A DNA stretch of 64,000 nucleotides from an uncultured bacterium (GCA_964387845.1 CAYLXA010000003.1:32001-96000); one strand, 5' to 3'; positions 1-64,000 are shown, counted from the stretch's first letter. Notes: generated by a model not told the origin, from the letters alone. Translations and numbers: made by a program.

Positions 1-804
1 GGAGGATTTGTTTCGAGACATGCTGGTATAAATTACTACGGTCACGATAATCATTAATAAAATAAAAAGAGAATTGTGCTGCATGAAACGGCTTGTATCA
101 AGAACAAACTGAGTAATCTCTGGAAGTTTCCGGCCGCCGCCCATACTTTTAAATACTTGTTCAAAAGTTGGGATTACTTTGATCATAAATATTGCGATGG
201 CGCCGACAGAAAATGAAAGCAGAATAGCAGGGTAAATCATTGCTGATGTTACTTTGCGTTTGAACTTTTCGCTTGTTTCCTGATATTTATAAATCTCCTC
301 TAAAACATCCGGCAAAGTGCCGCTCGCTTCGCCGGCTTCAATCAATCCAAGCCAAAAAGGTGGAAATACTTTTGGATAATCCGCTAAAGAATTGCTCAAG
401 CTAAATCCTTGGCTGATTTTATCGATCGTGGAATGAATGACGCGTTTTAAGAGGCCTGCTTTAAGCCCCTGTTCAATAATAGAAAGTGATTTTAAGATCG
501 GGACACCGGCCCGCAAAAGCGCTATCAGCTGGATAAAAAAAGAAGTAAGATCGCTGCCTTTAACACTTTCGAAAAGCGTAATCTCGCCAAACGGTTTTTT
601 TGTACCCTCGGCCTTTTTTTGCTTGCTGCTTGAAGCGCCGAAACCAAAAAGGCCTTTTGCCTTTCCGCCTTCTTCAACGGAAAGGATCAAATAACCTTCA
701 TTCTGAAGCTGCTGGACAATTTGATCGGGCCGTTCGGCCTCTCGGACAAACTGCTCCAACTTTGCATCTGCTTCACGCTTTTTAGCACGGATGGTGAATT
801 TCAT
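1..804 (-). CDS. pilC: Type IV pilus/T2SS inner-membrane platform protein (GspF/PilC family), 5' part; gene continues beyond window start
   Basis: Manual translation of reverse strand from ATG (complement of 802..804): MKFTIRAKKREADAKLEQF... then GEITLFESVKGSDLTSFFIQLIALLRAGVPILKSLSIIEQ... and TM segment AMIYPAILLSFSVGAIAIFMIKVIPTF typical of T2SSF domains; not in ORF track because truncated at window edge. Confidence 0.7.
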   Translation of the reverse strand, partial: MKFTIRAKKREADAKLEQFVREAERPDQIVQQLQNEGYLILSVEEGGKAKGLFGFGASSSKQKKAEGTKKPFGEITLFESVKGSDLTSFFIQLIALLRAGVPILKSLSIIEQGLKAGLLKRVIHSTIDKISQGFSLSNSLADYPKVFPPFWLGLIEAGEASGTLPDVLEEIYKYQETSEKFKRKVTSAMIYPAILLSFSVGAIAIFMIKVIPTFEQVFKSMGGGRKLPEITQFVLDTSRFMQHNSLFILLMIIVTVVIYTSMSRNKSS

Positions 805-806
805 GT

Positions 807-848
807 TCAAGCTCCAAGCTACAAGCTTCAAGCCACAGGCTTCAAGCC
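807..848. repeat. Family A half-palindrome, left arm (ccaagctacaagcttcaagcc...)
   Basis: Matches left arm of full copy at 28664..28738; overlaps last codons of the 4HB gene. Confidence 0.65.
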
Positions 849-1214
849 TTTAACAACAGTTTCTCTAAAGCGATATAATTCCTTGCCTAGCTTTTCATAT
901 TTGCTCATTACTGCATTAAAAACAGATTCATCTTTTAAAGATTGAGTATCAAACAATAATTGCAAATGTTCTTTGGTTTCATCGCACGATGCGATTGCAT
1001 ATGTCAAATATCGTATAAACTCTTGTTGATATTGTTTTCGACCAAATCCTTCGACAATTGCCGCCGGAATTGATTTTGCTGATCGCCTTATTTGGCTACC
1101 TTCTTCATACATTTCTATCTTTGGCAATTTTTGAATCGTCATACTATGAACTTCAACTGCTAATTCATGAGCCAATTTGTATACCCTTAAATCCTTATAA
1201 CTTTGCTTTATCAT
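828..1214 (-). CDS. Four-helix-bundle protein (family typically encoded inside 23S rRNA intervening sequences)
   Basis: 128 aa, MIKQSYKDLRVYKLAHELAVEVHSMTIQKLPKIE...IRRSAKSIPAAIVEGFGR...FIRYLTYAIASCDETKEHL; recognisable 4HB/IVS-protein signature; flanked by inverted palindromic half-repeats (see repeats). Confidence 0.7.
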   Translation of the reverse strand: MIKQSYKDLRVYKLAHELAVEVHSMTIQKLPKIEMYEEGSQIRRSAKSIPAAIVEGFGRKQYQQEFIRYLTYAIASCDETKEHLQLLFDTQSLKDESVFNAVMSKYEKLGKELYRFRETVVKGLKPVA

Positions 1215-1217
1215 TTA

Positions 1218-1262
1218 CGCTTTAAGCTTTAAGCCTGAAGCTTGCAGCTTGTAGCCTGAAAC
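1218..1262. repeat. Family A half-palindrome, right arm (...aagcctgaagcttgcagcttgtagcctgaa)
   Basis: Matches right arm of full copy at 28664..28738; inverted relative to 807..848. Confidence 0.65.
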
Positions 1263-1264
1263 CG

Positions 1265-3448
1265 CTATTCATACGCCACACTCAAAACTTCCTCTAATGT
1301 TGTAACACCCTCTTCAACTTTCCGGACACCGCTGTCGAAAAGAGTTGCTATGCCGGCTTTTTTCTCAGCTTCCCTAAGCAGCTCGATCGGCTCATTGCGG
1401 GCAATCACGCTGCGCATTTCTTCCGTAATCGGCATGATTTCATAAATCGCAACACGGCCCCAGTAACCGATGTCGCGGCAATCTTTGCATCCTTTGGCTT
1501 TGTATATTTTTCGGACATTCAGCCGGAAATCCTTCATTTCTTTATCAGACGCTTCATAGGGCTCTTTACAGCTTGGGCACAATTTACGGACTAGGCGCTG
1601 CGCACCGATTAGAATCAAACTCGAAGCCACTAGATAAGGCTTCACACCAATATCAATGAGCCGCGTGACGGCCGTAGGCGCGTCATTCGTGTGCAACGTG
1701 CTCAAGACCAAATGACCCGTGAGTGCCGCACGCACACAAACATCGGCTGTTTCTTCATCGCGGACTTCGCCGACGAGGATAATGTCGGGATCTTGACGCA
1801 AAAATGCGCGCAAACCGGTTGCAAACGTAAGGCCAATGTCGGGCTTTACCTGCACCTGACCGACACCCTGCATTTGAAATTCGACCGGGTCTTCGATGGT
1901 TAAAATATTCGTTTCGGTAGATTTGACGAAATCAATTGCAGCATAAAGCGTCGTCGTTTTTCCGCTCCCGGTCGGGCCCGTGATATAAATAAGGCCATAC
2001 GGTTTTTCAACTGCATCCTGAAAAGCTTTAAGCTGTTTTTCATCAAACCCCAGGTCTTTGAGGCCTTTTAAGCCAGCACCTTTATCCAAAAGACGCATCA
2101 CGACCCGCTCTCCGAACACCACCGGAACCGTTGAAACACGGACGTCGATATTGCGGCTTTTGTAGGTAATTGAAAACGAGCCGTCCTGCGGGATTCTTTT
2201 TTCGGCGATATCCAACTTAGATAAAATTTTGACGCGTGAGACAACTGCCAAATGCATCTGTTTCGGGGGCGGCGGAAGTTCATACAAAATTCCATCAAGC
2301 CGGTAACGGACAATAAGGCGGTCTTCAAACGGTTCAATGTGAATATCGCTCGCACGGTCTTCGATGGCTTTTTTGAGAAGCAAATCGACAAATCGAATAA
2401 CGGGCGGCTGGTCGGCCTCAGCCATGCGTTCGGCAAGCATGACGCGGCCTTCTGTAACACCGCGGGCAGCTGACTTAGTTTCGGCCTCCATTTGCTTGCC
2501 GGTCACGACTTCTTCTAGCTGAATATCGCCGTAGAAGCTTTGGAGCTTTGCGCGCAAATCATTCGGCGTTGCGAGTACCGGAATAATTTCAAGGCCTGTT
2601 ATTTTTTTAAGATCGTCTAAAAGCAAAAGATCAAAAGGTTTCGCAAACGCGACTGTCAAATTTTTTCCGGACCTGAAAAGCGGAAGCGCAAACCTCTCCT
2701 TTGCAATTTTCTCCGGGAAAATGTCTTTTAACCTTTGGTCAGCCCGGGGATTAAGCTGATCACCCACCATAACCGGCAAATTAAGCTGTTGCGACAAAGC
2801 TACCATAATATCCGTCTCTCGCCGGACAAAACGCATGGTGACTAAGATTTCACCGAGCGGGGCACCTGTCTTTTTTTGATCTGCGAGCGCCTGTTGAAGC
2901 TGATCTTCTGAAATCAAACCCTGGCGGACTAAAATCTCGCCGAGCTTGAGCTTGCGCATGCTGGTTTTAACATCGGCAGACGCGTTTGGCTTATCACTTT
3001 CCTTAAATTCGGTTTTATAAAATGCGTCGATTTTAGCTTCTAAATCCTGTTTGTGCGCAAGCACAGGATCAATATCAAGACTGGTTGCTTTTTTGATATC
3101 GGAAAGAACGTCCGGCGTAAAATTATATGAGAAAGCAACGGTTAGTTTTCCTTCGGTTTTTGAAATGGGCAGCGCTAAATATTTCCGCGCCACAGCTTCG
3201 GGAAAAGCGTACTTGAGTTTCTGATCAGCGTGAGGGATCAGCTGATCACCGATTAAAATCTGAAGTTTATAAATTTGTGAGACAGCAACTACCAGGTCTG
3301 TTTCGCGGCGGATAAAATTGTTCTTGAGGAGAATATCGCCAATCGGCGCCTTACTGTCCTTTTGCTCTGACAGTGCCCGAGACAACTGCTCGGCACTCAT
3401 CAGGCCTTGGCTTACTAAAACATCGCCAAGTGAAGATGGGTCACTCAT
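1265..3448 (-). CDS. pilB: PilB/MshE/GspE-family pilus assembly ATPase with two tandem N-terminal MshEN-like domains
   Basis: 727 aa; Walker A GPTGSGKTTTLYAA; Asp box; tetracysteine CPSCKEP...CKDCRDIGYWGR; two N-terminal repeats each with the MshEN c-di-GMP motif pattern (SLGDVLVSQGLMSAEQLSRALSEQ and KLGEILVRQGLISEDQLQQALADQ). Confidence 0.9.
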   Translation of the reverse strand: MSDPSSLGDVLVSQGLMSAEQLSRALSEQKDSKAPIGDILLKNNFIRRETDLVVAVSQIYKLQILIGDQLIPHADQKLKYAFPEAVARKYLALPISKTEGKLTVAFSYNFTPDVLSDIKKATSLDIDPVLAHKQDLEAKIDAFYKTEFKESDKPNASADVKTSMRKLKLGEILVRQGLISEDQLQQALADQKKTGAPLGEILVTMRFVRRETDIMVALSQQLNLPVMVGDQLNPRADQRLKDIFPEKIAKERFALPLFRSGKNLTVAFAKPFDLLLLDDLKKITGLEIIPVLATPNDLRAKLQSFYGDIQLEEVVTGKQMEAETKSAARGVTEGRVMLAERMAEADQPPVIRFVDLLLKKAIEDRASDIHIEPFEDRLIVRYRLDGILYELPPPPKQMHLAVVSRVKILSKLDIAEKRIPQDGSFSITYKSRNIDVRVSTVPVVFGERVVMRLLDKGAGLKGLKDLGFDEKQLKAFQDAVEKPYGLIYITGPTGSGKTTTLYAAIDFVKSTETNILTIEDPVEFQMQGVGQVQVKPDIGLTFATGLRAFLRQDPDIILVGEVRDEETADVCVRAALTGHLVLSTLHTNDAPTAVTRLIDIGVKPYLVASSLILIGAQRLVRKLCPSCKEPYEASDKEMKDFRLNVRKIYKAKGCKDCRDIGYWGRVAIYEIMPITEEMRSVIARNEPIELLREAEKKAGIATLFDSGVRKVEEGVTTLEEVLSVAYE

Positions 3449-3453
3449 AAACG

Positions 3454-5472
3454 CTATGCGGGCTTCACCCGCAGAGGCGATGCGGCAGCTGAACCTTGAG
3501 GCGGAATTCCTTGATTTGCAGGCGCAGCCAAGGGTGTTGGGTTTTCCTCTGTTTTTGCAACCGCCTCTTTGGAAAGACCGGTGATCAAAGACGGTTGATC
3601 AGTTTCTTCTGAGTTTTCAGGCTGATTAGTTAGCGTGTTTGAATCAGACGAGGTCGTTTCTTTTTCTATTGATTCAGCAGCTACCGGTTCTCCGGACCCT
3701 TCCGCTGTGATTCCGATCGGCCAAGAATTGGTCGGTGCCGAAACGGTATTGAGCTTCTGGCTTTCAAGTTGAAGCGCCTGTTCTATTACTTTATTACGCT
3801 CGTCAAAAAACTGATCAACTTCCTCGCTGGCATCCTGGCCTTTGCTTCGATATCTTTCTTTAAACCAGGGTTTATCCCAAAACTTCCAAAACTCACTTGT
3901 TTCCTCTTCCATAGAAGTCATTTTGTCCGGAATAGACCGCGCTTGAACGATCCTGGAGTCTTCTCGCTTCACAATAACCGGCCTTAAGAAAATCATGAGT
4001 TCCCGGTCTAGTTTGTTGGTGGTCCATTTAGTAAAAAATGCACCAAAAAACGGTATATCACCCAAAATGGGGACCTTTCGGCGGATTTTAACCTCATCAC
4101 GCTGTAAGAGACCGCTGATTGAAATGACTTTACCGCTTTCAACCGAAAGCGTAGTACGAGTAGCGCGGATTCTGGGGTCGCGGAAATCCGTGTTGAATGT
4201 GGATGTATCTGCTGTAGCGTAACGGGGTTCTAAAAGTAATGTGATGTAATTTTCATCGTTGATGAGCGGTGTAACTTTCAACGTGACACCTGTTTCCGAC
4301 CGCTCGGCTGTTTCGGTGGTTAAATTTTCACCCGCTCCGCCGCCCGCCGAAACCTGGCTATTAACACCGATTACTTCATTGACCGTGATTTTAATAAAAG
4401 CCGGCTCGTTGTCTAAAACGAGAACTCTTGGCTTCGCGAGAACTTTTGTCCGAGAATCAGTTTGAAGGGCTCGTAAAGTGGCGGTCATTTGGCTGAAATC
4501 ATAACTACCGAAGGACAGCCCTGTTCCTTCTTCAAGTAAATCATGATTATCGGGAATTAAATCTCCAAATTGATTTATTGATGGTATATTAAAAACACCT
4601 CTCGCACCAGAAATTGTACCCAGAGAATTGTTTTCCCCAGACCCGTTCCCCCAATCAGTGCCTAAGTATTTGTCAAAATCGGTCGCTGTTTCCAAAATGA
4701 TTGCTTCGATCAAAACTTGATCAAGCGGATGATCAAGAATGGTTACGACTTTTTCAATTTGCTCAAGACGGTCCGGGGTGTCGGTCACAATCAGGCTGTT
4801 GGTTCTGTCATCAACGGTTACTTTGCCGCGCGGGCTCAACAAATCTTCAATTGTATCTTTAATTTCACTCGGCTCACCACCTGATACAGTTGCCGATGTT
4901 CCAATGCTTGAAGAGCCTACGCCGACACCAGAGCCTGTGGAAGACCCTGAAGAGCCGCCTGCCGAGCTTGATGTTGATTCGCTCAAGCTAAGTACTTTAA
5001 CTTTTGCCGCTCTTACGTATTTTAATTTAAAAACGCGTGTCTCAAGCGGAGCTAATGCATCTTCACCTGTGATACCGCGGATTAAAATAATGTTGCTTGC
5101 GCCCACTTTCTGCATAACCAGGCTATTGCCTTTGATGATTGCCTCCAAAGCATCATCAAACGAAACATTGTCCAAGAATAAACTGATTTTCTTTTTTGCG
5201 GCGTCTTCTGAAGTAACAAAATTAGCGCCCGAAAGCGAAGAAAGGACTTTGAGAACCTCGCTCAAACCAACATCCGAAAACTCGATTGACAGCTTTCCTT
5301 CTTCAGATTCCTTGATATTGGCAACCGGCGCTTCGGCTGTCTCGGTGCTGTAGGCAGATTGATCGTAATCATATTCGGCAGCATTGGCAGGCATCCCAAA
5401 AGAAAAGATGAGACAAACAATAAGAAGCTGGGGTGTGATTATATGATTAAAATGTATCTTAGATAGGTGCAT
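3454..5472 (-). CDS. pilQ: Secretin (PilQ/GspD family) with long low-complexity C-terminal extension
   Basis: 672 aa; signal peptide; secretin signature region VPILGDIPFFGAFFTKWTTNKLDRELMIFLRPVIV; N-domains LIVTDTPDRLEQIEKVV; acidic/Ser/Pro-rich ~170 aa tail. Confidence 0.85.
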   Translation of the reverse strand: MHLSKIHFNHIITPQLLIVCLIFSFGMPANAAEYDYDQSAYSTETAEAPVANIKESEEGKLSIEFSDVGLSEVLKVLSSLSGANFVTSEDAAKKKISLFLDNVSFDDALEAIIKGNSLVMQKVGASNIILIRGITGEDALAPLETRVFKLKYVRAAKVKVLSLSESTSSSAGGSSGSSTGSGVGVGSSSIGTSATVSGGEPSEIKDTIEDLLSPRGKVTVDDRTNSLIVTDTPDRLEQIEKVVTILDHPLDQVLIEAIILETATDFDKYLGTDWGNGSGENNSLGTISGARGVFNIPSINQFGDLIPDNHDLLEEGTGLSFGSYDFSQMTATLRALQTDSRTKVLAKPRVLVLDNEPAFIKITVNEVIGVNSQVSAGGGAGENLTTETAERSETGVTLKVTPLINDENYITLLLEPRYATADTSTFNTDFRDPRIRATRTTLSVESGKVISISGLLQRDEVKIRRKVPILGDIPFFGAFFTKWTTNKLDRELMIFLRPVIVKREDSRIVQARSIPDKMTSMEEETSEFWKFWDKPWFKERYRSKGQDASEEVDQFFDERNKVIEQALQLESQKLNTVSAPTNSWPIGITAEGSGEPVAAESIEKETTSSDSNTLTNQPENSEETDQPSLITGLSKEAVAKTEENPTPLAAPANQGIPPQGSAAASPLRVKPA

Positions 5473-5480
5473 GTAGGGTT

Positions 5481-5846
5481 TTAGCGCTTTTTTATCGGTA
5501 AAGTCTCCGTAATACCATCAGATAAAATATCGACTGATGTTTCGCCAATCTTAACTACCGTAATTCCACCCTTATTTTCCCCTTCGGCATAAGCCTGCCC
5601 ATCAATAATTACATAAGCACCGCGCGGGCCTCTTCCGACGCCTTGCACTTGAAAACTTGACTTTTCAACTCGTTTGACAGCTTCCTTCTTAGCTTTTTGG
5701 AAAATGCTCATTTCCTGAGGAACCATAGGGTCCCGCAGTCTTTGAACCGGTTGCGGTTCCTCTGCAAAACATACTGCGTGAACGCCTGCTATTAGAATAG
5801 CCCCAAATATGATGAAAACAAGCTTTAATTTAATGAATGGTCGCAT
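5481..5846 (-). CDS. Small periplasmic protein, possible PilP-like pilotin
   Basis: 121 aa with N-terminal hydrophobic signal (LVFIIFGAILIAGVHAVCFA); position between pilO-like and secretin genes. Confidence 0.35.
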   Translation of the reverse strand: MRPFIKLKLVFIIFGAILIAGVHAVCFAEEPQPVQRLRDPMVPQEMSIFQKAKKEAVKRVEKSSFQVQGVGRGPRGAYVIIDGQAYAEGENKGGITVVKIGETSVDILSDGITETLPIKKR

Positions 5847-6400
5847 TAATTCACCATAAAAACGCTGATATCGAGCTGTATTTTTTTATCGATGATATCA
5901 TCATCGCCACGACCGGCAGAAAATCTTCTTCTTTCCAATTCAAAGCCATTTAATTTGATAACAGAGGGAATTAAAAAATAGGGTGCTGACTCAATTTTTT
6001 TCAGAAACTGCAATACCTGAAGGTAATTGCCCTTTGCATCAAGCGTTAATGTCATCTTTACAAAATTAGTACCGAGTAGAGCCTCTTCTTTTGGATCAAT
6101 AGCCGCAACATCAATGCCTTGTTCTCTGGCCCAGTTGGCAACTTCACGAATCACATTATTTTTGTCTTTTGCAAGCGGAAACGCTTTCAAAATATCTTTC
6201 TCTTTCTTTGATAGCTCTGAAAGCTGCTCAATTGCTTTCGTCTTGCGGTTGGCCTCGGAAATATTTCTTCGTAGCAAATTAAGTTCGGCCATAGAATGTG
6301 AGACCACGTAAGAAAATGCGGCCAAAAGCGCAATCGATGCTATTGCGGGAAATAATACTTTCTTTTGAGCTTCTGTTAACGCCAAACTTCTCTTTGCCAT
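5846..6400 (-). CDS. PilO-like bitopic inner-membrane pilus assembly protein
   Basis: 184 aa, single TM (LFPAIASIALLAAFSYVV) followed by coiled coil; gene order pilMN-pilO-pilP-pilQ. Confidence 0.5.
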   Translation of the reverse strand: MAKRSLALTEAQKKVLFPAIASIALLAAFSYVVSHSMAELNLLRRNISEANRKTKAIEQLSELSKKEKDILKAFPLAKDKNNVIREVANWAREQGIDVAAIDPKEEALLGTNFVKMTLTLDAKGNYLQVLQFLKKIESAPYFLIPSVIKLNGFELERRRFSAGRGDDDIIDKKIQLDISVFMVN

Positions 6401-6419
6401 CGTCTTATCCGTTTACCTG

Positions 6420-7982
6420 TTAACTTGCGGTAATCCTGAATTTTGTAAACCGCCTGTCTTGATAAGTAATTCTTTCAATCCCTTCAAGCTTAAAATTCTG
6501 GAAGCCTTCCATGAACTCTGGAGATTTTTGGAGAGATTCTGCATATTCATTAACTCTGCGCAATTCTTCTTCCGGAATTTCACGGAAATAAATATAGCCC
6601 GAGAGCTGTAACTTTCGAGATGACAAGCCCAGCGCGCCGCCAATTCCAATACTTTCTTCGTAAGATAGGCCGGAAAACCACATAAACGCAGGGATGGTTT
6701 GGGACAGAAGCGTAAACTTTTTACTTAAGAAAGACTGACTTCTCTTGAAAGATTCGATTAATTGCGTTTTTGTTTGGATGTCCTGGACCTTTCTCTCAAG
6801 CTCGGATGCAGACTGCGTTGCAAATTCAGGAGCTTCATACGAAAGCTCGGTTGCGCGTGTGGCAGCTTTTTGCAGCATTTTCTTCAATTGATTTGCAGTG
6901 GGAATAAAATAACCGAAATAGAATCCGACACTGATCAATAAAATAGCCAAAATAGCGGCGCCTGTCCATTTGCGCGGTGCAAAGCGCTCTTCAAAAACAG
7001 CGCCTGATTGAAGAAGCGATACTTCTCCGACCGGAGACCGGATACCCATTGCTTTCATTGCGAGACCGGCTGAAATCATATACGCGCTGGATTCGGCTGC
7101 CTGCTCCGGCTTTTCAGTCGGAAATGATGCGATATTGATTTTGAGCCCGGGGTCAAAATTCTGTGCTAGGCGCTCTTTCCACAAATTAAGGTCTCCGTTC
7201 CCCGCGATAAACACCTGAGAAAGCGGCAGGTCGCCCGTTAGTTTTTTGAAATATTCAAAAGACGACTCAACTTCCATAAAGAATTTGTTGATGCTGTTGT
7301 CGTCTGAAAAAGAAACATAAAAATCACGGCACACATAAAGAATTTTGGCTTTTAAGAAGCAAAGAAAAATATCGCCGCTCGCCGAGAAATGAACCAGCAG
7401 CGCAGAACCGTTGGGATCAAACTGGCCTTCCAATGCCCGTGCCAAAGCATGAAAAGGCGGCTCACAGTCTAATAATTTAATGCCGGTGCTTTCAATCTGT
7501 TTGACGTGCGCTTTTAATGTATCGATTCGGATTGCGTTAAAAACAATTCCGAGAGAGCTTTTCCCCGATACGCCGTTGGCTTCATAACTAAACACGGTTT
7601 CATCAAGCCGGAATGGAACAAATCGAGACCCTTCAAATCTAATTGCTTCGGAAAGCTCCTTTTTTCCGACAGAAGGGATTTCAAAATACCGCGTTACGAC
7701 CTTGACGGAGGAAGGCCCTGAAACAATTTGAGAAGGTTTAACGCCGAATTGCTTCAGGCACTTTTGAATAGCAGACGATACTGCATCGCTTTGCTGTTCC
7801 GGAGATAACTCGTCGAAATCTTCCGAAAACATTTCCATTGCAAACCGGCTGATCACAAATCCGGAACCACTCTTGCGGACTTCGGCAATCCGAACACACT
7901 TCTCTTCGACATGAATGCCGACACCGCTTTTGATGAGGCCGAGTGAAAGTAGGATGTATCGCTGAAGCTGAATATTCTTCAT
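6420..7982 (-). CDS. pilM: PilM-PilN fusion protein (actin-like ATPase domain fused to PilN-like TM/periplasmic segment)
   Basis: 520 aa; N-terminus GIHVEEKCVRIAEVRK like PilM start; internal TM AAILAILLISVGFYFGYFIP at about aa 335 followed by PilN-like region. Confidence 0.7.
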   Translation of the reverse strand: MKNIQLQRYILLSLGLIKSGVGIHVEEKCVRIAEVRKSGSGFVISRFAMEMFSEDFDELSPEQQSDAVSSAIQKCLKQFGVKPSQIVSGPSSVKVVTRYFEIPSVGKKELSEAIRFEGSRFVPFRLDETVFSYEANGVSGKSSLGIVFNAIRIDTLKAHVKQIESTGIKLLDCEPPFHALARALEGQFDPNGSALLVHFSASGDIFLCFLKAKILYVCRDFYVSFSDDNSINKFFMEVESSFEYFKKLTGDLPLSQVFIAGNGDLNLWKERLAQNFDPGLKINIASFPTEKPEQAAESSAYMISAGLAMKAMGIRSPVGEVSLLQSGAVFEERFAPRKWTGAAILAILLISVGFYFGYFIPTANQLKKMLQKAATRATELSYEAPEFATQSASELERKVQDIQTKTQLIESFKRSQSFLSKKFTLLSQTIPAFMWFSGLSYEESIGIGGALGLSSRKLQLSGYIYFREIPEEELRRVNEYAESLQKSPEFMEGFQNFKLEGIERITYQDRRFTKFRITAS

Positions 7983-8013
7983 GGATTAATTTTGATGAGC
8001 TCGGGCCGAAAAC

Positions 8014-8793
8014 TTAAGAAATCAATACGGCCCGGTCACTTTCTTGAATTCTTGCCCGTAAATCTTCGCTGATGATTGAGATTGCCGAAATTTTATCCTG
8101 GACACGCTCCACGCTGCCAACCCCTAACAATACATCTTGCCGGTAAAGTTCGACAAGGCCGCCCGGCTTAACACCGTTTAGAGAACCAAAATTAGCAATC
8201 ACAAATCCGTATTCGCGGTCCACCGATATAACCTGTCCGGCTGCGATTTCCGCGCGAGCATCTGGTTTGTTCACGGATTCAACCGAAAAAATTGACGGAA
8301 TGGCGGACCCGGAGCCGGTATTTTGAGCCGATGATCCTTGGAGCGCAGAAACAGCCGTTGGGTCTCCGAGTGCTGCCCGGATAGGTTCTAGTGATTTGGT
8401 CAGCAGCATATTGAAATCGGCATATTGTTTTATTTCACTTTCAAGCTCTTCAATCCGCTTTTCATAATTTTTCTGGAGTTCGGCGATTTCATCTACTTTT
8501 CTTTTTACATCGGCTTCTGCTATTTCCTGATTTTTCTTGGCTTCGGCGGTTTCTTGAGTTAATGTTTCAACTTTTTTCTGGTAACTTTCAAGCTCTGCTT
8601 TTGATTTTTGAAGTTCAGCCGCTGCTTTTAACTTTTCCTCCTCCAAAAATCCAATCCGAACCGACATTTGATCTCTAGATTTGACAGCTTCCGTCGAACT
8701 CCAGTAGAAATAACCGGCTGCACAGGCAACTAAAACAAGGACAACAATGAGGACAACATTTGTGGGATTTCGCTTCTCAAGAGTGATCGCCAT
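8014..8793 (-). CDS. Coiled-coil bitopic membrane protein, function unknown (possibly pilus-associated)
   Basis: 259 aa; TM VVLIVVLVLVACAAGYFYW; long E/K-rich coiled coil; C-terminal beta-rich domain. Confidence 0.4.
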   Translation of the reverse strand: MAITLEKRNPTNVVLIVVLVLVACAAGYFYWSSTEAVKSRDQMSVRIGFLEEEKLKAAAELQKSKAELESYQKKVETLTQETAEAKKNQEIAEADVKRKVDEIAELQKNYEKRIEELESEIKQYADFNMLLTKSLEPIRAALGDPTAVSALQGSSAQNTGSGSAIPSIFSVESVNKPDARAEIAAGQVISVDREYGFVIANFGSLNGVKPGGLVELYRQDVLLGVGSVERVQDKISAISIISEDLRARIQESDRAVLIS

Positions 8794-8857
8794 GGTTTTG
8801 TTTGTTTTAATTCGGTTAATTTTACCTTTTAATTAGTAAAACACTGCGTTGAGTTTC

Positions 8858-8886
8858 TTTCATTATCGACTACTTATTAGTAGTCC
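8858..8886 (-). terminator. Hairpin (cgactacttattagtagtc) immediately downstream of glmS stop
   Basis: Perfect 8-bp inverted repeat with 3-nt loop seen at about 8862..8882, in the 107-nt spacer after glmS. Confidence 0.4.
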
Positions 8887-8900
8887 CTTAATAGAAATCA

Positions 8901-10745
8901 CTATTCAACGGTAACCGATTTAGCCAAATTCCGGGGCTGATCGACATCGCGGTTATTTCGGACCGAAATCTTGTAAGCCAGTAATTGCAATGGAAGCACA
9001 ACCAGCATGGACGAAAAAATTTCTTTGGTTTTTGGGATCGAAAAAACCCAATTGGACAGGCGCTCAACATTATGATCATGCTCAGTTACAATCGAAAGAA
9101 CAATACCCTGCCTGGCCTTGATTTCCTGAATGTTGCTGACCATTTTATCGTAAGTTTTGGATTCGGGCACTAGGCAAATAACCGGCTGCTCGGAATCAAT
9201 CAAAGCAATGGGCCCGTGCTTCATTTCGCCCGCAGCATAGCCGTGCGCATGGGCATACGAGATTTCTTTTAGCTTAAGAGCACCTTCAAGCGCGCTGGGA
9301 TAATTATATCCGCGGCCCAAAAATAAAAAGTTTTTCTTTTGATAAAGCTCGCCGACAGCTTGATCCAGTTCTTTTTCCTTTTTCAGGATCGCTTCTATAT
9401 GCACCGGAATCCTGGAAAGCTCCTTCAAATACTCTTTGGCTTCTTTAGGAGAAATCCGCTTCCTGATCATGCTAAGATAAACCACAAAAAGTGCGAGCGT
9501 AACAAGCTGGGCCATGTAAGCTTTTGTTGATGCAACACCGATTTCAGGGCCGGCATGGGTATAAATCACGTAATCGGCTTCGCGCGCAATCGTGCTTCCA
9601 ACCACATTGACGATTGCGAGGGTTTTAGCTTTTTTCGATTTTGCTTCCCGAAGCGCGGCAAGCGTATCGGCGGTTTCGCCCGATTGCGTAATCAAAACCA
9701 CCAAATCATCTTTATCGATGATCGGATCCGAATAACGGAATTCGCTTGAAACCTGGACTTCCACCGGCATACGCGCATATTCTTCAAACATATACCGGGC
9801 CACAAGACCTGCATGATAGGCCGTGCCGCAGCTGACAATAAAAATTTTTCTGGTCTTTTTGAAAAACTTTTTTGCGCTTTCATTGAGTAATTCAAAATGT
9901 ACTTTCCCGTTTTTAACCCGTTTTGTTAAAGTCTCTCGGACAACGCGCGGCTGCTCGTAAATCTCCTTAAGCATGTAGTGCGGGTAACCTTCTTTCTGGG
10001 CCTGCTCAACCGACCAGCGGATTTCCGTTATTTTTTTCGGAACCGAAACCCATTTTTTATTTCTGAGCTCCGAAATTTCGATCCCTTTTTTATCAAGCGT
10101 GGCAAATTGATTATCATCTAGATAAATCACTTTCCGGGTATAAGGAATGACGGCGGTGGCATCGCTGGCGACAAAATTTTCACTTTTGCCGACACCGATA
10201 ATAAGCGGATTGGAACGCCGGAACACAAATAATTTATCCGGTTCGTCGGCACTTAAAACAACCAGCGCGAAAAACCCGTGAAGGCGTTCGATCGTTTGCC
10301 GGAATGCATCGGTAAAGCTTTTTGTCTTTCTCAACTCTTCTAATAAATGCACCACAACTTCCGTATCCGTTTCGGATTCGAAGCGGTGGCCTTTTTTGAT
10401 AAGTTCTTTTTTGATTTCCTGATAATTCTCGATAATGCCGTTGTGAACCAGCGCGATCCGGCGTTTGCAATCAAAATGCGGATGCGCGTTAAAGTTGGAA
10501 GGAACGCCGTGAGTGGCCCAACGCGTATGGCCAATTCCGATAAAAGACGGCAAGTGCTGGCCGTTTAAGACCTGTTTGAGCTGGCCGAGTTTTCCTTTTT
10601 CCTTGGCGGAAAAAATGTCGGAAGTGGTTTGATTATAACAGGCTACGCCGGCCGAATCGTAGCCGCGATATTCCAATTGTTCGAGCCCTCTAATTAAAAT
10701 CGGAAGCGCTTTTTGCTCTCCGACGTAACCCACAATTCCGCACAT
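8901..10745 (-). CDS. glmS: Glutamine--fructose-6-phosphate aminotransferase
   Basis: 614 aa starting MCGIVGYVG (N-terminal nucleophile Cys); two SIS domains; ends ...PRNLAKSVTVE. Confidence 0.95.
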   Translation of the reverse strand: MCGIVGYVGEQKALPILIRGLEQLEYRGYDSAGVACYNQTTSDIFSAKEKGKLGQLKQVLNGQHLPSFIGIGHTRWATHGVPSNFNAHPHFDCKRRIALVHNGIIENYQEIKKELIKKGHRFESETDTEVVVHLLEELRKTKSFTDAFRQTIERLHGFFALVVLSADEPDKLFVFRRSNPLIIGVGKSENFVASDATAVIPYTRKVIYLDDNQFATLDKKGIEISELRNKKWVSVPKKITEIRWSVEQAQKEGYPHYMLKEIYEQPRVVRETLTKRVKNGKVHFELLNESAKKFFKKTRKIFIVSCGTAYHAGLVARYMFEEYARMPVEVQVSSEFRYSDPIIDKDDLVVLITQSGETADTLAALREAKSKKAKTLAIVNVVGSTIAREADYVIYTHAGPEIGVASTKAYMAQLVTLALFVVYLSMIRKRISPKEAKEYLKELSRIPVHIEAILKKEKELDQAVGELYQKKNFLFLGRGYNYPSALEGALKLKEISYAHAHGYAAGEMKHGPIALIDSEQPVICLVPESKTYDKMVSNIQEIKARQGIVLSIVTEHDHNVERLSNWVFSIPKTKEIFSSMLVVLPLQLLAYKISVRNNRDVDQPRNLAKSVTVE

Positions 10746-10833
10746 TCAGACATGTCTCCTGTAAGCTTTGTATTTTAACAAGTCTCTTTATCTGAAGAAA
10801 GATTTTTTATTCGGCGGATGATTATGGTAATAT

Positions 10834-11499
10834 TTGAGTCCTAAACTACATTTGGCTATGAAAAATAGACGCAAGCAAATTTTAATCGATAAATCCCTCC
10901 AATTTCGCTACAGTTTTTATATCGGAATAACACTTTTCCTGGTTTGCAGCATATCCGCGATAGGCCTCTATTTCGGCATTTGGAGCTCGGTCATTCGATC
11001 CTTCTCGGATGAGAAAATCCGCGCAACCCTTGAAACCGCAGCGCGGCTTGAGGAATATGAGGCCGCACGCACGCCGGAAATTTCACATGCAATGCCCGCA
11101 AGCTTAAAATTTTTTAAAGAAGTTTCTCTTTTAAGCCTGCGTCAGCGTGAAATTGTCAAAGAAATTCTGGAAAAAGCAAACCGCGAGCTCTTCTGGCCGA
11201 TCGTTCTTCTGATTGTCAGCATCGGTGCAGGCAGTATCTATCTAAGCCATAAAATCGCCGGCCCATTTTACCGGTTCCGCAAGTCGTTCGAAGAAATTGA
11301 AGACGGAAACCTAAAAATCCGTATTCATCTCAGAAAATTCGACGAAGGCAAAAAAACGGCTGATGAATTCAACAAAATGGCGCTTTCGCTGGACCAATCC
11401 GTTTCTCAATTAAAACAACTCGCACGCGAAAGTGACGAAAGAGAACTTAAATCAAAATTAACGCGAGAGCTTTCCAAATTTCGAACCAGCAGGCAATAA
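10834..11499 (+). CDS. Membrane protein with HAMP-like domain
   Basis: 221 aa; two TM segments; SHKIAGPFYRFRKSFEEIEDGNLKIRI resembles HAMP helix-1/connector. Confidence 0.4.
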   Translation: MSPKLHLAMKNRRKQILIDKSLQFRYSFYIGITLFLVCSISAIGLYFGIWSSVIRSFSDEKIRATLETAARLEEYEAARTPEISHAMPASLKFFKEVSLLSLRQREIVKEILEKANRELFWPIVLLIVSIGAGSIYLSHKIAGPFYRFRKSFEEIEDGNLKIRIHLRKFDEGKKTADEFNKMALSLDQSVSQLKQLARESDERELKSKLTRELSKFRTSRQ

Positions 11500-11512
11500 T
11501 TCCGTCTTCATC

Positions 11513-12784
11513 TTGAAACGCTTCATCACCTCGACTGCATGTGTACTGATTTTTAGCCTCATCGTTTATATTCCTTGCGGTATTTCTGAAGAAATCAACC
11601 TTTCGCCCGAAGAGCAGGAATTTTTGGCCAAAGTTCAGTCTGATAGTTTTCTGTATTTTCAGACATTTGCGAATGACGAAACCGGATTGATTCACGATTC
11701 TTCCTCTTTCCACTCACCTGCTTCTATCGCAGCAACCGGCTTCGCACTGGCCATTTATGGAATCGCACAAACGCGCGGCTGGATGGGATACCGGGAAAGC
11801 TATCAAGCGATCCAAAAAATTTTTGATACCCTGGAAAAACGCGCCGCGCATAAAAACGGGTTTTATTATCACTTTTTAGATCCAAAAACCGGAAGGCGGA
11901 CCTGGGGTTCGGAAGCATCTTCCATTGATACAGCTCTTTTGATGGCCGGCGTCCTCTTAGCCGGAGAGTATTTTAAGGGGACCGATCTTTATACACGCTC
12001 TCTTAAAATTTACGAAAAAGTCGATTGGGCGTGGATGCTGAACGGAAGCCGAATGTTGTCGCATGGATGGAAACCGGAGAGCGGGTTTTTGCCGCACTAT
12101 TGGGATATGTATTCCGAACATTTGATCCTCCAAGCGCTTGCGTTGGGATCGCCGACCTATCCGATTCCGGCAGAAGCCTGGAACGGTTGGGACCGCCTGG
12201 AGGATGAGTACAACGGCCGGAAAATCGTTTACGCATTCTCGGGAAGCTTATTTACTTACCAATTCTCACACGCATTCATTGATTTTCGTGATTTGGATGA
12301 CCGCGGGATCAATTATTTTGAAAACTCAAAGGAAGCAACGTTGTCCAATAAAGAATTCTGCCTTGAATATAAAACCGAATTTCCGTCTTACTCGGAAAAT
12401 ATCTGGGGCCTCTCTGCCTCGCTGGGCCCTTCGGGTTATAAAGCTTACGGCGCAAAACCGGGCCTTGCGGAACACGATGGGACCGTTGCTCCGTACGCGA
12501 TTGCCTCATCTCTTGTTTTTACGCCGCGCGATTCCTTGGACGCTTTGGTTTATATTTACAAGAATCACAAAAGCGAAGCATATGGTACTTACGGATTTAA
12601 AGATGCTTTTAATTTGGATAAAAATTGGTCTGCGGGAGAATACCTCGGAATCGATCAAGGCATCACAATCTTAATGATCGAAAATTTTCTTAACAACGGC
12701 GCAATTTGGAAACGGTTTATGAAATTACCGGCAGTTCAAAAGTGGATTCAAATCTGTGGGCTTGCCAATCAAAGCGCTGCTTAA
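11513..12784 (+). CDS. Secreted (alpha/alpha)6-barrel glycoside-hydrolase-like protein
   Basis: 423 aa; signal peptide; aromatic/acidic-rich motifs (GFYYHFLDPKTGRRTWGSEASSIDTALLMAGVLLAGEYF) reminiscent of six-hairpin glycosidases; family not determined. Confidence 0.4.
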   Translation: MKRFITSTACVLIFSLIVYIPCGISEEINLSPEEQEFLAKVQSDSFLYFQTFANDETGLIHDSSSFHSPASIAATGFALAIYGIAQTRGWMGYRESYQAIQKIFDTLEKRAAHKNGFYYHFLDPKTGRRTWGSEASSIDTALLMAGVLLAGEYFKGTDLYTRSLKIYEKVDWAWMLNGSRMLSHGWKPESGFLPHYWDMYSEHLILQALALGSPTYPIPAEAWNGWDRLEDEYNGRKIVYAFSGSLFTYQFSHAFIDFRDLDDRGINYFENSKEATLSNKEFCLEYKTEFPSYSENIWGLSASLGPSGYKAYGAKPGLAEHDGTVAPYAIASSLVFTPRDSLDALVYIYKNHKSEAYGTYGFKDAFNLDKNWSAGEYLGIDQGITILMIENFLNNGAIWKRFMKLPAVQKWIQICGLANQSAA

Positions 12785-13039
12785 TTACTCTCTGCCGAGA
12801 AATTTTGCGGCAATTCTTTCGGCCGTTTCCTGAATTGCTTCCTTCGTCAGGAAAGTACCTTTCCGGATAGATTCTTTTAATTCGCGGATTCTGCCAAAAT
12901 TGGGATCGGGGATGTCCTGCAGCAGTCTCTTGTACTTCTCGATTTCCTGATTAATGTTGCGCTCTTCTTCTTTTTTCATACGTAGCCTTAATTCCAAATT
13001 CGACTCATTTTGGGGAAGAGCGTAGTTTGATTTCTCCAT
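12785..13039 (-). CDS. FlgM-like anti-sigma-28 factor
   Basis: 84 aa; C-terminal RIRELKESIRKGTFLTKEAIQETAERIAAKFL resembles FlgM C-terminal sigma-binding helix; lies downstream of fliA-like gene. Confidence 0.5.
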   Translation of the reverse strand: MEKSNYALPQNESNLELRLRMKKEEERNINQEIEKYKRLLQDIPDPNFGRIRELKESIRKGTFLTKEAIQETAERIAAKFLGRE

Positions 13040-13240
13040 GGTTATATCCTTTCAAAACCATTTACTTACTTCTAAAGAGAGTATCGGCTCAAGAATGGAA
13101 AACTTTAAAATTGAGAAAGCCAAGGAGAAAAAGGAAGAATTTTTGAAGTTTTTAACGCTGGATTAAACACTCCTTCATATCAAATCTTGCTTCTATAAAT
13201 GCTTTTAAAATAATCGTTTACAGCAATTTCACCTACTACA

Positions 13241-14023
13241 TTAGGCCTCCAGCGCAATTTCGCCGGTCCGCTTCATCAAATGGCCCCGGAGACGCGAAAT
13301 GACCTTCGTGTGAATCTGGCAAATGCGTGATTCGGAAACGTTCAGCACATCGCCGATTTCCCGTAGAGTCAGATTTTCAAAATAATAGAGAACGACTACT
13401 AATTTTTCTTTCTCCGGCAAACCTTCGATTGCCTTCGACAGAATTTCCTTAATTTCGCCCTGATGAACCGCGCTGAATTGATTCATCATGATCGGGTCTT
13501 CAACGGTTTGAAGCCGCGAAATCGGCTTGTTGCCGTCGTCGTTCTGCCATACTTCATCCAAAGACAAGAAAGAAGTGGAATTTAATTCGCTGTAAATTTC
13601 GTTGAGGTTGCCGACGCTGATTTTGAGAGATTCCGCCAGCTCATGATCAGTCGCAACACGCCCCAAACGCTCTTCCAGTTCCTTGGTTTTCCGGTCAATT
13701 TCGCGCGCACGTTTCCGCAAAAGCCGCGGCGCCCAATCAAGCTTCCGAAGCTCATCCATAATCGAACCGCGGATTCTCGTCACCGCATAGGTTTCGAACT
13801 TATTGCCCTGATTCACGTCATATTTTTCGATCGCATCAAATAATCCCAAAATGCCGTAGCTTACGAGATCGTTAAATTCGACGTTGGGCGGCAGCCCGAT
13901 GGAAACCCTTCCGGCAACATACTTCACCAAGTACAAATATTTCTTCACAATTTCTTCGTGAATCACCTTACTTTTCGTCTTTTTATACTTACGCCACAAC
14001 TTCACATCATTCTCATTCATCAT
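13241..14023 (-). CDS. fliA: Sigma-70 family sigma factor, FliA/WhiG (sigma-28) type
   Basis: 260 aa; region 2 (DLVSYGILGLFDAIEKYD), region 4 HTH (LTLREIGDVLNVSESRICQIHTKVISRLR). Confidence 0.85.
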   Translation of the reverse strand: MMNENDVKLWRKYKKTKSKVIHEEIVKKYLYLVKYVAGRVSIGLPPNVEFNDLVSYGILGLFDAIEKYDVNQGNKFETYAVTRIRGSIMDELRKLDWAPRLLRKRAREIDRKTKELEERLGRVATDHELAESLKISVGNLNEIYSELNSTSFLSLDEVWQNDDGNKPISRLQTVEDPIMMNQFSAVHQGEIKEILSKAIEGLPEKEKLVVVLYYFENLTLREIGDVLNVSESRICQIHTKVISRLRGHLMKRTGEIALEA

Positions 14024-14078
14024 GAACCCCCCTTTCTGAGGTGAAAGATATCCATTTAAAAATGAAGCCTGTCATTTT

Positions 14079-14312
14079 TTATTTTTCCTGTTCTAAAATT
14101 TTTTTGATTTGAAGTAATGTGTAATTTTTTTCCTGCAGAGTCTTGATGTTGGCGATCCGGTCAAAAACGGTTTCATCGTAGAGCCGGTGGCCGGAAACCG
14201 TTCTGCGGGCTTCCGAAATAAGGCCTGCTAGTGTGTAATTATGAATCGTCTGGCGCGACAAACCTGTGTATTCCATCACTTCTCCGATCTTAAACAGTTT
14301 TTCTCTCTTCAT
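14079..14312 (-). CDS. MerR-family HTH transcriptional regulator
   Basis: 77 aa; FKIGEVMEYTGLSRQTIHNYTLAGLI...GHRLYDETVFDRI. Confidence 0.8.
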   Translation of the reverse strand: MKREKLFKIGEVMEYTGLSRQTIHNYTLAGLISEARRTVSGHRLYDETVFDRIANIKTLQEKNYTLLQIKKILEQEK

Positions 14313-14823
14313 TGATCCTGCCGCTCTGGCCGGCTTCCAGTTGATTGAGCAGTTTTTGCGCTTCTTTATGAAATGGATCCAGTAAAAGGATCTTCTGCAA
14401 AGAGAGGCGGGCTTGACTGATTTTTTCCTGCTGGAGATAATTTTTCACATCTACCATATATTGGTGAATCCGGCCTTGAATTTCGCTGTCGTAAACTGCC
14501 CCGACCACACCTGCTTCGCTCTTACTCTCTTTCCCGATTTGTTTTTTGAGTAAATCTATTTTGGCTGAAGCACGTACATTTTCAGGATCTAATGTGAACA
14601 CATGCTCATAAGCTTCGAGAGAACGGGCGTAATCCTTCGCATCCATGAGTTGATCACCCAGCATGAGAAGGTCCTTCACCTGACGATTTTTTTCTTCCCT
14701 TGAAAATTCGGCTTCGATTTCGCGAATCTTTTCGGGATTGGCTTTGAGTGTTGTTGGAAACAAGATTTGAAAGGACACTATTGAGAAGAAAGTTAGAATC
14801 GCACATCCGATCGAACGAGTCAT
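14290..14823 (-). CDS. Secreted TPR-repeat protein
   Basis: 177 aa; signal peptide; TPR-like repeats (ARSLEAYEHVFTLDPENVRA). Confidence 0.5.
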   Translation of the reverse strand: MTRSIGCAILTFFSIVSFQILFPTTLKANPEKIREIEAEFSREEKNRQVKDLLMLGDQLMDAKDYARSLEAYEHVFTLDPENVRASAKIDLLKKQIGKESKSEAGVVGAVYDSEIQGRIHQYMVDVKNYLQQEKISQARLSLQKILLLDPFHKEAQKLLNQLEAGQSGRINEERKTV

Positions 14824-15016
14824 TTTCGATTTTCATATCTCGATTCGTTATGGTTTACAATATGTACTTTACATTTTGTAAATTACAAATCGTAATCTAT
14901 AAGGTGATTCGGAGAGAGTCAAGGATTATTTAGGTGTTTTTTACGGCTGTCTGAAGATTTCTGATGGGCTACTAATAGAAGTATGGGTCAGATAAAACTA
15001 CACCATATATGGTGGT

Positions 15017-16030
15017 CTATTTGGTGCTTTTTGACTCTTCAAAGACACCGATGGATCGAAACTTTTCGTATCGCTTACTGATTAATTCCTTTTTTGACAA
15101 CTTCTCAAAAGATTTTAATGCGCTTGCAATTGCTTCATCAAATGCTTTTGCGGTTGCTTCAAAATCTCTATGCGCACCGCCCAGCGGCTCTTTAACGATC
15201 TTATCGATCACACCCAATTCCAACAAGTCTTTTGCCGTGAGCTTCAATGCTTCGGCTGCATCCGGTGATTTTGCGCTATCGCGCCACAAAATTGCGGCGC
15301 ATCCTTCGGGCGAAATGACAGAATAGTATGCATTCTCGAGCATGAGAACAATGTCACCAACGCCGATCCCGAGCGCGCCTCCCGAGCCGCCTTCCCCGAT
15401 GACCGTCACAATAATAGGAACTGCAATATCCGCCATTTCCTTCAAATTATACGCAATCGCTTCAGCCTGGCCGCGTTCTTCCGCTCCGATTCCGGGATAA
15501 GCGCCGGGCGTATCGATAAACGTGATGATGGGCATATCAAATCTTTCGGCAAGCCGCATGACACGGATTGCCTTACGATAACCTTCCGGATGAGCGCTGC
15601 CGAAACTGCGCATTAAATTCTCTTTTGTATCGCGCCCTTTTTGGTGGCCGATCACACAAACGCTTTGGCCATGAAAGAACCCGAAGCCGGTAATAAGCGC
15701 GCGGTCATCGCTGAAATGCCGGTCGCCGTGAAGTTCCGTAAAATCTTGAATAAAATAATGAATATAATCAAGTGTATACGGCCTGAGCGGATGACGAGCT
15801 ACTTGGACGCGTTGCCAAGCTGTGAGGCTCGAAAAAGTTTTTTGAATCATTGACTGAAGCTTTTTTTCGGCACTTTTAATTTCCGATTCCAAATCAACGC
15901 CTTGCTTGGATTTCATATCCTGAATCATTTTCTCAAGCTCGACGATGGGCTTTTCAAACGGAAGATAAGTGTCAGCCAACGATTTTCCGGGTACTTTTAT
16001 TTTGTTCTTTTTAACCATTACATTCCTCAA
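15017..16030 (-). CDS. accA: Acetyl-CoA carboxylase carboxyltransferase alpha subunit
   Basis: 337 aa; conserved AccA core ([34 protein letters not shown]). Confidence 0.9.
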
Positions 16031-16827
16031 TCCTGAACTTTTACAACTGTACCGGGCGTGACAATGTCGTACAGCTCTTCAACTTCTTTGTTGTGCATCC
16101 TGACGCAGCCGGCCGATGCTTGAGTTCCGATCGTTTCCGGCTCGGTAGTCCCATGAATTCCATATCCCTTCAACGAGTATCCGATCCATCGCGTGCCAAT
16201 AATATTTTCAGGGCTGCCGGGTTCCACAATAGCACCGGCTGTATACCATGTCGGATTTTCGAGCTTATCCGTCACTTTAAATTCCCCAACCGGAGTTGAA
16301 TTGTCTTTGCCGGTGGCAACCGAATAGGTTTTGTAGGGCTGCCCGTTTAATAGAAGCTGGAGCGTATTATCTGACTTATCAACCAAGATCGAATATTTTC
16401 CTCTTGGGATTTTTAGGGTCATGCCGACTTTGATTAAGTCGCTGGTTAAATTGTTGGCTTTTTTCAAATTTGCGACTGTGACATCATTCTTTTTCGCAAT
16501 TACATAAAGGCTATCGCCCTTAACCACCGTATAAGTAATGTCTTCAGGGATCGGTTCTTCATCGATCGCTGCAGGTTCTGACTCATCCGACAAAGAAGGA
16601 TCGGCATAAGGATCGTCATACATGTCTTCCGTTGCCGGGTCTTGAGCGTCATCCACCAAATCCTTGACTTCATTCGAAACCGGAACTTCTTCGCCGTATA
16701 AATTTCCTAGAAAAAACATTGAGCAAGAAAAAACAACCGTAAAAATACAAAACAAAACTTTCGACTTCATCAAGTGACTGACCATGGATTTCCTTTCACG
16801 AAGTTGACTAAGGTTTACCACATGCAA
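16027..16827 (-). CDS. L,D-transpeptidase (YkuD) with LysM domain
   Basis: 266 aa; LysM ([28 protein letters not shown]); catalytic HGT...SAGCVRM motif. Confidence 0.8.
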
Positions 16828-17300
16828 ATAACATAAGAAATAAAAATACCTAAAAACGCGCCGGCAAAAACTTCGATTGGCGTATGCCCTAGAAGTTCTT
16901 TGAGCCGCTTTTCACCGATCTGGCCATGTTCATACAAATCATCCGTCATTTTATTGAGCACAACCGCTTGCTTGCCAACAAGCCGCCTGACGCCCGCAGC
17001 ATCAAACATCGTGACAACCGCAAACGAAAGCGCCATCAAAAATAAAATTGATCCAAACCCGTAATAAAGTCCGGTCACAGTCGCAACCGATGCCACGCCC
17101 GCCGAATGTGAGCTCGGCATGCCGCCGGTATCAAGAAGCCACTTCAAGTTTAAGCGGCGCCTTTTAATCGCAAGCCTCAACACCTTAAGTGACTGAGCCA
17201 AACACCAAGCACAAGCCACGCCCAAGAGAGCACGCCATTCCGGAAATGGTGGATCTATGATGGGGGTCAGAGACATAGACAGCAATAAATATATTGACAA
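16815..17300 (-). CDS. Divergent PAP2-family membrane protein
   Basis: 161 aa; GGMPSSHSAGVASVAT motif typical of divergent PAP2/DUF212. Confidence 0.7.
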   Translation of the reverse strand: MSIYLLLSMSLTPIIDPPFPEWRALLGVACAWCLAQSLKVLRLAIKRRRLNLKWLLDTGGMPSSHSAGVASVATVTGLYYGFGSILFLMALSFAVVTMFDAAGVRRLVGKQAVVLNKMTDDLYEHGQIGEKRLKELLGHTPIEVFAGAFLGIFISYVICMW

Positions 17301-17486
17301 AAATGCATATTTATGTTAAATATAAACAATATCTTTCAAAGCCGCCTTAAGAGTTGAGGAATTATACTAGTATAGCTTCAGCCAAAAGGCAAGCACTTGT
17401 CATTGCCTGAAAAAGCTTTGAATCCTCCCGCGCTTCCTCCATAAATGATTGAAATTAAATAACTTACATCAATAGGAGGAATCTCT

Positions 17487-19016
17487 ATGATCGCAAAAGT
17501 CTATAGCGCTTCGTGCTTTGGTATTGATGCACGCGCTGTTGAAATTGAAGTCGACGTCTCGGGTGGGCTGCCTCAAACCACCATCGTCGGCTTGCCGGAT
17601 CAGGCAGTCAAAGAAAGCAAGGAGCGTGTGAAATCGGCTATCAAAAATAGCGGATTTCCCTTTTCGCCCAAGAAGTTGACCATTAACTTGGCGCCTGCGG
17701 ATTTAAAAAAGGAAGGGCCGTCGTTCGACCTTGCAATCGCCTTAGGCATTTTGATCTCGGAAGGCCAGCTAAATCCGGAATCGATCGGGCAATTTCTATT
17801 CCTGGGTGAACTGGCGCTGGACGGAACAATGCGGAAAGTGAAAGGAGCGCTTCCGGCCGCTCAACTTGCGAAGAAAATGAAGCGTACATTAATTGTGCCT
17901 TCACAAAATGCCGAAGAAGCAGCCATTGAGCCGGATGTGGTTGTTTTGCACGCTCAATCCTTAAAACAGGTTGTCAGTTATCTCAACTCCGAAACCAATT
18001 TGCCGAGAGCAGCCTTCAACGGAAATTTTGACGAGCTTCATTTCTCTGCGTTGAGGTTTGATTTTTCGGAAGTGCGCGGCCAATGGCATGCCAAACGCGC
18101 CATTGAAGTTGCAGTCGCTGGCGGCCACAATATTCTGATGATCGGCCCGCCGGGCGCCGGAAAAACCATGCTCGCGCGCCGGATTCCGGGCATTCTGCCG
18201 CCACTCAGGCGAGAAGAAGCCATTGAGATTTCGAAAATCTACAGCGCCGCCGGCCTGTTTCAGGATGGGAGCGTCACTTTGATGAAACGCCCGTTTCGAT
18301 CACCACATCACACGATTTCTCAAATCGGCCTCGCGGGCGGCGGCAGCTTCCCGAGGCCGGGCGAAATTTCACTCGCACATGGCGGTGTTTTATTCTTGGA
18401 TGAATTTCCGGAATTCCACCGGGACGTGATTGAAGCGCTCAGAAGCCCGCTCGAGGAAGGGTCGATTTTGATATCACGTGCGCGGCAAAATTTGGAATTT
18501 CCGGCAAGATTTCTGCTTGTTTGTGCGATGAACCCATGCCCGTGCGGATATTTGACGAGCCGCAAGCAAGCGTGCCGTTGCAGCATTATTCAGATTCAGA
18601 AATACCTCAATAAAATTTCGGGCCCTATTTTCGACCGCATCGATATTCATCTTGAAATCCCGCAGATTGAATACAAGGATTTGGCCGGAACCGAAACTTC
18701 GGAGAGTTCCTCAGAAATCAGGAAACGGATTATGGGAGCCAGAAAAATTCAGCTCGCAAGATTCTCCGAATTTCGATTTTCGGTTAATGCCGAAATGAAT
18801 CCTCGTGAGATCAAAAAATTCTGCAAGCTTTCAAAGCAATCGGAATCTCTTTTGGAGCGTGCCATGAAGGAGCTGGAATTCAGTGCGCGTGGTTACCATA
18901 AAATTATAAAACTTGGGCGAACCATTGCAGACTTGGCTGGGTCGGAAACGATTGAGCCGGAATTTATTGCGGAAGCACTGCAATACCGTTCTCTTGACCG
19001 TAATTATTTCGGTTAG
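17487..19016 (+). CDS. comM: YifB/ComM-family Mg-chelatase-like AAA+ ATPase
   Basis: 509 aa; Walker A MIGPPGAGKTMLARRIPGILPPL; N-terminal Lon-like and C-terminal ChlI-like regions. Confidence 0.9.
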   Translation: MIAKVYSASCFGIDARAVEIEVDVSGGLPQTTIVGLPDQAVKESKERVKSAIKNSGFPFSPKKLTINLAPADLKKEGPSFDLAIALGILISEGQLNPESIGQFLFLGELALDGTMRKVKGALPAAQLAKKMKRTLIVPSQNAEEAAIEPDVVVLHAQSLKQVVSYLNSETNLPRAAFNGNFDELHFSALRFDFSEVRGQWHAKRAIEVAVAGGHNILMIGPPGAGKTMLARRIPGILPPLRREEAIEISKIYSAAGLFQDGSVTLMKRPFRSPHHTISQIGLAGGGSFPRPGEISLAHGGVLFLDEFPEFHRDVIEALRSPLEEGSILISRARQNLEFPARFLLVCAMNPCPCGYLTSRKQACRCSIIQIQKYLNKISGPIFDRIDIHLEIPQIEYKDLAGTETSESSSEIRKRIMGARKIQLARFSEFRFSVNAEMNPREIKKFCKLSKQSESLLERAMKELEFSARGYHKIIKLGRTIADLAGSETIEPEFIAEALQYRSLDRNYFG

Positions 19017-19017
19017 T

Positions 19018-20169
19018 TTACCAACGTTTTAATATCAGCCGGATTTTATCAAGAATGTAGGCTTGTTCCTGAACGCTTAATTCATTGTAGAAAGGAAGCC
19101 TTAATATTCTCTCGCTCACACTCTCCGTGACGGGTAAGTCGCCCCGGCGATATCCCCACTGTTTTCCCATGGGCGATAAATGAAGCGGGATATAGTGAAA
19201 AATGGACATCACCCCGTATTTTTTCAGCCCCGCCATCATTTTGTCTCTTTGCCGGCGGGTTGGAAATACCATGTAAAACATATGCGCATTGCCCCGGCAA
19301 TGCTTCGGAATAACGGGAAGTCGAAAATAGCCTTGCCGTTCAAATACTTTCAAATAATCGTGATAACGCCGGTAGATACGGTCTCTTTTTTCTTCAATCT
19401 CATCCAAATTTTCAAGCTGTGCATACAAAAATGCGGAAATCAATTCCGACGGGAGAAATGAAGATCCGATATCACGCCAGGTATATTTGTCCACCTCTCC
19501 CCGGAAAAACCGGCACCTGTCTGTGCCTTTCTCCCAAACCATTTCCGCCCGGCTGATGTATTTCTCCCGGTTGATCAGAAGCGCGCCGCCTTCTCCGCTA
19601 ATGCAATTTTTGGTTTCATGGAAACTCAATGTTCCAAAATCGCCGATTGTGCCCAAATATTTTCCTTTGTACTTTGCGTTGATCCCCTGCGCAGCATCCT
19701 CAACCACTTTTAATCCGTAATGGCTGGCCGTTTTCATTATTTCGTCCATTTCGCAGCCGACACCCGCATAATGAACCGGGAAAATAGCTTTTACTTTTTT
19801 ATTTACACTTTTTCTGACCAGCGTTTCATCCAGATTCAAGGTATCGGGCCGGATATCAACAAACTTCGGAACCGCACCGCGGAGAACAAATGCATTGACG
19901 GTAGAAACAAAAGTGAAGGAAGGTGCGATAACTTGATCGTTTGGCTTGAGGTCAATCAAAATAGATGCCATCTCCAACGCAGTCGTGCAGGAAGTTGTGA
20001 GAAGCGTTTTTTTGACACCAAATTTCTTTTCGATAAGCGACTGGCATTTTTGCGTAAAAATTCCGTCTCCGGAAATTTTCCCGCTCCGGACAGCATCACG
20101 AATGTACTGCAGCTCACTTCCGACAAAACAGGGGCGGTTGAACGGGATTTTTATTTTTGATTGAGCCAT
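19018..20169 (-). CDS. DegT/DnrJ/EryC1/StrS-family PLP-dependent sugar aminotransferase (ArnB/WecE-like)
   Basis: 383 aa; family-typical motifs (SGEGGALLIN, HYIPLHL). Confidence 0.85.
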   Translation of the reverse strand: MAQSKIKIPFNRPCFVGSELQYIRDAVRSGKISGDGIFTQKCQSLIEKKFGVKKTLLTTSCTTALEMASILIDLKPNDQVIAPSFTFVSTVNAFVLRGAVPKFVDIRPDTLNLDETLVRKSVNKKVKAIFPVHYAGVGCEMDEIMKTASHYGLKVVEDAAQGINAKYKGKYLGTIGDFGTLSFHETKNCISGEGGALLINREKYISRAEMVWEKGTDRCRFFRGEVDKYTWRDIGSSFLPSELISAFLYAQLENLDEIEEKRDRIYRRYHDYLKVFERQGYFRLPVIPKHCRGNAHMFYMVFPTRRQRDKMMAGLKKYGVMSIFHYIPLHLSPMGKQWGYRRGDLPVTESVSERILRLPFYNELSVQEQAYILDKIRLILKRW

Positions 20170-20879
20170 AAATGATAAACAGGTGTTTTAGAAATAATTT
20201 TAAATCCCGATTTTTGATAAGCCAAAACGGCACCCATATTGGCCTCCTGCGTCACTACTTTAAGTTTTTTCACGCCCAACCGAGCCGCTTCGGCCTTGGC
20301 GGCTCCAAGCAAGCTTCGGCCGATTCCTTTTCCCTGAAACTTTTTCGAAACCCCGAATAGGTCAATGTACAAATCCTTCCCCTTTTTTCGAAGTGTCACT
20401 AAGCCAACGATCCGATTGCCAATTTTATAACCAAGCGCAGACCGGCAATAACCCGATAAAACAGATTTCTTAATCCAGAGTCTATAAAGTTTTTTAGAAG
20501 CCGCCGGACCAAATCTTGGATCAATATAAAACCTGCTCTTCTTACAAATTTCGTTTTCGGCAATTTTGATACAGTCGTTCAGATACGATTTTTGTCTCTT
20601 AACAATGTGTATATTTTTGTCTGATATAAAATTAAATTTTCTCGATAACAGAACTTCTAATATCACTTTGCTGCCTGCTGAAAAAAACCGGCGCCTCAGA
20701 AAAGAATGCAGGGCCGGCCGGCTGTTTTGATTTTCAAAATACAGGCAGCGGTATGCCTTTTGATTGGCTTCGTGCAAAACCGGATTTAATTGGCTCAAAG
20801 CATCGGTGAGCTTAACGATTTTTCCGATTTTTAAGCCAAAAAAACGTGAATCCCAGCTCAAATATTTGATGGTTCGCAT
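20151..20879 (-). CDS. GNAT N-acetyltransferase, WecD (TDP-fucosamine acetyltransferase)-like
   Basis: 242 aa; N-terminal LSWDSRFFGLKIGKI resembling WecD N-domain, C-terminal GNAT (VSKKFQGKGIGRSLL). Confidence 0.6.
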   Translation of the reverse strand: MRTIKYLSWDSRFFGLKIGKIVKLTDALSQLNPVLHEANQKAYRCLYFENQNSRPALHSFLRRRFFSAGSKVILEVLLSRKFNFISDKNIHIVKRQKSYLNDCIKIAENEICKKSRFYIDPRFGPAASKKLYRLWIKKSVLSGYCRSALGYKIGNRIVGLVTLRKKGKDLYIDLFGVSKKFQGKGIGRSLLGAAKAEAARLGVKKLKVVTQEANMGAVLAYQKSGFKIISKTPVYHLWLNQK

Positions 20880-21805
20880 TAGCCGAGAGTTGACCGGACC
20901 ATATACTGCGGCTTCTTATTCAGGTTCAAGTGAACGCGTCCAATGTATTCGCCAATAATACCCAACGACAGCAGCTGAACTCCTGAGAAAAACGTGATGA
21001 GCGTTACGAGAGCCGTGAACCCCATGACCGGAGTTCCGAAAATAATCTTTTTTATGAAAAAGTAAAATCCAATTAAAAATCCGAATAGCGAAAAAACAAT
21101 CCCCAATATAGAAGCCGCCTGTAATGGGACGGTGGAAAAATTGGTCAGCATATTGACGCTCAAGTTGACCAATTTATTAATGTTGTAGTTGGACTTTCCG
21201 ATTTGCCTGGGAAGATGCGAAACCGGGATAGTCGCGATTTTTTGTGTGTACCAAGCAAGCAACCCGTCAATAAAAGTGAAATTGAGTTCATACGCCATCG
21301 CAGCTTCGACAATTTCCCTTCGCATAATTCTAAAGGAGGTCAAATTATTTTTGAGGCCGAATGCTTTTTTGTAAATATACTGCACAAGCGAGGAACCTAT
21401 ATTTCTAAACCAATGATGCTTTTTTGTTTCGTAAGACCCATACACGACATCGTAGCCCTCTTGGATTTTCTGGATAAGTTTTGGAATATCTTCCGGCAAT
21501 ATTTGCAGATCATCATCAATGGTCACAATGTAATCCCCTTTTGCATAGCGAAACCCGCACATCAGAGCGTTGTGCTGGCCAAAATTACGCATTAGCTGAA
21601 TCGCTTTGATTCTGCTGTTGGTTTTGCACAACTCCGTAATCACCTGCCATGAGCGGTCTTTGCTGGCGTCGTCGATCAAGATAAGATCGTAGTGATCCGC
21701 AATAGGTTTCAAAACCTGGTCAAGCCGGCCGCAAAGCTCCTTCAAAGTTTGCTCGCTGTTATAGACCGGCACACATACTGAAAGTGATATTTTTTTCTGT
21801 GTCAT
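20879..21805 (-). CDS. Family-2 glycosyltransferase, polyprenyl-phosphate sugar transferase (ArnC/DPM-like) with two C-terminal TM helices
   Basis: 308 aa; SVCVPVYNSE, DDxD (LILIDDASKD), TIDDDLQ, C-terminal hydrophobic helices. Confidence 0.8.
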   Translation of the reverse strand: MTQKKISLSVCVPVYNSEQTLKELCGRLDQVLKPIADHYDLILIDDASKDRSWQVITELCKTNSRIKAIQLMRNFGQHNALMCGFRYAKGDYIVTIDDDLQILPEDIPKLIQKIQEGYDVVYGSYETKKHHWFRNIGSSLVQYIYKKAFGLKNNLTSFRIMRREIVEAAMAYELNFTFIDGLLAWYTQKIATIPVSHLPRQIGKSNYNINKLVNLSVNMLTNFSTVPLQAASILGIVFSLFGFLIGFYFFIKKIIFGTPVMGFTALVTLITFFSGVQLLSLGIIGEYIGRVHLNLNKKPQYMVRSTLG

Positions 21806-21822
21806 TTTTGATTTTCCTTAGT

Positions 21823-23583
21823 TCAAAATGCCTTCTGGACTTTAAAGTCTTTTTCTTCGAGCGCACGTATTTTAAGCAGATCCGGTATCTTGAAATGGTC
21901 CGGTACGTTATTTATCATAGACTCTATTCTGGGTAAATAAAATTCGGCGGGCTCTAAAATGGTTACATTGTCTTTTTTCTTATATATTTTCTTAATGTTC
22001 CTGATAACAACTAATTTTTCTTCCTGGCTCAACAATTTCCACCATGCAACCGTTCCAATCTTAAAATCTTTTCGGATATAAATGCGATTATCGCCCAATT
22101 CGATATCGATTGTATAATTTTCATCAATTTCCCGATTGACCAGGTTTTGAGCATTTTCGTTCAGATATACGATACCCTTTTTGGGCATCAAAATAAGGGC
22201 GGGCTTCTTCTCAAAAATTTCTCTTACCATGCCTTCTTGAGTGACTTTTTTTCCTTCAAAAGCGCTAATAAACGCTTCTTTTTCAAGGTTTGATGGGTGT
22301 GCTTGTTTAGTGGGAATCAAAGAATCTGTAAACCAATAAAGAATATGATGAGTAGCAAAGAAAACATAACGACCTGATAAATTGTACGTCTTCTCCAAAT
22401 ACTGATTCAAAACATTAACGCGGTCCGGCCTGTCCAATTGTTCGTACTTAATTCTCAATGGATACAACGTCCATAAAAAACTAGAAGCAACCATAAGTGC
22501 AATAATCCATTTCCATCTACCTAAACTAAAACCGTAAGCAATCAATAAACCGGCTGTGATAGACAGCATGGGTAATAGCGGAATTAAATAATGGCCATAT
22601 CCCCATCCCGTTGTGAGTATGGAAAGCAGCATTGAAATAAAAAATATTAAAAAAATTCGGGTGGTTTTTCTCTGCTCGTCATTAAAAACTTGGCTTAAAC
22701 ATCCCAGCAAAAACCCGGCCAGCGAAGCAAGCCAGATAAAAAAACGGTGCGAAACAATCGACATTTTAAATAAATCTATCGTCCGCTCAACTCTTCCCAT
22801 GCTGATTCCCAGAAATGATTTCTCGCTCTGTGCTTCAATGTAAACTAAACAAGCATCAATCATTGTTCTTTTCAGCGTATCGAATTCATGATTTGCAAAA
22901 TAAACAGCCGAGACTGCAAAAATAGGAAATAGATACCCAAGAAAAAACGACAGGCTGTCAGAAAGCGCTCTTTTTTTATCCTGACGAAAATGCCTTAGTA
23001 AAACAACCAGAAATGCTACGAGTACAAAATAAACGATATTGTGCCGAACCAAAGTTGCGATCGATAAAAAAACACCGGCCCAAAATACATGGCTTTTCTT
23101 TTTCCCGGTTATTAAAAACCACAAAAAAAGGCTGATTGGGACCGACGCGATGTGTTCACCCATGGTGGATTGACCGGAATGAAACGTGCTGGAATAAATA
23201 ATATGGATAACACCCGCCCAAAATCCCGCTAAGCGCCCATAAATTCTTTTTCCAAGGAGATAGATAATAAATGCGGTTGACAAGATACACAAAAGGCCCA
23301 AAACGCGTATCGCAATGATGCTTTTCCCGAATAAAAGGATGGTCAGCGCAAATGGCAGGTATAAAAGAGGCGGATAGCCACACCAATAATTCGTGAGCGG
23401 CAGATAACCGTTCACCACATCTTGGGCTATTAGAATGCTTGTGCTTTCATCCCAATCAATTTCATATGGAAAAAAATCCGGTAAACGGATGAGAAGAGCA
23501 AGGCAAAGAAAGAAAATGAGGGCCCAGAATTTATTGTCGATTAAGCGGTCAAATTTGTCTAACTTGACGCTAGGCGCTTGCAT
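21823..23583 (-). CDS. GT-C fold glycosyltransferase (ArnT/PMT, GT39/GT83-like)
   Basis: 586 aa; about 11-13 TM helices plus C-terminal soluble domain; follows ArnC-like GT2 in operon. Confidence 0.55.
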   Translation of the reverse strand: MQAPSVKLDKFDRLIDNKFWALIFFLCLALLIRLPDFFPYEIDWDESTSILIAQDVVNGYLPLTNYWCGYPPLLYLPFALTILLFGKSIIAIRVLGLLCILSTAFIIYLLGKRIYGRLAGFWAGVIHIIYSSTFHSGQSTMGEHIASVPISLFLWFLITGKKKSHVFWAGVFLSIATLVRHNIVYFVLVAFLVVLLRHFRQDKKRALSDSLSFFLGYLFPIFAVSAVYFANHEFDTLKRTMIDACLVYIEAQSEKSFLGISMGRVERTIDLFKMSIVSHRFFIWLASLAGFLLGCLSQVFNDEQRKTTRIFLIFFISMLLSILTTGWGYGHYLIPLLPMLSITAGLLIAYGFSLGRWKWIIALMVASSFLWTLYPLRIKYEQLDRPDRVNVLNQYLEKTYNLSGRYVFFATHHILYWFTDSLIPTKQAHPSNLEKEAFISAFEGKKVTQEGMVREIFEKKPALILMPKKGIVYLNENAQNLVNREIDENYTIDIELGDNRIYIRKDFKIGTVAWWKLLSQEEKLVVIRNIKKIYKKKDNVTILEPAEFYLPRIESMINNVPDHFKIPDLLKIRALEEKDFKVQKAF

Positions 23584-23601
23584 TATCGGATGATTATTGA
23601 A

Positions 23602-24138
23602 CTAACTATTTGTAATTTTTCCACGCTTAGGATTGAGCAGTTCGTTGATATCCAGCATCATTTCTTCTCGGCTGTAGGCGGCAATATCCAAAATTTGTGT
23701 ATCCATCCTGATCGCATCTTCGGGGCATGCTTCCACGCAAAACCCGCAATAAACGCATTTTCCGAGATCGATGTCGAAACTTGAGGGGCGCTTTTCAATA
23801 TTGGGATCGGGATGCTCTTCGGCAACAATATAAATACAGCGTGCCGGACACACGGTTTCACACATCATGCAAGCTACGCAGCGCGGGCTTCCGTCGTCGC
23901 GCTTGGTCAAGCGGTGGCGCGTCCGTGAGCGGTGAGCAAGCGGCGTTTGCTGATCGGGATACTGAACCGTTACAGAAGCCGGAATATTTCTGAATAATCC
24001 GAAAAGATGAAGAATGTGAAGCGTAAAATTCTTTAAGAAATGGCGCGTCGTAATCCAAAGCCCAAAAAAAATCGCGGGCAGATAAATCCGCTGCCAAAAT
24101 GTCATTTTTGGTTGATGAATGACTTTTGTTTTAATCAT
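23602..24138 (-). CDS. nuoI: NADH-quinone oxidoreductase subunit I
   Basis: Two 4Fe-4S ferredoxin motifs CVACMMCETVCP and CVYCGFCVEACP. Confidence 0.9.
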   Translation of the reverse strand: MIKTKVIHQPKMTFWQRIYLPAIFFGLWITTRHFLKNFTLHILHLFGLFRNIPASVTVQYPDQQTPLAHRSRTRHRLTKRDDGSPRCVACMMCETVCPARCIYIVAEEHPDPNIEKRPSSFDIDLGKCVYCGFCVEACPEDAIRMDTQILDIAAYSREEMMLDINELLNPKRGKITNS

Positions 24139-25250
24139 CGCCAGTTTTCCAAGATTAAAATGATAACGGCCGTTACAAAAACATTCGCAAGTGCAATCGG
24201 GAAAATGATTTTCCAGCCGAGCCGGAGCAACTGGTCATACCGGAACCTGGGCAAAGTCCAGCGGATCATCATGAACAGCCAGCAGAAAAAGAAAACTTTC
24301 AGGCTGAAACTCGCGATTTGTAGGATAGAAACCGTCATGGAGGATAGCAGCCAGGTTTCGCCCCAGGGAAAATAAAATCCGTCCGAAAAAAGCCACGGTA
24401 CCTGCCAGCCGCCGAAGAAAAGTGTGGTCGCGAGGCACGCAATCATGATGGTTTCCACAAAATCCGTGAGGAAAAACATGCCGAATTTCATGCCGCTATA
24501 TTCCACAAAGTAGCCGACAATTTCCGATTCACCTTCCGGCACATCAAACGGCACGCGCTTCGTTTCCGCAATACCGGCCGCTAAAAATAGGAAAAATCCG
24601 AGCGGCTGAATCACAAACCCCCAATTCGGGATCCAACCATTTAAAAAATAACCGCCCTGCGCTTTCACTAATTCCTGAAGATTGAGTGTTTCATACGCCA
24701 TAACGAGACCCATGATCGTGAGACCCATCGCAATTTCGTAAGAAAGCATCTGGCTTGAAGCCCTGAGACCGCCCAGGAAAGAATAATTATTGTTGGACGA
24801 AAAACCGGCCAAAATAACGCCGTAAACGCCCATCGATGTCATCGCAAAAATATAGAGCAGTGCGACATTCAAATCCGCAACCTGCAAATTAACGGTTCGC
24901 CCTGCGATTTCAATCGTGTTGCCGAACGGAATCGCTGCAAAACCAACGAGCGCGAAGAAAACGGAAAGAAGAGGCGCGAGCGTGAATAAAAATTTGTTGG
25001 CGGTCGGCGGAATATAATCCTCTTTCGTGAACATTTTGATCATATCCGCAATGGGATGAAAAAGCCCGAAAAGCGTAACCCCAAAAATTGATGCGCGGTT
25101 TGCGCCAACCCGGTCCTGAATGACCGCGCTTTGCTTTCGCTCAAGCCATGTATGAAGCGCGGCTAAATTGAGAACTCCGCCCAAAACAATCGCAGATAAA
25201 ATGGAGGGAACTAAAATCGTTTCGATCATAAACACATGGTGGTTTCGCAT
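24135..25250 (-). CDS. nuoH: NADH-quinone oxidoreductase subunit H
   Basis: 371 aa polytopic membrane protein with NuoH/ND1 conserved segments (LAERKQSAVIQDRVGANRA, GWIPNWGFVIQPLGFF). Confidence 0.9.
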   Translation of the reverse strand: MRNHHVFMIETILVPSILSAIVLGGVLNLAALHTWLERKQSAVIQDRVGANRASIFGVTLFGLFHPIADMIKMFTKEDYIPPTANKFLFTLAPLLSVFFALVGFAAIPFGNTIEIAGRTVNLQVADLNVALLYIFAMTSMGVYGVILAGFSSNNNYSFLGGLRASSQMLSYEIAMGLTIMGLVMAYETLNLQELVKAQGGYFLNGWIPNWGFVIQPLGFFLFLAAGIAETKRVPFDVPEGESEIVGYFVEYSGMKFGMFFLTDFVETIMIACLATTLFFGGWQVPWLFSDGFYFPWGETWLLSSMTVSILQIASFSLKVFFFCWLFMMIRWTLPRFRYDQLLRLGWKIIFPIALANVFVTAVIILILENWR

Positions 25251-26827
25251 TCGGCGTGCTTTTTAGCATCCAGCACCTTCCACACACCGCTCATTTTGCT
25301 ATTCATCTCTTCAAAAACACTCTTTTCGTTCGCATACTGCCATTCAAAGCCAAATTTTCCGGCCAAAATAGAGAGAATTTCCAAATCCTTTCTCGCATTT
25401 CCGATTGGTGTAAGCGCTTGTGAAAAGTGCTGCGTTTTTCCCTCAAAATTTGTGAAAGTTCCGCTCAATTCCGCATAAGCAGCGCTCGGCAGCACATAAT
25501 CACAAGCTTCAGAGGTTAAGCTGGTGTTCATCCCATGAAAAATGGTGAGTTCGATTTTCTCAAAAATCTCGGAAATCTTGGGGTCTTTCACGAGCGTCAG
25601 AAAATCCTGGCCGAATAAGTAAAGTGCTTTGAGCTTTCCCTGCTTCGCAAGCTCAACCACTTTCTCGATTTTCGCACCTGATTCTTTAAAGCCCAGAAGT
25701 TCGGCGCCTTTTCGGTTTGGATTTTTATCGGCGCGAATCAGAAAATCGTCTTCGTAGCCTTCTTTGTTTGGCGATAACAAATAAACATGAGGAAGTTTTA
25801 ATTCTTCGGAAAACAATTTTTTCGCCAAATATAACGATTCGTTCGAAAGTTGAGGCGACAATAGAACCGCTGCAGCACGCGGATCTTCTTTTACGGCATC
25901 AATCCACTTTGTTGAAACTTCAACCAAAGCATCATCCCAATCCAAAACTTCGGGTACTTTGTTGATCCTGCGCGACGGCTCCAAAATACGGTCTTGATCG
26001 ATCCACTTGTAACCATAGCGGCCTTCATCACAAATCCACCACTGGTTGATTTCCGGGTTGTAGCGCGGCTTCAGGCGCATGAGACGTTCGCCGTGTCCGT
26101 GATGTTTGCGTTCGGTGTTGACTTCCATCGAAATCGAACAGCCGCGTGAACAGCCGCTGCAAATTGAATTGGCTTTTCTCAAATACCAAACCCGCACTTT
26201 AAACCTGAAATCGCGGTCTGTGAGCGCGCCGACCGGACAAATGTCCACAACATTTCCCGAATACTTGTTATCAAGCTCTTTTCCCGGATAAAGGCCGATT
26301 TCCGCATGATCACCGCGGTTAAAGATTCCAAAGTCGTTTGTTTTCGTAATCTCATCCGAATAACGCACGCAGCGCGAACACAAAATACAGCGTTCGGAAT
26401 CTAACATCACGTTGGGCCCGATCGGAACCGCTTTTTTCTTTTTTACCTTTGATTCGTTCAGCTTCGAATCATAAAGCCCATGCTTCATGTAATAATCTTG
26501 AAGCCCGCACTCACCCGCCTGATCGCACACGGGACAATCCAAAGGATGATTAACAAGCAGAAATTCTAACACGTGCTCGCGCATGAGCTTGACTTTCTCG
26601 GTGCTGGTTTTCACCACCATGCCGTCTGTGCATTCAATGTGGCAGGAAATTTGAAGTTTCGGGGTTTTCTCGATTTCAACTAAACACATGCGGCAATTGC
26701 CCGCAATGCTCAAACCAGGATGATAGCAATAATGAGGGATGTCGATGCCAAGCTGCTTGGCGGCCTGGATGACGCGCGTTCCCTTTTCGACTGTGACTTC
26801 TTTTCCGTCAATGGTTAATGTTGGCAT
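25226..26827 (-). CDS. nuoG: NADH-quinone oxidoreductase subunit G (short form)
   Basis: 533 aa; N-terminal 2Fe-2S (CYHPGLSIAGNCRMC), 4Fe-4S clusters (CDQAGECGLQD, CILCSRCVRY); shorter than typical NuoG. Confidence 0.85.
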   Translation of the reverse strand: MPTLTIDGKEVTVEKGTRVIQAAKQLGIDIPHYCYHPGLSIAGNCRMCLVEIEKTPKLQISCHIECTDGMVVKTSTEKVKLMREHVLEFLLVNHPLDCPVCDQAGECGLQDYYMKHGLYDSKLNESKVKKKKAVPIGPNVMLDSERCILCSRCVRYSDEITKTNDFGIFNRGDHAEIGLYPGKELDNKYSGNVVDICPVGALTDRDFRFKVRVWYLRKANSICSGCSRGCSISMEVNTERKHHGHGERLMRLKPRYNPEINQWWICDEGRYGYKWIDQDRILEPSRRINKVPEVLDWDDALVEVSTKWIDAVKEDPRAAAVLLSPQLSNESLYLAKKLFSEELKLPHVYLLSPNKEGYEDDFLIRADKNPNRKGAELLGFKESGAKIEKVVELAKQGKLKALYLFGQDFLTLVKDPKISEIFEKIELTIFHGMNTSLTSEACDYVLPSAAYAELSGTFTNFEGKTQHFSQALTPIGNARKDLEILSILAGKFGFEWQYANEKSVFEEMNSKMSGVWKVLDAKKHAECETTMCL

Positions 26828-28118
26828 ATTCGGACTTTTCTAAATCGCATTTTTTTTCTTTGATATGGTACTCAAATTCCGAACGAAATTTTTTCAAATA
26901 ACTCAAAAGCGGCATTTGAGCGCCGTCTGCAAGCGCGCAGATCGTCGTGCCGCCCATAAAACTCCCGATATCGATCACATTCTCAACATCTGAAGACCGC
27001 CCGTTCCCGTCTAGCACGCGTTTGAAAATCCTGGAAATCCATCCTGTCCCTTCGCGGCACGGTGAACACTGGCCGCAAGATTCGTGCGCGTAAAAATTCA
27101 TAGTGACCGAAAGTGCTTTGACCATGCAGACCGTTTCATCAAACACAACCACGCCGCCTGAGCCGCCCATGGAACCGATTGCTCTCAGAGAATCAAAATC
27201 CATTTTCACGTCAATTTCAGATGGCGCAAGAATTGAAGCGGACAATCCGCCTGGCACAACGGCCTTCAGTTTGTGGCCTTTGCGGACACCGCCGGCATCT
27301 TCAATCAGCTGCCGGAGCGGAATTCCGAGCGGGCGCTCGTAAACACCCGGACGCTCAACGTGGCCGCTCACGCTAAAAAGACGCATGCCGCCGTTCTTAT
27401 CGGAGCCGACATTCGCGAACCACTCGGGGCCTTTTTTCAAAATGAACGGCAAATAAGAAAGTGTTTCGACGTTATTAATTACGGTCGGACAATTAAAAAG
27501 CCCGATCACGGCAGGAAAAGGCGGTTTTAAACGCGGCAATCCTTTTTTTCCTTCCAAAGATTCTAAAAGCCCCGTTTCTTCGCCGCAAATGTAGGCGCCG
27601 GCGCCTCGGTGAACCACTACGTCCAAATCAAACCCGGTTCCAAAAATATTTTTCCCGAGGTAATTTTTAGAAACCGCTTCTTCAACTGCTTTCACCATTC
27701 GTTCATATGAAATTTGATATTCACCGCGGATATAAATGTAAGCTTTGTGAATACCGACCGCATATGCGCAAAGCAAAATTCCTTCAAGCAAAAGATGCGG
27801 CGCAAAATTCATAATATATTTATCTTTGAATGTGCCCGGCTCGCCTTCATCGGCGTTGACCACCAAATAAATCGGCTTTCCGGTATTGCGCGGCACAAAA
27901 CTCCATTTCATGCCGCAGCCAAAACCGGCGCCGCCGAGCCCGCGAAGGTTTGATTTTTTCACGATTGCTTCGACTTCCTCCGGCTTTACTTCTTTCAACA
28001 CACGTTTCGCCGTTTCCCAGCCGCCGTTTTCAAGATAAACCGGCAGTGTGTGAGAATTTTGTATGTCGAAGAACTTTGAAATTAATTTTTCCATTATTGC
28101 CTTAAATTCAAATCTCAA
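26808..28118 (-). CDS. nuoF: NADH-quinone oxidoreductase subunit F
   Basis: 436 aa; FMN/NADH-binding motifs (GLRGLGGAGFGCGMKW, GAGAYICGEETGLLESLEGK), 4Fe-4S CGQCSPCREG. Confidence 0.9.
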   Translation of the reverse strand: MRFEFKAIMEKLISKFFDIQNSHTLPVYLENGGWETAKRVLKEVKPEEVEAIVKKSNLRGLGGAGFGCGMKWSFVPRNTGKPIYLVVNADEGEPGTFKDKYIMNFAPHLLLEGILLCAYAVGIHKAYIYIRGEYQISYERMVKAVEEAVSKNYLGKNIFGTGFDLDVVVHRGAGAYICGEETGLLESLEGKKGLPRLKPPFPAVIGLFNCPTVINNVETLSYLPFILKKGPEWFANVGSDKNGGMRLFSVSGHVERPGVYERPLGIPLRQLIEDAGGVRKGHKLKAVVPGGLSASILAPSEIDVKMDFDSLRAIGSMGGSGGVVVFDETVCMVKALSVTMNFYAHESCGQCSPCREGTGWISRIFKRVLDGNGRSSDVENVIDIGSFMGGTTICALADGAQMPLLSYLKKFRSEFEYHIKEKKCDLEKSEYANINH

Positions 28119-28170
28119 ATTTCAAATATCAAAACGAGTTTTTGAATTTTGATATTTTAATTTTGAATTT
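28105..28170. repeat. AT-rich palindromic repeat, family B copy 1 (tcaaatatcaaaac...ttttgatattt)
   Basis: Inverted repeat in 50-nt nuoF/nuoE spacer; same motif recurs at 61939..61996 and 63277..63358. Confidence 0.7.
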
Positions 28171-28648
28171 ACTTACATTCTCTCAATATTTCATCTACTT
28201 TCTCAACTGTGAGCGGGCCAACATAATCTTTATTCACCATCATCATCGGCGCAATTTCGCAAGCACCGAGACATTCAACCGTCTCGAGCCCGAATTTTCC
28301 GTCCGGCGTTTGCTGGCCAACGTCAACACCGAGCCGTTCTTTCAAATAATGAACAATTTTGTCGGAACCCAGAAGCGAACATGTAAGCGTTCGGCAAACA
28401 CTAAGCTGATTTTTTGCACAAGGCTTTGAATGAAACAGGGTGTAAAACGTCATCACTTCCCTGACATCGACAACGGGAACTTCCAAAAGCACGGCAACTT
28501 CCTGCTCTGCCGCCTGCGAGATAAATCCGTAAGTTTCCTGAACGAGCCGCAAAACGGGCAGCATCGCCGCGCGTTTTTGCGGATAATTCGCAAGAATTTT
28601 TTCAGCTTTCTTTTTGAGTTCAGAGTTTAGTATTTCATTTTGTATCAT
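28169..28648 (-). CDS. nuoE: NADH-quinone oxidoreductase subunit E
   Basis: 159 aa; 2Fe-2S thioredoxin-like Cys pattern (CAKNQLSVCRTLTC...CLGACEIAP). Confidence 0.9.
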   Translation of the reverse strand: MIQNEILNSELKKKAEKILANYPQKRAAMLPVLRLVQETYGFISQAAEQEVAVLLEVPVVDVREVMTFYTLFHSKPCAKNQLSVCRTLTCSLLGSDKIVHYLKERLGVDVGQQTPDGKFGLETVECLGACEIAPMMMVNKDYVGPLTVEKVDEILRECK

Positions 28649-28663
28649 CGCGATATATCCATT

Positions 28664-28738
28664 GCTGCAAGCTACAGGCTACAAGCTTCAAGCTTAATCA
28701 ATTGAAGCCTGAAGCTTGTGGCTTGCGGCCTGAAGCTG
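28664..28738. repeat. GC-richer palindromic repeat, family A full copy (gctacaagcttcaagc - loop - gaagcctgaagcttg)
   Basis: About 75-nt hairpin in nuoE/nuoD spacer; its two arms match the half-elements at 807..848 and 1218..1262. Confidence 0.75.
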
Positions 28739-28739
28739 T

Positions 28740-30074
28740 TTATCGATCAAGCTCTCCGCCGATCATATTGACCGACCCAAATGTGACAATAATGTCCGAC
28801 ACAAGGCCGCCGTTGATCATCAAAGGAAGCGCCGCCATAATCGGAAAGCACGGCGGGCGCACACGCACGCGATAAGGCCTTCCCGTTCCGTCTGAAATCA
28901 CGTAAAACCCGAGTTCGCCGTTGCCGCCCTCGACAGCTTGATAAACTTCACCCTTCGGCGGCCGGATTCCGTGCCCGTCCATAATCAATTTAAAATGCTG
29001 CATCAAACCTTCGATATTGCCGTAGGTGTCTTCTTTCGCGGGAAGTGCGGCGCGTTTCTCCTCGGTCAGAATTTCAGGATAGTAAAGTTTGGTGCTTCCT
29101 TCTAGCGTGGGATCCAAATCCACATACTGTTCCTGAATATTGTAAAGCCGGCCCATTTTGGCATCATCAACCATTGCCGATGCCGGCACTTCGCGCCCTT
29201 CCATATCCACCAACACAGAGCCTCCGGGAATTTTCGAGAATGCCTGCTCGACAATCCGCATGCTTTGCTCAATTTCCTCCATCCGGACCAAATAGCGGTC
29301 GTAATTGTCGCCGACCGTACCGACCGGCACTTCAAAATCAAATTGGTCATAGACCAAATAGGGACAATCCTTCCGGACATCAAAATCTACGCCTGTGGAA
29401 CGCAAAAACGGGCCCGTGATTCCGTAAGCAATCGCATTTTTTTTGGAAATAATGCCGGTTCCTTTCAAGCGATCGACAAAAATCCGGTTCGTAGTTAGGA
29501 GCCCGTGACATTCCTTTAAAACTTTCCGGGTTTCTTCTATGGCCTTGCAAACCGCCGGTTCAAATTCAGGCGGCATATCGGCTTTCACGCCGCCCGGACG
29601 CACGTAAGAAATGGTGAGCCGCGCGCCGGTGATCATTTCGATGGTTTTCCAAACCATCTCACGCGCTTTCACCATGTACAAAAACACTGTGAAAGCCCCG
29701 ATTTCCATCGCACTCGCGCCGACGCAGGTTAAATGATCGCAAACGCGGGAAAGTTCTGAGGTGATGACACGGATAAATTGCGCACGCTCGGGAACTTTAA
29801 GGTCGAACAATTTTTCAATGGCCATGCAATAGCCGGCGTTATTGATTAATGGTGATACATAATTCAGGCGGTCCGTGTAAGGAATCACCTGTAAATAACC
29901 GCTCTGCTCCGAAGATTTTTCGAAAGCTCTGTGAAGATAGCCGATCTCGACTTCGGAGCTCACGACCTTTTCGCCGTCAAGCTCCAAAAGAAGCCGCACG
30001 ATTCCGTGCATCGCCGGATGCGACGGACCCATATTCAGCATCATGGTTTCGGATTTAGTTTGCTTGGTGGTCAA
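28740..30074 (-). CDS. nuoD: NADH-quinone oxidoreductase subunit D
   Basis: 444 aa; NMGPSHPAMHGIVRL start typical of 49-kDa subunit; C-terminal RVRVRPPCF. Confidence 0.9.
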   Translation of the reverse strand: MTTKQTKSETMMLNMGPSHPAMHGIVRLLLELDGEKVVSSEVEIGYLHRAFEKSSEQSGYLQVIPYTDRLNYVSPLINNAGYCMAIEKLFDLKVPERAQFIRVITSELSRVCDHLTCVGASAMEIGAFTVFLYMVKAREMVWKTIEMITGARLTISYVRPGGVKADMPPEFEPAVCKAIEETRKVLKECHGLLTTNRIFVDRLKGTGIISKKNAIAYGITGPFLRSTGVDFDVRKDCPYLVYDQFDFEVPVGTVGDNYDRYLVRMEEIEQSMRIVEQAFSKIPGGSVLVDMEGREVPASAMVDDAKMGRLYNIQEQYVDLDPTLEGSTKLYYPEILTEEKRAALPAKEDTYGNIEGLMQHFKLIMDGHGIRPPKGEVYQAVEGGNGELGFYVISDGTGRPYRVRVRPPCFPIMAALPLMINGGLVSDIIVTFGSVNMIGGELDR

Positions 30075-30550
30075 TTTTTGGGCCCAATCAATGGTTGACG
30101 TTTATTTACCGGATAATCTTTGCGCAAAGGATGCCCCACAAATTCGTCATACATTAAAATGCGCTTCAAATCCGGATGGCCTTGAAAACGGATACCGAAC
30201 ATGTCCCACACTTCGCGTTCAAACCAATCCGCAGCAGGCCAGATCGAAGTAACAGACTCAATCGTTAAATCGCTTTCATCGAGACCGGCTTTCACGCGTA
30301 TACGGCGCTTTTTACCGATCGAATAAAGATGATACACAACGTCAAACCTGGGCGCCCGCTCTTGCCAGAGGTAATCAACACCGCACAAATCCATGAGCAT
30401 GTTGAAATCGAGTTCCATGTCGGATTTCAAATAGTACAAAACTTCGTAAACAAATTCCTTTTTAACGACAACGGTATCATCGCCGCGGAAAGAGCTGGTT
30501 TCTAAAACAGCTTTCGGAAAATGTTCTGCGATTTTTTCTAAATTTGACAT
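30071..30550 (-). CDS. nuoC: NADH-quinone oxidoreductase subunit C
   Basis: 159 aa, 30-kDa subunit-like; overlaps nuoD by 4 nt. Confidence 0.85.
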   Translation of the reverse strand: MSNLEKIAEHFPKAVLETSSFRGDDTVVVKKEFVYEVLYYLKSDMELDFNMLMDLCGVDYLWQERAPRFDVVYHLYSIGKKRRIRVKAGLDESDLTIESVTSIWPAADWFEREVWDMFGIRFQGHPDLKRILMYDEFVGHPLRKDYPVNKRQPLIGPKN

Positions 30551-30571
30551 GATTTTTTCTTTCGGAGAGAA

Positions 30572-31075
30572 CTAAATACCGACAGGCCTTGATTCCGAAA
30601 CCCTTGCCTCGCCGTTTGCGTCTCTTTGAATCTTGTTTTGTAATTTCATGAGCCCGTCCATCACATTTTCAGGACGCGGCGGACAGCCCGGAATGTACAC
30701 ATCCACCGGGATAATCGTATCAATGCCCATCACTGTCGCGTAATTGTCGTAAAACCCGCCGGTGCAAGTACAAACACCAAACGCCACCACCCATTTAGGC
30801 TCACACATTTGATCATAAATCCGTTTCAAAACCGGCGCCATTTTGTGGCTAATGGTGCCGACTACAAGCAACACATCAGATTGGCGCGGGCTGAATCTTG
30901 GGAACCCGGCACCAAAACGGTCCAGATCGTGATGCGCGCAGGCAACCGACATATATTCAATTCCGCAACAAGCCGTTACAAACGGATATTGAAAGAGCGA
31001 ATACTTCCGAGCCCATCCCAAAATATCATTCAGCTTTGTTGTCACAAATCCGGCGTCAGACTGATTTTCCATCAT
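30572..31075 (-). CDS. nuoB: NADH-quinone oxidoreductase subunit B
   Basis: 167 aa; N2 cluster Cys motifs (CCGIEYM, GVCTCTGG, CPPRPE). Confidence 0.9.
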   Translation of the reverse strand: MMENQSDAGFVTTKLNDILGWARKYSLFQYPFVTACCGIEYMSVACAHHDLDRFGAGFPRFSPRQSDVLLVVGTISHKMAPVLKRIYDQMCEPKWVVAFGVCTCTGGFYDNYATVMGIDTIIPVDVYIPGCPPRPENVMDGLMKLQNKIQRDANGEARVSESRPVGI

Positions 31076-31440
31076 TCCACCTCAAGCGCGCGCTTTTTCC
31101 AGGCATACACATAAGCCAATAAAATAAAGAAAACAAAAATGCTAATGTGAAAAAGCCCTGCAAATCCAAGTTCTTTAAACAAAACCGCCCAGGGAAATAA
31201 AAACATCAGCTCAACATCAAACACGATAAAAATCATCGCGATCAGATAAAAATGAATTTGAAGTTTCCGGTGGCTGGGCGGCGTGAGCGGATCTTTGCCG
31301 CACTCATAAGGAAGGTCTTTCACCGGATTTCGTTTTTTTGGGCCTAGAATCGAGCCCAGAAAAATCATAATCCCTGATAAAGCGAGCGACAAAATAAAGA
31401 TAATAATGATTCCGATATAGTCCTGGAGCATAGAGTGCAA
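31072..31440 (-). CDS. nuoA: NADH-quinone oxidoreductase subunit A
   Basis: 122 aa, three TM helices, NuoA-like; overlaps nuoB start. Confidence 0.85.
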   Translation of the reverse strand: MHSMLQDYIGIIIIFILSLALSGIMIFLGSILGPKKRNPVKDLPYECGKDPLTPPSHRKLQIHFYLIAMIFIVFDVELMFLFPWAVLFKELGFAGLFHISIFVFFILLAYVYAWKKRALEVE

Positions 31441-31478
31441 TTATATAAGAAATCGCGAAAAATGCTAAGAGAAAACGG

Positions 31479-31964
31479 TTAATTGAGCATGCCGCGGAGG
31501 CGATTCACGGCGCGGGCGGCAAGAGTGTAATCGGGATTTTCTTTAAGAGAAAGTTGGTAATATTCAAGCGCTTTCACCCAATTTCCCTTCTTTTCGTATA
31601 CTCGGCCCAGATTGTAATGCGGGTAGCAGTAACTTTCATAGCGTTTGGCTTGCGTGGCTTTCATGAGCCATTCGACGGCTTCGTCGTATTTTCCGAGCTC
31701 GATTAGATAGGCGCCGATATCGTTGTAAGGATTTCCAAAATCAGGATCGATCGAAATGGCTTTTTTACATTCCTCGATCGCTTCACTGTGGCGGCCCTGA
31801 AAACTGTAGGACCAGCCCAAAAAAGTATGCGCTTCGGCGGTCGGATAGACTTCAATCGATTTTTGGTAATTCAAAATCGCCTCCTCGACCTTGCCTTCCA
31901 TTTGGAGCTTATAGCCTTTTTCGAAAAGCTCCTGCGCAATTTCGCGTTCCGGTTTCCATTCCAT
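31479..31964 (-). CDS. TPR-repeat protein
   Basis: 161 aa of consecutive TPR motifs. Confidence 0.6.
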   Translation of the reverse strand: MEWKPEREIAQELFEKGYKLQMEGKVEEAILNYQKSIEVYPTAEAHTFLGWSYSFQGRHSEAIEECKKAISIDPDFGNPYNDIGAYLIELGKYDEAVEWLMKATQAKRYESYCYPHYNLGRVYEKKGNWVKALEYYQLSLKENPDYTLAARAVNRLRGMLN

Positions 31965-32048
31965 AGTCAGCGTACAGCGGACAGCGTATAGCGTTCAGGA
32001 TCAGGTTCGATTAACTTTACCTGACCGCTGAGCGCTGCACGCTGAACG

Positions 32049-32699
32049 CTAATATCCCATTCTTTGATGCAAAAAGTTTTGTAAATTGCCTGCCTGTAAA
32101 TACGGATTGTGTTTCCGCTCCTGATCAATCGTCGACGATGTCGCTTCATCCGAATAATTGTGGCCGGGAAATAAAATCGTACTGCCGTCCAGTTCCGACA
32201 AACGTTTCAAGCTGTGATACATTTCCTCCGCGTTTCCGCCCGGAAGATCGCAGCGGCCGCAAGCATTGATAAAAAGTGTGTCGCCCGAAATTAACCGGTT
32301 TTGAACCAAGAAACATTGCGAGCCCGGCGTGTGCCCAGGCGTATGAAGCAGCGTGATTTCCACATCGCCGACGTTAATTTTATCGCCGCCCTCAACTTTC
32401 TTCAAATTGCCGCTCATGCCTTTTAAATAGGGCGCTTCGGATTTGTGAATATACGCAACGCCGTCTGTGGCATTCAGAAGTTCTTCCAAACCATTCACAT
32501 GGTCAAAATGCGCATGCGTAATAAGAGCGCCTTTGATTTTAAGGTCTTCTTTTTTGGCCTCTTTTAAGATGGTATCCACCTGCCAGGCGGGATCAACCAC
32601 AAAAACTTCGCGCATGTTTGGGTCACCCACAAAGTAGACGAAGTTTTGCATGGGCCCGACTTCCATTTGCTTCAAGTAAAGGGTTCCGGAGATTGCCAT
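32049..32699 (-). CDS. MBL-fold metallo-hydrolase
   Basis: 216 aa; HAHFDH metal-binding motif. Confidence 0.8.
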   Translation of the reverse strand: MAISGTLYLKQMEVGPMQNFVYFVGDPNMREVFVVDPAWQVDTILKEAKKEDLKIKGALITHAHFDHVNGLEELLNATDGVAYIHKSEAPYLKGMSGNLKKVEGGDKINVGDVEITLLHTPGHTPGSQCFLVQNRLISGDTLFINACGRCDLPGGNAEEMYHSLKRLSELDGSTILFPGHNYSDEATSSTIDQERKHNPYLQAGNLQNFLHQRMGY

Positions 32700-32798
32700 A
32701 GCAGAACATCATAATATGTGAAGGATTTACGGTCAATAAGGCGGCAAATGGGCAGAAAAAAACCGCCCCGTTTAAGCTAAAAACAGGGCGGTTTTTTG

Positions 32799-33212
32799 TT
32801 AAATTTTTTCGTACAAATATCCCGTCAGCGCACCGACTAAAATAAACTCGGCCATGCCCCAAACAAACCAGCTGAGCGCAAGCACGCCCGGAATCGGAAG
32901 CACCACAAACCAAACCAAGTTCGGCATAATGGTCATCAGAAGCCCGACGAAAATACCGTAACACGCACCTTGCTGCACGGCTTCTTTTTTCGATTCGTGC
33001 CCCATTTCATAACCATAAACAAACACCGGCGCAAACAGCAAATAGCCAAGCCACATCATCCAGCAAACCTGTTTCATATTTTCCTGGGTCCGCCATATTG
33101 ATGCGGTTTGCTCGTACAGATCTTTCAAAACCATTCCGTGAACAAGATACTCAATCCCGGCCATGGCAATAAAAACGCCCACACTGATTTTCGCTAATTT
33201 ACCCAGCTTCAT
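32799..33212 (-). CDS. Small polytopic membrane protein, unknown function
   Basis: 137 aa, four predicted TM helices. Confidence 0.4.
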   Translation of the reverse strand: MKLGKLAKISVGVFIAMAGIEYLVHGMVLKDLYEQTASIWRTQENMKQVCWMMWLGYLLFAPVFVYGYEMGHESKKEAVQQGACYGIFVGLLMTIMPNLVWFVVLPIPGVLALSWFVWGMAEFILVGALTGYLYEKI

Positions 33213-33251
33213 TGGAGCCCCCCTGTTTTTGAAGTGATTGAGTATGAAATA

Positions 33252-33824
33252 TTAGGCAGAGATTGTTTGTTCTTTGAGGAGCTTCCGGTAGGAACGTTCT
33301 TCTTTGTGCTTGTCTTCGAACCCGAGTTTTTCCGCGATTGATTTAATACTTTTCGGAAACCCTTCGATTTCAACGAACCAACCGCAGGACGGCAAATGAT
33401 CGAGGCAAATCGTGGCGTCCTGCCATTTGAATTCTTCGCGGTTTTTCCCGTAAGATGCCGTCACTCGGAATCCCATTGCAACCAAAATCCGGCGCATACT
33501 TTCAAAATGAACCGGTGTTTCAATTTCGAGGCGGCGCTTATGCTCACCTTTCAGGCGTTTTCCTTTTAATGTGAGCCATGCCCCATAATCGCCGTGAAAC
33601 CGGAGCCGCACGATTTGTTTGCGCTTCCTGAATGTCTTTCCGATATCAAAAAGTTCGTTGTGTTCGTAGCCAACTTTGACGCGTTTAGCACCGAGTGCGC
33701 GAAGTGTTTTTCGGATTGAGTGAGGGTCTTCGACGCGGTATTTTTGCTCAACTTCAACATGCGTTGTGATCAGCCGTTCGTGAAGCTGTTCGGCCTGTAG
33801 TTCTTCAAATTTAGACTTTTTCAT
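33252..33824 (-). CDS. CYTH-domain (triphosphate tunnel metalloenzyme / CyaB-like) protein
   Basis: 190 aa; N-terminal EVEQKYRV...acidic/basic beta-strand pattern typical of CYTH. Confidence 0.6.
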   Translation of the reverse strand: MKKSKFEELQAEQLHERLITTHVEVEQKYRVEDPHSIRKTLRALGAKRVKVGYEHNELFDIGKTFRKRKQIVRLRFHGDYGAWLTLKGKRLKGEHKRRLEIETPVHFESMRRILVAMGFRVTASYGKNREEFKWQDATICLDHLPSCGWFVEIEGFPKSIKSIAEKLGFEDKHKEERSYRKLLKEQTISA

Positions 33825-33887
33825 CTTAAAAGAACTATCGGCAAAAGAAGAAAAGGAGTTAAGAAAGGGATTTCGAGAAGAAATAAA

Positions 33888-33925
33888 AAAGGCAGCTTAT
33901 TGAAAGCTGCCTTTTTTATTGTTAC
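33888..33925. terminator. Bidirectional rho-independent terminator (aaaaaaggcagctt-attg-aaagctgcctttttt)
   Basis: GC stem flanked by A-tract and T-tract seen directly in sequence. Confidence 0.7.
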
Positions 33926-33948
33926 TAATCAATCTAAGTGCGGTGGTC

Positions 33949-34119
33949 TAGCCCTCTGCGCCGGATGTACCGTACGGTGTTTCAATGAGAGGTTCTTGGC
34001 CTTTCATATAAACCCACGCGCAATCAAGAAAAACTATTGGGTCGGTTGCCATTGCTGCTGATGGGGCTAAAGTCATAAATAATGACGCTGCAACAAAAAA
34101 CGCTGCGATTGTTTTCATG
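33949..34119 (-). CDS. Small secreted peptide (56 aa), not in ORF track
   Basis: ATG (complement of 34117..34119) preceded by GAGGA 5 nt upstream; MKTIAAFFVAASLFMTLAPSAAMA signal peptide with AxA site; mature about 32 aa TDPIVFLDCAWVYMKGQEPLIETPYGTSGAEG. Confidence 0.4.
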
Positions 34120-34277
34120 GATTCCTCACGGTTAATAAATGAACGGTTGCAAAATTCTTATACCGCCATAACTTGTGCTTGTCAACATTCAATTATCGGA
34201 CGCTGGCAGCTAGATATTGATCCAACAATACGCAACTGTCCTTATTTACGCATATTTCATGTTCGGCTTTTAAATGT

Positions 34278-34811
34278 TTAATTTTTTTCAAGAGCTTGAA
34301 GCTCACGGCCACAGTTCCTGGAAACCCGGACAAAATCGGATGCCTCGACCGGCAGCGTGACTATAATTTGGGGTTGGCCGATGTAGGCCTGATCGCCGTC
34401 AGTCAAAGCGTTTGACTGGGCATTGATTAGAAAATCGGCGTTGATGATAAAATTACCGCATTGTGGGACGATAACATTTTGCGCAACCGCAATCACGTTT
34501 GAGGAATGCGGCAGAACCGTTGCCCGGACCGCGTTAAGGTCAAATACGCCGTAGTTTCCGCTCGGTCCCGAGGCATCTTCGATGACCACTTGGCCGATTG
34601 TGTAACCCGGCGTCAGCTGAATACCGCTTTGATTTAAAATGTAGTTGCGGCCTGTGTCGTTATGCAATATGACAGTAACGACCGCCGGGCGATTGGCCGC
34701 TACGGGTTCTTCGATATTCACTTCGACTCTCAATCCATCGTACGCATAAGCTGAAACACTTGCCAAAAACAACAGGGCAAAACTAATGAACATTACATTT
34801 TTCGATTTCAT
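34278..34811 (-). CDS. Secreted hypothetical protein
   Basis: 177 aa with signal peptide (FISFALLFLASVSAYA). Confidence 0.4.
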   Translation of the reverse strand: MKSKNVMFISFALLFLASVSAYAYDGLRVEVNIEEPVAANRPAVVTVILHNDTGRNYILNQSGIQLTPGYTIGQVVIEDASGPSGNYGVFDLNAVRATVLPHSSNVIAVAQNVIVPQCGNFIINADFLINAQSNALTDGDQAYIGQPQIIVTLPVEASDFVRVSRNCGRELQALEKN

Positions 34812-34893
34812 GATTTCTCCTTTGATGACTGAAATATCAACGAATCTGGGTTTAACTATCGGCTAAAAATGTAATTCTAAATAGAATTTTTGA

Positions 34894-35223
34894 CTACCAC
34901 TTTTTGAATACAAAGAAAACAGCGCCGGCCATGAGCGCAAATCCGACGAGATAATTCCAACGAAGCTCTTCTTTTAAATAAACGACGGAAAAAACGCAGA
35001 ACACGGCAAGCGTGATAACTTCCTGAATGGTCTTAAGCTGCGCCGTTGTAAAAGTTTCAGAACCAATGCGGTTGGCAGGCACTTGAAAGCAATACTCCAA
35101 AAAAGCAATTAGCCAACTAATGACGATCACGCGCCACAGTGCGACATTCTTAAATTTTAAATGGCCGTACCAGGCAAACGTCATGAAAATATTGGAAATC
35201 GTAAGAAGGATAATGGCTCTCAT
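34894..35223 (-). CDS. Small DMT-like (DUF486-type) membrane protein
   Basis: 109 aa, 4 TM helices. Confidence 0.4.
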   Translation of the reverse strand: MRAIILLTISNIFMTFAWYGHLKFKNVALWRVIVISWLIAFLEYCFQVPANRIGSETFTTAQLKTIQEVITLAVFCVFSVVYLKEELRWNYLVGFALMAGAVFFVFKKW

Positions 35224-35529
35224 TTATAAAACCCTGGCTTTGTCAGCCCATTCAGTGAATAAATCTGAATTTTCGATGATATCGACCGGGACTTCGTAAT
35301 AATTCTTGAAGGTCGCGTCTTTGGAAGGCTTGAAAGGCTTCATGCCGTGCTCTTTGTGCCGCTTCTTTGCGGCGTCATCCGTCTTAAAATAAATCCGGCC
35401 ATTATAAATAATGCCGAAAAACTTGCCTTCCGAATAAACACCGTAACCGCCGAACATGCGCTTGGCTTCAATGTCCTTGACGCTGTGCAGTTGGTCTAAA
35501 ATAAAATCCTTAAACGTCTCGTCTTTCAC
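35224..35529 (-). CDS. TfoX/Sxy N-terminal-domain protein
   Basis: 101 aa; KRMFGGYGVYSEGKFFGIIYNGRIYFK typical of TfoX_N. Confidence 0.6.
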   Translation of the reverse strand: MKDETFKDFILDQLHSVKDIEAKRMFGGYGVYSEGKFFGIIYNGRIYFKTDDAAKKRHKEHGMKPFKPSKDATFKNYYEVPVDIIENSDLFTEWADKARVL

Positions 35530-35551
35530 CGGTTTCAGCCGCCCAACTTAA

Positions 35552-37111
35552 TTAAAGTGTCCTAGCGTACTCATTCCGCTTGAGTTTCCAAACGGGGACG
35601 CCGCAGAAGCGGTCGCCTTCGGGGCAAAAGGGCTTAGTGCCGCCGCGCTCGCGAAGGCCGCAAGGCGGAAGAATGAATTGGGTGATGCGGGGATGGATTT
35701 TGGCGACTTCCTCGACTTCGTCCAAACACATGCGCCAAATTTCTTCCTGTGCTGTGTAACAAAGCCGCGTCGTCCATTTGTGGTGAAGGTTCAAAAGATC
35801 GCCCGATTCTTCGAAGCGAATCGGAAACGCGTTCGGCAGCAAATACATCGCAAATTCGGGCTTCACACCTTGCCCGAGCAAAATATTAATGTTCTGCCAA
35901 ATAACGGACATTGTTTTTACGTATAAATCGTTTGCTTCGGCGCATTCGGCAATTAATGGCGGCGTGATAAAATCAGGAATCTCGGCTTGGAAATGCGAAA
36001 ATAAAATCGGCCGCGAGCCGGGCGTCATGCGGTGGCGCTGGTCTTGAGAGTCAGCCGTATGTGAGAGTTTTTTCATGAATGTGTAATGCGGATGCGAAAG
36101 TGTGCGCGTGAGTTTCGATAAGGAAGACAAATTCAAAGCTTCTTTAAAATACGTATTTTTCTGCGGATCCAAAACCGCCAAAATCGCGTCCGAATCGCTC
36201 AAATCCCGCTTCGTTAAACCCAAAATGCTGCGGACCGACTGTGCCAGCACCGCTTCGGAATTTACTTTATAATCCACAAGTTTCGATGTTTTATTCCCGA
36301 GCCGTTCGTCAAATTCCTTCACAAACGCGTTTTCGGGAACTTCCGTGATGCTCCGCTCGTAAACGGAAAACATTTTGTATTCCGGCGTTTCCGTGAGAGG
36401 AATCGGGTCTTCGATATTTTTAAAGAAAAGCGGATCGATTTCGTTCACAGCATCGATCATTTTTCCGACGACGAGATTTTGTTCGTATGGCGTATCGAAA
36501 ACGTTCTTTAATTTATTGTAACGGTGCAAAGTCAAGCCGCTAATCGTGTGATACAAATGCGCATAAGTCGCGATCGGCAGAATGTAGCGCGCAACTTCCT
36601 GCACTTTTTTCTTGATGGGGCCTTTCCATTTTTCGGGATCTTTCGAACGCACCGGAAAGATTTTAAAATAGTGTTTCTCCGTATCCTTCCACAAAATTTC
36701 AATCAACTTGTGATACACATCCATCTGTAAATTGGCTGTTGCGTGATACGTCTCAAGCAAATGTTCCGGAAGAGGCGGCGTAAAATAAGTGCCGGGCTTT
36801 ACGGCCACATAGCGCTGGCTCACCTGTTCGGAATTATAGAAAGTGTGATTGTGAAGAAAGCTCCAGATAAACTGGCGTGAGATTTTCTCGAGCGTAAATT
36901 GAAATGTGGAGTGCTGAATCGTTGTGTGGTGACCGGCTTGATAAATGGATTCGGCGATTTTGTCGCGCAGAGCAACCGCTTTATCGTCTTTGTCGACTTC
37001 TTCCGTGGAAATCACGCGCGAAGAATAGCAAGTCCGCGCCGTTGCGACCGCGTTATTGAACGGCTCTTTGAAGGAATTGATAAGGGTTACGACAGGCTGT
37101 TCTGAATTCAT
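35552..37111 (-). CDS. Long-form ThyX-like (FAD-dependent thymidylate synthase family) protein, tandem pseudo-dimer
   Basis: 519 aa; N-half has ThyX-like block GHHTTIQHSTFQFTLEKISRQFIWSFLHNHTFYNSEQVSQRYV (HNH where RHR is expected), C-half has RHRMTPGS. Confidence 0.5.
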   Translation of the reverse strand: MNSEQPVVTLINSFKEPFNNAVATARTCYSSRVISTEEVDKDDKAVALRDKIAESIYQAGHHTTIQHSTFQFTLEKISRQFIWSFLHNHTFYNSEQVSQRYVAVKPGTYFTPPLPEHLLETYHATANLQMDVYHKLIEILWKDTEKHYFKIFPVRSKDPEKWKGPIKKKVQEVARYILPIATYAHLYHTISGLTLHRYNKLKNVFDTPYEQNLVVGKMIDAVNEIDPLFFKNIEDPIPLTETPEYKMFSVYERSITEVPENAFVKEFDERLGNKTSKLVDYKVNSEAVLAQSVRSILGLTKRDLSDSDAILAVLDPQKNTYFKEALNLSSLSKLTRTLSHPHYTFMKKLSHTADSQDQRHRMTPGSRPILFSHFQAEIPDFITPPLIAECAEANDLYVKTMSVIWQNINILLGQGVKPEFAMYLLPNAFPIRFEESGDLLNLHHKWTTRLCYTAQEEIWRMCLDEVEEVAKIHPRITQFILPPCGLRERGGTKPFCPEGDRFCGVPVWKLKRNEYARTL

Positions 37112-37127
37112 TGGACGCGTATTATAT

Positions 37128-37262
37128 CAGTATCTGGTATCTCGTATCTAGTATCTAGTCCACCGCACCTCCTCACCCTATCCCTCTCCCCCTCTAAGGG
37201 GGAGAGGGTAAAGGAGAGGGGGTTTGTAAAACGAGATACTAGATACCAGATACTAAATACGG
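37128..37262. repeat. Long imperfect palindrome (family D) with polypurine/polypyrimidine core
   Basis: agtatctggtatctcgtatctagtatctagt ... ccctctccccctctaagggggagagggtaaaggagaggggg ... cgagatactagataccagatactaaatac. Confidence 0.7.
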
Positions 37263-37265
37263 AAG

Positions 37266-38228
37266 TTAGGATTTTTTTCGGGCAAGAACTTTTTCGACTG
37301 CTTTGAGGATACCGGCGGCGGTGAGGCCGTACTTTTCCATCAAACCATCCGGCGATCCGGATTCGGCGTAAGTGTCTTGAACGGCCACATATTCAATTGG
37401 TGTCGGACATTCCTCGGAAAGCACTTTCGCGACCACGCTTCCGAGGCCGCCGTAAATGGAATGTTCTTCTGCCGTCACAACGGCGCCGCATTTTTTGGCT
37501 TGAGCAACGACCAGCTCACGATCAAGCGGCTTAATGGTGTGAATGTCCACGACGGAAGCGTTAATTCCCTTTTCAGCCAATTTGTCCGCCGCAACAAGCG
37601 CTTCAAATACAAGAAGGCCGTTCGCAAAAATCGCGACGCTTGTGCCGTCTTTCAGCAAAACACCTTTTCCGATTTCAAATTTGGACACATCTGAGGCCGA
37701 ATAAACAAGCGGCGCTTTCGGACGCCCTGTGCGCATGAAAACCGGGCCTTTGTGTGCAACCATTTTCGCTGTGAGTCCCGCGGTTTCAAATTCATCGCAA
37801 GGGCCAAGCACAACAAAATTGGGCAAAGAAGCCGCGAGCGCGATATCTTCGATTGATTGCTGCGAAGCGCCGTCTTCGCCGATGGAAATACCGCAATGAG
37901 AACCGACGGCTTTTACATTTAATTCCGGAAATGCGACCGACATTCGAAGTTGGTCGTAAGTTTTACACATCAGAAACGTCGCGAAGCTGCTCATGCACGG
38001 AATAAATCCCGTAGTTGCAAGGCCTGAAGCGATACCCGCCATATTGGCTTCTTGAATGCCGCAATCAAAGAAACGATCCGGATGCGCTTTTGCGAAAACA
38101 TCGGTCTTTGTGGATTTTGCAAGATCGGCGTCCAGGACGATTACATTCGGGTTTGATTTGCCGACTTCGGCGATCGCCTTGCCGTACGCATCACGCGTTG
38201 CGGCGCCCATTTTACGTTCGCGGCTCAT
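37266..38228 (-). CDS. Transketolase, C-terminal (pyrimidine-binding) subunit
   Basis: 320 aa; split-transketolase B-chain motifs; overlaps N-terminal subunit gene by 4 nt. Confidence 0.9.
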   Translation of the reverse strand: MSRERKMGAATRDAYGKAIAEVGKSNPNVIVLDADLAKSTKTDVFAKAHPDRFFDCGIQEANMAGIASGLATTGFIPCMSSFATFLMCKTYDQLRMSVAFPELNVKAVGSHCGISIGEDGASQQSIEDIALAASLPNFVVLGPCDEFETAGLTAKMVAHKGPVFMRTGRPKAPLVYSASDVSKFEIGKGVLLKDGTSVAIFANGLLVFEALVAADKLAEKGINASVVDIHTIKPLDRELVVAQAKKCGAVVTAEEHSIYGGLGSVVAKVLSEECPTPIEYVAVQDTYAESGSPDGLMEKYGLTAAGILKAVEKVLARKKS

Positions 38229-39070
38229 AACTTCACCGCATTGAGTTCGGCTAAAGCTTTCTTTTCTTCTTCAGCCGTCGGCGCGACACCGTGGAAATGA
38301 TTGTTATTTTCCATAAACGAAACGCCCTTGCCTTTGACCGTATGCGCGATTAAGCAAATGGGTTTGCCTGATATTTTCTTCGCTGATTCCAAAGTTTTCA
38401 CAACTTCTTCCATGTTATGGCCGTCAAATTCGACGACATGCCAATTAAACGAGCGCCATTTGTCCGCGAGCGGTTCCATGTTGAGAATTTTCTCGGTAGA
38501 GTCCGAAAGCTGATATTTGTTGTAATCAATGATCAAAACCAAATGATCGATTTTGTGGTGCCACGCAAACGCAGCGCCTTCCCAGGTTTGGCCCTCGTCC
38601 ATTTCACCGTCCGACATCATGACGTAAGTCCAATAATCTTGCTTGCGAAGTTTTCGCGCAAGTGCCATTCCGATTCCGATCGATAAACCTTGGCCCAGCG
38701 AACCTGTGGATGCTTCAACGCCCGGCACGCGGCGGCGGTCCGGATGGCCCTGCATCGGGCTTCCGAGCTCGCGAAATGTCAAAAGCGTGTCGACTGAAAA
38801 ATATCCCGTACGCGCAAGAGCCGAATATAAAACCGGCGACGCATGGCCTTTGCTTAATATGAAGCGATCGCGGTCCGGCCATTCGGGATTTTTGGAATCA
38901 TGTTTGAGAATATTGAAATAGAGCGCGGTCAAAATATCAGTCGCAGAAAGCGAGCCGCCGGGATGTCCGGAGCCTGCTTTTGCCGTCATGCGGATGATGT
39001 CTTTTCGGATTTCGAGGGCGTGCTTTTTTAAATCCGGAATTGATACTTTTTGCATCTCTTTTGCTTGCAT
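38225..39070 (-). CDS. Transketolase, N-terminal (TPP-binding) subunit
   Basis: 281 aa; GHPGGSLS, MMSDGEMDEGQTWEGAAFA TPP-binding motifs. Confidence 0.9.
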   Translation of the reverse strand: MQAKEMQKVSIPDLKKHALEIRKDIIRMTAKAGSGHPGGSLSATDILTALYFNILKHDSKNPEWPDRDRFILSKGHASPVLYSALARTGYFSVDTLLTFRELGSPMQGHPDRRRVPGVEASTGSLGQGLSIGIGMALARKLRKQDYWTYVMMSDGEMDEGQTWEGAAFAWHHKIDHLVLIIDYNKYQLSDSTEKILNMEPLADKWRSFNWHVVEFDGHNMEEVVKTLESAKKISGKPICLIAHTVKGKGVSFMENNNHFHGVAPTAEEEKKALAELNAVKL

Positions 39071-39660
39071 ATAGTTACAGAAAAATATAAAAACGTTAAA
39101 TTGGCAAAAATTAGGTGATTAATATAGCTTTTTTTTATCTGCACGTCAACATTCTGTTTTTCCCTCCTCCACCTCCCCCTTTTCCGGCGCAATAATTTCG
39201 CCGGATCTAAAATATATGCTGCTCTGCTTCGTTGCGCTCCGGCAATTCTAGGCGGAAGGCCTAAACAGAATTGCCGGTGCTCACTGTCCCAATTCTCATT
39301 GATTTTCCCGAAGCGCTTACTAATTGAAAATTGGGACTGCCCTCACTACCGATTAGAATACAATCGGGCTTTAATGAAAGTGATGGGCTGCTAGTTTCAC
39401 TACGAGCCGAGCTGGACTCTCCGTTCAACTAATGCCGCTCCGCAGCATATATTTCGACCCGGCGAAGAAAGTTGTTTCTCAAAGCGCCTTACGGAGCGAG
39501 GATTCAGGTCGAATCATCGCGGAGTCAGGACGAGCACGGCAAATCATTGGCCAGTTCGCCAATAGATTGCCGGCGGAGTGAAGCGGAGAGAAACAACTTT
39601 CTGAGCAATGCATGAATAAGGCTATATATTTTGCGGTGGGGAACAGTATAATAGCGGGCT

Positions 39661-40788
39661 ATGAGCGAACAAAAGCAGGCGATTTTGATTATCGATGACA
39701 GCGAACGCAATGCAGACATGTATTACGCCACGAAATTTATTGCGCCGGATCCTTTCATCTTCATTCAAATCGACGGAAAAAAGACTTTGCTCGCAAGCGA
39801 CCTAGAGCTTGACCGTGCAAAAGATCAATCAATTGCCGATGAAGTGCTTTCCACTTCTGAAATCGCAAAAACCCTGAAAGCAAAAGGTATTGCGCCGAAC
39901 AGCATTGAAATCACCGATTGGGTTTTGAAAAACCGCGGGATTCAGAATATTTTGGTTCCGGCCAGCTTCCCCGTTCAATATGCCGACGCGCTCCGTAAAA
40001 AAAGTTACACGCTTGAATGGAAACGCGATCCTTTTTTTGATGCGCGCGTGATTAAAACAAAAGACGAGATCAAGGCCATCACACAAGCGCTGCGCCATAC
40101 CGAAAATGCGATTCACGCGGCTGTTGAAGTCCTCAAAAAATCCAAAATCAGCGGAAAATATTTGATGTACAAAGGCAAAAAACTGACTTCGGAAGATATT
40201 AAAAAAGTCATTAACGTCAAATTAATGGAAGCGGGCTGCATCGCGGCTCATACAATTATTTCCTGCTTCAATGATTGCGTCGACCCGCACAATCAAGGCT
40301 CGGGGCCTTTATTAGCCAATCAATCGATCATCATGGACGTGTTTCCGCATTCATCCGAAACACGCTATTTCGCGGATATCACACGGACATTCGTGCGCGG
40401 GAAAGCGTCTGATAAATTAAAGCAGATTTATAAGACGGTGAAAGAAGGCCAAGAGATCGCATTCCGCCAAGTGCGAAACGGCGCGGACGGCTCCAAAATT
40501 CATTCCGACATTATGAAATATTTTGAAAGTTTGGGATTCAAAACCGGTGTTCAAGACGGCCGCATGCAGGGATTTTTCCACGGAACGGGCCACGGCGTCG
40601 GAATCGAAATTCACGAGCCGCCGCGGATTTCCGTATCAAAAGACATTCTCAAAACCAACCAAGTCGTGACAGTCGAACCCGGGCTTTATTATTGGAATAC
40701 GGGCGGTGTCCGGCTGGAAGATATGGTTGTCGTTGATGAGAATGGATGTACGAACCTCACCAAATTTCCCAAACAACTTGAAATCTAG
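39661..40788 (+). CDS. M24-family Xaa-Pro aminopeptidase/dipeptidase
   Basis: 375 aa; metal ligands in HGTGHGVGIEIHEPP and VTVEPGLY. Confidence 0.85.
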   Translation: MSEQKQAILIIDDSERNADMYYATKFIAPDPFIFIQIDGKKTLLASDLELDRAKDQSIADEVLSTSEIAKTLKAKGIAPNSIEITDWVLKNRGIQNILVPASFPVQYADALRKKSYTLEWKRDPFFDARVIKTKDEIKAITQALRHTENAIHAAVEVLKKSKISGKYLMYKGKKLTSEDIKKVINVKLMEAGCIAAHTIISCFNDCVDPHNQGSGPLLANQSIIMDVFPHSSETRYFADITRTFVRGKASDKLKQIYKTVKEGQEIAFRQVRNGADGSKIHSDIMKYFESLGFKTGVQDGRMQGFFHGTGHGVGIEIHEPPRISVSKDILKTNQVVTVEPGLYYWNTGGVRLEDMVVVDENGCTNLTKFPKQLEI

Positions 40789-40859
40789 TGATAAGTTGTA
40801 AGTGGTAAGTGCTAAGTTGTTCGATTTTCACTTTCTTAACACTTACAACTTATCACTTA
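40787..40859. repeat. Palindromic repeat, family C copy 1 (agtgataagttgtaagtg ... cacttacaacttatcact)
   Basis: Perfect 18-nt arms; between convergent genes, likely bidirectional terminator. Confidence 0.7.
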
Positions 40860-40867
40860 AAACTGAA

Positions 40868-41227
40868 TTAACGTCCTGTCCAGCCAAAATCCCCGAGCGT
40901 ACACTGACTCACCGGCTCTGTCGGTGACGGCGGGAGCCAAAACAAAATTACTTCCCCAGCGCCCTGGAATAATCTTAGGAAAAAATAGCCGAACCCTTTT
41001 CCGATTCCGCTTACAACATCCGGCTCTTTAAACGGCTGAACAAATATTTCCGCCCAGCTGAGACCGATATTGGTGATACCGCGCGTGAGTTTTCCCGGTG
41101 CGCTAACGGCCCAATTGCGCGATTCAGCGATATTGCAAACCCCGCAGCTTCCCTGAGGCGCAGCAAGTGCAACCCCGGAACCGGCGGCCAGAATTAAAAC
41201 CAAAGCAATGGCGATAACTTTTTTCAT
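40868..41227 (-). CDS. Small secreted hypothetical protein
   Basis: 119 aa with signal peptide ALVLILAAGSGVALA. Confidence 0.35.
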   Translation of the reverse strand: MKKVIAIALVLILAAGSGVALAAPQGSCGVCNIAESRNWAVSAPGKLTRGITNIGLSWAEIFVQPFKEPDVVSGIGKGFGYFFLRLFQGAGEVILFWLPPSPTEPVSQCTLGDFGWTGR

Positions 41228-41339
41228 GTGACTTTCCTCCTCGTGTGTTTTCCTCTTATTTGTCGGCGCAGGCAGCTTTAAAGTTTAAATTGATAACACC
41301 GATACATCAACAATCGGAAATTCGCATCTTCGGGAGGAT

Positions 41340-41822
41340 GTGACCATGACGATTCTAAAGTTCGTCCGCCGAAAAAGATCAAGCGGCATATACGGAGGCC
41401 TCGAAAAACGCAGGCATGAGCGGTTTTCCTTCGAACTTCCGCTTCGTTTTCAATCCGCAGGGCCCGAATCTCACGGCCCGCTTCAAATGGGAAAAGCCAG
41501 AGACGTCAGCCAGGGCGGCATGTTGTTTAAGGCCGTTAATCCACTTGCCCGCAAAACAACCGTTTTAATTGACCCCAATACCAAGCTGCTTTCCAAATTA
41601 ATCCGGATCGAAAAGGAACTTGTCACAATCGGCGGGAAAATTTTGGCGCGCGTCATGCGCACACATCTGAATCTTAATAATGGCTTGTTCGAAATCGGTG
41701 TGGAGTTTGTGAAAGTTAATGCAAAAGAAAAGAAATTTGAAGAAGAATCTGTCCGGGAAATCGGACAAAAGTTAGAAACCAAGCACAACCGTTTAGACAA
41801 ACGACGGTTTGGGTTTGCCTGA
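41340..41822 (+). CDS. PilZ-domain protein (putative c-di-GMP receptor)
   Basis: 160 aa; RRHERF (RxxxR) and DVSQGG (DxSxGG) motifs. Confidence 0.7.
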   Translation: MTMTILKFVRRKRSSGIYGGLEKRRHERFSFELPLRFQSAGPESHGPLQMGKARDVSQGGMLFKAVNPLARKTTVLIDPNTKLLSKLIRIEKELVTIGGKILARVMRTHLNLNNGLFEIGVEFVKVNAKEKKFEEESVREIGQKLETKHNRLDKRRFGFA

Positions 41823-42632
41823 AATAATTTTGTTTTTCTGTGCCAGTTGAAATAGTTTTTTAATTGCCGCCTTGCCCTTCTTTCCCATTTCAACCGTATA
41901 ATCGTTCACATACATGCCGACAAACTTGTCGTTCAAATCCGGTTTTAAGCCGCGGCCGAACTTAATTGCGTAATCGAGTGCGGGTTTTCGGTTTTCAAGC
42001 CCGTGGACAATGCTTTCTTTAAAAATCTTCGATATCTTTTTTACTTTGTCTTTCCCGAGATTTTTCCGGACCACATCAACACCTAAAGGCAGAGGCAATT
42101 TGGTTTTCTTCCACCACCACTCGCCTAAATCGACGATTTTGTAGAGTTTTTTATCTTTATAAGTTAACTGGCCTTCATGAATTACAACGCCGGCATCGAC
42201 TTTGCCCTTCGCGACAAAATCCAAAATCTGGTCAAACGGAACAATCTGCGTTTCCACATCTTTTTTGAACAATTTGAGGACAAGTGCTGCGGTCGTGAGA
42301 ATCCCGGGAATCGCAACTATTTTTCCGGAAAGCTCGGATGGTTTCATGGGTTTTTTAGAAATTATGATGGGCCCGTATTTATCACCGATACTCGCTCCGG
42401 CACGCATAACGGAATAATGATTCGTCAGATAGGCATACGCGTGAACCGAAACGGCTGTGGCTTCAAGCTCGGCTTTGAGCGCGCGCTGATTCAGGGATTC
42501 GATATCTTCCACCACGTGATCAATTTGGAGGCCATGTGTATCGATCTTATCCTTCGCGATTGCGTAAAACATAAACGCATCGTCAGGATCCGGCGAATGG
42601 CCAAAGCGTATCTTGGTTTCAGCAATTTTCAT
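41793..42632 (-). CDS. MqnA/MqnD-family protein (futalosine-pathway menaquinone biosynthesis)
   Basis: 279 aa; RFGHSPDPDDAFMFYAIA motif characteristic of the family. Confidence 0.7.
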   Translation of the reverse strand: MKIAETKIRFGHSPDPDDAFMFYAIAKDKIDTHGLQIDHVVEDIESLNQRALKAELEATAVSVHAYAYLTNHYSVMRAGASIGDKYGPIIISKKPMKPSELSGKIVAIPGILTTAALVLKLFKKDVETQIVPFDQILDFVAKGKVDAGVVIHEGQLTYKDKKLYKIVDLGEWWWKKTKLPLPLGVDVVRKNLGKDKVKKISKIFKESIVHGLENRKPALDYAIKFGRGLKPDLNDKFVGMYVNDYTVEMGKKGKAAIKKLFQLAQKNKIISGKPKPSFV

Positions 42633-42668
42633 AGGAGAGGCGTTATATCACGGTTTCCATTTTCGATC

Positions 42669-42727
42669 TAGTGGTAAGTGATAAGTTGGTCGATTAACTT
42701 ATCACTTATGACTTAGCACTTACCACT
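42669..42727. repeat. Palindromic repeat, family C copy 2 (agtggtaagtgataagtt ... aacttatcacttatgacttagcacttaccact)
   Basis: Shares ggtaagtg/gataagtt words with copy 1; immediately downstream of giant ORF stop. Confidence 0.65.
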
Positions 42728-42731
42728 GAAA

Positions 42732-45700
42732 TTACGCCGCTTTTCCAAGTACGGCGCGGCTAAAGAGCGTATGCATGAGTGAGCTGATAAATTCCGAGCT
42801 CGGATCGATCACGTCGCCCAACGAACGGAAATTGAACGAATCATTATGAGCGATTAGAAGCTGCGCAGCCTCAACGGCTCCCGGTCGGCCCAAAACTTTT
42901 GGAATATCACGCCGCGTGAGTTTTGAGAATAAATCGTGCTCGCCAATGGCCACAATCCGAGTCGTATCGCCTTTTGCATTGAGTTCATGTTTTAAGCGGT
43001 CGATTAAAATATTGTACGCTTGATCCGCCGAAAGTTCGCGGCCGACACTCAAACGCTCGCGCGTATAAAGCTGCAAGCGCGATCTTTGCCCGCTTTGCTT
43101 GCCAAAAATGTCGGCGTTTGGAAATAACTCTTCAACAGCCCTTTCGGCAACAAATGTGTTATCAAATTCGGAAGCGACAACCGAAAATTCGATTTTTGAA
43201 CCGGGATTTGCACTCATATCCGCCAAAATCGCTTCGCGCAATTCCGAACGGTTCTTCAATTCCTCAAACGAGATTACAATATTCCCCTTCACGTTTGACG
43301 GAATGCTTGCTTGATTCGCTTCACGCCTCAATTCAGACCGGGATTCTTGAGTTTCACCAAAAACCGCCTTAAGTCGATCCAAATATTGTGTCCGGTAAGC
43401 GCCCTCCGGAAAGTCTTCCAACTCGTCGGGATGGCTGCGGGCGGCGTCTGCTTCCTGTTCGACCTCATCGCCAACCCGTTCATCCTCTAAATATTCTTTG
43501 ATCACCTTCGTGGCCGCTTCAAGCTGTGCTTGGGTAATTCCCAATCGTTTAGGTGCTTCCAAATAAATTGCGATCGGTGTTTCATATATTGTGAAAAGCG
43601 TGGTGGCGGTTATCCGGCTTGAAAAATGATTCGCCGGATTATTTTCTTCACCAATCCAATAACGGACACCTGCCTCGATCAAAGGCAGTGTCAAGCCGAG
43701 CAATATTCGGCTTGGGCCTTCATGCAAGCCGGCAGCGTGATTTAAAACTGCGTGTTCAAGATGAAAAGAACTGTTGTCCAAACGGCTTTCAAAATGATCT
43801 TTAAATTCATTCCGGATATGCTCGATCAATGCCTCATCGCTTGTGCGCAATTCAGAGCGGGATTCGTCCTTTCGTACAAGAGCGCTCTTCCAGCCTCTTG
43901 ATTTTTGGCCGTCAGCGCCAACCGCCATCAGCATGTTGCCAAGTTCGTACGTTTGTAAATTGGTCCTGCCAAATACAGCATTTGTTAAAATTTTTACTTG
44001 CACACTTTTATCTTCGATTTCTGAAATTACTTTTAAGATTGGATTAGCATTGGTTAAAGCATCTTTAATGATCCACCTCGCTAAATATTTTGGAAACTTT
44101 AAGAAAAATTCTTCTTGTTCCAGAAAAGTCAAATCAGAAAATTTTTCATCCAAAATTCTGATCAATTCATCCGTTGTTTTGACCTCGCCAAATCTTGGCC
44201 AAGCCGGGAAGTTTTCCTGAATAAATTCTTGTATTTTTAAAACTCTTTGTGCATCGTTAGAAAATTTTTGTCCTTTTGTTGCTTCTGAGATTAACTGATT
44301 TGTCAGAAGGCGTGGATTTTCTATTTGATATAAATTCGAAATTTGAATTCTTTCATCTTTGGATAATTCCGATATTTTCTGCCGAAGACGGCGTTCTAAA
44401 TCCATATCTTTTTCAGGATCAATAAAGGGCAATTCGTAGAATGAGGCGTCTGCTAAATCAGGATGATGACGGGTTAAATAAGTCAGTAAAATATCTTGGA
44501 TGCTTCTGTTTTCCAAAGGTACGTTGCCATCGCCAAATTCCCGCACTAAGAGTTCTTTTTTATTTGAATCACCAGATATTAATAATCTATTCGAGGCATC
44601 AATAAAAACTTCCGGAATAATTCCGGGGAATGCGAGAACAATCTCTCGTCCTTGCCGGAAACTATTCGGCTGAAATTTTTCCTGTGCCCAATCCGGAATA
44701 TCAGTTCTTCCCCAAAGTCCGCCTGCTTCACCCATAAAATCCCGTTTTAATTCTCTTTCTAAAGACTCAAATGAAACACCAGCGCGCAAAAGCCAGCTTA
44801 ATTTGGTCCGCGCTTTCGAGAAAGTCATGTGATAAGGAATATTAATGGCGCCTGATTGCGAAACATTTGAAACAACAGGGATTTTCTTCCTTTTCAAACT
44901 TTGAATAGTAGCCCTGATATATTCGATCTCGGGGTTCTTTGAAAAATCGCCCTGGATAACAAGTCCTGCCCGAACGCCGGCTTGCTCTGCGTGCCGCTCG
45001 ATTCGATTGCCGGCTTGAAAGAGCACCAGCGCAGGCGTTGTTTCATCTATAAGCAAATGCTCAACATAACCAAATTCTTCATTTTTATGAAACTTTGGTT
45101 GTTTTTCTAGATTGGCCAATTTGCTGCTTACTGTTTGTAAGAAATCCATATCGAAACTGATATTTCCCTTGGAATCAACGGCGCCGATTGCTTTTCCATA
45201 ACTAGCAAAAAGACTCCCTTTTGAAGACGAGTCCGTTCTGATCTTCGAAATAAGACTTCCGAGATAGATTTGACTGTCAATGACAACATAGACCAAATTT
45301 GGAATATCTGTACGTTTTGCAACTTCTTCAGCTGCTTTCAAATTTAATATCTTTTCCTTTTCATTAACCGTGGAAGATCCTGTTAAAACAATTCGTGTCG
45401 GTAATGATCCATCAAATTCAAGCGAAAGAACCAGGCCTGTTTCTGCCAAGGTGTCGGTTCCGTGCGTGAGGATAATTCCACCCATTTCTCTTTGAGAAAC
45501 CTTGATCTCTTCGGCTAATGTCGTCTTCCTCGAGATTTCATCTTTGATATGATCAATTATTTTTTCCCATTCTTTCGGGCCAATATTCGTACTATCCGGA
45601 TTTTTATCGAAAACACTTTTGTAAAAAACAGTATTCTTTAAATGCGTTAATAAAACTCTTACCGCATCAACAGTCTTCCGCGCAAATTCGCCGATCATAT

Positions 45701-48700
45701 CAATCGTTCCGCCGGCATTTAAGATTGAAACGCCGGACAATTCTTTCTGAAGTTCTGCAATACTTTGCCCGCTGCGCAATTCGGATCTCACGTTTTCTTC
45801 AACCGGCTCTTCGGCATTCGGCTCATCGAGCTGTTTCAAGACGCGGTTTGTGGTAGCAATCGAATCTTCAAAAACGCCCAGCTCTTCCTTCGCTTTTTTC
45901 AATTCTAATAATTCCCTTGCCTGATCTTCAGGAAGTTCGACAATCCGGTCTTTGATTTCCAAAATCTTTTCAAGTCTGTCCGGACTAACGCCCAGCGCTT
46001 TCCTTAAAAATGCGGAATCTTTTAAATAATCAAAGAGCTTTTCGACCGCTTTGGCCATATCAAAAGGAGGAAGGATTTTGATGTATTGATCAATGTCGGG
46101 TGTTTTGTTTTCCCATGCATCTTTCAAGATCGTCACATTCTGGACTATTTTTTTCTTCGTTCCCTTTCCTCCCTTCACCGGAGCATCCACAATCTTGGGT
46201 GCCAATTCGATGCCGGTTAAACGAGCTATTTCCGGCATCCTGGATTCTTTGTTATAAAGCTCTTTTCTAACCCGGTAAGGCAGCCGCATAACCAGATCTG
46301 CATGAATACGAGCTCTTAATAGTGCTTTATACTCAGGGCTTCCGAATTCAATCGGTTTTTCGGGTTCAGGCTCTTGCGTGACAGAGGAATTTTCGAATGA
46401 ATCGACTAATGGGGTTTTTCCTATGATCGCCCGGGGTATCTCCAAACGCCTATTCGTTACCGCTGCCTGGCGAGCGTTTTTAGGTAAAAATTTATCGGCG
46501 AAATGCGGCGGATACGGATCCGCATTAAGTTCTAGAACCGTTTCGCGCCTAATCCCATAAATTAAATCTGAAGTCACATTCAATATTCTCGCCAACTTGC
46601 CCACTAATCTAGTAACTTCGGTGAATTTGACTTGTTTACTCCCGGAAAGCACTGCGTGAACATGCCCATAGGTTTCTTGTATTTGATTAAAAAGCTCGCT
46701 GGTAGTGATATGAGTAATGCCTCTTGCTTCAACAATGATTCTAATTCTGTCCCAATATGTCAAACTTGGATCAAACAAAGATTCGATAATGGCTGGCGTA
46801 AGAGCATAAATCGTCCATTGATCAACCGGAGATGCTCTTTCAATTTCCGAGACAAATGGTGGTTGCTGTTCTGGTTGGGGCGCTTCGGAAGCAGTTTCTG
46901 GAGTACTATCAATGTTTTTTAGCATTTCCGACAATCTAAGCGGCAACATTTCTTCTGCAGTTTCTTCTATCGTACCCGTCAGGGGTTGTTCTTCTGTTTC
47001 TGAGGGTTTAGCTTCAGTCAAAACTTCTTGTTTTACCAACTCAAGTTCTTGCTCGGTAGTCAAACCCAATCGTATGGAAAACTGTTCAAAGAGCATGATT
47101 TCTGGCCCTAAGATCCTTCTGATTTCTTTACCCTCTTCGCTTTCAGGAGTGTGGAGCAATTGTGCAAACTCCAAAGTATCTACTAACACTTCCCGGCTGG
47201 CAATACGCGGCCCCCCAAATGCGGGGTTGGTCGGCGGTACAAACAATAAACCTCGGTCAATCATATGCTGCAATGCTTCACCCATACGGGCTCCGCCGAT
47301 CGTGGTACCGAGCCGCGGATGCCAAACGACGTCCTGCGATTGGCCTTCCGATTTCGTATAAATTTCTTCCCAAAGAATCAATGCAATCAAGAGAGGCGCC
47401 ATTATCCTGCCTTTGTTCGGCCCGCTTTTGTATTTGAAAAGAACGTCGGGATCCTTCAGTAAAGTATCGGGAAGCAGATATTCTTTCACTGAAAATTTCA
47501 AATATTCTTTCAATGCGGCTTGATCCACGGAAAGATTTTCAAACGGTTGGTCTGGATTTCTGTTTAAGATTGCTTCTTCAATTTTTTTGCGAACCTCCGC
47601 ACCCATTTCATGATCAACTTCGAGCTGATTTTTGCTGTTAAACAATGATTCAAAATCCAACCCCACATGATTCGTGTATTCAGACATAGCTTCTACTTGC
47701 CATGGCTCTAGCTTTTCTGAAAGCCATTCGTGCACTTGCCCTACTCGAATGGTAACGTCCCGGTATTTTTCATCAGAATAAATTTGGTCAACTAATTTGC
47801 TAATTTCTTGAGGGTCTTCTTCTTTGATTGTCTTGAAAAATAAGTTTTCAAGATCGGCATCTCCCGTCAAATGATGAAGCAGCATATACCGAAGAATTGT
47901 TTTTTGCGTATTGCCTGCAAACCGCATTCCTCTCACAGTATCTGAATCCCTCATCTTAGTAATCGCTTTCATGGAGGAGCGCCGGATATTACCATGCATG
48001 CGCTCGACTGCCTGGCGATTAAGTCCGAAAATCAAATAAAGATCGATGATCATAAGCTGGGTTTCAACTGGAAGAGCTCCGCTTTGCTCGAAGCTTCTCT
48101 CAACAGCTTTATCAATCAATCCAATTTGACCTTCAATCAACAAATGTGTACGCCGGCTCGAATCCATCATCGATTTCAAAAGCTTCAATCGGTGGCCTTC
48201 GGCTAACGCTAAATCACGAAATTCGATCTGAAGCGTTGTGCTGCGATTCATTTCTATCTGGCGTGAAAAAACTTTGTCCAGTTTTTCAAACGCTTTTTCC
48301 AAGTCTATCTTTGCCTGGCCGATCAACTCTTCCGCAAGCTCCGGTTCGACTTGATCCACCAAGTGATCGGCTTGGTTTAGTTTTGCTTTTGCCTGGCCTA
48401 AATAATATTTAAACCATTGCTTATAAACTTGGGTTGAAATGTCTTCATAGATAGAACGTAAACGCCAATAAGCTTCTCCCCATTTGCTGGATGTTTGGCT
48501 CTCTTTAAATGAATCATCGTCCAAGAATGTTTTTACGGTTACGGCAACCTTCATCATGGTTTCGTAAAATAAATTAATTCTTGCTTGTTGAATGGAAATA
48601 TCCGATGCGCCGGATAGTGACTTGAAGTCTTTGTGCAAACGCCCGTAAACAGGAGATGTTCTGCTTTCAAAAAATATAGACTCTTTATTTTTAATATCCA

Positions 48701-51700
48701 AAAGAGAAAGCAAAACATCCAACTTTTTTAAGACGGTGTTGAGATGTCTGTTTTGAAGAATGGGCGGGATTCTGGCCGTTAAAGCATGGGCGCCTTCCAA
48801 CCATGAATAAAACGCATTCCGCTCATCAGAAGTTCCCATTAAATCGATAAATTCATCTAATTCCTTTTTTAACTTTACCAAGCTATCAAAGTGGCGAACC
48901 AGGTCGGAATTCTTCAAATCCGAAAGAAATGCATCTAGAAAAGCAGATGATTGAGACGCTATTTTCAACTGCTCTTCAAGTTTCGCCCGGCTTTCGGCAG
49001 TATTTTCGGAGGCCAATGCAGTCAAGGCAGTTTGGCGTAAAGCAGAAATGGATTCTACCTCGATAAACTTTTTGGCCAACTCGTCAATTTTCTGGATTCT
49101 CTGAATAATTTTTTCACTGCGGGTTTTCCGAACAAAAGAAACGGTTTCATTTTCATTTGATTTAACAATCAAATTTAAAATTAACGGCAGGGCTTCCTTT
49201 CTGAAGAATTTGCCCACGATTTTCCGGATCTCATCCAGTTTTTCTGACCGTCCTTTTTCCGGATTATTGGCAAGTTGATTAATGCTCAAAATTCCTTCGT
49301 CAACTTCAAGAAGCCACGAAAATACAGTTTCTATTTCACTTGCGGTGCCTAGATCAGAAATAAATTTTTCAAACCGGCTTTGGATTTCTCTCAGTTTGTG
49401 ATAAGCATCCCTGTTCTCACTTTCGGTAAGACCGTCAAATATTTTTTTCAGAATTTCAAAAGATTTTCTTGCTTCCGATCCAATATTTTTAAGATCTTCA
49501 AACCCTGCAAACGCCGTTTCGATGTCGAATTCCCCGTCACTTGAAGCAGGAATTAATTTGGATAAAACAAATGAGTCTAGATCGGAAAACCATGCGTCTG
49601 AAAAAAATGCTGCATATTGGGGCGCTGCGGCCGCATAAGTAGTTTTGCTGCGTGTGATTTGAGACAGTAATAAATTCCCGCGGCTATTCGCTGATTTCCA
49701 GCTGTTCATATTCATGCTTTCAAGCGAACGCAATTCTGATTTCTTGCTTTCAGCCGCATTCAACGTTTCGGCAATGAACGTTTTCATTACGCGATAGACA
49801 TATTCGGTTTGCTCTTGGGTAGGTTCGCTATTAAGAAAACGATCATAGAATTTGGCGGGATCCGAACCGCGCGGGTAAGCCTGTGAATAAGACAAAAGCC
49901 AGGCGCCAATAATAGATTGTCTAAACGTTGGAAGAGGAAGTTTTTTTAATTGTACGCCGCGGAGGCCGATGTTGACGAAAATAGCCGGCACATTTGCATC
50001 AAATTCTTTCCAACGGCGAAGGCGATGAATCGGCGCAAACCGGTCAAGCTCGCCCTTCCAAGGAATATAATCAATCTTCAAATCCTGCCCGTCGACCGTA
50101 ATTTTTTTCAAATCTTTGAGCAATTCCATAGCTTTAGAAGTGGCAATAATGCGGATCGGAGCGCGCGTTTCGCGAGGGCGTCTTTCCATAAACGTGATAT
50201 GCCAATCCATCATAAACGGAATATCGGGAAATTTTTGATGCAGGACCTGCATGAATTTTTCTCCGATTGGCGCCGGAATAGATTCAAAATTAGGCTGTGA
50301 ATCCGGTTTAATCTCGGCTATCAATTCTTCCGAAAATGCAGCCAACATTTTTTTGAATAACTTGTCCCGCTCTCCATGAAATTCGAGACGTTTTTGAAAA
50401 TCTGCGGCGCCTGCCGACATTTTTCGTTTCGTGCTCAAGCGCCGCTTTTTTCTTTCAGAAGGCCAATCTTTTTCTGCGTCATTTGTGATACGCTTTTGAA
50501 CAATATGCAGCAAGCGACTATTGATTTCATTACCGATTAAACCTTCCCGATCGGAAGCTTTGCTGAAATGAAAGTCGATCAAATTTAAACTGCTCTGGTC
50601 ATCACTTGTTTCAATTGCACGATCAATATCTTCTATCACTTTTTCCAATGTTTCAACAAACCACCGTTCTTTATCTTTGGAATATCGCTTTGACGCGGCC
50701 CCGTGCTCAAAAATTCTTCTCCCTTCTCTTCTATAAGCTTCGAGCATCCGCATAACACCCCGGTAAATCAAGTTGGTCTCGCCGACCGGCGTAAAAGACG
50801 ATCTCCACCTGCCGATTGCAGCATACCCGCCAAATTCTTGTTTCAAATCACGAATCATTGCTGCCGTGCGCTCCAAAGGATAATCACGATCAGTCAAGAT
50901 AAGCGGTGCTGTTCCTTCGGAGGATTTGACCGATTCCAGCAATTGAATTGCAGAACCAATGCTTTCCGGGAACAAATCTTCCGGAGCAAGCAGGCCCAGC
51001 TCAAACATGATTTGATTAAAAATGGTGCGCTGAGGGCCTCTCAGGCCTTTTATCCATGGATCTTTTTCGTAAATGGGCCGGATGCTTTTTGCGGTGATAT
51101 TGCCGTCTTCATCGCGATATTGATTGAATATATCGTTTTCGATTAAATATTCGATCGTGTTGTTTAAATAATCATACTGACGTAGCGTATCGGTCCATAA
51201 CAATAGAAGAAAAACAAGTTCGGGAGCCGGTTTTTGAAAGGGCATGAGCTGCTCGATTAATTCGTCGGATTCAAGAACTTTTCGGTAATAATCGACTAAA
51301 TTTTCAAATTTGGGATCTTTTATTTTATATTCTCCGCGATCAAACTTGCGAATAACTCTCCTAAGCACTATTCGAACGTCGTGCTTGAGCAGGGCTTCAT
51401 ACGCATACAACACACGTGATATTTTGTTGTCATAATCCCACGACGGATTTTTAGCAAAATCACTCTCGATCGCGATAAGGGTCCTAGCAATCAAACTTGC
51501 TGCATACATATTAGACCCCGGCAGCGGGTTGCCATACATGAGATCGGTTACATTTGGATGGACAATGTTTCCTGCGCGATCTGTCTCATCATTGGAAACA
51601 ACTTCATTGGGGAACACCTGATCCATAATAGCTTCACGGCTTCGAGTCCTCCGGTATTCTTCCCGTGCCCATTCTAAACGTTTTTTAAGTTGCCACCCTT

Positions 51701-54700
51701 TCGACCCTATTCCCAAAACAGACAACAACATCGCAATTGCATAATCCCGATAACCGACGTTTCCGACCATTTCAAACCGCAGCCTTGGATTGATTGCACG
51801 ATTCAGCCGGCGTACTACTTTTCGAAGAGAATGTTCATTTGCGTATTGAAACGCCGGAATTTTAAGTGCGATCGTGCTTGGAAGGCCCGCCTTCTCTTTA
51901 ATAGCACGCTCGTAATGATTTTCTTGCTCGTTTTCCGCTAATCCTGATAAAGCATGAAATATTTTCCTTTCGGCAGAATCCTCAGACTCCAAATAAGCAT
52001 GCCAAGCACGAGATTCAAATCGCCCCCACAAGTTTCCAAGTCCATGAAATTGGCTTTGAAATGCAAAAACCTGGCTTGCGCTCGCCATTTTATTTAGATG
52101 ATAACTGGCTTCGACAAGTTGACGATAAATATCGGGCAGGCCTTTTGAAGGCGTCATTTTGTACCGTTCTAGAGTTTCAAATGCGGCGTTCTTATGATAA
52201 TCAAAATAGAATTCGTGAATGCTTATGATTAACTCTCTGGTTTTTTCTTTAAAAACATCAATGGCGTGCGATTTCCCAAGCCCCATTGCGAGATCATAAA
52301 ACGATTGGAAGTACCGCGATAACCCCTCTGAGACTGCAAACCGGAGTCTCGCGTCGGTCTTGGATTTTTCGAGCAACGTATTTGTTATATCGCGAACAGG
52401 TTCAAAGAACACTTCCAACTTTGATTCGACGTTACTCTTTTTATTTCTTTTTGTACTGCCCTTTTTGATGTTGGCTGTCGCCAAACTAATTAAAAATTCT
52501 TGTGCGGTCTTTTGAGAAAAAGAATTGATGATGTGTTCCCACAAAAATATTGGTACTTTGATTTTAGATTTTGCACTCTGCACTAAATCTAAAAACATCC
52601 TTTCGGTCATTCTTTTATGATTGAAATTTTTTACGGGCAATACACGCACGCCGGGAATCGACTGAATTAAGAAATAGCTTTCTCTTTGGTCCTTATCTCC
52701 GCTTGTTTCTAACTTGCGGCTCGTAATGAGTTTGACTCTCGCAATAATTTTTAAGTCTGTTTGTTCTCCTCCGCGTGCAATCAAGAAACCATCTTCACGG
52801 CTTGGATTTAGTTTTATATCAAATTTTAAATCGTTTTGATTCTTTTCGCCGATGATCTGTTGGATTTTGTCCAAATCTTTCTGCCGATGCCATGCGGATC
52901 TGATTCCGACAAGAGAACCGCCCACCGATTCAACTCGCACTCTTGATATTTGTTTAGGGACAGATTCAACACGAATATGCATTGATTCGGTATTGCCATC
53001 CTCGTCAAAAACAACTGTAAATGTGCGACCGTGGCCAACTGAAACTAACTGCCGACCCACAAATCTTTTGGTACCAATCCGCTTCGCTTGAGAGATCAAT
53101 GCATCATCCGATCTGAGTTCAGACTTTTTTGTGGCCTGTCTTATTTCAAAATACTGCTGATAAAGTTCCTGAAAACTCGGCGTTTCCTGGATTTCAAGTT
53201 CGATTTCTCTAGCCATGTCCACTGCAGTGTCATTCAGAATATTTTCGTATGCACCAGCATCATAAGCTTTCTGTGAATCCTTACCGATTTCGTCCAGCCA
53301 TTTCCTCTCTGCCGGAATCCAGTCTTTATAATCATAAAAAATACTTTCGACATCCTCATAGGCCGTGAAGCGGATTAATTGTTTAAGAATAGCTAAAACC
53401 GCAGGGCTTACCGCAACGCTAATTGGAACATTGGCGTATTTACCTTTCATGTAGATTAAAAACAGCATGAACCGCCGCCAGCCAGCCATTTCGCCGCAGA
53501 TACTGACTTCCAACCCTGCCGCGCTCGCATGCTCAATGATTGTTTCGATCTTTTCAAGAAATGTGGAAAGCAATTCTGTGTACAATCTTCCGCCATATTC
53601 ACGGTCCCGGCCGAATGTTTGTTGCAATAAATCATTGGTGCCGATAGAAATAAAATCGACGTATTTCTTCTGTGCGATCACCGGAAGATTTTCAATGGCT
53701 TTGTTGGTTTCGATCATAATTCCGAACGGAATTTTGATCCGGAAGCGATTAAGATCGTGACGAAATTTTTCTAACTCCTGATCAAAGATAGTCCGGACAA
53801 ATATTACGTCATCCTCAGTTTGAACCATCGGTACAAATACTTTGACCGCAGATTCTCTTCCGGTTTCTCCTTCGGCGTGAAAATGCTCTGCAGCCATAAT
53901 GCTCGCGCGAATTGCCGCTCGAATTTGAGCTCTCAAGATCGGTTCGCCTTCCGTAGGATCCCTGTAAAGATCGAACCCGATTTTTGTATTCGTTTCTGAA
54001 ATGGCTGAAACAGGCTTGTCCAGCTGACGGTCTAACGTTCTTACCGCAAATGCGCCACGTAAGATAATCCTGCCCTGAGATAATATTTGAGTAAGATCGT
54101 CTTCATATTCTTTTATATTTGCTTCCCAGGATTCGTGGCGGTAGAAATGCGTAGGGAAATTGACTTCGGTTCGATAGAGCCGCACACCATCCGTATCTGC
54201 GGAAAGCTCTTGAATATGTTCAAGCGCATCCGCACTTCCGCTAACTTCCATCAACAGTGAAGCAACGCTGTCTTTCTTTGCAAACACAGGTTCTAGTGCG
54301 AGGGTTTTTGCCAATTGCAAATACGCTTCTTCCTTGACGATTTTCTGTTCATATTCGGCAGCATCTTTTTGTGAAGGATTGGCATGCAGCATTCCGTTTT
54401 CCCCGTCCGCATAAATGATTTGCCCTGACTTGATATCTGCAAACTTACCTAGTTTGGCCTTGAGCGCGGTAAGAACTAAGATCCCGTAATTAGCGCCGAC
54501 AATAACCCAATGTTCGGTGGGAGATCCAAACTCGGCTACAACCGCACCCAAATTTGGGTAAGCTTTTTTTAGACTTAAGAGAGTCGGCGCATTCATCGCT
54601 CCTGCCAAATACGGCTGTTCTTTTGAGACTTTTAAAATAACCACCAAATGATCAACTTTATCCGTCGTAAATTGCTGATCCGACACCAATTGCCGCGCCA

Positions 54701-57700
54701 TTTTTTCGTTTAGAATCAAAACTGCGTCTTTTAAAAGAACTAAAATATTTAGCAGCGTTTTCTCCTGAAGATCGGATGTGTCTTCAGAACTCATCTTGGT
54801 GCCGATATCCAAAATCAACTTTTGATAAGCATATTGGAGCGCAACATCAGGATACACATTTTTTGTATTGATTAACCAGCTGGTTTCTTCTTGAAATCGA
54901 TCAAGAAGCTCTTGAAATGAATACTTATCCGGCATGTTGTCGACAGGCGCTTGATCAACTAATTGGTCAGCCGCTGATTGAAATGCGCTTGCTATTTGAT
55001 CGTTGTATTCTTTGATTTTCTCTTGATAGAGTTCCTCGGACATTCCTTCCATTTTAAAAGACTCGCCATAGCTCAAAAAACTCATCATCCGGTAGAGCGT
55101 GGAAAGGATTTCCCTATTTCGAGCCTTGATCTGTTTTTCTTCATCCGTGCCCTCGGTTCCCTTGAGAGATTCGATGGCATTATGGATATCTTTAACAATT
55201 CTAGGAATTGGCTGGCCGGCTTTTTCAAGCTGTGTATAAGCATTGGGGTGCGCATACAACTTAAACGCATCGAAATATGAGATTTTTTTGTCCTTCAAAG
55301 ATTCCATCACTAATTTTATTGAATCGGTGTTATATTTAAAAAATTGCCATGTGATTTCTAATGCTTTTGCATCACGCAGACGCCCTTTTTGCTTTAGATC
55401 CCGAATTCTAATTTGAAAATCGAAATTAAAAATATCTAGAATCGCTTTAAAATGTTGCACATCACGTTCGGCAGCTTCAGGGCTAAGAATGGCAGGCTGT
55501 TTAAATTTGCTGCTAAATTTTTCCAAACTCTCTCCTAGCGCTCTGCTCGACCACAAATAGTAAATCTGAAAACCAACGCTATTCACTTTTGATTTAATTT
55601 CTTCTTCAAGAAGATGATCCGCTCTTTTCCCTTCGCTTTCTATTTTTTCCAGAACAGAATCTTTCAATTCGTCTAAAACTTGCAGTAAATTTTTGTTCGA
55701 TTGGTCTTCTTCCAAAATCATCCTGTCTATCTTTTCTGAAAATTTTACCTTTTCGATTCTTATCTTTTCTTGAACATCTGGTTCTTCATCCAAATTCGAT
55801 CTCAACGAATAAGCAGCTGTAAAAAAGTCGTCTGCCTGGAAAAGCATCGTGGTGCCTCGAAATACACGCCGGGCCTGATTTTTATTGCCCTGCATCAGAA
55901 CGGTTCGAAGTTCTGATCTTTTTTCCGATTCGCCTTCGGCATCACTTGTTTTGCTTTTGGATTTTTTCTCTTCGATCATTTCTTCAATGAGATCCAGCAG
56001 ATCTGTTAGTTGAGGGGGCAAAACTCCTTCGATTGCGTCCATGCTCAGCCCTGTATTCGCAATCACTCTTGCGATTATTTCGAGAGCGCTGTTTCCTGTA
56101 GAAACCGGATTTGCATTTATAATTGCCGCTATTTCCTCGTCATTTACTGATTCTTCTTTCGGGTCAAAATAAGAAGCGATTCCGGATTGCGCAGCAGGTT
56201 TTTCGGATTTGTTTTCTGCTGCTTGAGGTTGGGTTTGCGGCTCTGCCGGCTGTGCTGATTTGGCTTTTTCAATGACGAGTTGAAAAAAAGCGTCTCTCTG
56301 GTTTTGCTTTATCGATTTGAATTGATCATTTATAAACTTAGCGAAGGTCGATCCTGCTCTTAAGGGAAATTTATTCACGCTCGGATTCCCTTGTTTATAT
56401 TCGCTTGCCAATGCGCCACTCTTGTTAGCGTCTGTGATAATTGTCCGCTCAATTTCTGTTAGGTTGCCTTCCTTCCCCTCGGCAAGTTTCACAACGCCGG
56501 AAAAAAATGCTTCCACGTTTGCCTGCTGCGTCATATCTGCCGGAACTCCCGCCGCCCAATCGATCAATTTTTGGATTTGCGAATTGACAGCCCGCAATTC
56601 AGAACGATCGTTCTTCTCAGATTGTTGAGAAGGTTGTATAGAAACTGCATACGAGGCCAATTTCGAATCATCAAAATATGCCCTATCAATAAACTTTTCA
56701 AAAGTGGCTTGCCAACCGTCAGGGTTGTAGTAATACTCGGGCAACGATTTTCCTGATTTTGCTTGCACTTCGGATGCAAACCTGAGCAAAGCTTGTTGGA
56801 TAGGAACAAGAAACCGGTTATCAAAATTCTCCGCCGCTGTCCCCGGATTATTTTTGTTGATCAACGCACGCGTATATCCCAATTGCAGCGTCATTAGTTT
56901 CAAAATGTATCTTGATTTTTTCCAGTTCTTATCATTTGCGGCATCACGAAATCTCGATGAATCATAATGAAGGCGCGTTAATGTTGCCGCAAGTGATTCC
57001 GGATATTGATCCCTGGAGACATAGCGGACTTTAAGCCAATCAGATGCAACATCATCTAAAAATACCGAAACAACTCTGTGGGGAGTTTGTTCAATAACAA
57101 CCGACTCTGGATCCTTGAAACCAACCACCCCATTCTCATAAGCAAGATGGCCGACTTCGTGATACACATGATAATCGCTTACCCATTCAAATAACCGTGC
57201 CCTGTCTTCCTTATTTCCAATCTCACCGTGGTGGATAATTTGATGCTGGAGCATTGCCATTCTGAGTGAAATTCGGAGTCTGCGATAAGTTTCGTCATAA
57301 ATTAACGAAAATCCTGTATTGTCAGCCATAGATTCCGAATCTTTCATTTCAGCCGAAAAATTGATAGAGGGTGTCTCTAAAAATTTCTTCAACTCTGCCG
57401 GTAACTTTTCATAACTCTCAGAGGTTCGGCTTATCATCAAAAACGAATCCAAAATCTCTTCCATACTTAAATTGAGCTTCTTGAGTTCGCGATAAATCAT
57501 GATTAGCATAGAAAAAATATTTTGGCTTAATTTGTCAGGAAATTTACTTGTTGAAGATGGGATATAAAGGAATGATGATTGACCGCCTCGATAGGCCGAA
57601 ATAATAACATCAATTGGCCTTGCAAAAAGCCATCTTGAAAAGTAAATAAGCATCACTTGTGTAAGTTTTTTGATTTGAGACAGGTTGGGAAATTCTGGTT

Positions 57701-59243
57701 GTAAACGCAATTCCGATCTGTGTGAAATTGGATCTGCAGAATTAAAATATTCCTGCGGATTAAAATCCGAATTAAAAACTTGAAGCGGATTTGAGATGGC
57801 GGAAGATTTTAGAAACTCTTCGAACTTGGGTTTTAGTTTCTCAAAAGTTGGTGTTTCACCGTTCATGCGTTCGTAATAGCGGTCGTAATCCGTTTCCGGA
57901 GAAACTTGCGGCGAAATCAAAACAAACGGAATGTTTTCCTTTCGGAATTTTTCGGTTAGGTCTTCGGCATGAAAACCGCCGGTGACGAGGATAATGCCGG
58001 AGCCCGGCGGTAAAGGGTAAGCGTTAGGCGTTAAGTCTGACTTATCGCTTAACGCGTAACGCTTAACGCTATTTAAGAATGCTTCATCGCGTCTTTTGCT
58101 GGTGGTATAAAACTGTTCAGCAACATTGAGTTTTTTCGGATCTAGTTTTCCTTTGAGAAATTTTGTAATTTCTTTTTTGTGCTGTTGGTAAAATAGAAAG
58201 TCTTCCGGAGTTGCCTGCAGCGAAACGAGCGCTTTAACGGATTTTAAATATTCGCCTTCTTCATGAAGCCCTTCCTCACCTTTTCCGGAAAACAAACGCT
58301 CACGGACACGGTCTTTGAAAAGACTAATTTCACGAAACAAATTTACAGCACCGATTTCGCGGCTGATTCTTTCAAATTCTTTCTTCTCATCTATTTTTTC
58401 GCCGGCTTTCACACCCGTTAAACTGCGCTCCAATAGAACAAGCGATATTAATTTCTCAATCTCATACAAATCCGAGCGCTTGACGCCTTCGTTGCGCCCA
58501 ATATTCGCTAAATGAGAGATCAGCGAAATTAATTCGCCGCGCTGTTCGTATAAGCCCGTTTTTGTTTCGAATTCGAGCAAGCGCTTGTTGTACGTTTTCT
58601 CTTTCGCTTCCTGATTTTCTTTAAAAAGAAAATGGACGGCGGGCAAAAGTTCTTTTTGCACTTCAAGTGCTTTTAAAAATTCCTTCCGGTTTGAATCATA
58701 AAGTGCCGCATCTTCGGCCCCGATTAACTCATAGGACTTGGGGTTTAAAACGGCTTCTGCTTCAATGCCGGTTAAAATAACCTGCTCAAGCCAAAATCGG
58801 GTGGCGAGTTCTTTTACTTTTTGGTTAGGATAATTACGAAATCTGAAAAGATCTGCAGTGCCGGATGCGCCCTCGGCTAAAATCGTGCGGACGCCGAATT
58901 TTTCCGATATAAGCCTTGCGATCTTCTGAATATTCTGCTGAGCGCCCAGGTTTGCGTGAGCATCTTGGATGTAAAAAACTATAGGGGCAAGGGTCATGGG
59001 TCCAGGGTCAAGGTTCGTTCCTTGACCCTTGCTACTTGCTACTTGACCCTTCGGAATAAAGACTTCCGAGACACGCCCCAGAGCTTCTGGAATTAAATTT
59101 CCAAAATCCTGTTGATTAGATATGGGTCTTTGGTAATCAAGAGGCGCTGCATGAGAGATGTCTGCCCAGATAAACGCCACGATTAGGACAAACGCAATAA
59201 TGCGGAGAGCCGGAGAATATTTTTTGTTTTGGGGGAAAAACAA
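42732..59243 (-). CDS. Giant multidomain protein (5,503 aa) with N-terminal signal anchor, HExxH, PEP-utilising-enzyme-like and asparaginase-like modules, nine [RK]SELR motifs
   Basis: Single uninterrupted 16,512-nt ORF; TTG start preceded by GAGGTG; hydrophobic segment LRIIAFVLIVAFIWADISHA; YHVYHEVGHLAYENG; DGVRLYRTEVNF / FISIGTNDLLQQTFGRDREYGG / SICGEMAG; LNAGGTIDM / ILTHGTDTLAETG. Confidence 0.85.
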   Translation of the reverse strand: MFFPQNKKYSPALRIIAFVLIVAFIWADISHAAPLDYQRPISNQQDFGNLIPEALGRVSEVFIPKGQVASSKGQGTNLDPGPMTLAPIVFYIQDAHANLGAQQNIQKIARLISEKFGVRTILAEGASGTADLFRFRNYPNQKVKELATRFWLEQVILTGIEAEAVLNPKSYELIGAEDAALYDSNRKEFLKALEVQKELLPAVHFLFKENQEAKEKTYNKRLLEFETKTGLYEQRGELISLISHLANIGRNEGVKRSDLYEIEKLISLVLLERSLTGVKAGEKIDEKKEFERISREIGAVNLFREISLFKDRVRERLFSGKGEEGLHEEGEYLKSVKALVSLQATPEDFLFYQQHKKEITKFLKGKLDPKKLNVAEQFYTTSKRRDEAFLNSVKRYALSDKSDLTPNAYPLPPGSGIILVTGGFHAEDLTEKFRKENIPFVLISPQVSPETDYDRYYERMNGETPTFEKLKPKFEEFLKSSAISNPLQVFNSDFNPQEYFNSADPISHRSELRLQPEFPNLSQIKKLTQVMLIYFSRWLFARPIDVIISAYRGGQSSFLYIPSSTSKFPDKLSQNIFSMLIMIYRELKKLNLSMEEILDSFLMISRTSESYEKLPAELKKFLETPSINFSAEMKDSESMADNTGFSLIYDETYRRLRISLRMAMLQHQIIHHGEIGNKEDRARLFEWVSDYHVYHEVGHLAYENGVVGFKDPESVVIEQTPHRVVSVFLDDVASDWLKVRYVSRDQYPESLAATLTRLHYDSSRFRDAANDKNWKKSRYILKLMTLQLGYTRALINKNNPGTAAENFDNRFLVPIQQALLRFASEVQAKSGKSLPEYYYNPDGWQATFEKFIDRAYFDDSKLASYAVSIQPSQQSEKNDRSELRAVNSQIQKLIDWAAGVPADMTQQANVEAFFSGVVKLAEGKEGNLTEIERTIITDANKSGALASEYKQGNPSVNKFPLRAGSTFAKFINDQFKSIKQNQRDAFFQLVIEKAKSAQPAEPQTQPQAAENKSEKPAAQSGIASYFDPKEESVNDEEIAAIINANPVSTGNSALEIIARVIANTGLSMDAIEGVLPPQLTDLLDLIEEMIEEKKSKSKTSDAEGESEKRSELRTVLMQGNKNQARRVFRGTTMLFQADDFFTAAYSLRSNLDEEPDVQEKIRIEKVKFSEKIDRMILEEDQSNKNLLQVLDELKDSVLEKIESEGKRADHLLEEEIKSKVNSVGFQIYYLWSSRALGESLEKFSSKFKQPAILSPEAAERDVQHFKAILDIFNFDFQIRIRDLKQKGRLRDAKALEITWQFFKYNTDSIKLVMESLKDKKISYFDAFKLYAHPNAYTQLEKAGQPIPRIVKDIHNAIESLKGTEGTDEEKQIKARNREILSTLYRMMSFLSYGESFKMEGMSEELYQEKIKEYNDQIASAFQSAADQLVDQAPVDNMPDKYSFQELLDRFQEETSWLINTKNVYPDVALQYAYQKLILDIGTKMSSEDTSDLQEKTLLNILVLLKDAVLILNEKMARQLVSDQQFTTDKVDHLVVILKVSKEQPYLAGAMNAPTLLSLKKAYPNLGAVVAEFGSPTEHWVIVGANYGILVLTALKAKLGKFADIKSGQIIYADGENGMLHANPSQKDAAEYEQKIVKEEAYLQLAKTLALEPVFAKKDSVASLLMEVSGSADALEHIQELSADTDGVRLYRTEVNFPTHFYRHESWEANIKEYEDDLTQILSQGRIILRGAFAVRTLDRQLDKPVSAISETNTKIGFDLYRDPTEGEPILRAQIRAAIRASIMAAEHFHAEGETGRESAVKVFVPMVQTEDDVIFVRTIFDQELEKFRHDLNRFRIKIPFGIMIETNKAIENLPVIAQKKYVDFISIGTNDLLQQTFGRDREYGGRLYTELLSTFLEKIETIIEHASAAGLEVSICGEMAGWRRFMLFLIYMKGKYANVPISVAVSPAVLAILKQLIRFTAYEDVESIFYDYKDWIPAERKWLDEIGKDSQKAYDAGAYENILNDTAVDMAREIELEIQETPSFQELYQQYFEIRQATKKSELRSDDALISQAKRIGTKRFVGRQLVSVGHGRTFTVVFDEDGNTESMHIRVESVPKQISRVRVESVGGSLVGIRSAWHRQKDLDKIQQIIGEKNQNDLKFDIKLNPSREDGFLIARGGEQTDLKIIARVKLITSRKLETSGDKDQRESYFLIQSIPGVRVLPVKNFNHKRMTERMFLDLVQSAKSKIKVPIFLWEHIINSFSQKTAQEFLISLATANIKKGSTKRNKKSNVESKLEVFFEPVRDITNTLLEKSKTDARLRFAVSEGLSRYFQSFYDLAMGLGKSHAIDVFKEKTRELIISIHEFYFDYHKNAAFETLERYKMTPSKGLPDIYRQLVEASYHLNKMASASQVFAFQSQFHGLGNLWGRFESRAWHAYLESEDSAERKIFHALSGLAENEQENHYERAIKEKAGLPSTIALKIPAFQYANEHSLRKVVRRLNRAINPRLRFEMVGNVGYRDYAIAMLLSVLGIGSKGWQLKKRLEWAREEYRRTRSREAIMDQVFPNEVVSNDETDRAGNIVHPNVTDLMYGNPLPGSNMYAASLIARTLIAIESDFAKNPSWDYDNKISRVLYAYEALLKHDVRIVLRRVIRKFDRGEYKIKDPKFENLVDYYRKVLESDELIEQLMPFQKPAPELVFLLLLWTDTLRQYDYLNNTIEYLIENDIFNQYRDEDGNITAKSIRPIYEKDPWIKGLRGPQRTIFNQIMFELGLLAPEDLFPESIGSAIQLLESVKSSEGTAPLILTDRDYPLERTAAMIRDLKQEFGGYAAIGRWRSSFTPVGETNLIYRGVMRMLEAYRREGRRIFEHGAASKRYSKDKERWFVETLEKVIEDIDRAIETSDDQSSLNLIDFHFSKASDREGLIGNEINSRLLHIVQKRITNDAEKDWPSERKKRRLSTKRKMSAGAADFQKRLEFHGERDKLFKKMLAAFSEELIAEIKPDSQPNFESIPAPIGEKFMQVLHQKFPDIPFMMDWHITFMERRPRETRAPIRIIATSKAMELLKDLKKITVDGQDLKIDYIPWKGELDRFAPIHRLRRWKEFDANVPAIFVNIGLRGVQLKKLPLPTFRQSIIGAWLLSYSQAYPRGSDPAKFYDRFLNSEPTQEQTEYVYRVMKTFIAETLNAAESKKSELRSLESMNMNSWKSANSRGNLLLSQITRSKTTYAAAAPQYAAFFSDAWFSDLDSFVLSKLIPASSDGEFDIETAFAGFEDLKNIGSEARKSFEILKKIFDGLTESENRDAYHKLREIQSRFEKFISDLGTASEIETVFSWLLEVDEGILSINQLANNPEKGRSEKLDEIRKIVGKFFRKEALPLILNLIVKSNENETVSFVRKTRSEKIIQRIQKIDELAKKFIEVESISALRQTALTALASENTAESRAKLEEQLKIASQSSAFLDAFLSDLKNSDLVRHFDSLVKLKKELDEFIDLMGTSDERNAFYSWLEGAHALTARIPPILQNRHLNTVLKKLDVLLSLLDIKNKESIFFESRTSPVYGRLHKDFKSLSGASDISIQQARINLFYETMMKVAVTVKTFLDDDSFKESQTSSKWGEAYWRLRSIYEDISTQVYKQWFKYYLGQAKAKLNQADHLVDQVEPELAEELIGQAKIDLEKAFEKLDKVFSRQIEMNRSTTLQIEFRDLALAEGHRLKLLKSMMDSSRRTHLLIEGQIGLIDKAVERSFEQSGALPVETQLMIIDLYLIFGLNRQAVERMHGNIRRSSMKAITKMRDSDTVRGMRFAGNTQKTILRYMLLHHLTGDADLENLFFKTIKEEDPQEISKLVDQIYSDEKYRDVTIRVGQVHEWLSEKLEPWQVEAMSEYTNHVGLDFESLFNSKNQLEVDHEMGAEVRKKIEEAILNRNPDQPFENLSVDQAALKEYLKFSVKEYLLPDTLLKDPDVLFKYKSGPNKGRIMAPLLIALILWEEIYTKSEGQSQDVVWHPRLGTTIGGARMGEALQHMIDRGLLFVPPTNPAFGGPRIASREVLVDTLEFAQLLHTPESEEGKEIRRILGPEIMLFEQFSIRLGLTTEQELELVKQEVLTEAKPSETEEQPLTGTIEETAEEMLPLRLSEMLKNIDSTPETASEAPQPEQQPPFVSEIERASPVDQWTIYALTPAIIESLFDPSLTYWDRIRIIVEARGITHITTSELFNQIQETYGHVHAVLSGSKQVKFTEVTRLVGKLARILNVTSDLIYGIRRETVLELNADPYPPHFADKFLPKNARQAAVTNRRLEIPRAIIGKTPLVDSFENSSVTQEPEPEKPIEFGSPEYKALLRARIHADLVMRLPYRVRKELYNKESRMPEIARLTGIELAPKIVDAPVKGGKGTKKKIVQNVTILKDAWENKTPDIDQYIKILPPFDMAKAVEKLFDYLKDSAFLRKALGVSPDRLEKILEIKDRIVELPEDQARELLELKKAKEELGVFEDSIATTNRVLKQLDEPNAEEPVEENVRSELRSGQSIAELQKELSGVSILNAGGTIDMIGEFARKTVDAVRVLLTHLKNTVFYKSVFDKNPDSTNIGPKEWEKIIDHIKDEISRKTTLAEEIKVSQREMGGIILTHGTDTLAETGLVLSLEFDGSLPTRIVLTGSSTVNEKEKILNLKAAEEVAKRTDIPNLVYVVIDSQIYLGSLISKIRTDSSSKGSLFASYGKAIGAVDSKGNISFDMDFLQTVSSKLANLEKQPKFHKNEEFGYVEHLLIDETTPALVLFQAGNRIERHAEQAGVRAGLVIQGDFSKNPEIEYIRATIQSLKRKKIPVVSNVSQSGAINIPYHMTFSKARTKLSWLLRAGVSFESLERELKRDFMGEAGGLWGRTDIPDWAQEKFQPNSFRQGREIVLAFPGIIPEVFIDASNRLLISGDSNKKELLVREFGDGNVPLENRSIQDILLTYLTRHHPDLADASFYELPFIDPEKDMDLERRLRQKISELSKDERIQISNLYQIENPRLLTNQLISEATKGQKFSNDAQRVLKIQEFIQENFPAWPRFGEVKTTDELIRILDEKFSDLTFLEQEEFFLKFPKYLARWIIKDALTNANPILKVISEIEDKSVQVKILTNAVFGRTNLQTYELGNMLMAVGADGQKSRGWKSALVRKDESRSELRTSDEALIEHIRNEFKDHFESRLDNSSFHLEHAVLNHAAGLHEGPSRILLGLTLPLIEAGVRYWIGEENNPANHFSSRITATTLFTIYETPIAIYLEAPKRLGITQAQLEAATKVIKEYLEDERVGDEVEQEADAARSHPDELEDFPEGAYRTQYLDRLKAVFGETQESRSELRREANQASIPSNVKGNIVISFEELKNRSELREAILADMSANPGSKIEFSVVASEFDNTFVAERAVEELFPNADIFGKQSGQRSRLQLYTRERLSVGRELSADQAYNILIDRLKHELNAKGDTTRIVAIGEHDLFSKLTRRDIPKVLGRPGAVEAAQLLIAHNDSFNFRSLGDVIDPSSEFISSLMHTLFSRAVLGKAA

Positions 59244-59265
59244 CCGCGCACCTCAAGATAAATTT

Positions 59266-59291
59266 AATAACCACAACTGCTAGTGGTTATT
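59266..59291. promoter_or_regulatory. Perfect palindrome aataaccac-N8-gtggttatt between putative -10 and RBS of giant gene (candidate operator)
   Basis: 9-nt arms; lies between the giant-gene TTG start (GAGGTG RBS) and candidate sigma-70-like -35 TTGAAA / -10 TAAACT elements read on the minus strand at about 59300..59328. Confidence 0.35.
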
Positions 59292-59391
59292 AGTACCAAA
59301 GTTTATCTTAAAGTACCGGATATTTCAAGTTTATAACCGTTAATTTATTAGACTGTATAATAAAGATACAATTTTATCTGTAAAATATAGT

Positions 59392-60693
59392 CTATTTCGG
59401 GTCATTTAAGTTGATTTGATTAGATTGACACACTTTTGAATAATAACGGGCACTTTCGCGGATCCGGCGCTCTTGTGTCGTATAGTTCACATCGATCAAA
59501 CCAAAGCGCGGCCCGAAGCCATAAGCCCATTCAAAATTATCCAAAAGTGACCAATACAAATAACCGATTACCGGCACCTTTTTTTCGATAGCGCGCGAAA
59601 CTTCGACTAAATTGCGGTGAATAAAGAATTTCCTTTGCGTGTCATCATCCGTGCAAATTCCATTTTCCGTAACGATGACGGGAACTTCATAGCGCTTCAG
59701 CTGCAGCAGGATATCGAATAACCCTTTCGGATAAATTTCCCAACCCATTTTGTTCCGAGGGCCTGAAGATTCATGATGTTTAATCGAGCAGACATCCCCG
59801 AAAATTTCGGGGAAACCGAAACCGGCAAAGTGAACATAATCACGTGTGTAATAGTTAAGCCCCAGAAAATCAAAACTTTTCGGCAATGCAAGCGGCTCGC
59901 AATAAACCCCCGGGATAAATAAAAATCCGCGGTAAAGCGCGTCTGAGAACAAATGATTAAACATTTCGTTCCGGAGCCATGCGGATAACTTGTCGAACAT
60001 GGATTGAGGCCTGCACGGCGTCGCTACCATCATGTGCTGCGCAAAACCAACCTGCGGTTTTTTCATGCCGCGGCCTTTGGATGCTTCGTGAATTATTTTG
60101 TACGCACGCACATGCGCCAGCAGAAAATGTTTGAGGACTTTCAGCGCATTCCGGGATGAACGGCCTCCCGGCGGCCACTCACCGGTGATGTAGCTTAGAT
60201 AAATGTAAACCATCGGTTCGTTAATCGTAACCCAGTAAGTCACGTCTTTTCCGAATGCATGCACGCACCGCTTCACATATTCGCCGAAATAATCGACGGA
60301 ACGCGGATTCGTCCAGTCACCGATTTTGGAAAACCAGGTGGGATTCGTAAAATGATGCAGCGTCACGACGGGTTCGATGCCGCGGTCTTTGAGCGCTTTA
60401 ATCACTTGCGCATAGTGCGCAAATTCGGATTGATTCCAGTGGTGACGGGCAGGCTGCAGGCGGCTCCATTCGATAGAAAACCGGTGCGCATTGTGAGAAA
60501 TCTCTTTCGCCAGATCGAAATCGGATTCGAAGCGTGCGTAATGATCGCAGGCATCCAGCGAACGGGTTTTAACTTTATGCTCTTTTTCCCATTGCCACCA
60601 GTCGTTCAGGGTGTTATTGCCCTCAACCTGATGGGAAGAAGTGGCGGCGCCCCAGAGGAAATTTTTTGGAAATGTATAAACGTTTTCAGACAT
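59392..60693 (-). CDS. GH1-family beta-glucosidase
   Basis: 433 aa; catalytic NEP (YWVTINEP) and TENG (VIVTENGICT) motifs. Confidence 0.9.
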   Translation of the reverse strand: MSENVYTFPKNFLWGAATSSHQVEGNNTLNDWWQWEKEHKVKTRSLDACDHYARFESDFDLAKEISHNAHRFSIEWSRLQPARHHWNQSEFAHYAQVIKALKDRGIEPVVTLHHFTNPTWFSKIGDWTNPRSVDYFGEYVKRCVHAFGKDVTYWVTINEPMVYIYLSYITGEWPPGGRSSRNALKVLKHFLLAHVRAYKIIHEASKGRGMKKPQVGFAQHMMVATPCRPQSMFDKLSAWLRNEMFNHLFSDALYRGFLFIPGVYCEPLALPKSFDFLGLNYYTRDYVHFAGFGFPEIFGDVCSIKHHESSGPRNKMGWEIYPKGLFDILLQLKRYEVPVIVTENGICTDDDTQRKFFIHRNLVEVSRAIEKKVPVIGYLYWSLLDNFEWAYGFGPRFGLIDVNYTTQERRIRESARYYSKVCQSNQINLNDPK

Positions 60694-60760
60694 AGTGTGT
60701 GTTTCTCTATGGAGAAAACGGCTAAATGGGCCGGAAAATTAAGGGGTGATTCGCCGGGCG

Positions 60761-61108
60761 TTACCGGCTATGGCGGGCGTCTTCAATGCGCTGTTTCAGC
60801 ATGGTGTCGCTCGTCTGAAACTCTTCAAGCCGTTTGAGCCGTTGGATGCGGAAGTCTTCTAACAACTTGTCTTTCTCTTCCTGGCTGATCTCTGACCCCA
60901 TCTGTGCATGGACTTCTTTGCCTTCGTCGTACAATTCATCCAAAAACGATTTCCGGAGCTGGTCTTGTTCGGTTAACAGATCCTGAACTTCCTTTGGCTC
61001 CTGATTTCTGGGAACCGGCGCCGCATTTTCGGCCAAAAGAGGCGCGGGTAGCAAAAGGGCCGAAACAATCCATAGAACACTGATTTGCCTGAGGGTTATT
61101 TTTTTCAT
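60761..61108 (-). CDS. Small periplasmic coiled-coil protein
   Basis: 115 aa; signal peptide; E/K/Q-rich helical region. Confidence 0.35.
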   Translation of the reverse strand: MKKITLRQISVLWIVSALLLPAPLLAENAAPVPRNQEPKEVQDLLTEQDQLRKSFLDELYDEGKEVHAQMGSEISQEEKDKLLEDFRIQRLKRLEEFQTSDTMLKQRIEDARHSR

Positions 61109-61170
61109 AAACTTGCTACTATTCTAACTGATAACCCGCCTTTTGCAAGATTGCCAAAAATCACCGGATT

Positions 61171-61938
61171 GTGCTATATAAGTCAGCCATGATTATGCTT
61201 CGAGCCGTTTTCCTGACGTTTTTTTCATTTTTTACCTGGTTTTTGGTGGCGACTTGGACAATTTTGGTTTCCATTCCTATTGTTTTGATTTCACTTTTGC
61301 TTGCACCGATTGACCCGGACCGCCGAATTGCACACAGACTTGGCACAATCTGGGGCCAAGGTATTTTCTTGATGAATCCGCTTTGGAAATTAAAAATTTC
61401 TGGAAAAGGGTTTGTCCGGAAAAACAAAGCTTACGTTTTGGTCGCAAATCACCTGAGTCTTGCCGACATCATTTGCATTTATTGCCTGGACCGGCAGTTT
61501 AAATGGATCGCAAAAGAAAGTTTGTTCAAAATTCCGTTTTTCGGATGGGCGATGAGCGCCATGCGATATGTGCGTTTGCGTCGCGGCGAATTGGGAAGTA
61601 TTCGCGAAAGCTTTGACGAGTCATTCCGGTGGCTCAAGCGGGACATGTCTCTTTTGATTTTTCCGGAAGGAACCCGCAGCAAGAGCGGCCAGCTGGGCAC
61701 GTTTAAAAACGGGGCCTTTAAACTGGCGATCCGGGCCAAAAAACCTGTCGTCCCGATTGTATTGGCAGGGACCAATCGCGCAATCCAGAAAGGAAAGAAA
61801 GTAATGTCGACTGAGGTCAAATGCCGATTGAAAGTTTTAAAACCGATTCCGACGGATCAATATAAAGAGGAAGATTTTGCGAAACTTCGGGATTTGGTCC
61901 GGTCTAAAATGTCGGAAGCAATCGGACAACTAACATAA
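61171..61938 (+). CDS. plsC: 1-acyl-sn-glycerol-3-phosphate acyltransferase
   Basis: 255 aa; HX4D (VANHLSLADI) and FPEGTRS motifs. Confidence 0.85.
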   Translation: MLYKSAMIMLRAVFLTFFSFFTWFLVATWTILVSIPIVLISLLLAPIDPDRRIAHRLGTIWGQGIFLMNPLWKLKISGKGFVRKNKAYVLVANHLSLADIICIYCLDRQFKWIAKESLFKIPFFGWAMSAMRYVRLRRGELGSIRESFDESFRWLKRDMSLLIFPEGTRSKSGQLGTFKNGAFKLAIRAKKPVVPIVLAGTNRAIQKGKKVMSTEVKCRLKVLKPIPTDQYKEEDFAKLRDLVRSKMSEAIGQLT

Positions 61939-61996
61939 ATTAAAATCTCAAATATCAAACTGGAAATATGATTTTGAATTTTGATATTTGAATTTA
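61939..61996. repeat. AT-rich palindromic repeat, family B copy 2
   Basis: tctcaaatatcaaactggaaatatgattttgaattttgatatttga between convergent plsC and zinc-ribbon gene. Confidence 0.7.
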
Positions 61997-63274
61997 TATT
62001 AATTTTTTAATGACGGCTTCTTTTTGCCGTGCATCATCCGCCAACTCCGGTGGAAATTGCACTTTCTCAAGCGCCAAAAGCGCTTCCTGCCATTTTTTAT
62101 CCCGGATTGCCGCGATGGCTTTACTATATTCTTCCTGAATAACGCGCAAACTGGCCGGCAAATTTTGGCTCAAAACCTTTTTCTTGATCCGCAGGTCGGC
62201 CGCAACCGATGTCAGCTTCACCGAAACCGGCTCAAGTAATTCGTCTTGAATATCAATGCCGCGCCTAATATCGGAATCGATTTGTGCAACTTCAGGCGGA
62301 TAGTCGATTTGCACTTGCTTGGCTACATTGTTCGTGAGTTCAATATCTCTTTCGAGGGATTCCGCAAGCTGAAACGCCTCTTCTATTTTGTTGTCTTTCA
62401 CCAAATCAAACAATGTTCCATATTTTGTTTCCACCGGTTGCATGGAATTTCGGACACGCGCCATCAATAAATGCATATTGAGCTGGTGAATTTTGCCGAG
62501 CACATCATTGATATACGGCTGAAGCATCACCAGCGCTACGGCTTTGTGATGCAAAGGATTATTCGAATAAACCGGAAAAACGAGCGACTGAATAAACTCA
62601 TACCGAGCGGTTTCGTAATCATTTTTGGCAAGCGCTTCACCGGCCTTTAAATAATGCTCCTTGAAAAGCTGGATTAATTTGCGCTCATAGCCCCAACTAA
62701 AATAGATGCCTCTTGCTTTTTGCTGTTTCACCAAAAAAGCTTCAAAATCATCCTGTGTCCACATTTTTGACAGTTGGGGCTTTTCGGTTTGAAAAGGAAA
62801 ATCAACCCGTTGATTAAAAATTTGAAGCTCATCTTGCCCGAATGGCCGCGGAATCTCTAATTTGACTTCGCGCGCAAGAATTTGGGCTTCCGCATCGCTC
62901 AAAACAGGTTCTGCAGGCATCTCGGAAACAGGCGTCTTTTGCACATCCGGCTTCGGTTTGTCTTCTTCGGACAAACGGGTTTTCACATTGTCTACAATGC
63001 CGGAGGTTTGCTGTACGATGCTTTTTAAAACCCAAACAGCCGCAATAATAATTACGAGTGCTGTAATGATTTTGAAAATTTTTGGAGAAATATTCGGAGA
63101 TTTCAGCTTAGGCAGAGGCGGTTTTATGTCTTTTGTAAGATCAACTTTCTTGGGCGAATCCGGCTCACCCACCAAATGAACCGAAGTTGTCCAAAAACAG
63201 GACGGGCAGCGCTGGACAATCGTTTCGGGCGCATCAAATTTTTTACCGCAGTGTTCGCAATAATATTGAGCCAT
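61994..63274 (-). CDS. Zinc-ribbon-anchored bitopic membrane protein, function unknown
   Basis: 426 aa; N-terminal CEHCGKKF...CPSCFW zinc ribbon, TM IFKIITALVIIIAAVWVL, large helical C-terminal domain. Confidence 0.45.
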   Translation of the reverse strand: MAQYYCEHCGKKFDAPETIVQRCPSCFWTTSVHLVGEPDSPKKVDLTKDIKPPLPKLKSPNISPKIFKIITALVIIIAAVWVLKSIVQQTSGIVDNVKTRLSEEDKPKPDVQKTPVSEMPAEPVLSDAEAQILAREVKLEIPRPFGQDELQIFNQRVDFPFQTEKPQLSKMWTQDDFEAFLVKQQKARGIYFSWGYERKLIQLFKEHYLKAGEALAKNDYETARYEFIQSLVFPVYSNNPLHHKAVALVMLQPYINDVLGKIHQLNMHLLMARVRNSMQPVETKYGTLFDLVKDNKIEEAFQLAESLERDIELTNNVAKQVQIDYPPEVAQIDSDIRRGIDIQDELLEPVSVKLTSVAADLRIKKKVLSQNLPASLRVIQEEYSKAIAAIRDKKWQEALLALEKVQFPPELADDARQKEAVIKKLI

Positions 63275-63276
63275 AA

Positions 63277-63358
63277 AATCAAATTCAAAATCTAAATTTC
63301 AAATATCAAAACTGAAAATACGGTTGTTTTGAATTTTGATATTTGAGATTTGAAATTA
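63277..63358. repeat. AT-rich palindromic repeat, family B copy 3
   Basis: aatttcaaatatcaaaac-N-gttttgaattttgatatttgagatttgaaatt, near-perfect about 30-nt arms. Confidence 0.75.
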
Positions 63359-63754
63359 AACCGCAGGTTTTAAAAGCCGTTCGACTTCTTCGAGTAAAAC
63401 AGAAGTGTTAACCGGTTTTGGGATCAAAGAATACGGTGCGCTTTCCATTTGACGCGCAAAGGTTGGCGGAATTCCTTCTCCGAGTGCGGTAAAGAAAATA
63501 ACGGGGATTTTCGCCGTCGGTTTCTTAGATCTCAGGTCTTCATAGACGCTGACACCATCGAGATCCGGTAGAATAATATCGAGCATCACGAGATTAGGTT
63601 TGAATTGTTCGACCAATTTAAGCGCCGTACTTCCGGAATCTGCATCCTGAACTTCATAGCCGGAATCGCGGAGAAAATCCGCAAGCATGTCTCGGATGTC
63701 TTTTTCATCGTCGACAACGAGAATTTTAATTTGATTTTTTTTGGAAGACAGCAT
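63356..63754 (-). CDS. Stand-alone response-regulator receiver (CheY-like) protein
   Basis: 132 aa; ILVVDDEKDIRDML...MLDIILPDLDG...K with conserved acidic pocket. Confidence 0.85.
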   Translation of the reverse strand: MLSSKKNQIKILVVDDEKDIRDMLADFLRDSGYEVQDADSGSTALKLVEQFKPNLVMLDIILPDLDGVSVYEDLRSKKPTAKIPVIFFTALGEGIPPTFARQMESAPYSLIPKPVNTSVLLEEVERLLKPAV

Positions 63755-64000
63755 TTATTTGGGCAGATGTTTTGAAATCGTTTTCCACAAACTCGATAAA
63801 TCGGATGATTTCACAACGTAATCCTGGATACCTTCTACATTAAACAAATCGCGCATTGGTTCATAAGAAGTTAAAACAATGACGGGAATTGTTTTGGTTT
63901 TGTCGTCATGCTTAAGCTCTCGGACAAACAAATAGCCGTCCATGCGCGGCATTTTGATATCAACCATGATTAAATCCGGCAGGATCGCCTTTGCTTTTTC
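63755..64000 (-). CDS. Response-regulator receiver domain protein, 3' part (gene start lies beyond window end)
   Basis: Reading frame continues upstream of the listed Met (EKAKAILPDLIMVDIKMPRMDGY...); REC motif. Confidence 0.7.
   Translation of the reverse strand, partial: EKAKAILPDLIMVDIKMPRMDGYLFVRELKHDDKTKTIPVIVLTSYEPMRDLFNVEGIQDYVVKSSDLSSLWKTISKHLPK

Follow-up and report, generated by a model that had tools for sequence, protein, structure and literature searches.

A divergent Enzyme-I-like module embedded in a giant modular protein of an Omnitrophota-type bacterium

RESULTS

A giant, cysteine-poor protein with repeated separators

The window, that is, the whole 64,000-nucleotide stretch of DNA analyzed here, carries a giant ORF on its minus strand. 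The ORF, its first segment, and the two separators that frame the module of interest are:

42732..59243 (-), giant ORF of 5,503 aa, TTG start; modular, polyprotein-like product with a single cysteine
59145..59243 (-), signal-peptide-like segment, aa 1-33; basic n-region, hydrophobic stretch IIAFVLIVAFIW, predicted cleavage between SHA and AP
55905..55919 (-), RSELR separator, aa 1109-1113, directly upstream of the Enzyme-I-like module
53112..53126 (-), KSELR separator, aa 2040-2044, directly downstream of the Enzyme-I-like module

The product has 1 cysteine per 5,503 residues, against 1.24% in 39 neighboring ORFs (binomial P about 1e-28). A Pfam scan places both Enzyme-I-like and asparaginase-like domains within it. 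Six representative polyproteins, including the window protein, all have the same N-terminal domain, which a genome scan located in 11 loci only: nine from Omnitrophota/Omnitrophica and two from further MAGs. The source of the giant protein is an Omnitrophota-type bacterium.

The segment at aa 1-33 is the only transmembrane-like stretch of the 5,503-aa protein in a Kyte-Doolittle scan. Homologues have SFS or AWS in front of AP at the cleavage position. We infer that aa 1-33 act as a signal peptide and that the modular protein is apparently exported.

The motif [KR]SELR occurs nine times in the protein, against 0.24 expected. Its codons differ between copies, so the separators are under selection as protein sequence. 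Conserved at the protein level, the separators are enriched about 10-40-fold. Those bounding the Enzyme-I-like module offer concrete, testable candidate processing sites.

A complete Enzyme-I-like module

Enzyme I (EI) starts the bacterial sugar-phosphotransferase relay and is among the best-studied bacterial phosphotransferases. Between the two separators lies a module of the same general plan:

53136..55904 (-), complete Enzyme-I-like module, aa 1114-2036, 923 aa, RSELR/KSELR-bounded
55839..55901 (-), N-terminal beta-hairpin, aa 1115-1135; G-x-K-N-Q-x-R-R-V-F-x-G-T; model strands 2-8 and 14-22
54666..55826 (-), helical domain of ~390 aa, aa 1140-1526; model helices at residues 27-413
54381..54647 (-), swivel phospho-histidine domain, aa 1533-1621; alpha/beta fold in the model; aligns to EI residues 177-250
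54303..54371 (-), linker helix from swivel to TIM barrel, aa 1625-1647; model helix 512-534
53370..54287 (-), PEP-binding TIM barrel, aa 1653-1958; PF02896; R1691, R1735, D1738, K1743, E1845, N1870, D1871, R1881, C1916
53139..53360 (-), C-terminal helical extension, aa 1962-2035; model helices 849-922

Homologous modules in the relatives P0003-P0007 match aa 1114-2036 end to end. An initial annotation had read a unit of 1.2 kb here from four peptides:

54474-54527 (-), peptide GSPTEHWVIVGANYGILV, aa 1573-1590
54156-54191 (-), peptide DGVRLYRTEVNF, aa 1685-1696
53589-53654 (-), peptide FISIGTNDLLQQTFGRDREYGG, aa 1864-1885
53481-53504 (-), peptide SICGEMAG, aa 1914-1921

All four are present in one minus-strand frame inside ORF 42732..59243. 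Three lie inside the range first reported (53550-54750), while SICGEMAG falls about 50 nt outside it. The extent itself was too short, as the unit covers about 2.8 kb (53136-55904) and includes the upstream hairpin and the ~390-aa helical domain.

Profile searches recover the proposed PEP-utilising domains to different degrees. PEP-utilizers_C (PF02896) matches the module at 128 bits (E=5.5e-37, cut-off 22.8). The swivel domain is also recovered, by PF00391, but below threshold (17.8 bits, E=0.0025, cut-off 23.1). The EI family model TIGR01417 (PTS_I_fam) matches with E=6.4e-39, although its 133.8 bits are far under the equivalog cut-off of 341.7. PF05524, the HPr-binding helical subdomain, has no Pfam match in the module. 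The low PF00391 and TIGR01417 scores and the undetected PF05524 are points against a phosphotransferase.

PTS Enzyme I (PtsI; E. coli EI 2HWG and Staphylococcus EI 2HRO/2WQD) is the best match by HMM, sequence, and fold. We found identities of about 19-30% to PtsI and phmmer E-values of about 5e-18 to 3e-17 against the solved structures 2hro, 2wqd, and 2hwg. Foldseek places full-length Enzyme I first among the matches of an AF2 model of the module (pLDDT 85.4, pTM 0.82), with E=2.2e-20 over 610 aligned columns for 2hwg_A. EIC structures match the model barrel with TM-scores of 0.75-0.78, and the EIN structure 1zym is also matched (E=4e-5). Hairpin, helical subdomain, swivel His domain, linker helix, and PEP-binding TIM barrel follow each other in the same order in PtsI and in the window module; unlike PtsI, the window module also has the C-terminal helical extension. 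PtsI is a cytoplasmic enzyme of ~570 aa, whereas the window module forms part of a modular protein of 5,503 aa with a predicted signal peptide.

The N-terminal part is where the module departs most from PtsI in size. According to the model, the hairpin at aa 1115-1135 is the counterpart of the strands with which the EIN alpha/beta subdomain begins, and its G6 and N9 are invariant in family alignment A2. The helical domain is about 3.5x larger than its EI counterpart; in model terms, it takes the place of the ~110-aa HPr-binding alpha-subdomain in enlarged form. When the family N-terminal profile is compared with the EIN from 15 ordinary EIs, hhalign matches module aa ~124-219 to it with 89% probability and E=2e-6. 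The helical domain (aa 1140-1526) is thus predicted to contain a homologue of the EIN alpha-subdomain.

The initial label was Enzyme-I / PPDK-like. Its first half holds, and its second half does not. A swivel His domain and a TIM barrel for PEP/pyruvate are common to PPDK, PEP synthase, and the window module, the PPDK and PEP synthase HMMs match the barrel too, and PPDK structures are among the Foldseek matches (E about 1e-13). Moreover, in one relative (P0008) the same kind of EI-like module is joined with an ATP-grasp domain of the PPDK_N family (PF01326, E=4.8e-15). The module could accordingly be imagined as a dikinase-type unit, in which His1578 shuttles phosphate between pyruvate/PEP or another small acceptor and a nucleotide-binding domain elsewhere. 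We regard this as quite unlikely. PEPS and PPDK models rank well below EI models, reaching 58.5 bits against an equivalog cut-off of 598 and 46 bits against 843, respectively, and the same holds for structures. The N-terminal hairpin and EIN-like helical region, which dikinases lack, are EI architecture. PF01326 is absent from all eight scanned segments of the window protein (separator-cut or separator-grouped) and was seen in P0008 only, where about four hydrophobic segments part it from the module. A PPDK-type identity was therefore rejected on EI being best by HMM and fold, the EIN-like helical region, and the missing ATP-grasp domain.

Catalytic residues are kept, but the histidine context is altered

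Two codons mark the predicted active site:

54510..54512 (-), codon of His1578, predicted phospho-acceptor; context G-S-P-T-E-H-W; aligns to EI His189
53496..53498 (-), codon of Cys1916, equivalent to EI Cys502; sole cysteine of the 5,503-aa protein

His1578, first proposed as phospho-histidine from a TEH motif, pairs with His189/190 of T-S-H in a residue-by-residue alignment to the solved E. coli and Staphylococcus Enzyme I, and its equivalent is invariant in 10/10 family sequences. The TEH motif had also been considered unusual, and rightly so. In 31 ordinary EIs, the His is preceded by S 27 times, by T three times, by G once, and never by E, and no Trp follows the His in any of them. Where PtsI has G-G-x-T-S-H-[AST], the window module has G-S-P-T-E-H-W, and the E-H-W context (0/31 ordinary EIs) is specific to the polyprotein clade.

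In E. coli EI numbering, the active-site residues R296, R332, K340, E431, N454, D455, R465, and C502 correspond to R1691, R1735, K1743, E1845, N1870, D1871, R1881, and C1916. These PtsI residues, like His189, have conserved equivalents in the window module. In the family alignment of 10 sequences, which share just 20-31% identity with the window module, conservation of the R296-C502 equivalents is complete or reaches at least 90%. Family-wide, it covers the ligands of PEP and Mg2+ and, besides the phospho-His His1578, Cys1916 as the proton donor. Both the catalytic Cys and the catalytic Arg residues, which remained to be located when the unit was first annotated, are present and invariant in the family. 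The Cys502 equivalent is again the single cysteine of a 6,402-aa relative (P0007), and it is kept in P0005, which has only three cysteines in total.

One PtsI residue is lost. EI Arg358 aligns to Asp1758 in the window module; the family has D, K, E, or A at this position, and R in P0142 only. By comparison, 29/31 ordinary EIs have the motif N-P-x-L-G-x-R-x-x-R. Arg358 sits in the beta3-alpha3 loop, contacts the PEP phosphoryl group, and is part of the dimer interface (PMC5537066). Its loss across the family suggests that PEP affinity, substrate, or dimerisation of the module may differ from those of EI. The loss of Arg358 also speaks against a phosphotransferase, as does an N-terminus that predicts export, since PEP is not expected outside a cytoplasm.

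Could the module be non-catalytic? A PEP/pyruvate-sensing or purely structural scaffold domain of the giant protein would fit the absence of Arg358, the unusual His context, the sub-threshold PF00391 score, and a predicted extracytoplasmic location that would deprive the module of substrate. We consider it very unlikely, because catalytic residues other than Arg358 are all kept at 20-31% overall identity. The lone Cys in an otherwise Cys-purged protein argues strongly for chemistry that needs its thiol. Retained alone, this cysteine is an unusually clear natural sign that the EI-like enzyme is used.

Candidate partners lie within the same polyprotein

Two further modules of the giant protein are candidates for receiving the phosphoryl group:

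49743..53111 (-), orphan module m5, aa 2045-3167; adjoins the EI-like module in all polyprotein relatives
43485..43769 (-), core of a probable HPr-like module, aa 5159-5253; His5174 in N-H-A-A-G-L-H-E-G-P

The orphan module has no Pfam or PDB match in profile searches. In blastp of modules, it adjoins the EI-like module in 6/6 polyproteins, and it is a candidate downstream partner. With moderate confidence, we propose the HPr-like module as a phospho-acceptor. A related Omnitrophota polyprotein (L002) has a bona fide HPr domain (PF00381, E=1.6e-10), and there the true HPr domain and an m5-like region share one separator-delimited module. The HPr-like module itself occurs in just 2/6 EI-containing polyproteins, a point against the partner proposal.

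DISCUSSION

A rare clade distinct from housekeeping EI. In a set of 1.84 billion proteins, only seven representatives of the EI-like module family reach E<1e-30. The clade is set apart from housekeeping EI by its E-H-W context, the loss of Arg358, and its big helical domain. EI cores fused with further modules, HPr and EIIA among them, are also known from EI-Ntr/PtsP (with an N-terminal GAF) and FPr-type multiphosphoryl transfer proteins (e.g., P0152, P0155, and P0156). However, these keep canonical EIN, T-S-H, and R358 and score as EI, whereas the window clade alters the EI core. Partners in the window clade, unlike theirs, are set off by [KR]SELR motifs.

Giant Omnitrophota proteins offer a known setting. 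The initial annotation held a catalytic unit in an exported giant protein to be unexpected. The signal-peptide-like start agrees with export, but enzyme domains in giant Omnitrophota proteins have already been described (bioRxiv 10.64898/2026.06.07.730766), which reduces the surprise. Published accounts of giant multi-enzyme Omnitrophota proteins (bioRxiv 10.64898/2026.06.07.730766; 10.1101/2023.11.21.568195; PMC10066038) describe a signal or membrane N-terminus and tiled, unrelated enzyme domains, as here. The window protein likewise has relatives in Omnitrophota MAGs, and post-translational cleavage has been suspected for these proteins; at 5.5 kAA, it is below the 10 kAA cut-off of the published catalogue. 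The main texts of bioRxiv 10.64898/2026.06.07.730766 and 10.1101/2023.11.21.568195 make no mention of PEP-utiliser, HPr, or asparaginase content, nor does that of PMC10066038 mention PTS/PEP terms. Compared by description, the consulted text of the Omnitrophota giant-protein papers contains no account of [KR][SA]ExR separators or cysteine purging, and published work gives the cleavage points of these proteins as unknown.

Hypothetical processing and export. MARTX toxins are giant secreted polypeptides in which cutting of the linkers sets several unrelated enzyme modules free. The likeness is an analogy only, and processing of the window protein is hypothetical. No Pfam match to RTX repeats or a cysteine-protease domain was found in the window protein, and its sole Cys sits in the EI barrel. 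It is conceivable, though unlikely, that the polyprotein is a secreted effector that is cut at [KR]SELR, and that the EI-like module drains PEP or phosphorylates targets in the cytoplasm of prey or host. The signal-peptide-like N-terminus, the extreme Cys depletion, the enriched separators, and the shuffling of modules between orthologous loci are consistent with this, and Omnitrophota predation/parasitism has been proposed and giant-protein cleavage suspected (PMC10066038; bioRxiv 10.1101/2023.11.21.568195). Nevertheless, no protease, translocation domain, or secretion-system gene was found in the protein or scanned neighbors, cleavage at [KR]SELR is hypothetical, and stand-alone relatives of the module look membrane-tethered and cytoplasmic.

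A PEP-driven phosphotransferase with an internal partner. The reading that we favor, and hold to be reasonably likely from sequence and model, is that 53136-55904 (-) codes for a complete, divergent PEP:protein phosphotransferase of the Enzyme I type whose acceptor is a partner within the polyprotein. The module is probably an active, PEP-driven His phosphotransferase. Its TIM barrel would bind PEP and Mg2+, His1578 on the swivel domain would attack the phosphoryl group, and Cys1916 would protonate the pyruvate enolate. The phospho-His domain would then swing to the ~390-aa helical domain, where the phosphoryl group would pass to a docked protein partner other than standard HPr. The best candidate acceptor would be the HPr-like module of the same protein (aa 5159-5253, His5174), and the likely final target would be the adjoining orphan module (aa 2045-3167).

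The window module represents a rare new Enzyme I clade, in which the rebuilt partner-binding domain and changed His context imply a new acceptor. It could be expressed alone and is open to biochemical testing. Together with the separators, it provides a handle on the function of Omnitrophota giant proteins. A bolder and rather doubtful extension is that EI-like, HPr-like, and orphan modules, freed at [KR]SELR from an exported precursor, form a PEP relay outside the producer's cytoplasm. Its place of action could be, for instance, the interior or surface of a prey or host cell. If true, the relay would amount to an effector system derived from the PTS, and Omnitrophota giant proteins would have their first defined processing sites.

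An Enzyme I-like module within the giant protein

The EI-like module (aa 1114-2036; window 53136-55904, minus strand) of the giant 5,503-aa protein is a homologue of PTS Enzyme I (EI) and forms a new clade within that enzyme family. A single minus-strand ORF (42732..59243; 5,503 aa, TTG start) encloses the entire range, 53550-54750, in which the initial annotation had placed a PEP-utilising module, and all four peptides quoted from that module lie within it.

Signature peptides of the EI-like module (all minus strand)
54474-54527: GSPTEHWVIVGANYGILV, aa 1573-1590
54156-54191: DGVRLYRTEVNF, aa 1685-1696
53589-53654: FISIGTNDLLQQTFGRDREYGG, aa 1864-1885
53481-53504: SICGEMAG, aa 1914-1921, just beyond the range first annotated

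The HMM check proposed with the initial annotation was passed: PF02896 matched at 128 bits (E=5.5e-37), with PF00391 below threshold (17.8 bits; cut-off 23.1). Among NCBIfam models, TIGR01417 (Enzyme I) scored best at 133.8 bits; PEP synthase reached 58.5 and PPDK 46, all three scores falling far under their equivalog cut-offs. The module also matched Staphylococcus and E. coli EI (phmmer against PDB sequences, E about 5e-18 to 3e-17).

An AlphaFold2 model built on the family alignment (pLDDT 85.4, pTM 0.82) predicts the following order of elements.

Predicted architecture of the EI-like module (module residues, AlphaFold2)
2-22: beta-hairpin
27-413: all-helical domain
420-508: alpha/beta swivel domain with the His
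512-534: linker helix
540-845: TIM barrel
after the TIM barrel: C-terminal helices

The best Foldseek matches are to full-length EI (2hwg_A, E=2.2e-20, 610 aligned columns), followed by PPDK (about 1e-13), EIC, the C-terminal half of EI (about 1e-12, TM-score 0.75-0.78), and EIN, the N-terminal half, alone (4e-5). In a local profile-profile comparison, the N-terminal region of the family matched EIN as profiled from 15 ordinary EIs (probability 89%, E=2e-6). The helical domain thus probably includes a much enlarged HPr-binding subdomain, and the unit is of the EI type, not the dikinase type. A dikinase-like coupling is a less likely alternative, suggested by one stand-alone relative, P0008 (2,084 aa; gene 46-6300 of GCA_041650215.1 JBAZLO010000063.1), in which a PPDK_N ATP-grasp domain and about four hydrophobic segments accompany a long-helical EI-like module. 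The observation behind the initial annotation is confirmed, and its interpretation is supported and extended.

Catalytic residues and histidine context

The EI-like module retains nearly the full set of EI catalytic residues. Residue equivalences were taken from an alignment of the window protein to E. coli EI.

Residues equivalent to those of E. coli EI
His189: His1578
R296: R1691
R332: R1735
K340: K1743
E431: E1845
N454: N1870
D455: D1871
R465: R1881
C502: C1916

The His of the TEH motif, which the initial annotation described as standing in place of the canonical TSH phospho-His motif, aligns at residue level with the EI phospho-His, and the expected catalytic Cys (C1916) and Arg residues (R1691, R1735, R1881) are present. 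R358 is the sole exception among the EI residues mapped, with Asp1758 at the aligned position. [quoted passage not shown] Its motif occurs in 29/31 ordinary EIs and is essentially missing from the EI-like family. Members of a 10-sequence family alignment share 20-31% identity with the window module, and the His and the counterparts of R296, R332, K340, E431 and N454 are invariant among them. Conservation is 90% or more at the positions of D455, R465 and C502; C502 is lacking in one sequence alone, which is truncated.

The six polyproteins share the His context G-[STG]-[PS]-x-E-H-W, while A or S precedes the His in most stand-alone relatives. Of 31 ordinary EIs, 27 have S before the His, three have T and one has G; none has E there, and none has W after the His. 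PtsI is characterized by an equivalog-level score, the canonical His context, R358 and a standard EIN. The EI-like module has none of these four, and therefore should not be filed as PtsI, although it is predicted to work like Enzyme I.

A rare family

Close relatives of the module are exceptionally few. When 1.84 billion representative proteins were searched exhaustively, the 931-aa module matched only seven at E<1e-30: the window protein itself (P0002), five related giant polyproteins of 3,051-6,402 aa (P0003-P0007) and P0008. The same unit of ~900 aa occurs in further proteins of 1,100-2,100 aa (P0009, P0010, P0029, P0109, P0116 and P0142), and the next matches are thousands of ordinary EIs of ~570 aa, aligned over the C-terminal ~400 residues only. 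The family was recovered by this search alone; word-index searches with the single module or the family alignment returned ordinary EIs only. Scanning metagenomes with a degenerate DNA pattern for Y-P-N-L...E-H-W gave 17 loci, only one of them real, and this encodes the same protein as P0007.

Cysteine depletion spares the predicted catalytic thiol

The giant protein contains a single cysteine in 5,503 residues, Cys1916, compared with a mean of 1.24% across 39 neighbouring ORFs (binomial P about 1e-28). P0007 (6,402 aa) likewise has exactly one, homologous to Cys1916, and P0005 has three, including that homologue. Cysteine content is 0.02-0.25% in relatives and is also low in giant ORFs sharing the N-terminal domain of the giant protein; where the EI-like module occurs in a stand-alone homologue, Cys content is normal. 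That a protein purged of Cys has kept just the predicted catalytic thiol of the PEP site argues strongly that catalysis is under selection.

Organization of the giant protein and its locus

The giant protein is divided by a recurrent peptide motif, [KR]SELR, present in nine copies (0.24 expected) that delimit ten modules.

Features of the giant ORF (all minus strand)
57720-59243: N-terminal ~500-aa domain, Y-I-Q-D-A-H-A-N ... V-T-G-G-F-H-A-E-D-L
49743-53111: orphan module m5, 1,123 aa, aa 2045-3167
57719, 56606, 55919, 53126, 49742, 45788, 43859, 43340, 43250: codon starts of the nine [KR]SELR motifs

The EI-like module begins one residue past an RSELR and stops four residues short of a KSELR. 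Homologous modules in P0003-P0007 are bounded by the same motif (also RAELR), despite having different neighbouring modules. Codons vary between the copies, which rules out a DNA-level repeat and points to selection on the peptide. The broader pattern [KR][SA]ExR (RSEVR, RSEAR, RAETR and others) is ~10-40-fold enriched in most, not all, other giant ORFs sharing the N-terminal domain; stand-alone P0008 and P0009 have none, and P0010 has one RAERR. These motifs are candidate processing or linker sites.

The N-terminal domain is 45-59% identical to those of the other polyproteins by blastp (48-63% by alignment) and opens giant ORFs at 11 genome loci, nine from Omnitrophota or Omnitrophica and two from other MAGs. 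Profile searches against Pfam and PDB placed it in no known family, and a suspected likeness to TIKI/TraB-type proteases, unsupported by these searches, was dropped. The only transmembrane-like segment of the protein, aa 12-30, is a probable Sec signal peptide, judging from its basic n-region and from a site of the SHA|AP type kept in homologues. Predicted export and Cys depletion both fit an extracytoplasmic fate, one that would be difficult to reconcile with dependence on PEP.

Another module (aa 4488-5130) holds an asparaginase/GatD-like domain (PF00710, E=7e-20; 45225-45731, minus strand) with G-G-T-I and H-G-T-D-T kept. Among the polyproteins compared, only the window protein has this module. 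PADLOC gave no credible match for any module of the giant protein.

The P0006 locus and the window share the gene order acyltransferase, GH1, giant gene, MqnA-type VitK2 biosynthesis gene and M24 peptidase; they are one chromosomal locus whose module content varies between relatives. Comparison of window 39661-61938 with locus L014 (ERZ27258550 k141_1246787) shows this gene order around a giant gene that encodes 3,051 rather than 5,503 aa in L014, which implies gain or loss of modules at a single locus. Outside the giant gene, the ORF for a ThyX-type thymidylate synthase (35552-37111, minus strand) spans 519 aa, roughly double the usual size, and two stretches of it match Thy1 (PF02511), which suggests internal duplication. 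Transketolase (37266-39070, minus strand) is encoded by two adjacent ORFs, one for the N-terminal half and one for the pyrimidine-binding and C-terminal half, overlapping by 4 nt.

Giant multi-enzyme proteins of Omnitrophota have been described (bioRxiv 10.64898/2026.06.07.730766; bioRxiv 10.1101/2023.11.21.568195; PMC10066038), and one of these papers explicitly calls their cleavage points unknown. The three main texts do not mention PEP-utiliser or PTS content, nor do those of the two preprints mention asparaginase content. The portions consulted describe neither separators nor Cys purging, and no paper linking SELR to a polyprotein came up in a literature search.

Candidate phosphorelay partners

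One module of the giant protein (aa 5132-5304) is a candidate HPr-like unit; it shares A-V-L-N-H-x-A-G-[LF]-H-x-x-P with a P0006 homologue (40% identity). HPr Arg17 is replaced by Gly in the window copy, whereas the P0006 copy retains Arg. Pfam PTS-HPr matched only the P0006 copy, weakly (E=0.16). No HPr was among the PDB matches to a profile of the HPr-like alignment, and Foldseek gave no significant match, though NPr and HPr top its list; a metagenome scan with the alignment found no relatives. Locus L002 (PCVY01000038.1, Candidatus Omnitrophica CG11) encodes a related polyprotein without an EI-like module (ORF 454-8805). It carries a bona fide PF00381 HPr domain (aa ~880-954; 41.3 bits, E=1.6e-10), which lies immediately past an RSELR and shares its separator-delimited module with an m5-like region. 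The orphan module m5 adjoins the EI-like module, on either side, in 6/6 polyproteins and has no match in Pfam, NCBIfam, PADLOC or PDB. A tblastn search detected no canonical PTS genes elsewhere in the window; a weak match at 34582-34635 falls within an unrelated small secreted ORF.

Taken together, the HPr-like module, the L002 HPr beside an m5-like region and the adjacency of m5 suggest a relay in which phosphate would pass from the EI-like module to the HPr-like module and then to m5. We lean towards the prediction that the EI-like module is catalytically active as a PEP-dependent histidine phosphotransferase and that its protein acceptor is a non-standard one.

Follow-up and report, generated by a model that had tools for sequence, protein, structure and literature searches.

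The 148-nt spacer (59244-59391) that separates a GH1 glycosidase gene from the giant ORF downstream of it can be read as a dedicated expression region for the giant gene, in which a promoter would be nested within one arm of a helix able to occlude the Shine-Dalgarno (SD) sequence, and a palindrome would serve as a hairpin. We prefer this combined model to the others considered here, and hold it tentatively. Comparison of orthologous loci has shown that the putative leader elements are under purifying selection and that the predicted stem of the hairpin covaries. All element coordinates given below refer to the minus strand of the window, which is the whole 64-kb stretch of DNA that was analyzed.

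The giant ORF (42732-59243, minus strand) constitutes a 16.5-kb gene encoding a protein of 5,503 aa, with its TTG start codon at 59243-59241. Immediately upstream, on the same strand, lies the GH1 glycosidase gene (59392..60693; Pfam PF00232, E 4.6e-93), which is a possible source of read-through transcription. Searches for protein homologs indicated that the closest named homologs belong to Candidatus Omnitrophota. A query of 700 aa from the N-terminus of the giant protein retrieved only standalone relatives with identities of 28% or less, and the GH1 protein was therefore taken as the anchor for the ortholog search; the contigs of those distant relatives were rejected, as they did not contain orthologous 5' regions. 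The GH1 relatives found in the homolog search had identities of 97, 83, 82, 66, 62 and 58–59%, and the orthologous GH1–giant gene loci, all from uncultured Omnitrophota, are referred to here as L125, L126, L127, L128/L129, L130/L131, L132, L141 and L142. A metagenome scan with the conserved 20-mer TATCCGGTAYTTTAAGATAA returned the L126 contig as the only true ortholog, and its 7 other matches were dismissed as chance. The loci share a gene order consisting of a response regulator, a 426-aa protein, an acyltransferase on the opposite strand, a 115-aa protein, the GH1 gene and the giant gene, so that the conserved neighbors comprise a receiver-only response regulator, proteins of unknown function, the acyltransferase and GH1. 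The giant-protein orthologs are 46–63% identical, and their alignment begins at residue 1. To judge conservation of the spacer against neutral change, we compared four-fold degenerate sites of the GH1 genes. The window and L125 agree at 73% of these sites (27% neutral divergence), whereas identity among the window, L126 and L127 is down to 31–39%, which amounts to saturation. Conservation of the spacer among the latter three lineages therefore reflects selection.

Comparative evidence gives good support to the view that the TTG start codon and the SD of the giant gene are real and conserved. The first-pass annotation had assigned the gene a TTG start with GAGGTG 7 nt upstream, and both assignments were borne out. 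The TTG (59241..59243) is the first start codon after an in-frame TGA at 59255-59253, and because this stop codon overlaps the SD (GAGGTG, 59249..59254), a longer reading frame is impossible. The distance to the TTG is 5 nt when counted from the end of the hexamer and 7 nt when counted from the GAGG core, as the annotation had it, and the coding-strand 3' end of the spacer reads ...TATCTTGAGGTGCGCGGTTG. An independent gene call on an identical public contig (Logan SRR15237813) begins the 5,503-aa product at the same TTG, and the N-terminus of the protein, MFFPQNKKYSPALRIIAFVLIVAFIWADISHA/AP, reads as a signal peptide. The combination of TTG and GAGGTG is kept in six lineages (window/L125, L126, L127, L132, L141 and L142), where the L125 contig stops just short of the start codon and has the SD; L128, with AAGGAG...ATG in place of GAGGTG...TTG, is the sole exception. 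An SD-like motif of any kind was found for only about 7 of the 41 genes in the window, and the SD of the giant gene is thus unusual in this setting. For several genes in the window, promoter-like hexamers end 8–12 nt before the ATG, and the sequence suggests that several of the window's genes may be expressed from leaderless or short-leader mRNAs.

A dedicated promoter at TTGAAA-17-TAAACT is plausible, and we consider its presence somewhat more probable than its absence, on the strength of conservation and not of consensus match. The candidate -35 hexamer, TTGAAA (59323..59328), is separated by a 17-nt spacer from the candidate -10 hexamer, TAAACT (59300..59305), so that the element spans 59328-59300 and ends 56 nt before the TTG. 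The hexamers that the earlier annotation had listed as a candidate sigma-70 promoter are present, and their spacing and critical positions are conserved. The match to the consensus, however, is itself at chance level: 9 of 12 positions agree (4 of 6 in the -10 alone), a promoter scan of 1 kb found 3 sites against 2.2 expected, and at least one match occurred in 32% of shuffled spacers (18–50% across AT-rich shuffles). The 17-nt spacing is identical in the window, in L126 (TTGCAA-17-TAAAAT) and in L127 (TTGAAA-17-TAAACT), and the substitutions in the L126 hexamers hit the least critical positions, leaving the TTG of the -35 and the T1, A2 and T6 of the -10 (TA...T) preserved in both orthologs. 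Both hexamers fall inside a block of about 45 nt that is near invariant among these three lineages, and across the spacer as a whole AAACTTGAAATATCCGGTAYTTTAAGATAAAMTTT and TATCTTGAGGTG are the blocks left almost unchanged. The same pattern is visible over the shorter evolutionary distance to L125, from which the window differs at 2 of 101 nt in 59344-59244, whereas the variable segment after the GH1 stop codon (59345..59391) has 9 differences in 47 nt, which is near neutral. We also observed that the 17 nt between the hexamers are conserved beyond what a promoter alone needs.

The more distant orthologs bear on the promoter in another way. In L132 the terminator scan detected a terminator after GH1, with a G+C-rich stem followed by a T7 run, and in L141 and L142 a similar hairpin with T7 after GH1 was recognized by eye, without being flagged by the scan. 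With GH1 separately terminated in L132, L141 and L142, the giant gene is therefore expected to have a promoter of its own in those lineages.

Several other candidate signals in the spacer were set aside. The pair TTTACA-16-TATTAT (59384-59357) scores higher than TTGAAA-17-TAAACT as a promoter, and was rejected because its -10, TATTAT, reads TTTTGC in L125. Inspection by eye revealed no conserved GG/GC element in the spacer such as a sigma-54 promoter would have, and no ATG or SD-preceded small ORF that could encode a leader peptide. A small conserved dyad, AGATAAAATTGTATCT (59364..59379; in short form AGATAAAAnTGTATCT), is located about 70–85 nt upstream of the predicted start. Its arms are kept and its center varies in L125 and L126 (AGATAAAACTGTATCT and AGATAAAAGTGTATCT), the right arm is missing in L127, and no other close copy was found in the 64-kb window. 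The motif AGATAAA/TTTATCT is not significantly frequent in the window, and it was recorded as an observation and no longer considered a recurrent binding site.

The palindrome, for its part, is probably a functional hairpin instead of an operator, and as a hairpin it most likely acts in RNA. The inverted repeat that had been reported at 59266-59291 is exact and is in reality one pair longer, forming a perfect 10+10 bp stem with an 8-nt loop, TAATAACCAC-TAGCAGTT-GTGGTTATTA, at 59265..59292. As RNA it folds with -12.4 kcal/mol (z -3.9). Inverted repeats with perfect arms of 10 bp or longer and loops of 3–12 nt occur at 6 loci in the 64-kb window, compared with about 1.1 in simulated sequence, and given this rarity a chance occurrence within the 148-nt spacer is unlikely (expectation about 0.003–0.014). 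The window and L125 have all 28 nt of the apical hairpin in common although their neutral sites have diverged by 27%, an outcome with a neutral probability of 0.73^28, or about 1.5e-4. Across the more divergent lineages it is the pairing that persists: the arms TAATAACCAC/GTGGTTATTA of the window, with their loop of 8 nt, correspond to TAGTAGGTT/AATCTACTA in L126, with a 9-nt loop and one G-U pair, and to TAATAGTCT/AGACTACTA in L127, with a 7-nt loop and one A.C mismatch. Five of nine stem pairs (pairs 3, 6, 7, 8 and 9) have been altered on both sides with pairing preserved among the window, L126 and L127, and RNAalifold recovered the hairpin from an unguided alignment with 4 compensatory pairs; since the sample consists of three distinct hairpin sequences, these changes represent few independent events. 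In all three lineages the hairpin begins 7 nt after the candidate -10.

Examination of the surrounding sequence revealed that the palindrome is the tip of an imperfect inverted repeat of about 90 nt (59326-59237), which was absent from the first-pass annotation. The 5' arm of this outer helix, GAAAUAUCCGGUACUUUAAGAUAAA (59302..59326), overlaps the -35 hexamer, the spacer and the -10 hexamer, and pairs with 59262-59237; the 3' arm, UUUAUCUUGAGGUGCGCGGUUGUUUU (59237..59262), contains the SD and the TTG. Between the 5' arm and the apical stem lies an asymmetric internal loop of 9 nt, CUUUGGUAC (59293..59301), which is unpaired in the folds and conserved as CTTTRGTWC. This SD-occluding complementarity is statistically unusual and biased toward the sense strand. 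The sense RNA of 59330-59232 (99 nt) folds into one long hairpin of -35.1 kcal/mol (z -6.1), compared with -22.2 kcal/mol (z -3.0) for the opposite strand of the same 99 nt, the sense strand being favored because four of the pairs are G-U. In a sliding 99-nt fold of both strands, corrected for GC content, the locus ranked as the 5th most structured in the 64 kb. The duplex of the two arms alone has -25.2 kcal/mol, and as a pairing partner of the SD region the 5' arm ranks 9th among 31,988 25-nt windows on the same strand.

Conservation of the outer helix is of a different kind from that of the apical stem. Its 5' arm is near invariant in L126 and L127, and an equivalent helix with the same SD pairing is predicted in both (z -5.5 in L126, z -2.9 to -3.8 in L127), with the TTG start codon unpaired in the L127 fold. 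The strand opposite the SD GAGGUG has the form UAYUUU, being UACUUU in the window and UAUUUU in L126 and L127. Two of the three types of outer-helix substitution are C-to-U changes opposite G, which preserve the pair, and one L126 substitution breaks a pair (A.C). Two-sided covariation is absent from the outer helix because both of its arms are invariant, being otherwise constrained as promoter and as SD. Folding of the leaders of the distant orthologs L128, L132 and L142 found no significant structure, and the nested arrangement is therefore specific to the window/L126/L127 clade; L132, L141 and L142 are without the long outer helix, and L141 has an unrelated 13-bp G+C-rich leader hairpin. 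Leader hairpins were observed to be entirely different from clade to clade. Searches with Rfam 15 gave no gathering-level matches anywhere in the window and only noise in 59150-59450, where the best E value was 0.21 and bit scores were far under the gathering scores.

We propose the following model for how these elements would act together. A sigma-70-type promoter at TTGAAA-17-TAAACT would direct transcription from a predicted start at about 59293, and if this promoter is real the internal loop would be the zone of initiation. The outer helix would join 59326-59302 to 59262-59237. Because the promoter would sit within the first of these two arms, transcripts that start at about 59293 would be made without that arm, and the GAGGTG SD and the weak TTG would stay free in the mRNA from the gene's own promoter. 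If transcription starts 5–7 nt past the candidate -10, the predicted transcripts of the window, L126 and L127 all have the apical hairpin at their 5' end (within 0–5 nt of it), and the mRNA would open with a 10-bp apical stem-loop that may guard against 5'-end-dependent decay. Read-through transcripts from GH1 would instead carry both arms, so that the SD and the TTG would be buried and the giant ORF left untranslated. In this context, the window/L126/L127 clade has no conserved terminator after GH1. Such structures may form in vivo and may there influence mRNA stability or translation. It is conceivable that the giant gene is in this way insulated from its neighbor, by an arrangement hitherto described for insertion sequences, with the helix silencing read-through and the 5' hairpin stabilizing the gene's own 16.5-kb mRNA, and we offer this last step as a rather doubtful one.

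Each half of the proposed arrangement has a counterpart among described systems. As cited in PMC3997798 (references 92-95 and 109 therein), 5' stem-loops stabilize the ompA and papA mRNAs of E. coli and the aprE mRNA of B. subtilis, and such stem-loops are a known protection against 5'-end-dependent decay. Like the leaders of ompA, papA and aprE, the leader of the giant gene is predicted to carry a simple hairpin within 0–5 nt of the 5' terminus, followed by a free SD, and the hairpin structure is conserved where its sequence is not. Unlike them, it belongs to an uncultured Omnitrophota host whose RNases are uncharacterized, its transcription start is only predicted, and it has no sequence similarity to any of the three. 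SD-sequestering leader helices are described for IS10, IS3 and IS200 (PMC13181058, citing Davis, Simons and Kleckner 1985; PMC4513863). The giant-gene leader resembles this fold-back inhibition of the IS10/Tn10, IS3 and IS200 type in that the SD and start codon have a complementary segment upstream of them. A second likeness is that the promoter of the element itself, here a candidate, is placed within the complementary segment or past it, so that only read-through would be silenced. Whereas the gene protected in this way in IS10 is that of a transposase, the present one is chromosomal and 16.5 kb long; the read-through would come from the neighboring GH1 gene, and there is no homology.

Among the alternatives, the least improbable is that the whole element of about 90 nt is a single cis-regulatory RNA within a GH1–giant gene co-transcript, with no internal promoter, in which the helix burying the SD and TTG would be opened or cleaved by temperature, a protein, a small RNA or RNase III. 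A single structure of this kind would cover the invariant arms, the conserved 17-nt spacer and the covarying apical stem at once; only the sense strand has the G-U pairs, UAYUUU faces GAGGUG, and the clade is without a conserved terminator between GH1 and the giant gene. The hexamer matches, moreover, could be due to chance. We nevertheless consider this explanation unlikely, because the hexamer substitutions spare TTG and TA...T in a manner typical of promoters, because related lineages have a separate GH1 terminator and hence a promoter for the giant gene alone, because no Rfam family matches, and because the helix is missing from L128, L132 and L142. Among regulators of this general type, fourU thermometers are similar in that the SD, here GAGGUG, is held by a U-rich strand in pairs that are largely G-U. 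The outer helix differs from them in needing an upstream transcription start, and no thermometer in Rfam matched it above noise. Known RNA thermometers are also typically much shorter and less stable than the outer helix with its -35 kcal/mol.

A second alternative attributes the palindrome to a neutral or near-neutral insertion, the arms of which have been kept complementary by intrastrand template switching, and this we regard as improbable. In DNA palindromes, template switching can itself produce compensatory changes, with no need for selection at the RNA level, and the genome offers a suitable background, being rich in long hairpins, with two in-frame insertions in the giant ORF that are absent from the orthologs. 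Where L132 reads AATATCCGG-AAT-GAGGTG, the motifs AATATCCGG and GAGGTG are held apart in the window by a palindromic segment of 64 nt, flanked by AAGATAAA/TTTATCTT, which has the look of an insertion. That leader hairpins are wholly different between clades would also fit with an insertion. Such an insertion would not, however, be expected to remain identical to L125 over all 28 nt at the observed neutral divergence, nor to persist as a hairpin in one and the same place in three lineages despite saturation of their neutral sites, and the palindrome is without the heptamer periodicity of the genome's other hairpins.

On the reading suggested in the first-pass annotation, a dimeric repressor would bind the palindrome as its operator and so place the giant gene under dedicated transcriptional control. 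This reading did not withstand comparison with the orthologs, and we now find it very improbable. Like lac O1-type operators, the palindrome is a perfect dyad between the -10 and the ribosome binding site, where it covers roughly +1 to +28 relative to the candidate promoter, the classic position; the dyad symmetry is preserved in the orthologs, and the base of the stem, TAnTA/TAnTA, is conserved. Unlike those operators, the half-sites differ between orthologs, as AATAACCAC, AGTAGGTT and AATAGTCT, in spite of the invariant flanks. The loop lengths of 8, 9 and 7 nt in the window, L126 and L127 mean that half-site spacing is not fixed and shifts by 1–3 bp, and a position that should be symmetric is G.T in one ortholog and A.C in another. 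Variation in both half-site sequence and spacing argues against the operator of a conserved repressor and for a hairpin. The other elements of a regulon were also lacking: no second copy of the palindrome was found in the 64-kb window with up to 3 mismatches allowed, and no DNA-binding regulator was seen in the conserved neighborhood. A wider search for further copies gave at least 119 matches in a genome collection, from unrelated taxa and with none from Omnitrophota among the matches listed; those inspected were rejected as unrelated terminator-like stems, such as AATAACCACCC-ATTC-GGGTGGTTATT, and only unrelated hairpins were present among the listed matches, so that this search has no bearing on a regulon.

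We give least credence to the possibility that GH1 transcription ends intrinsically at the hairpin, which the annotation had named as a case that would overturn its proposal, or that read-through into the giant gene is attenuated there. The hairpin is the only conserved one in the spacer and was flagged, marginally, by a loose terminator scan (10 pairs, 3 of them G-C, tail AATTTATCTT / AAUUUAUCUU), but its stem is AU-rich, with 3 of 10 pairs G-C, two A residues separate the stem from a broken U-run so that there is no adjacent U-tract (in L127 the U-run is 7 nt off), and it comes after the conserved promoter-like block, with 100 nt between it and the GH1 stop codon. The L126 and L127 hairpins were not flagged, and the scan found no terminator-like site anywhere in the spacers of these two loci, whereas the terminator-like hairpins at 33882-33920 and 32757-32797 in the window, and that of L132, each combine a G+C-rich stem core with a long run of T. 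A hairpin right after the GH1 stop codon (within 59345-59391) was likewise discarded as a terminator, as it is not kept in L125 or L127.

The reading of the spacer as a nested promoter, SD-occluding helix and apical hairpin does not describe a new class of system; the leader element is ordinary in kind, and new and specific to its lineage. Descriptions of Omnitrophota giant genes have so far dealt only with their protein content and gene neighborhood. In the papers on them that were searched, promoters went unmentioned, and start codons appeared only in connection with the rotation of genomes to dnaA. The present locus adds a concrete and conserved expression cassette, composed of a weak TTG, a strong SD, a promoter-like block and nested hairpins. 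If the giant gene is indeed insulated from its neighbor, this cassette would represent a device against the accidental making of an extremely costly protein, in a genome whose genes are mostly without SDs. If the nested-helix model is true, it would show how the cell limits stray synthesis of a 5,503-residue protein and stabilizes a very long mRNA.

A small dyad, AGATAAAATTGTATCT, lies on the minus strand of the window at 59364-59379, approximately 70-85 nt upstream of the transcription start that the candidate promoter of the giant gene would predict. In L125 and L126, two orthologous loci of the same clade, the arms of the dyad are conserved and its centre is variable. Two further occurrences of its AGATAAA/TTTATCT motif lie at 59303-59309 and 59256-59262, and the motif showed no enrichment across the window. 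The dyad could be a protein-binding site.

Examination of translation starts throughout the window revealed an SD-like motif in only about 7 of 41 genes. Because sigma-70-like hexamers end 8-12 nt before the ATG in several genes (e.g. 32049-32699, 35552-37111 and 60761-61108), the pattern suggests that leaderless or very short-leader mRNAs are frequent in this organism. Orthologues of the other clade have GAGGTGAnATGnTTG around the start of the giant gene (L132, 4513-4527; L141, 4600-4614; L142, 3685-3699). There, an out-of-frame ATG, conserved 4 nt upstream of the TTG, begins a short ORF, 8-21 codons in length, overlapping the start of the giant gene. This ATG may be a decoy start, and the window's clade lacks it.

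A protein homologue search with the N-terminus of the giant protein failed to recover that protein or its orthologues of 46-63% identity, which do exist on public contigs. The database searched seems to be without very long or contig-truncated products, and a result of "no close homologue" is therefore unreliable for giant genes. In Pfam, the giant protein (ORF 42732-59243) and its orthologues, including those on L132 and L141, matched domains of metabolic enzymes (PEP-utilizers_C, HpcH_HpaI, Asparaginase, HAD and PseudoU_synth_2). On L123, a distant N-terminal homologue is flanked by a 23,525-aa ORF and by a 1,716-aa protein with matches to F_bP_aldolase, PFK and Gp_dh_C. Such content is odd for secreted giant proteins.

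The highest-structure loci of the window are long hairpins located between co-directional genes, at 28115-28166, 28664-28736, 31954-32073, 37127-37263, 42670-42713, 61941-61998 and 63294-63351. Their arms consist of tandem heptamer repeats, with units including GTATCTA, GCTTCAG/GCCACAA, AGCGnnC, nnTAAGT and AAATTTC/AAATATC. At the orthologous position in the spacer between the response regulator and 426-aa protein genes, L126 also has a heptamer-periodic hairpin (303-377), but a different one, built of AAATCCT units. These hairpins are not known to belong to any described family; they could act as terminators or processing sites, or could be palindromes of a mobile kind.

Heptamer-periodic palindromes also occur in frame within the coding sequence of the giant ORF. 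The palindrome at 58983-59050 coincides with a 13-aa insertion, GQGTNLDPGPMTL, that is missing in five of five orthologues, and the one at 58018-58065 matches the position of a second insertion, about 15 aa long, that is missing in L127, L128 and L141. Since both palindromes coincide with insertions that orthologues lack, the linker regions of the giant protein seem to take up hairpin-forming elements by in-frame insertion.
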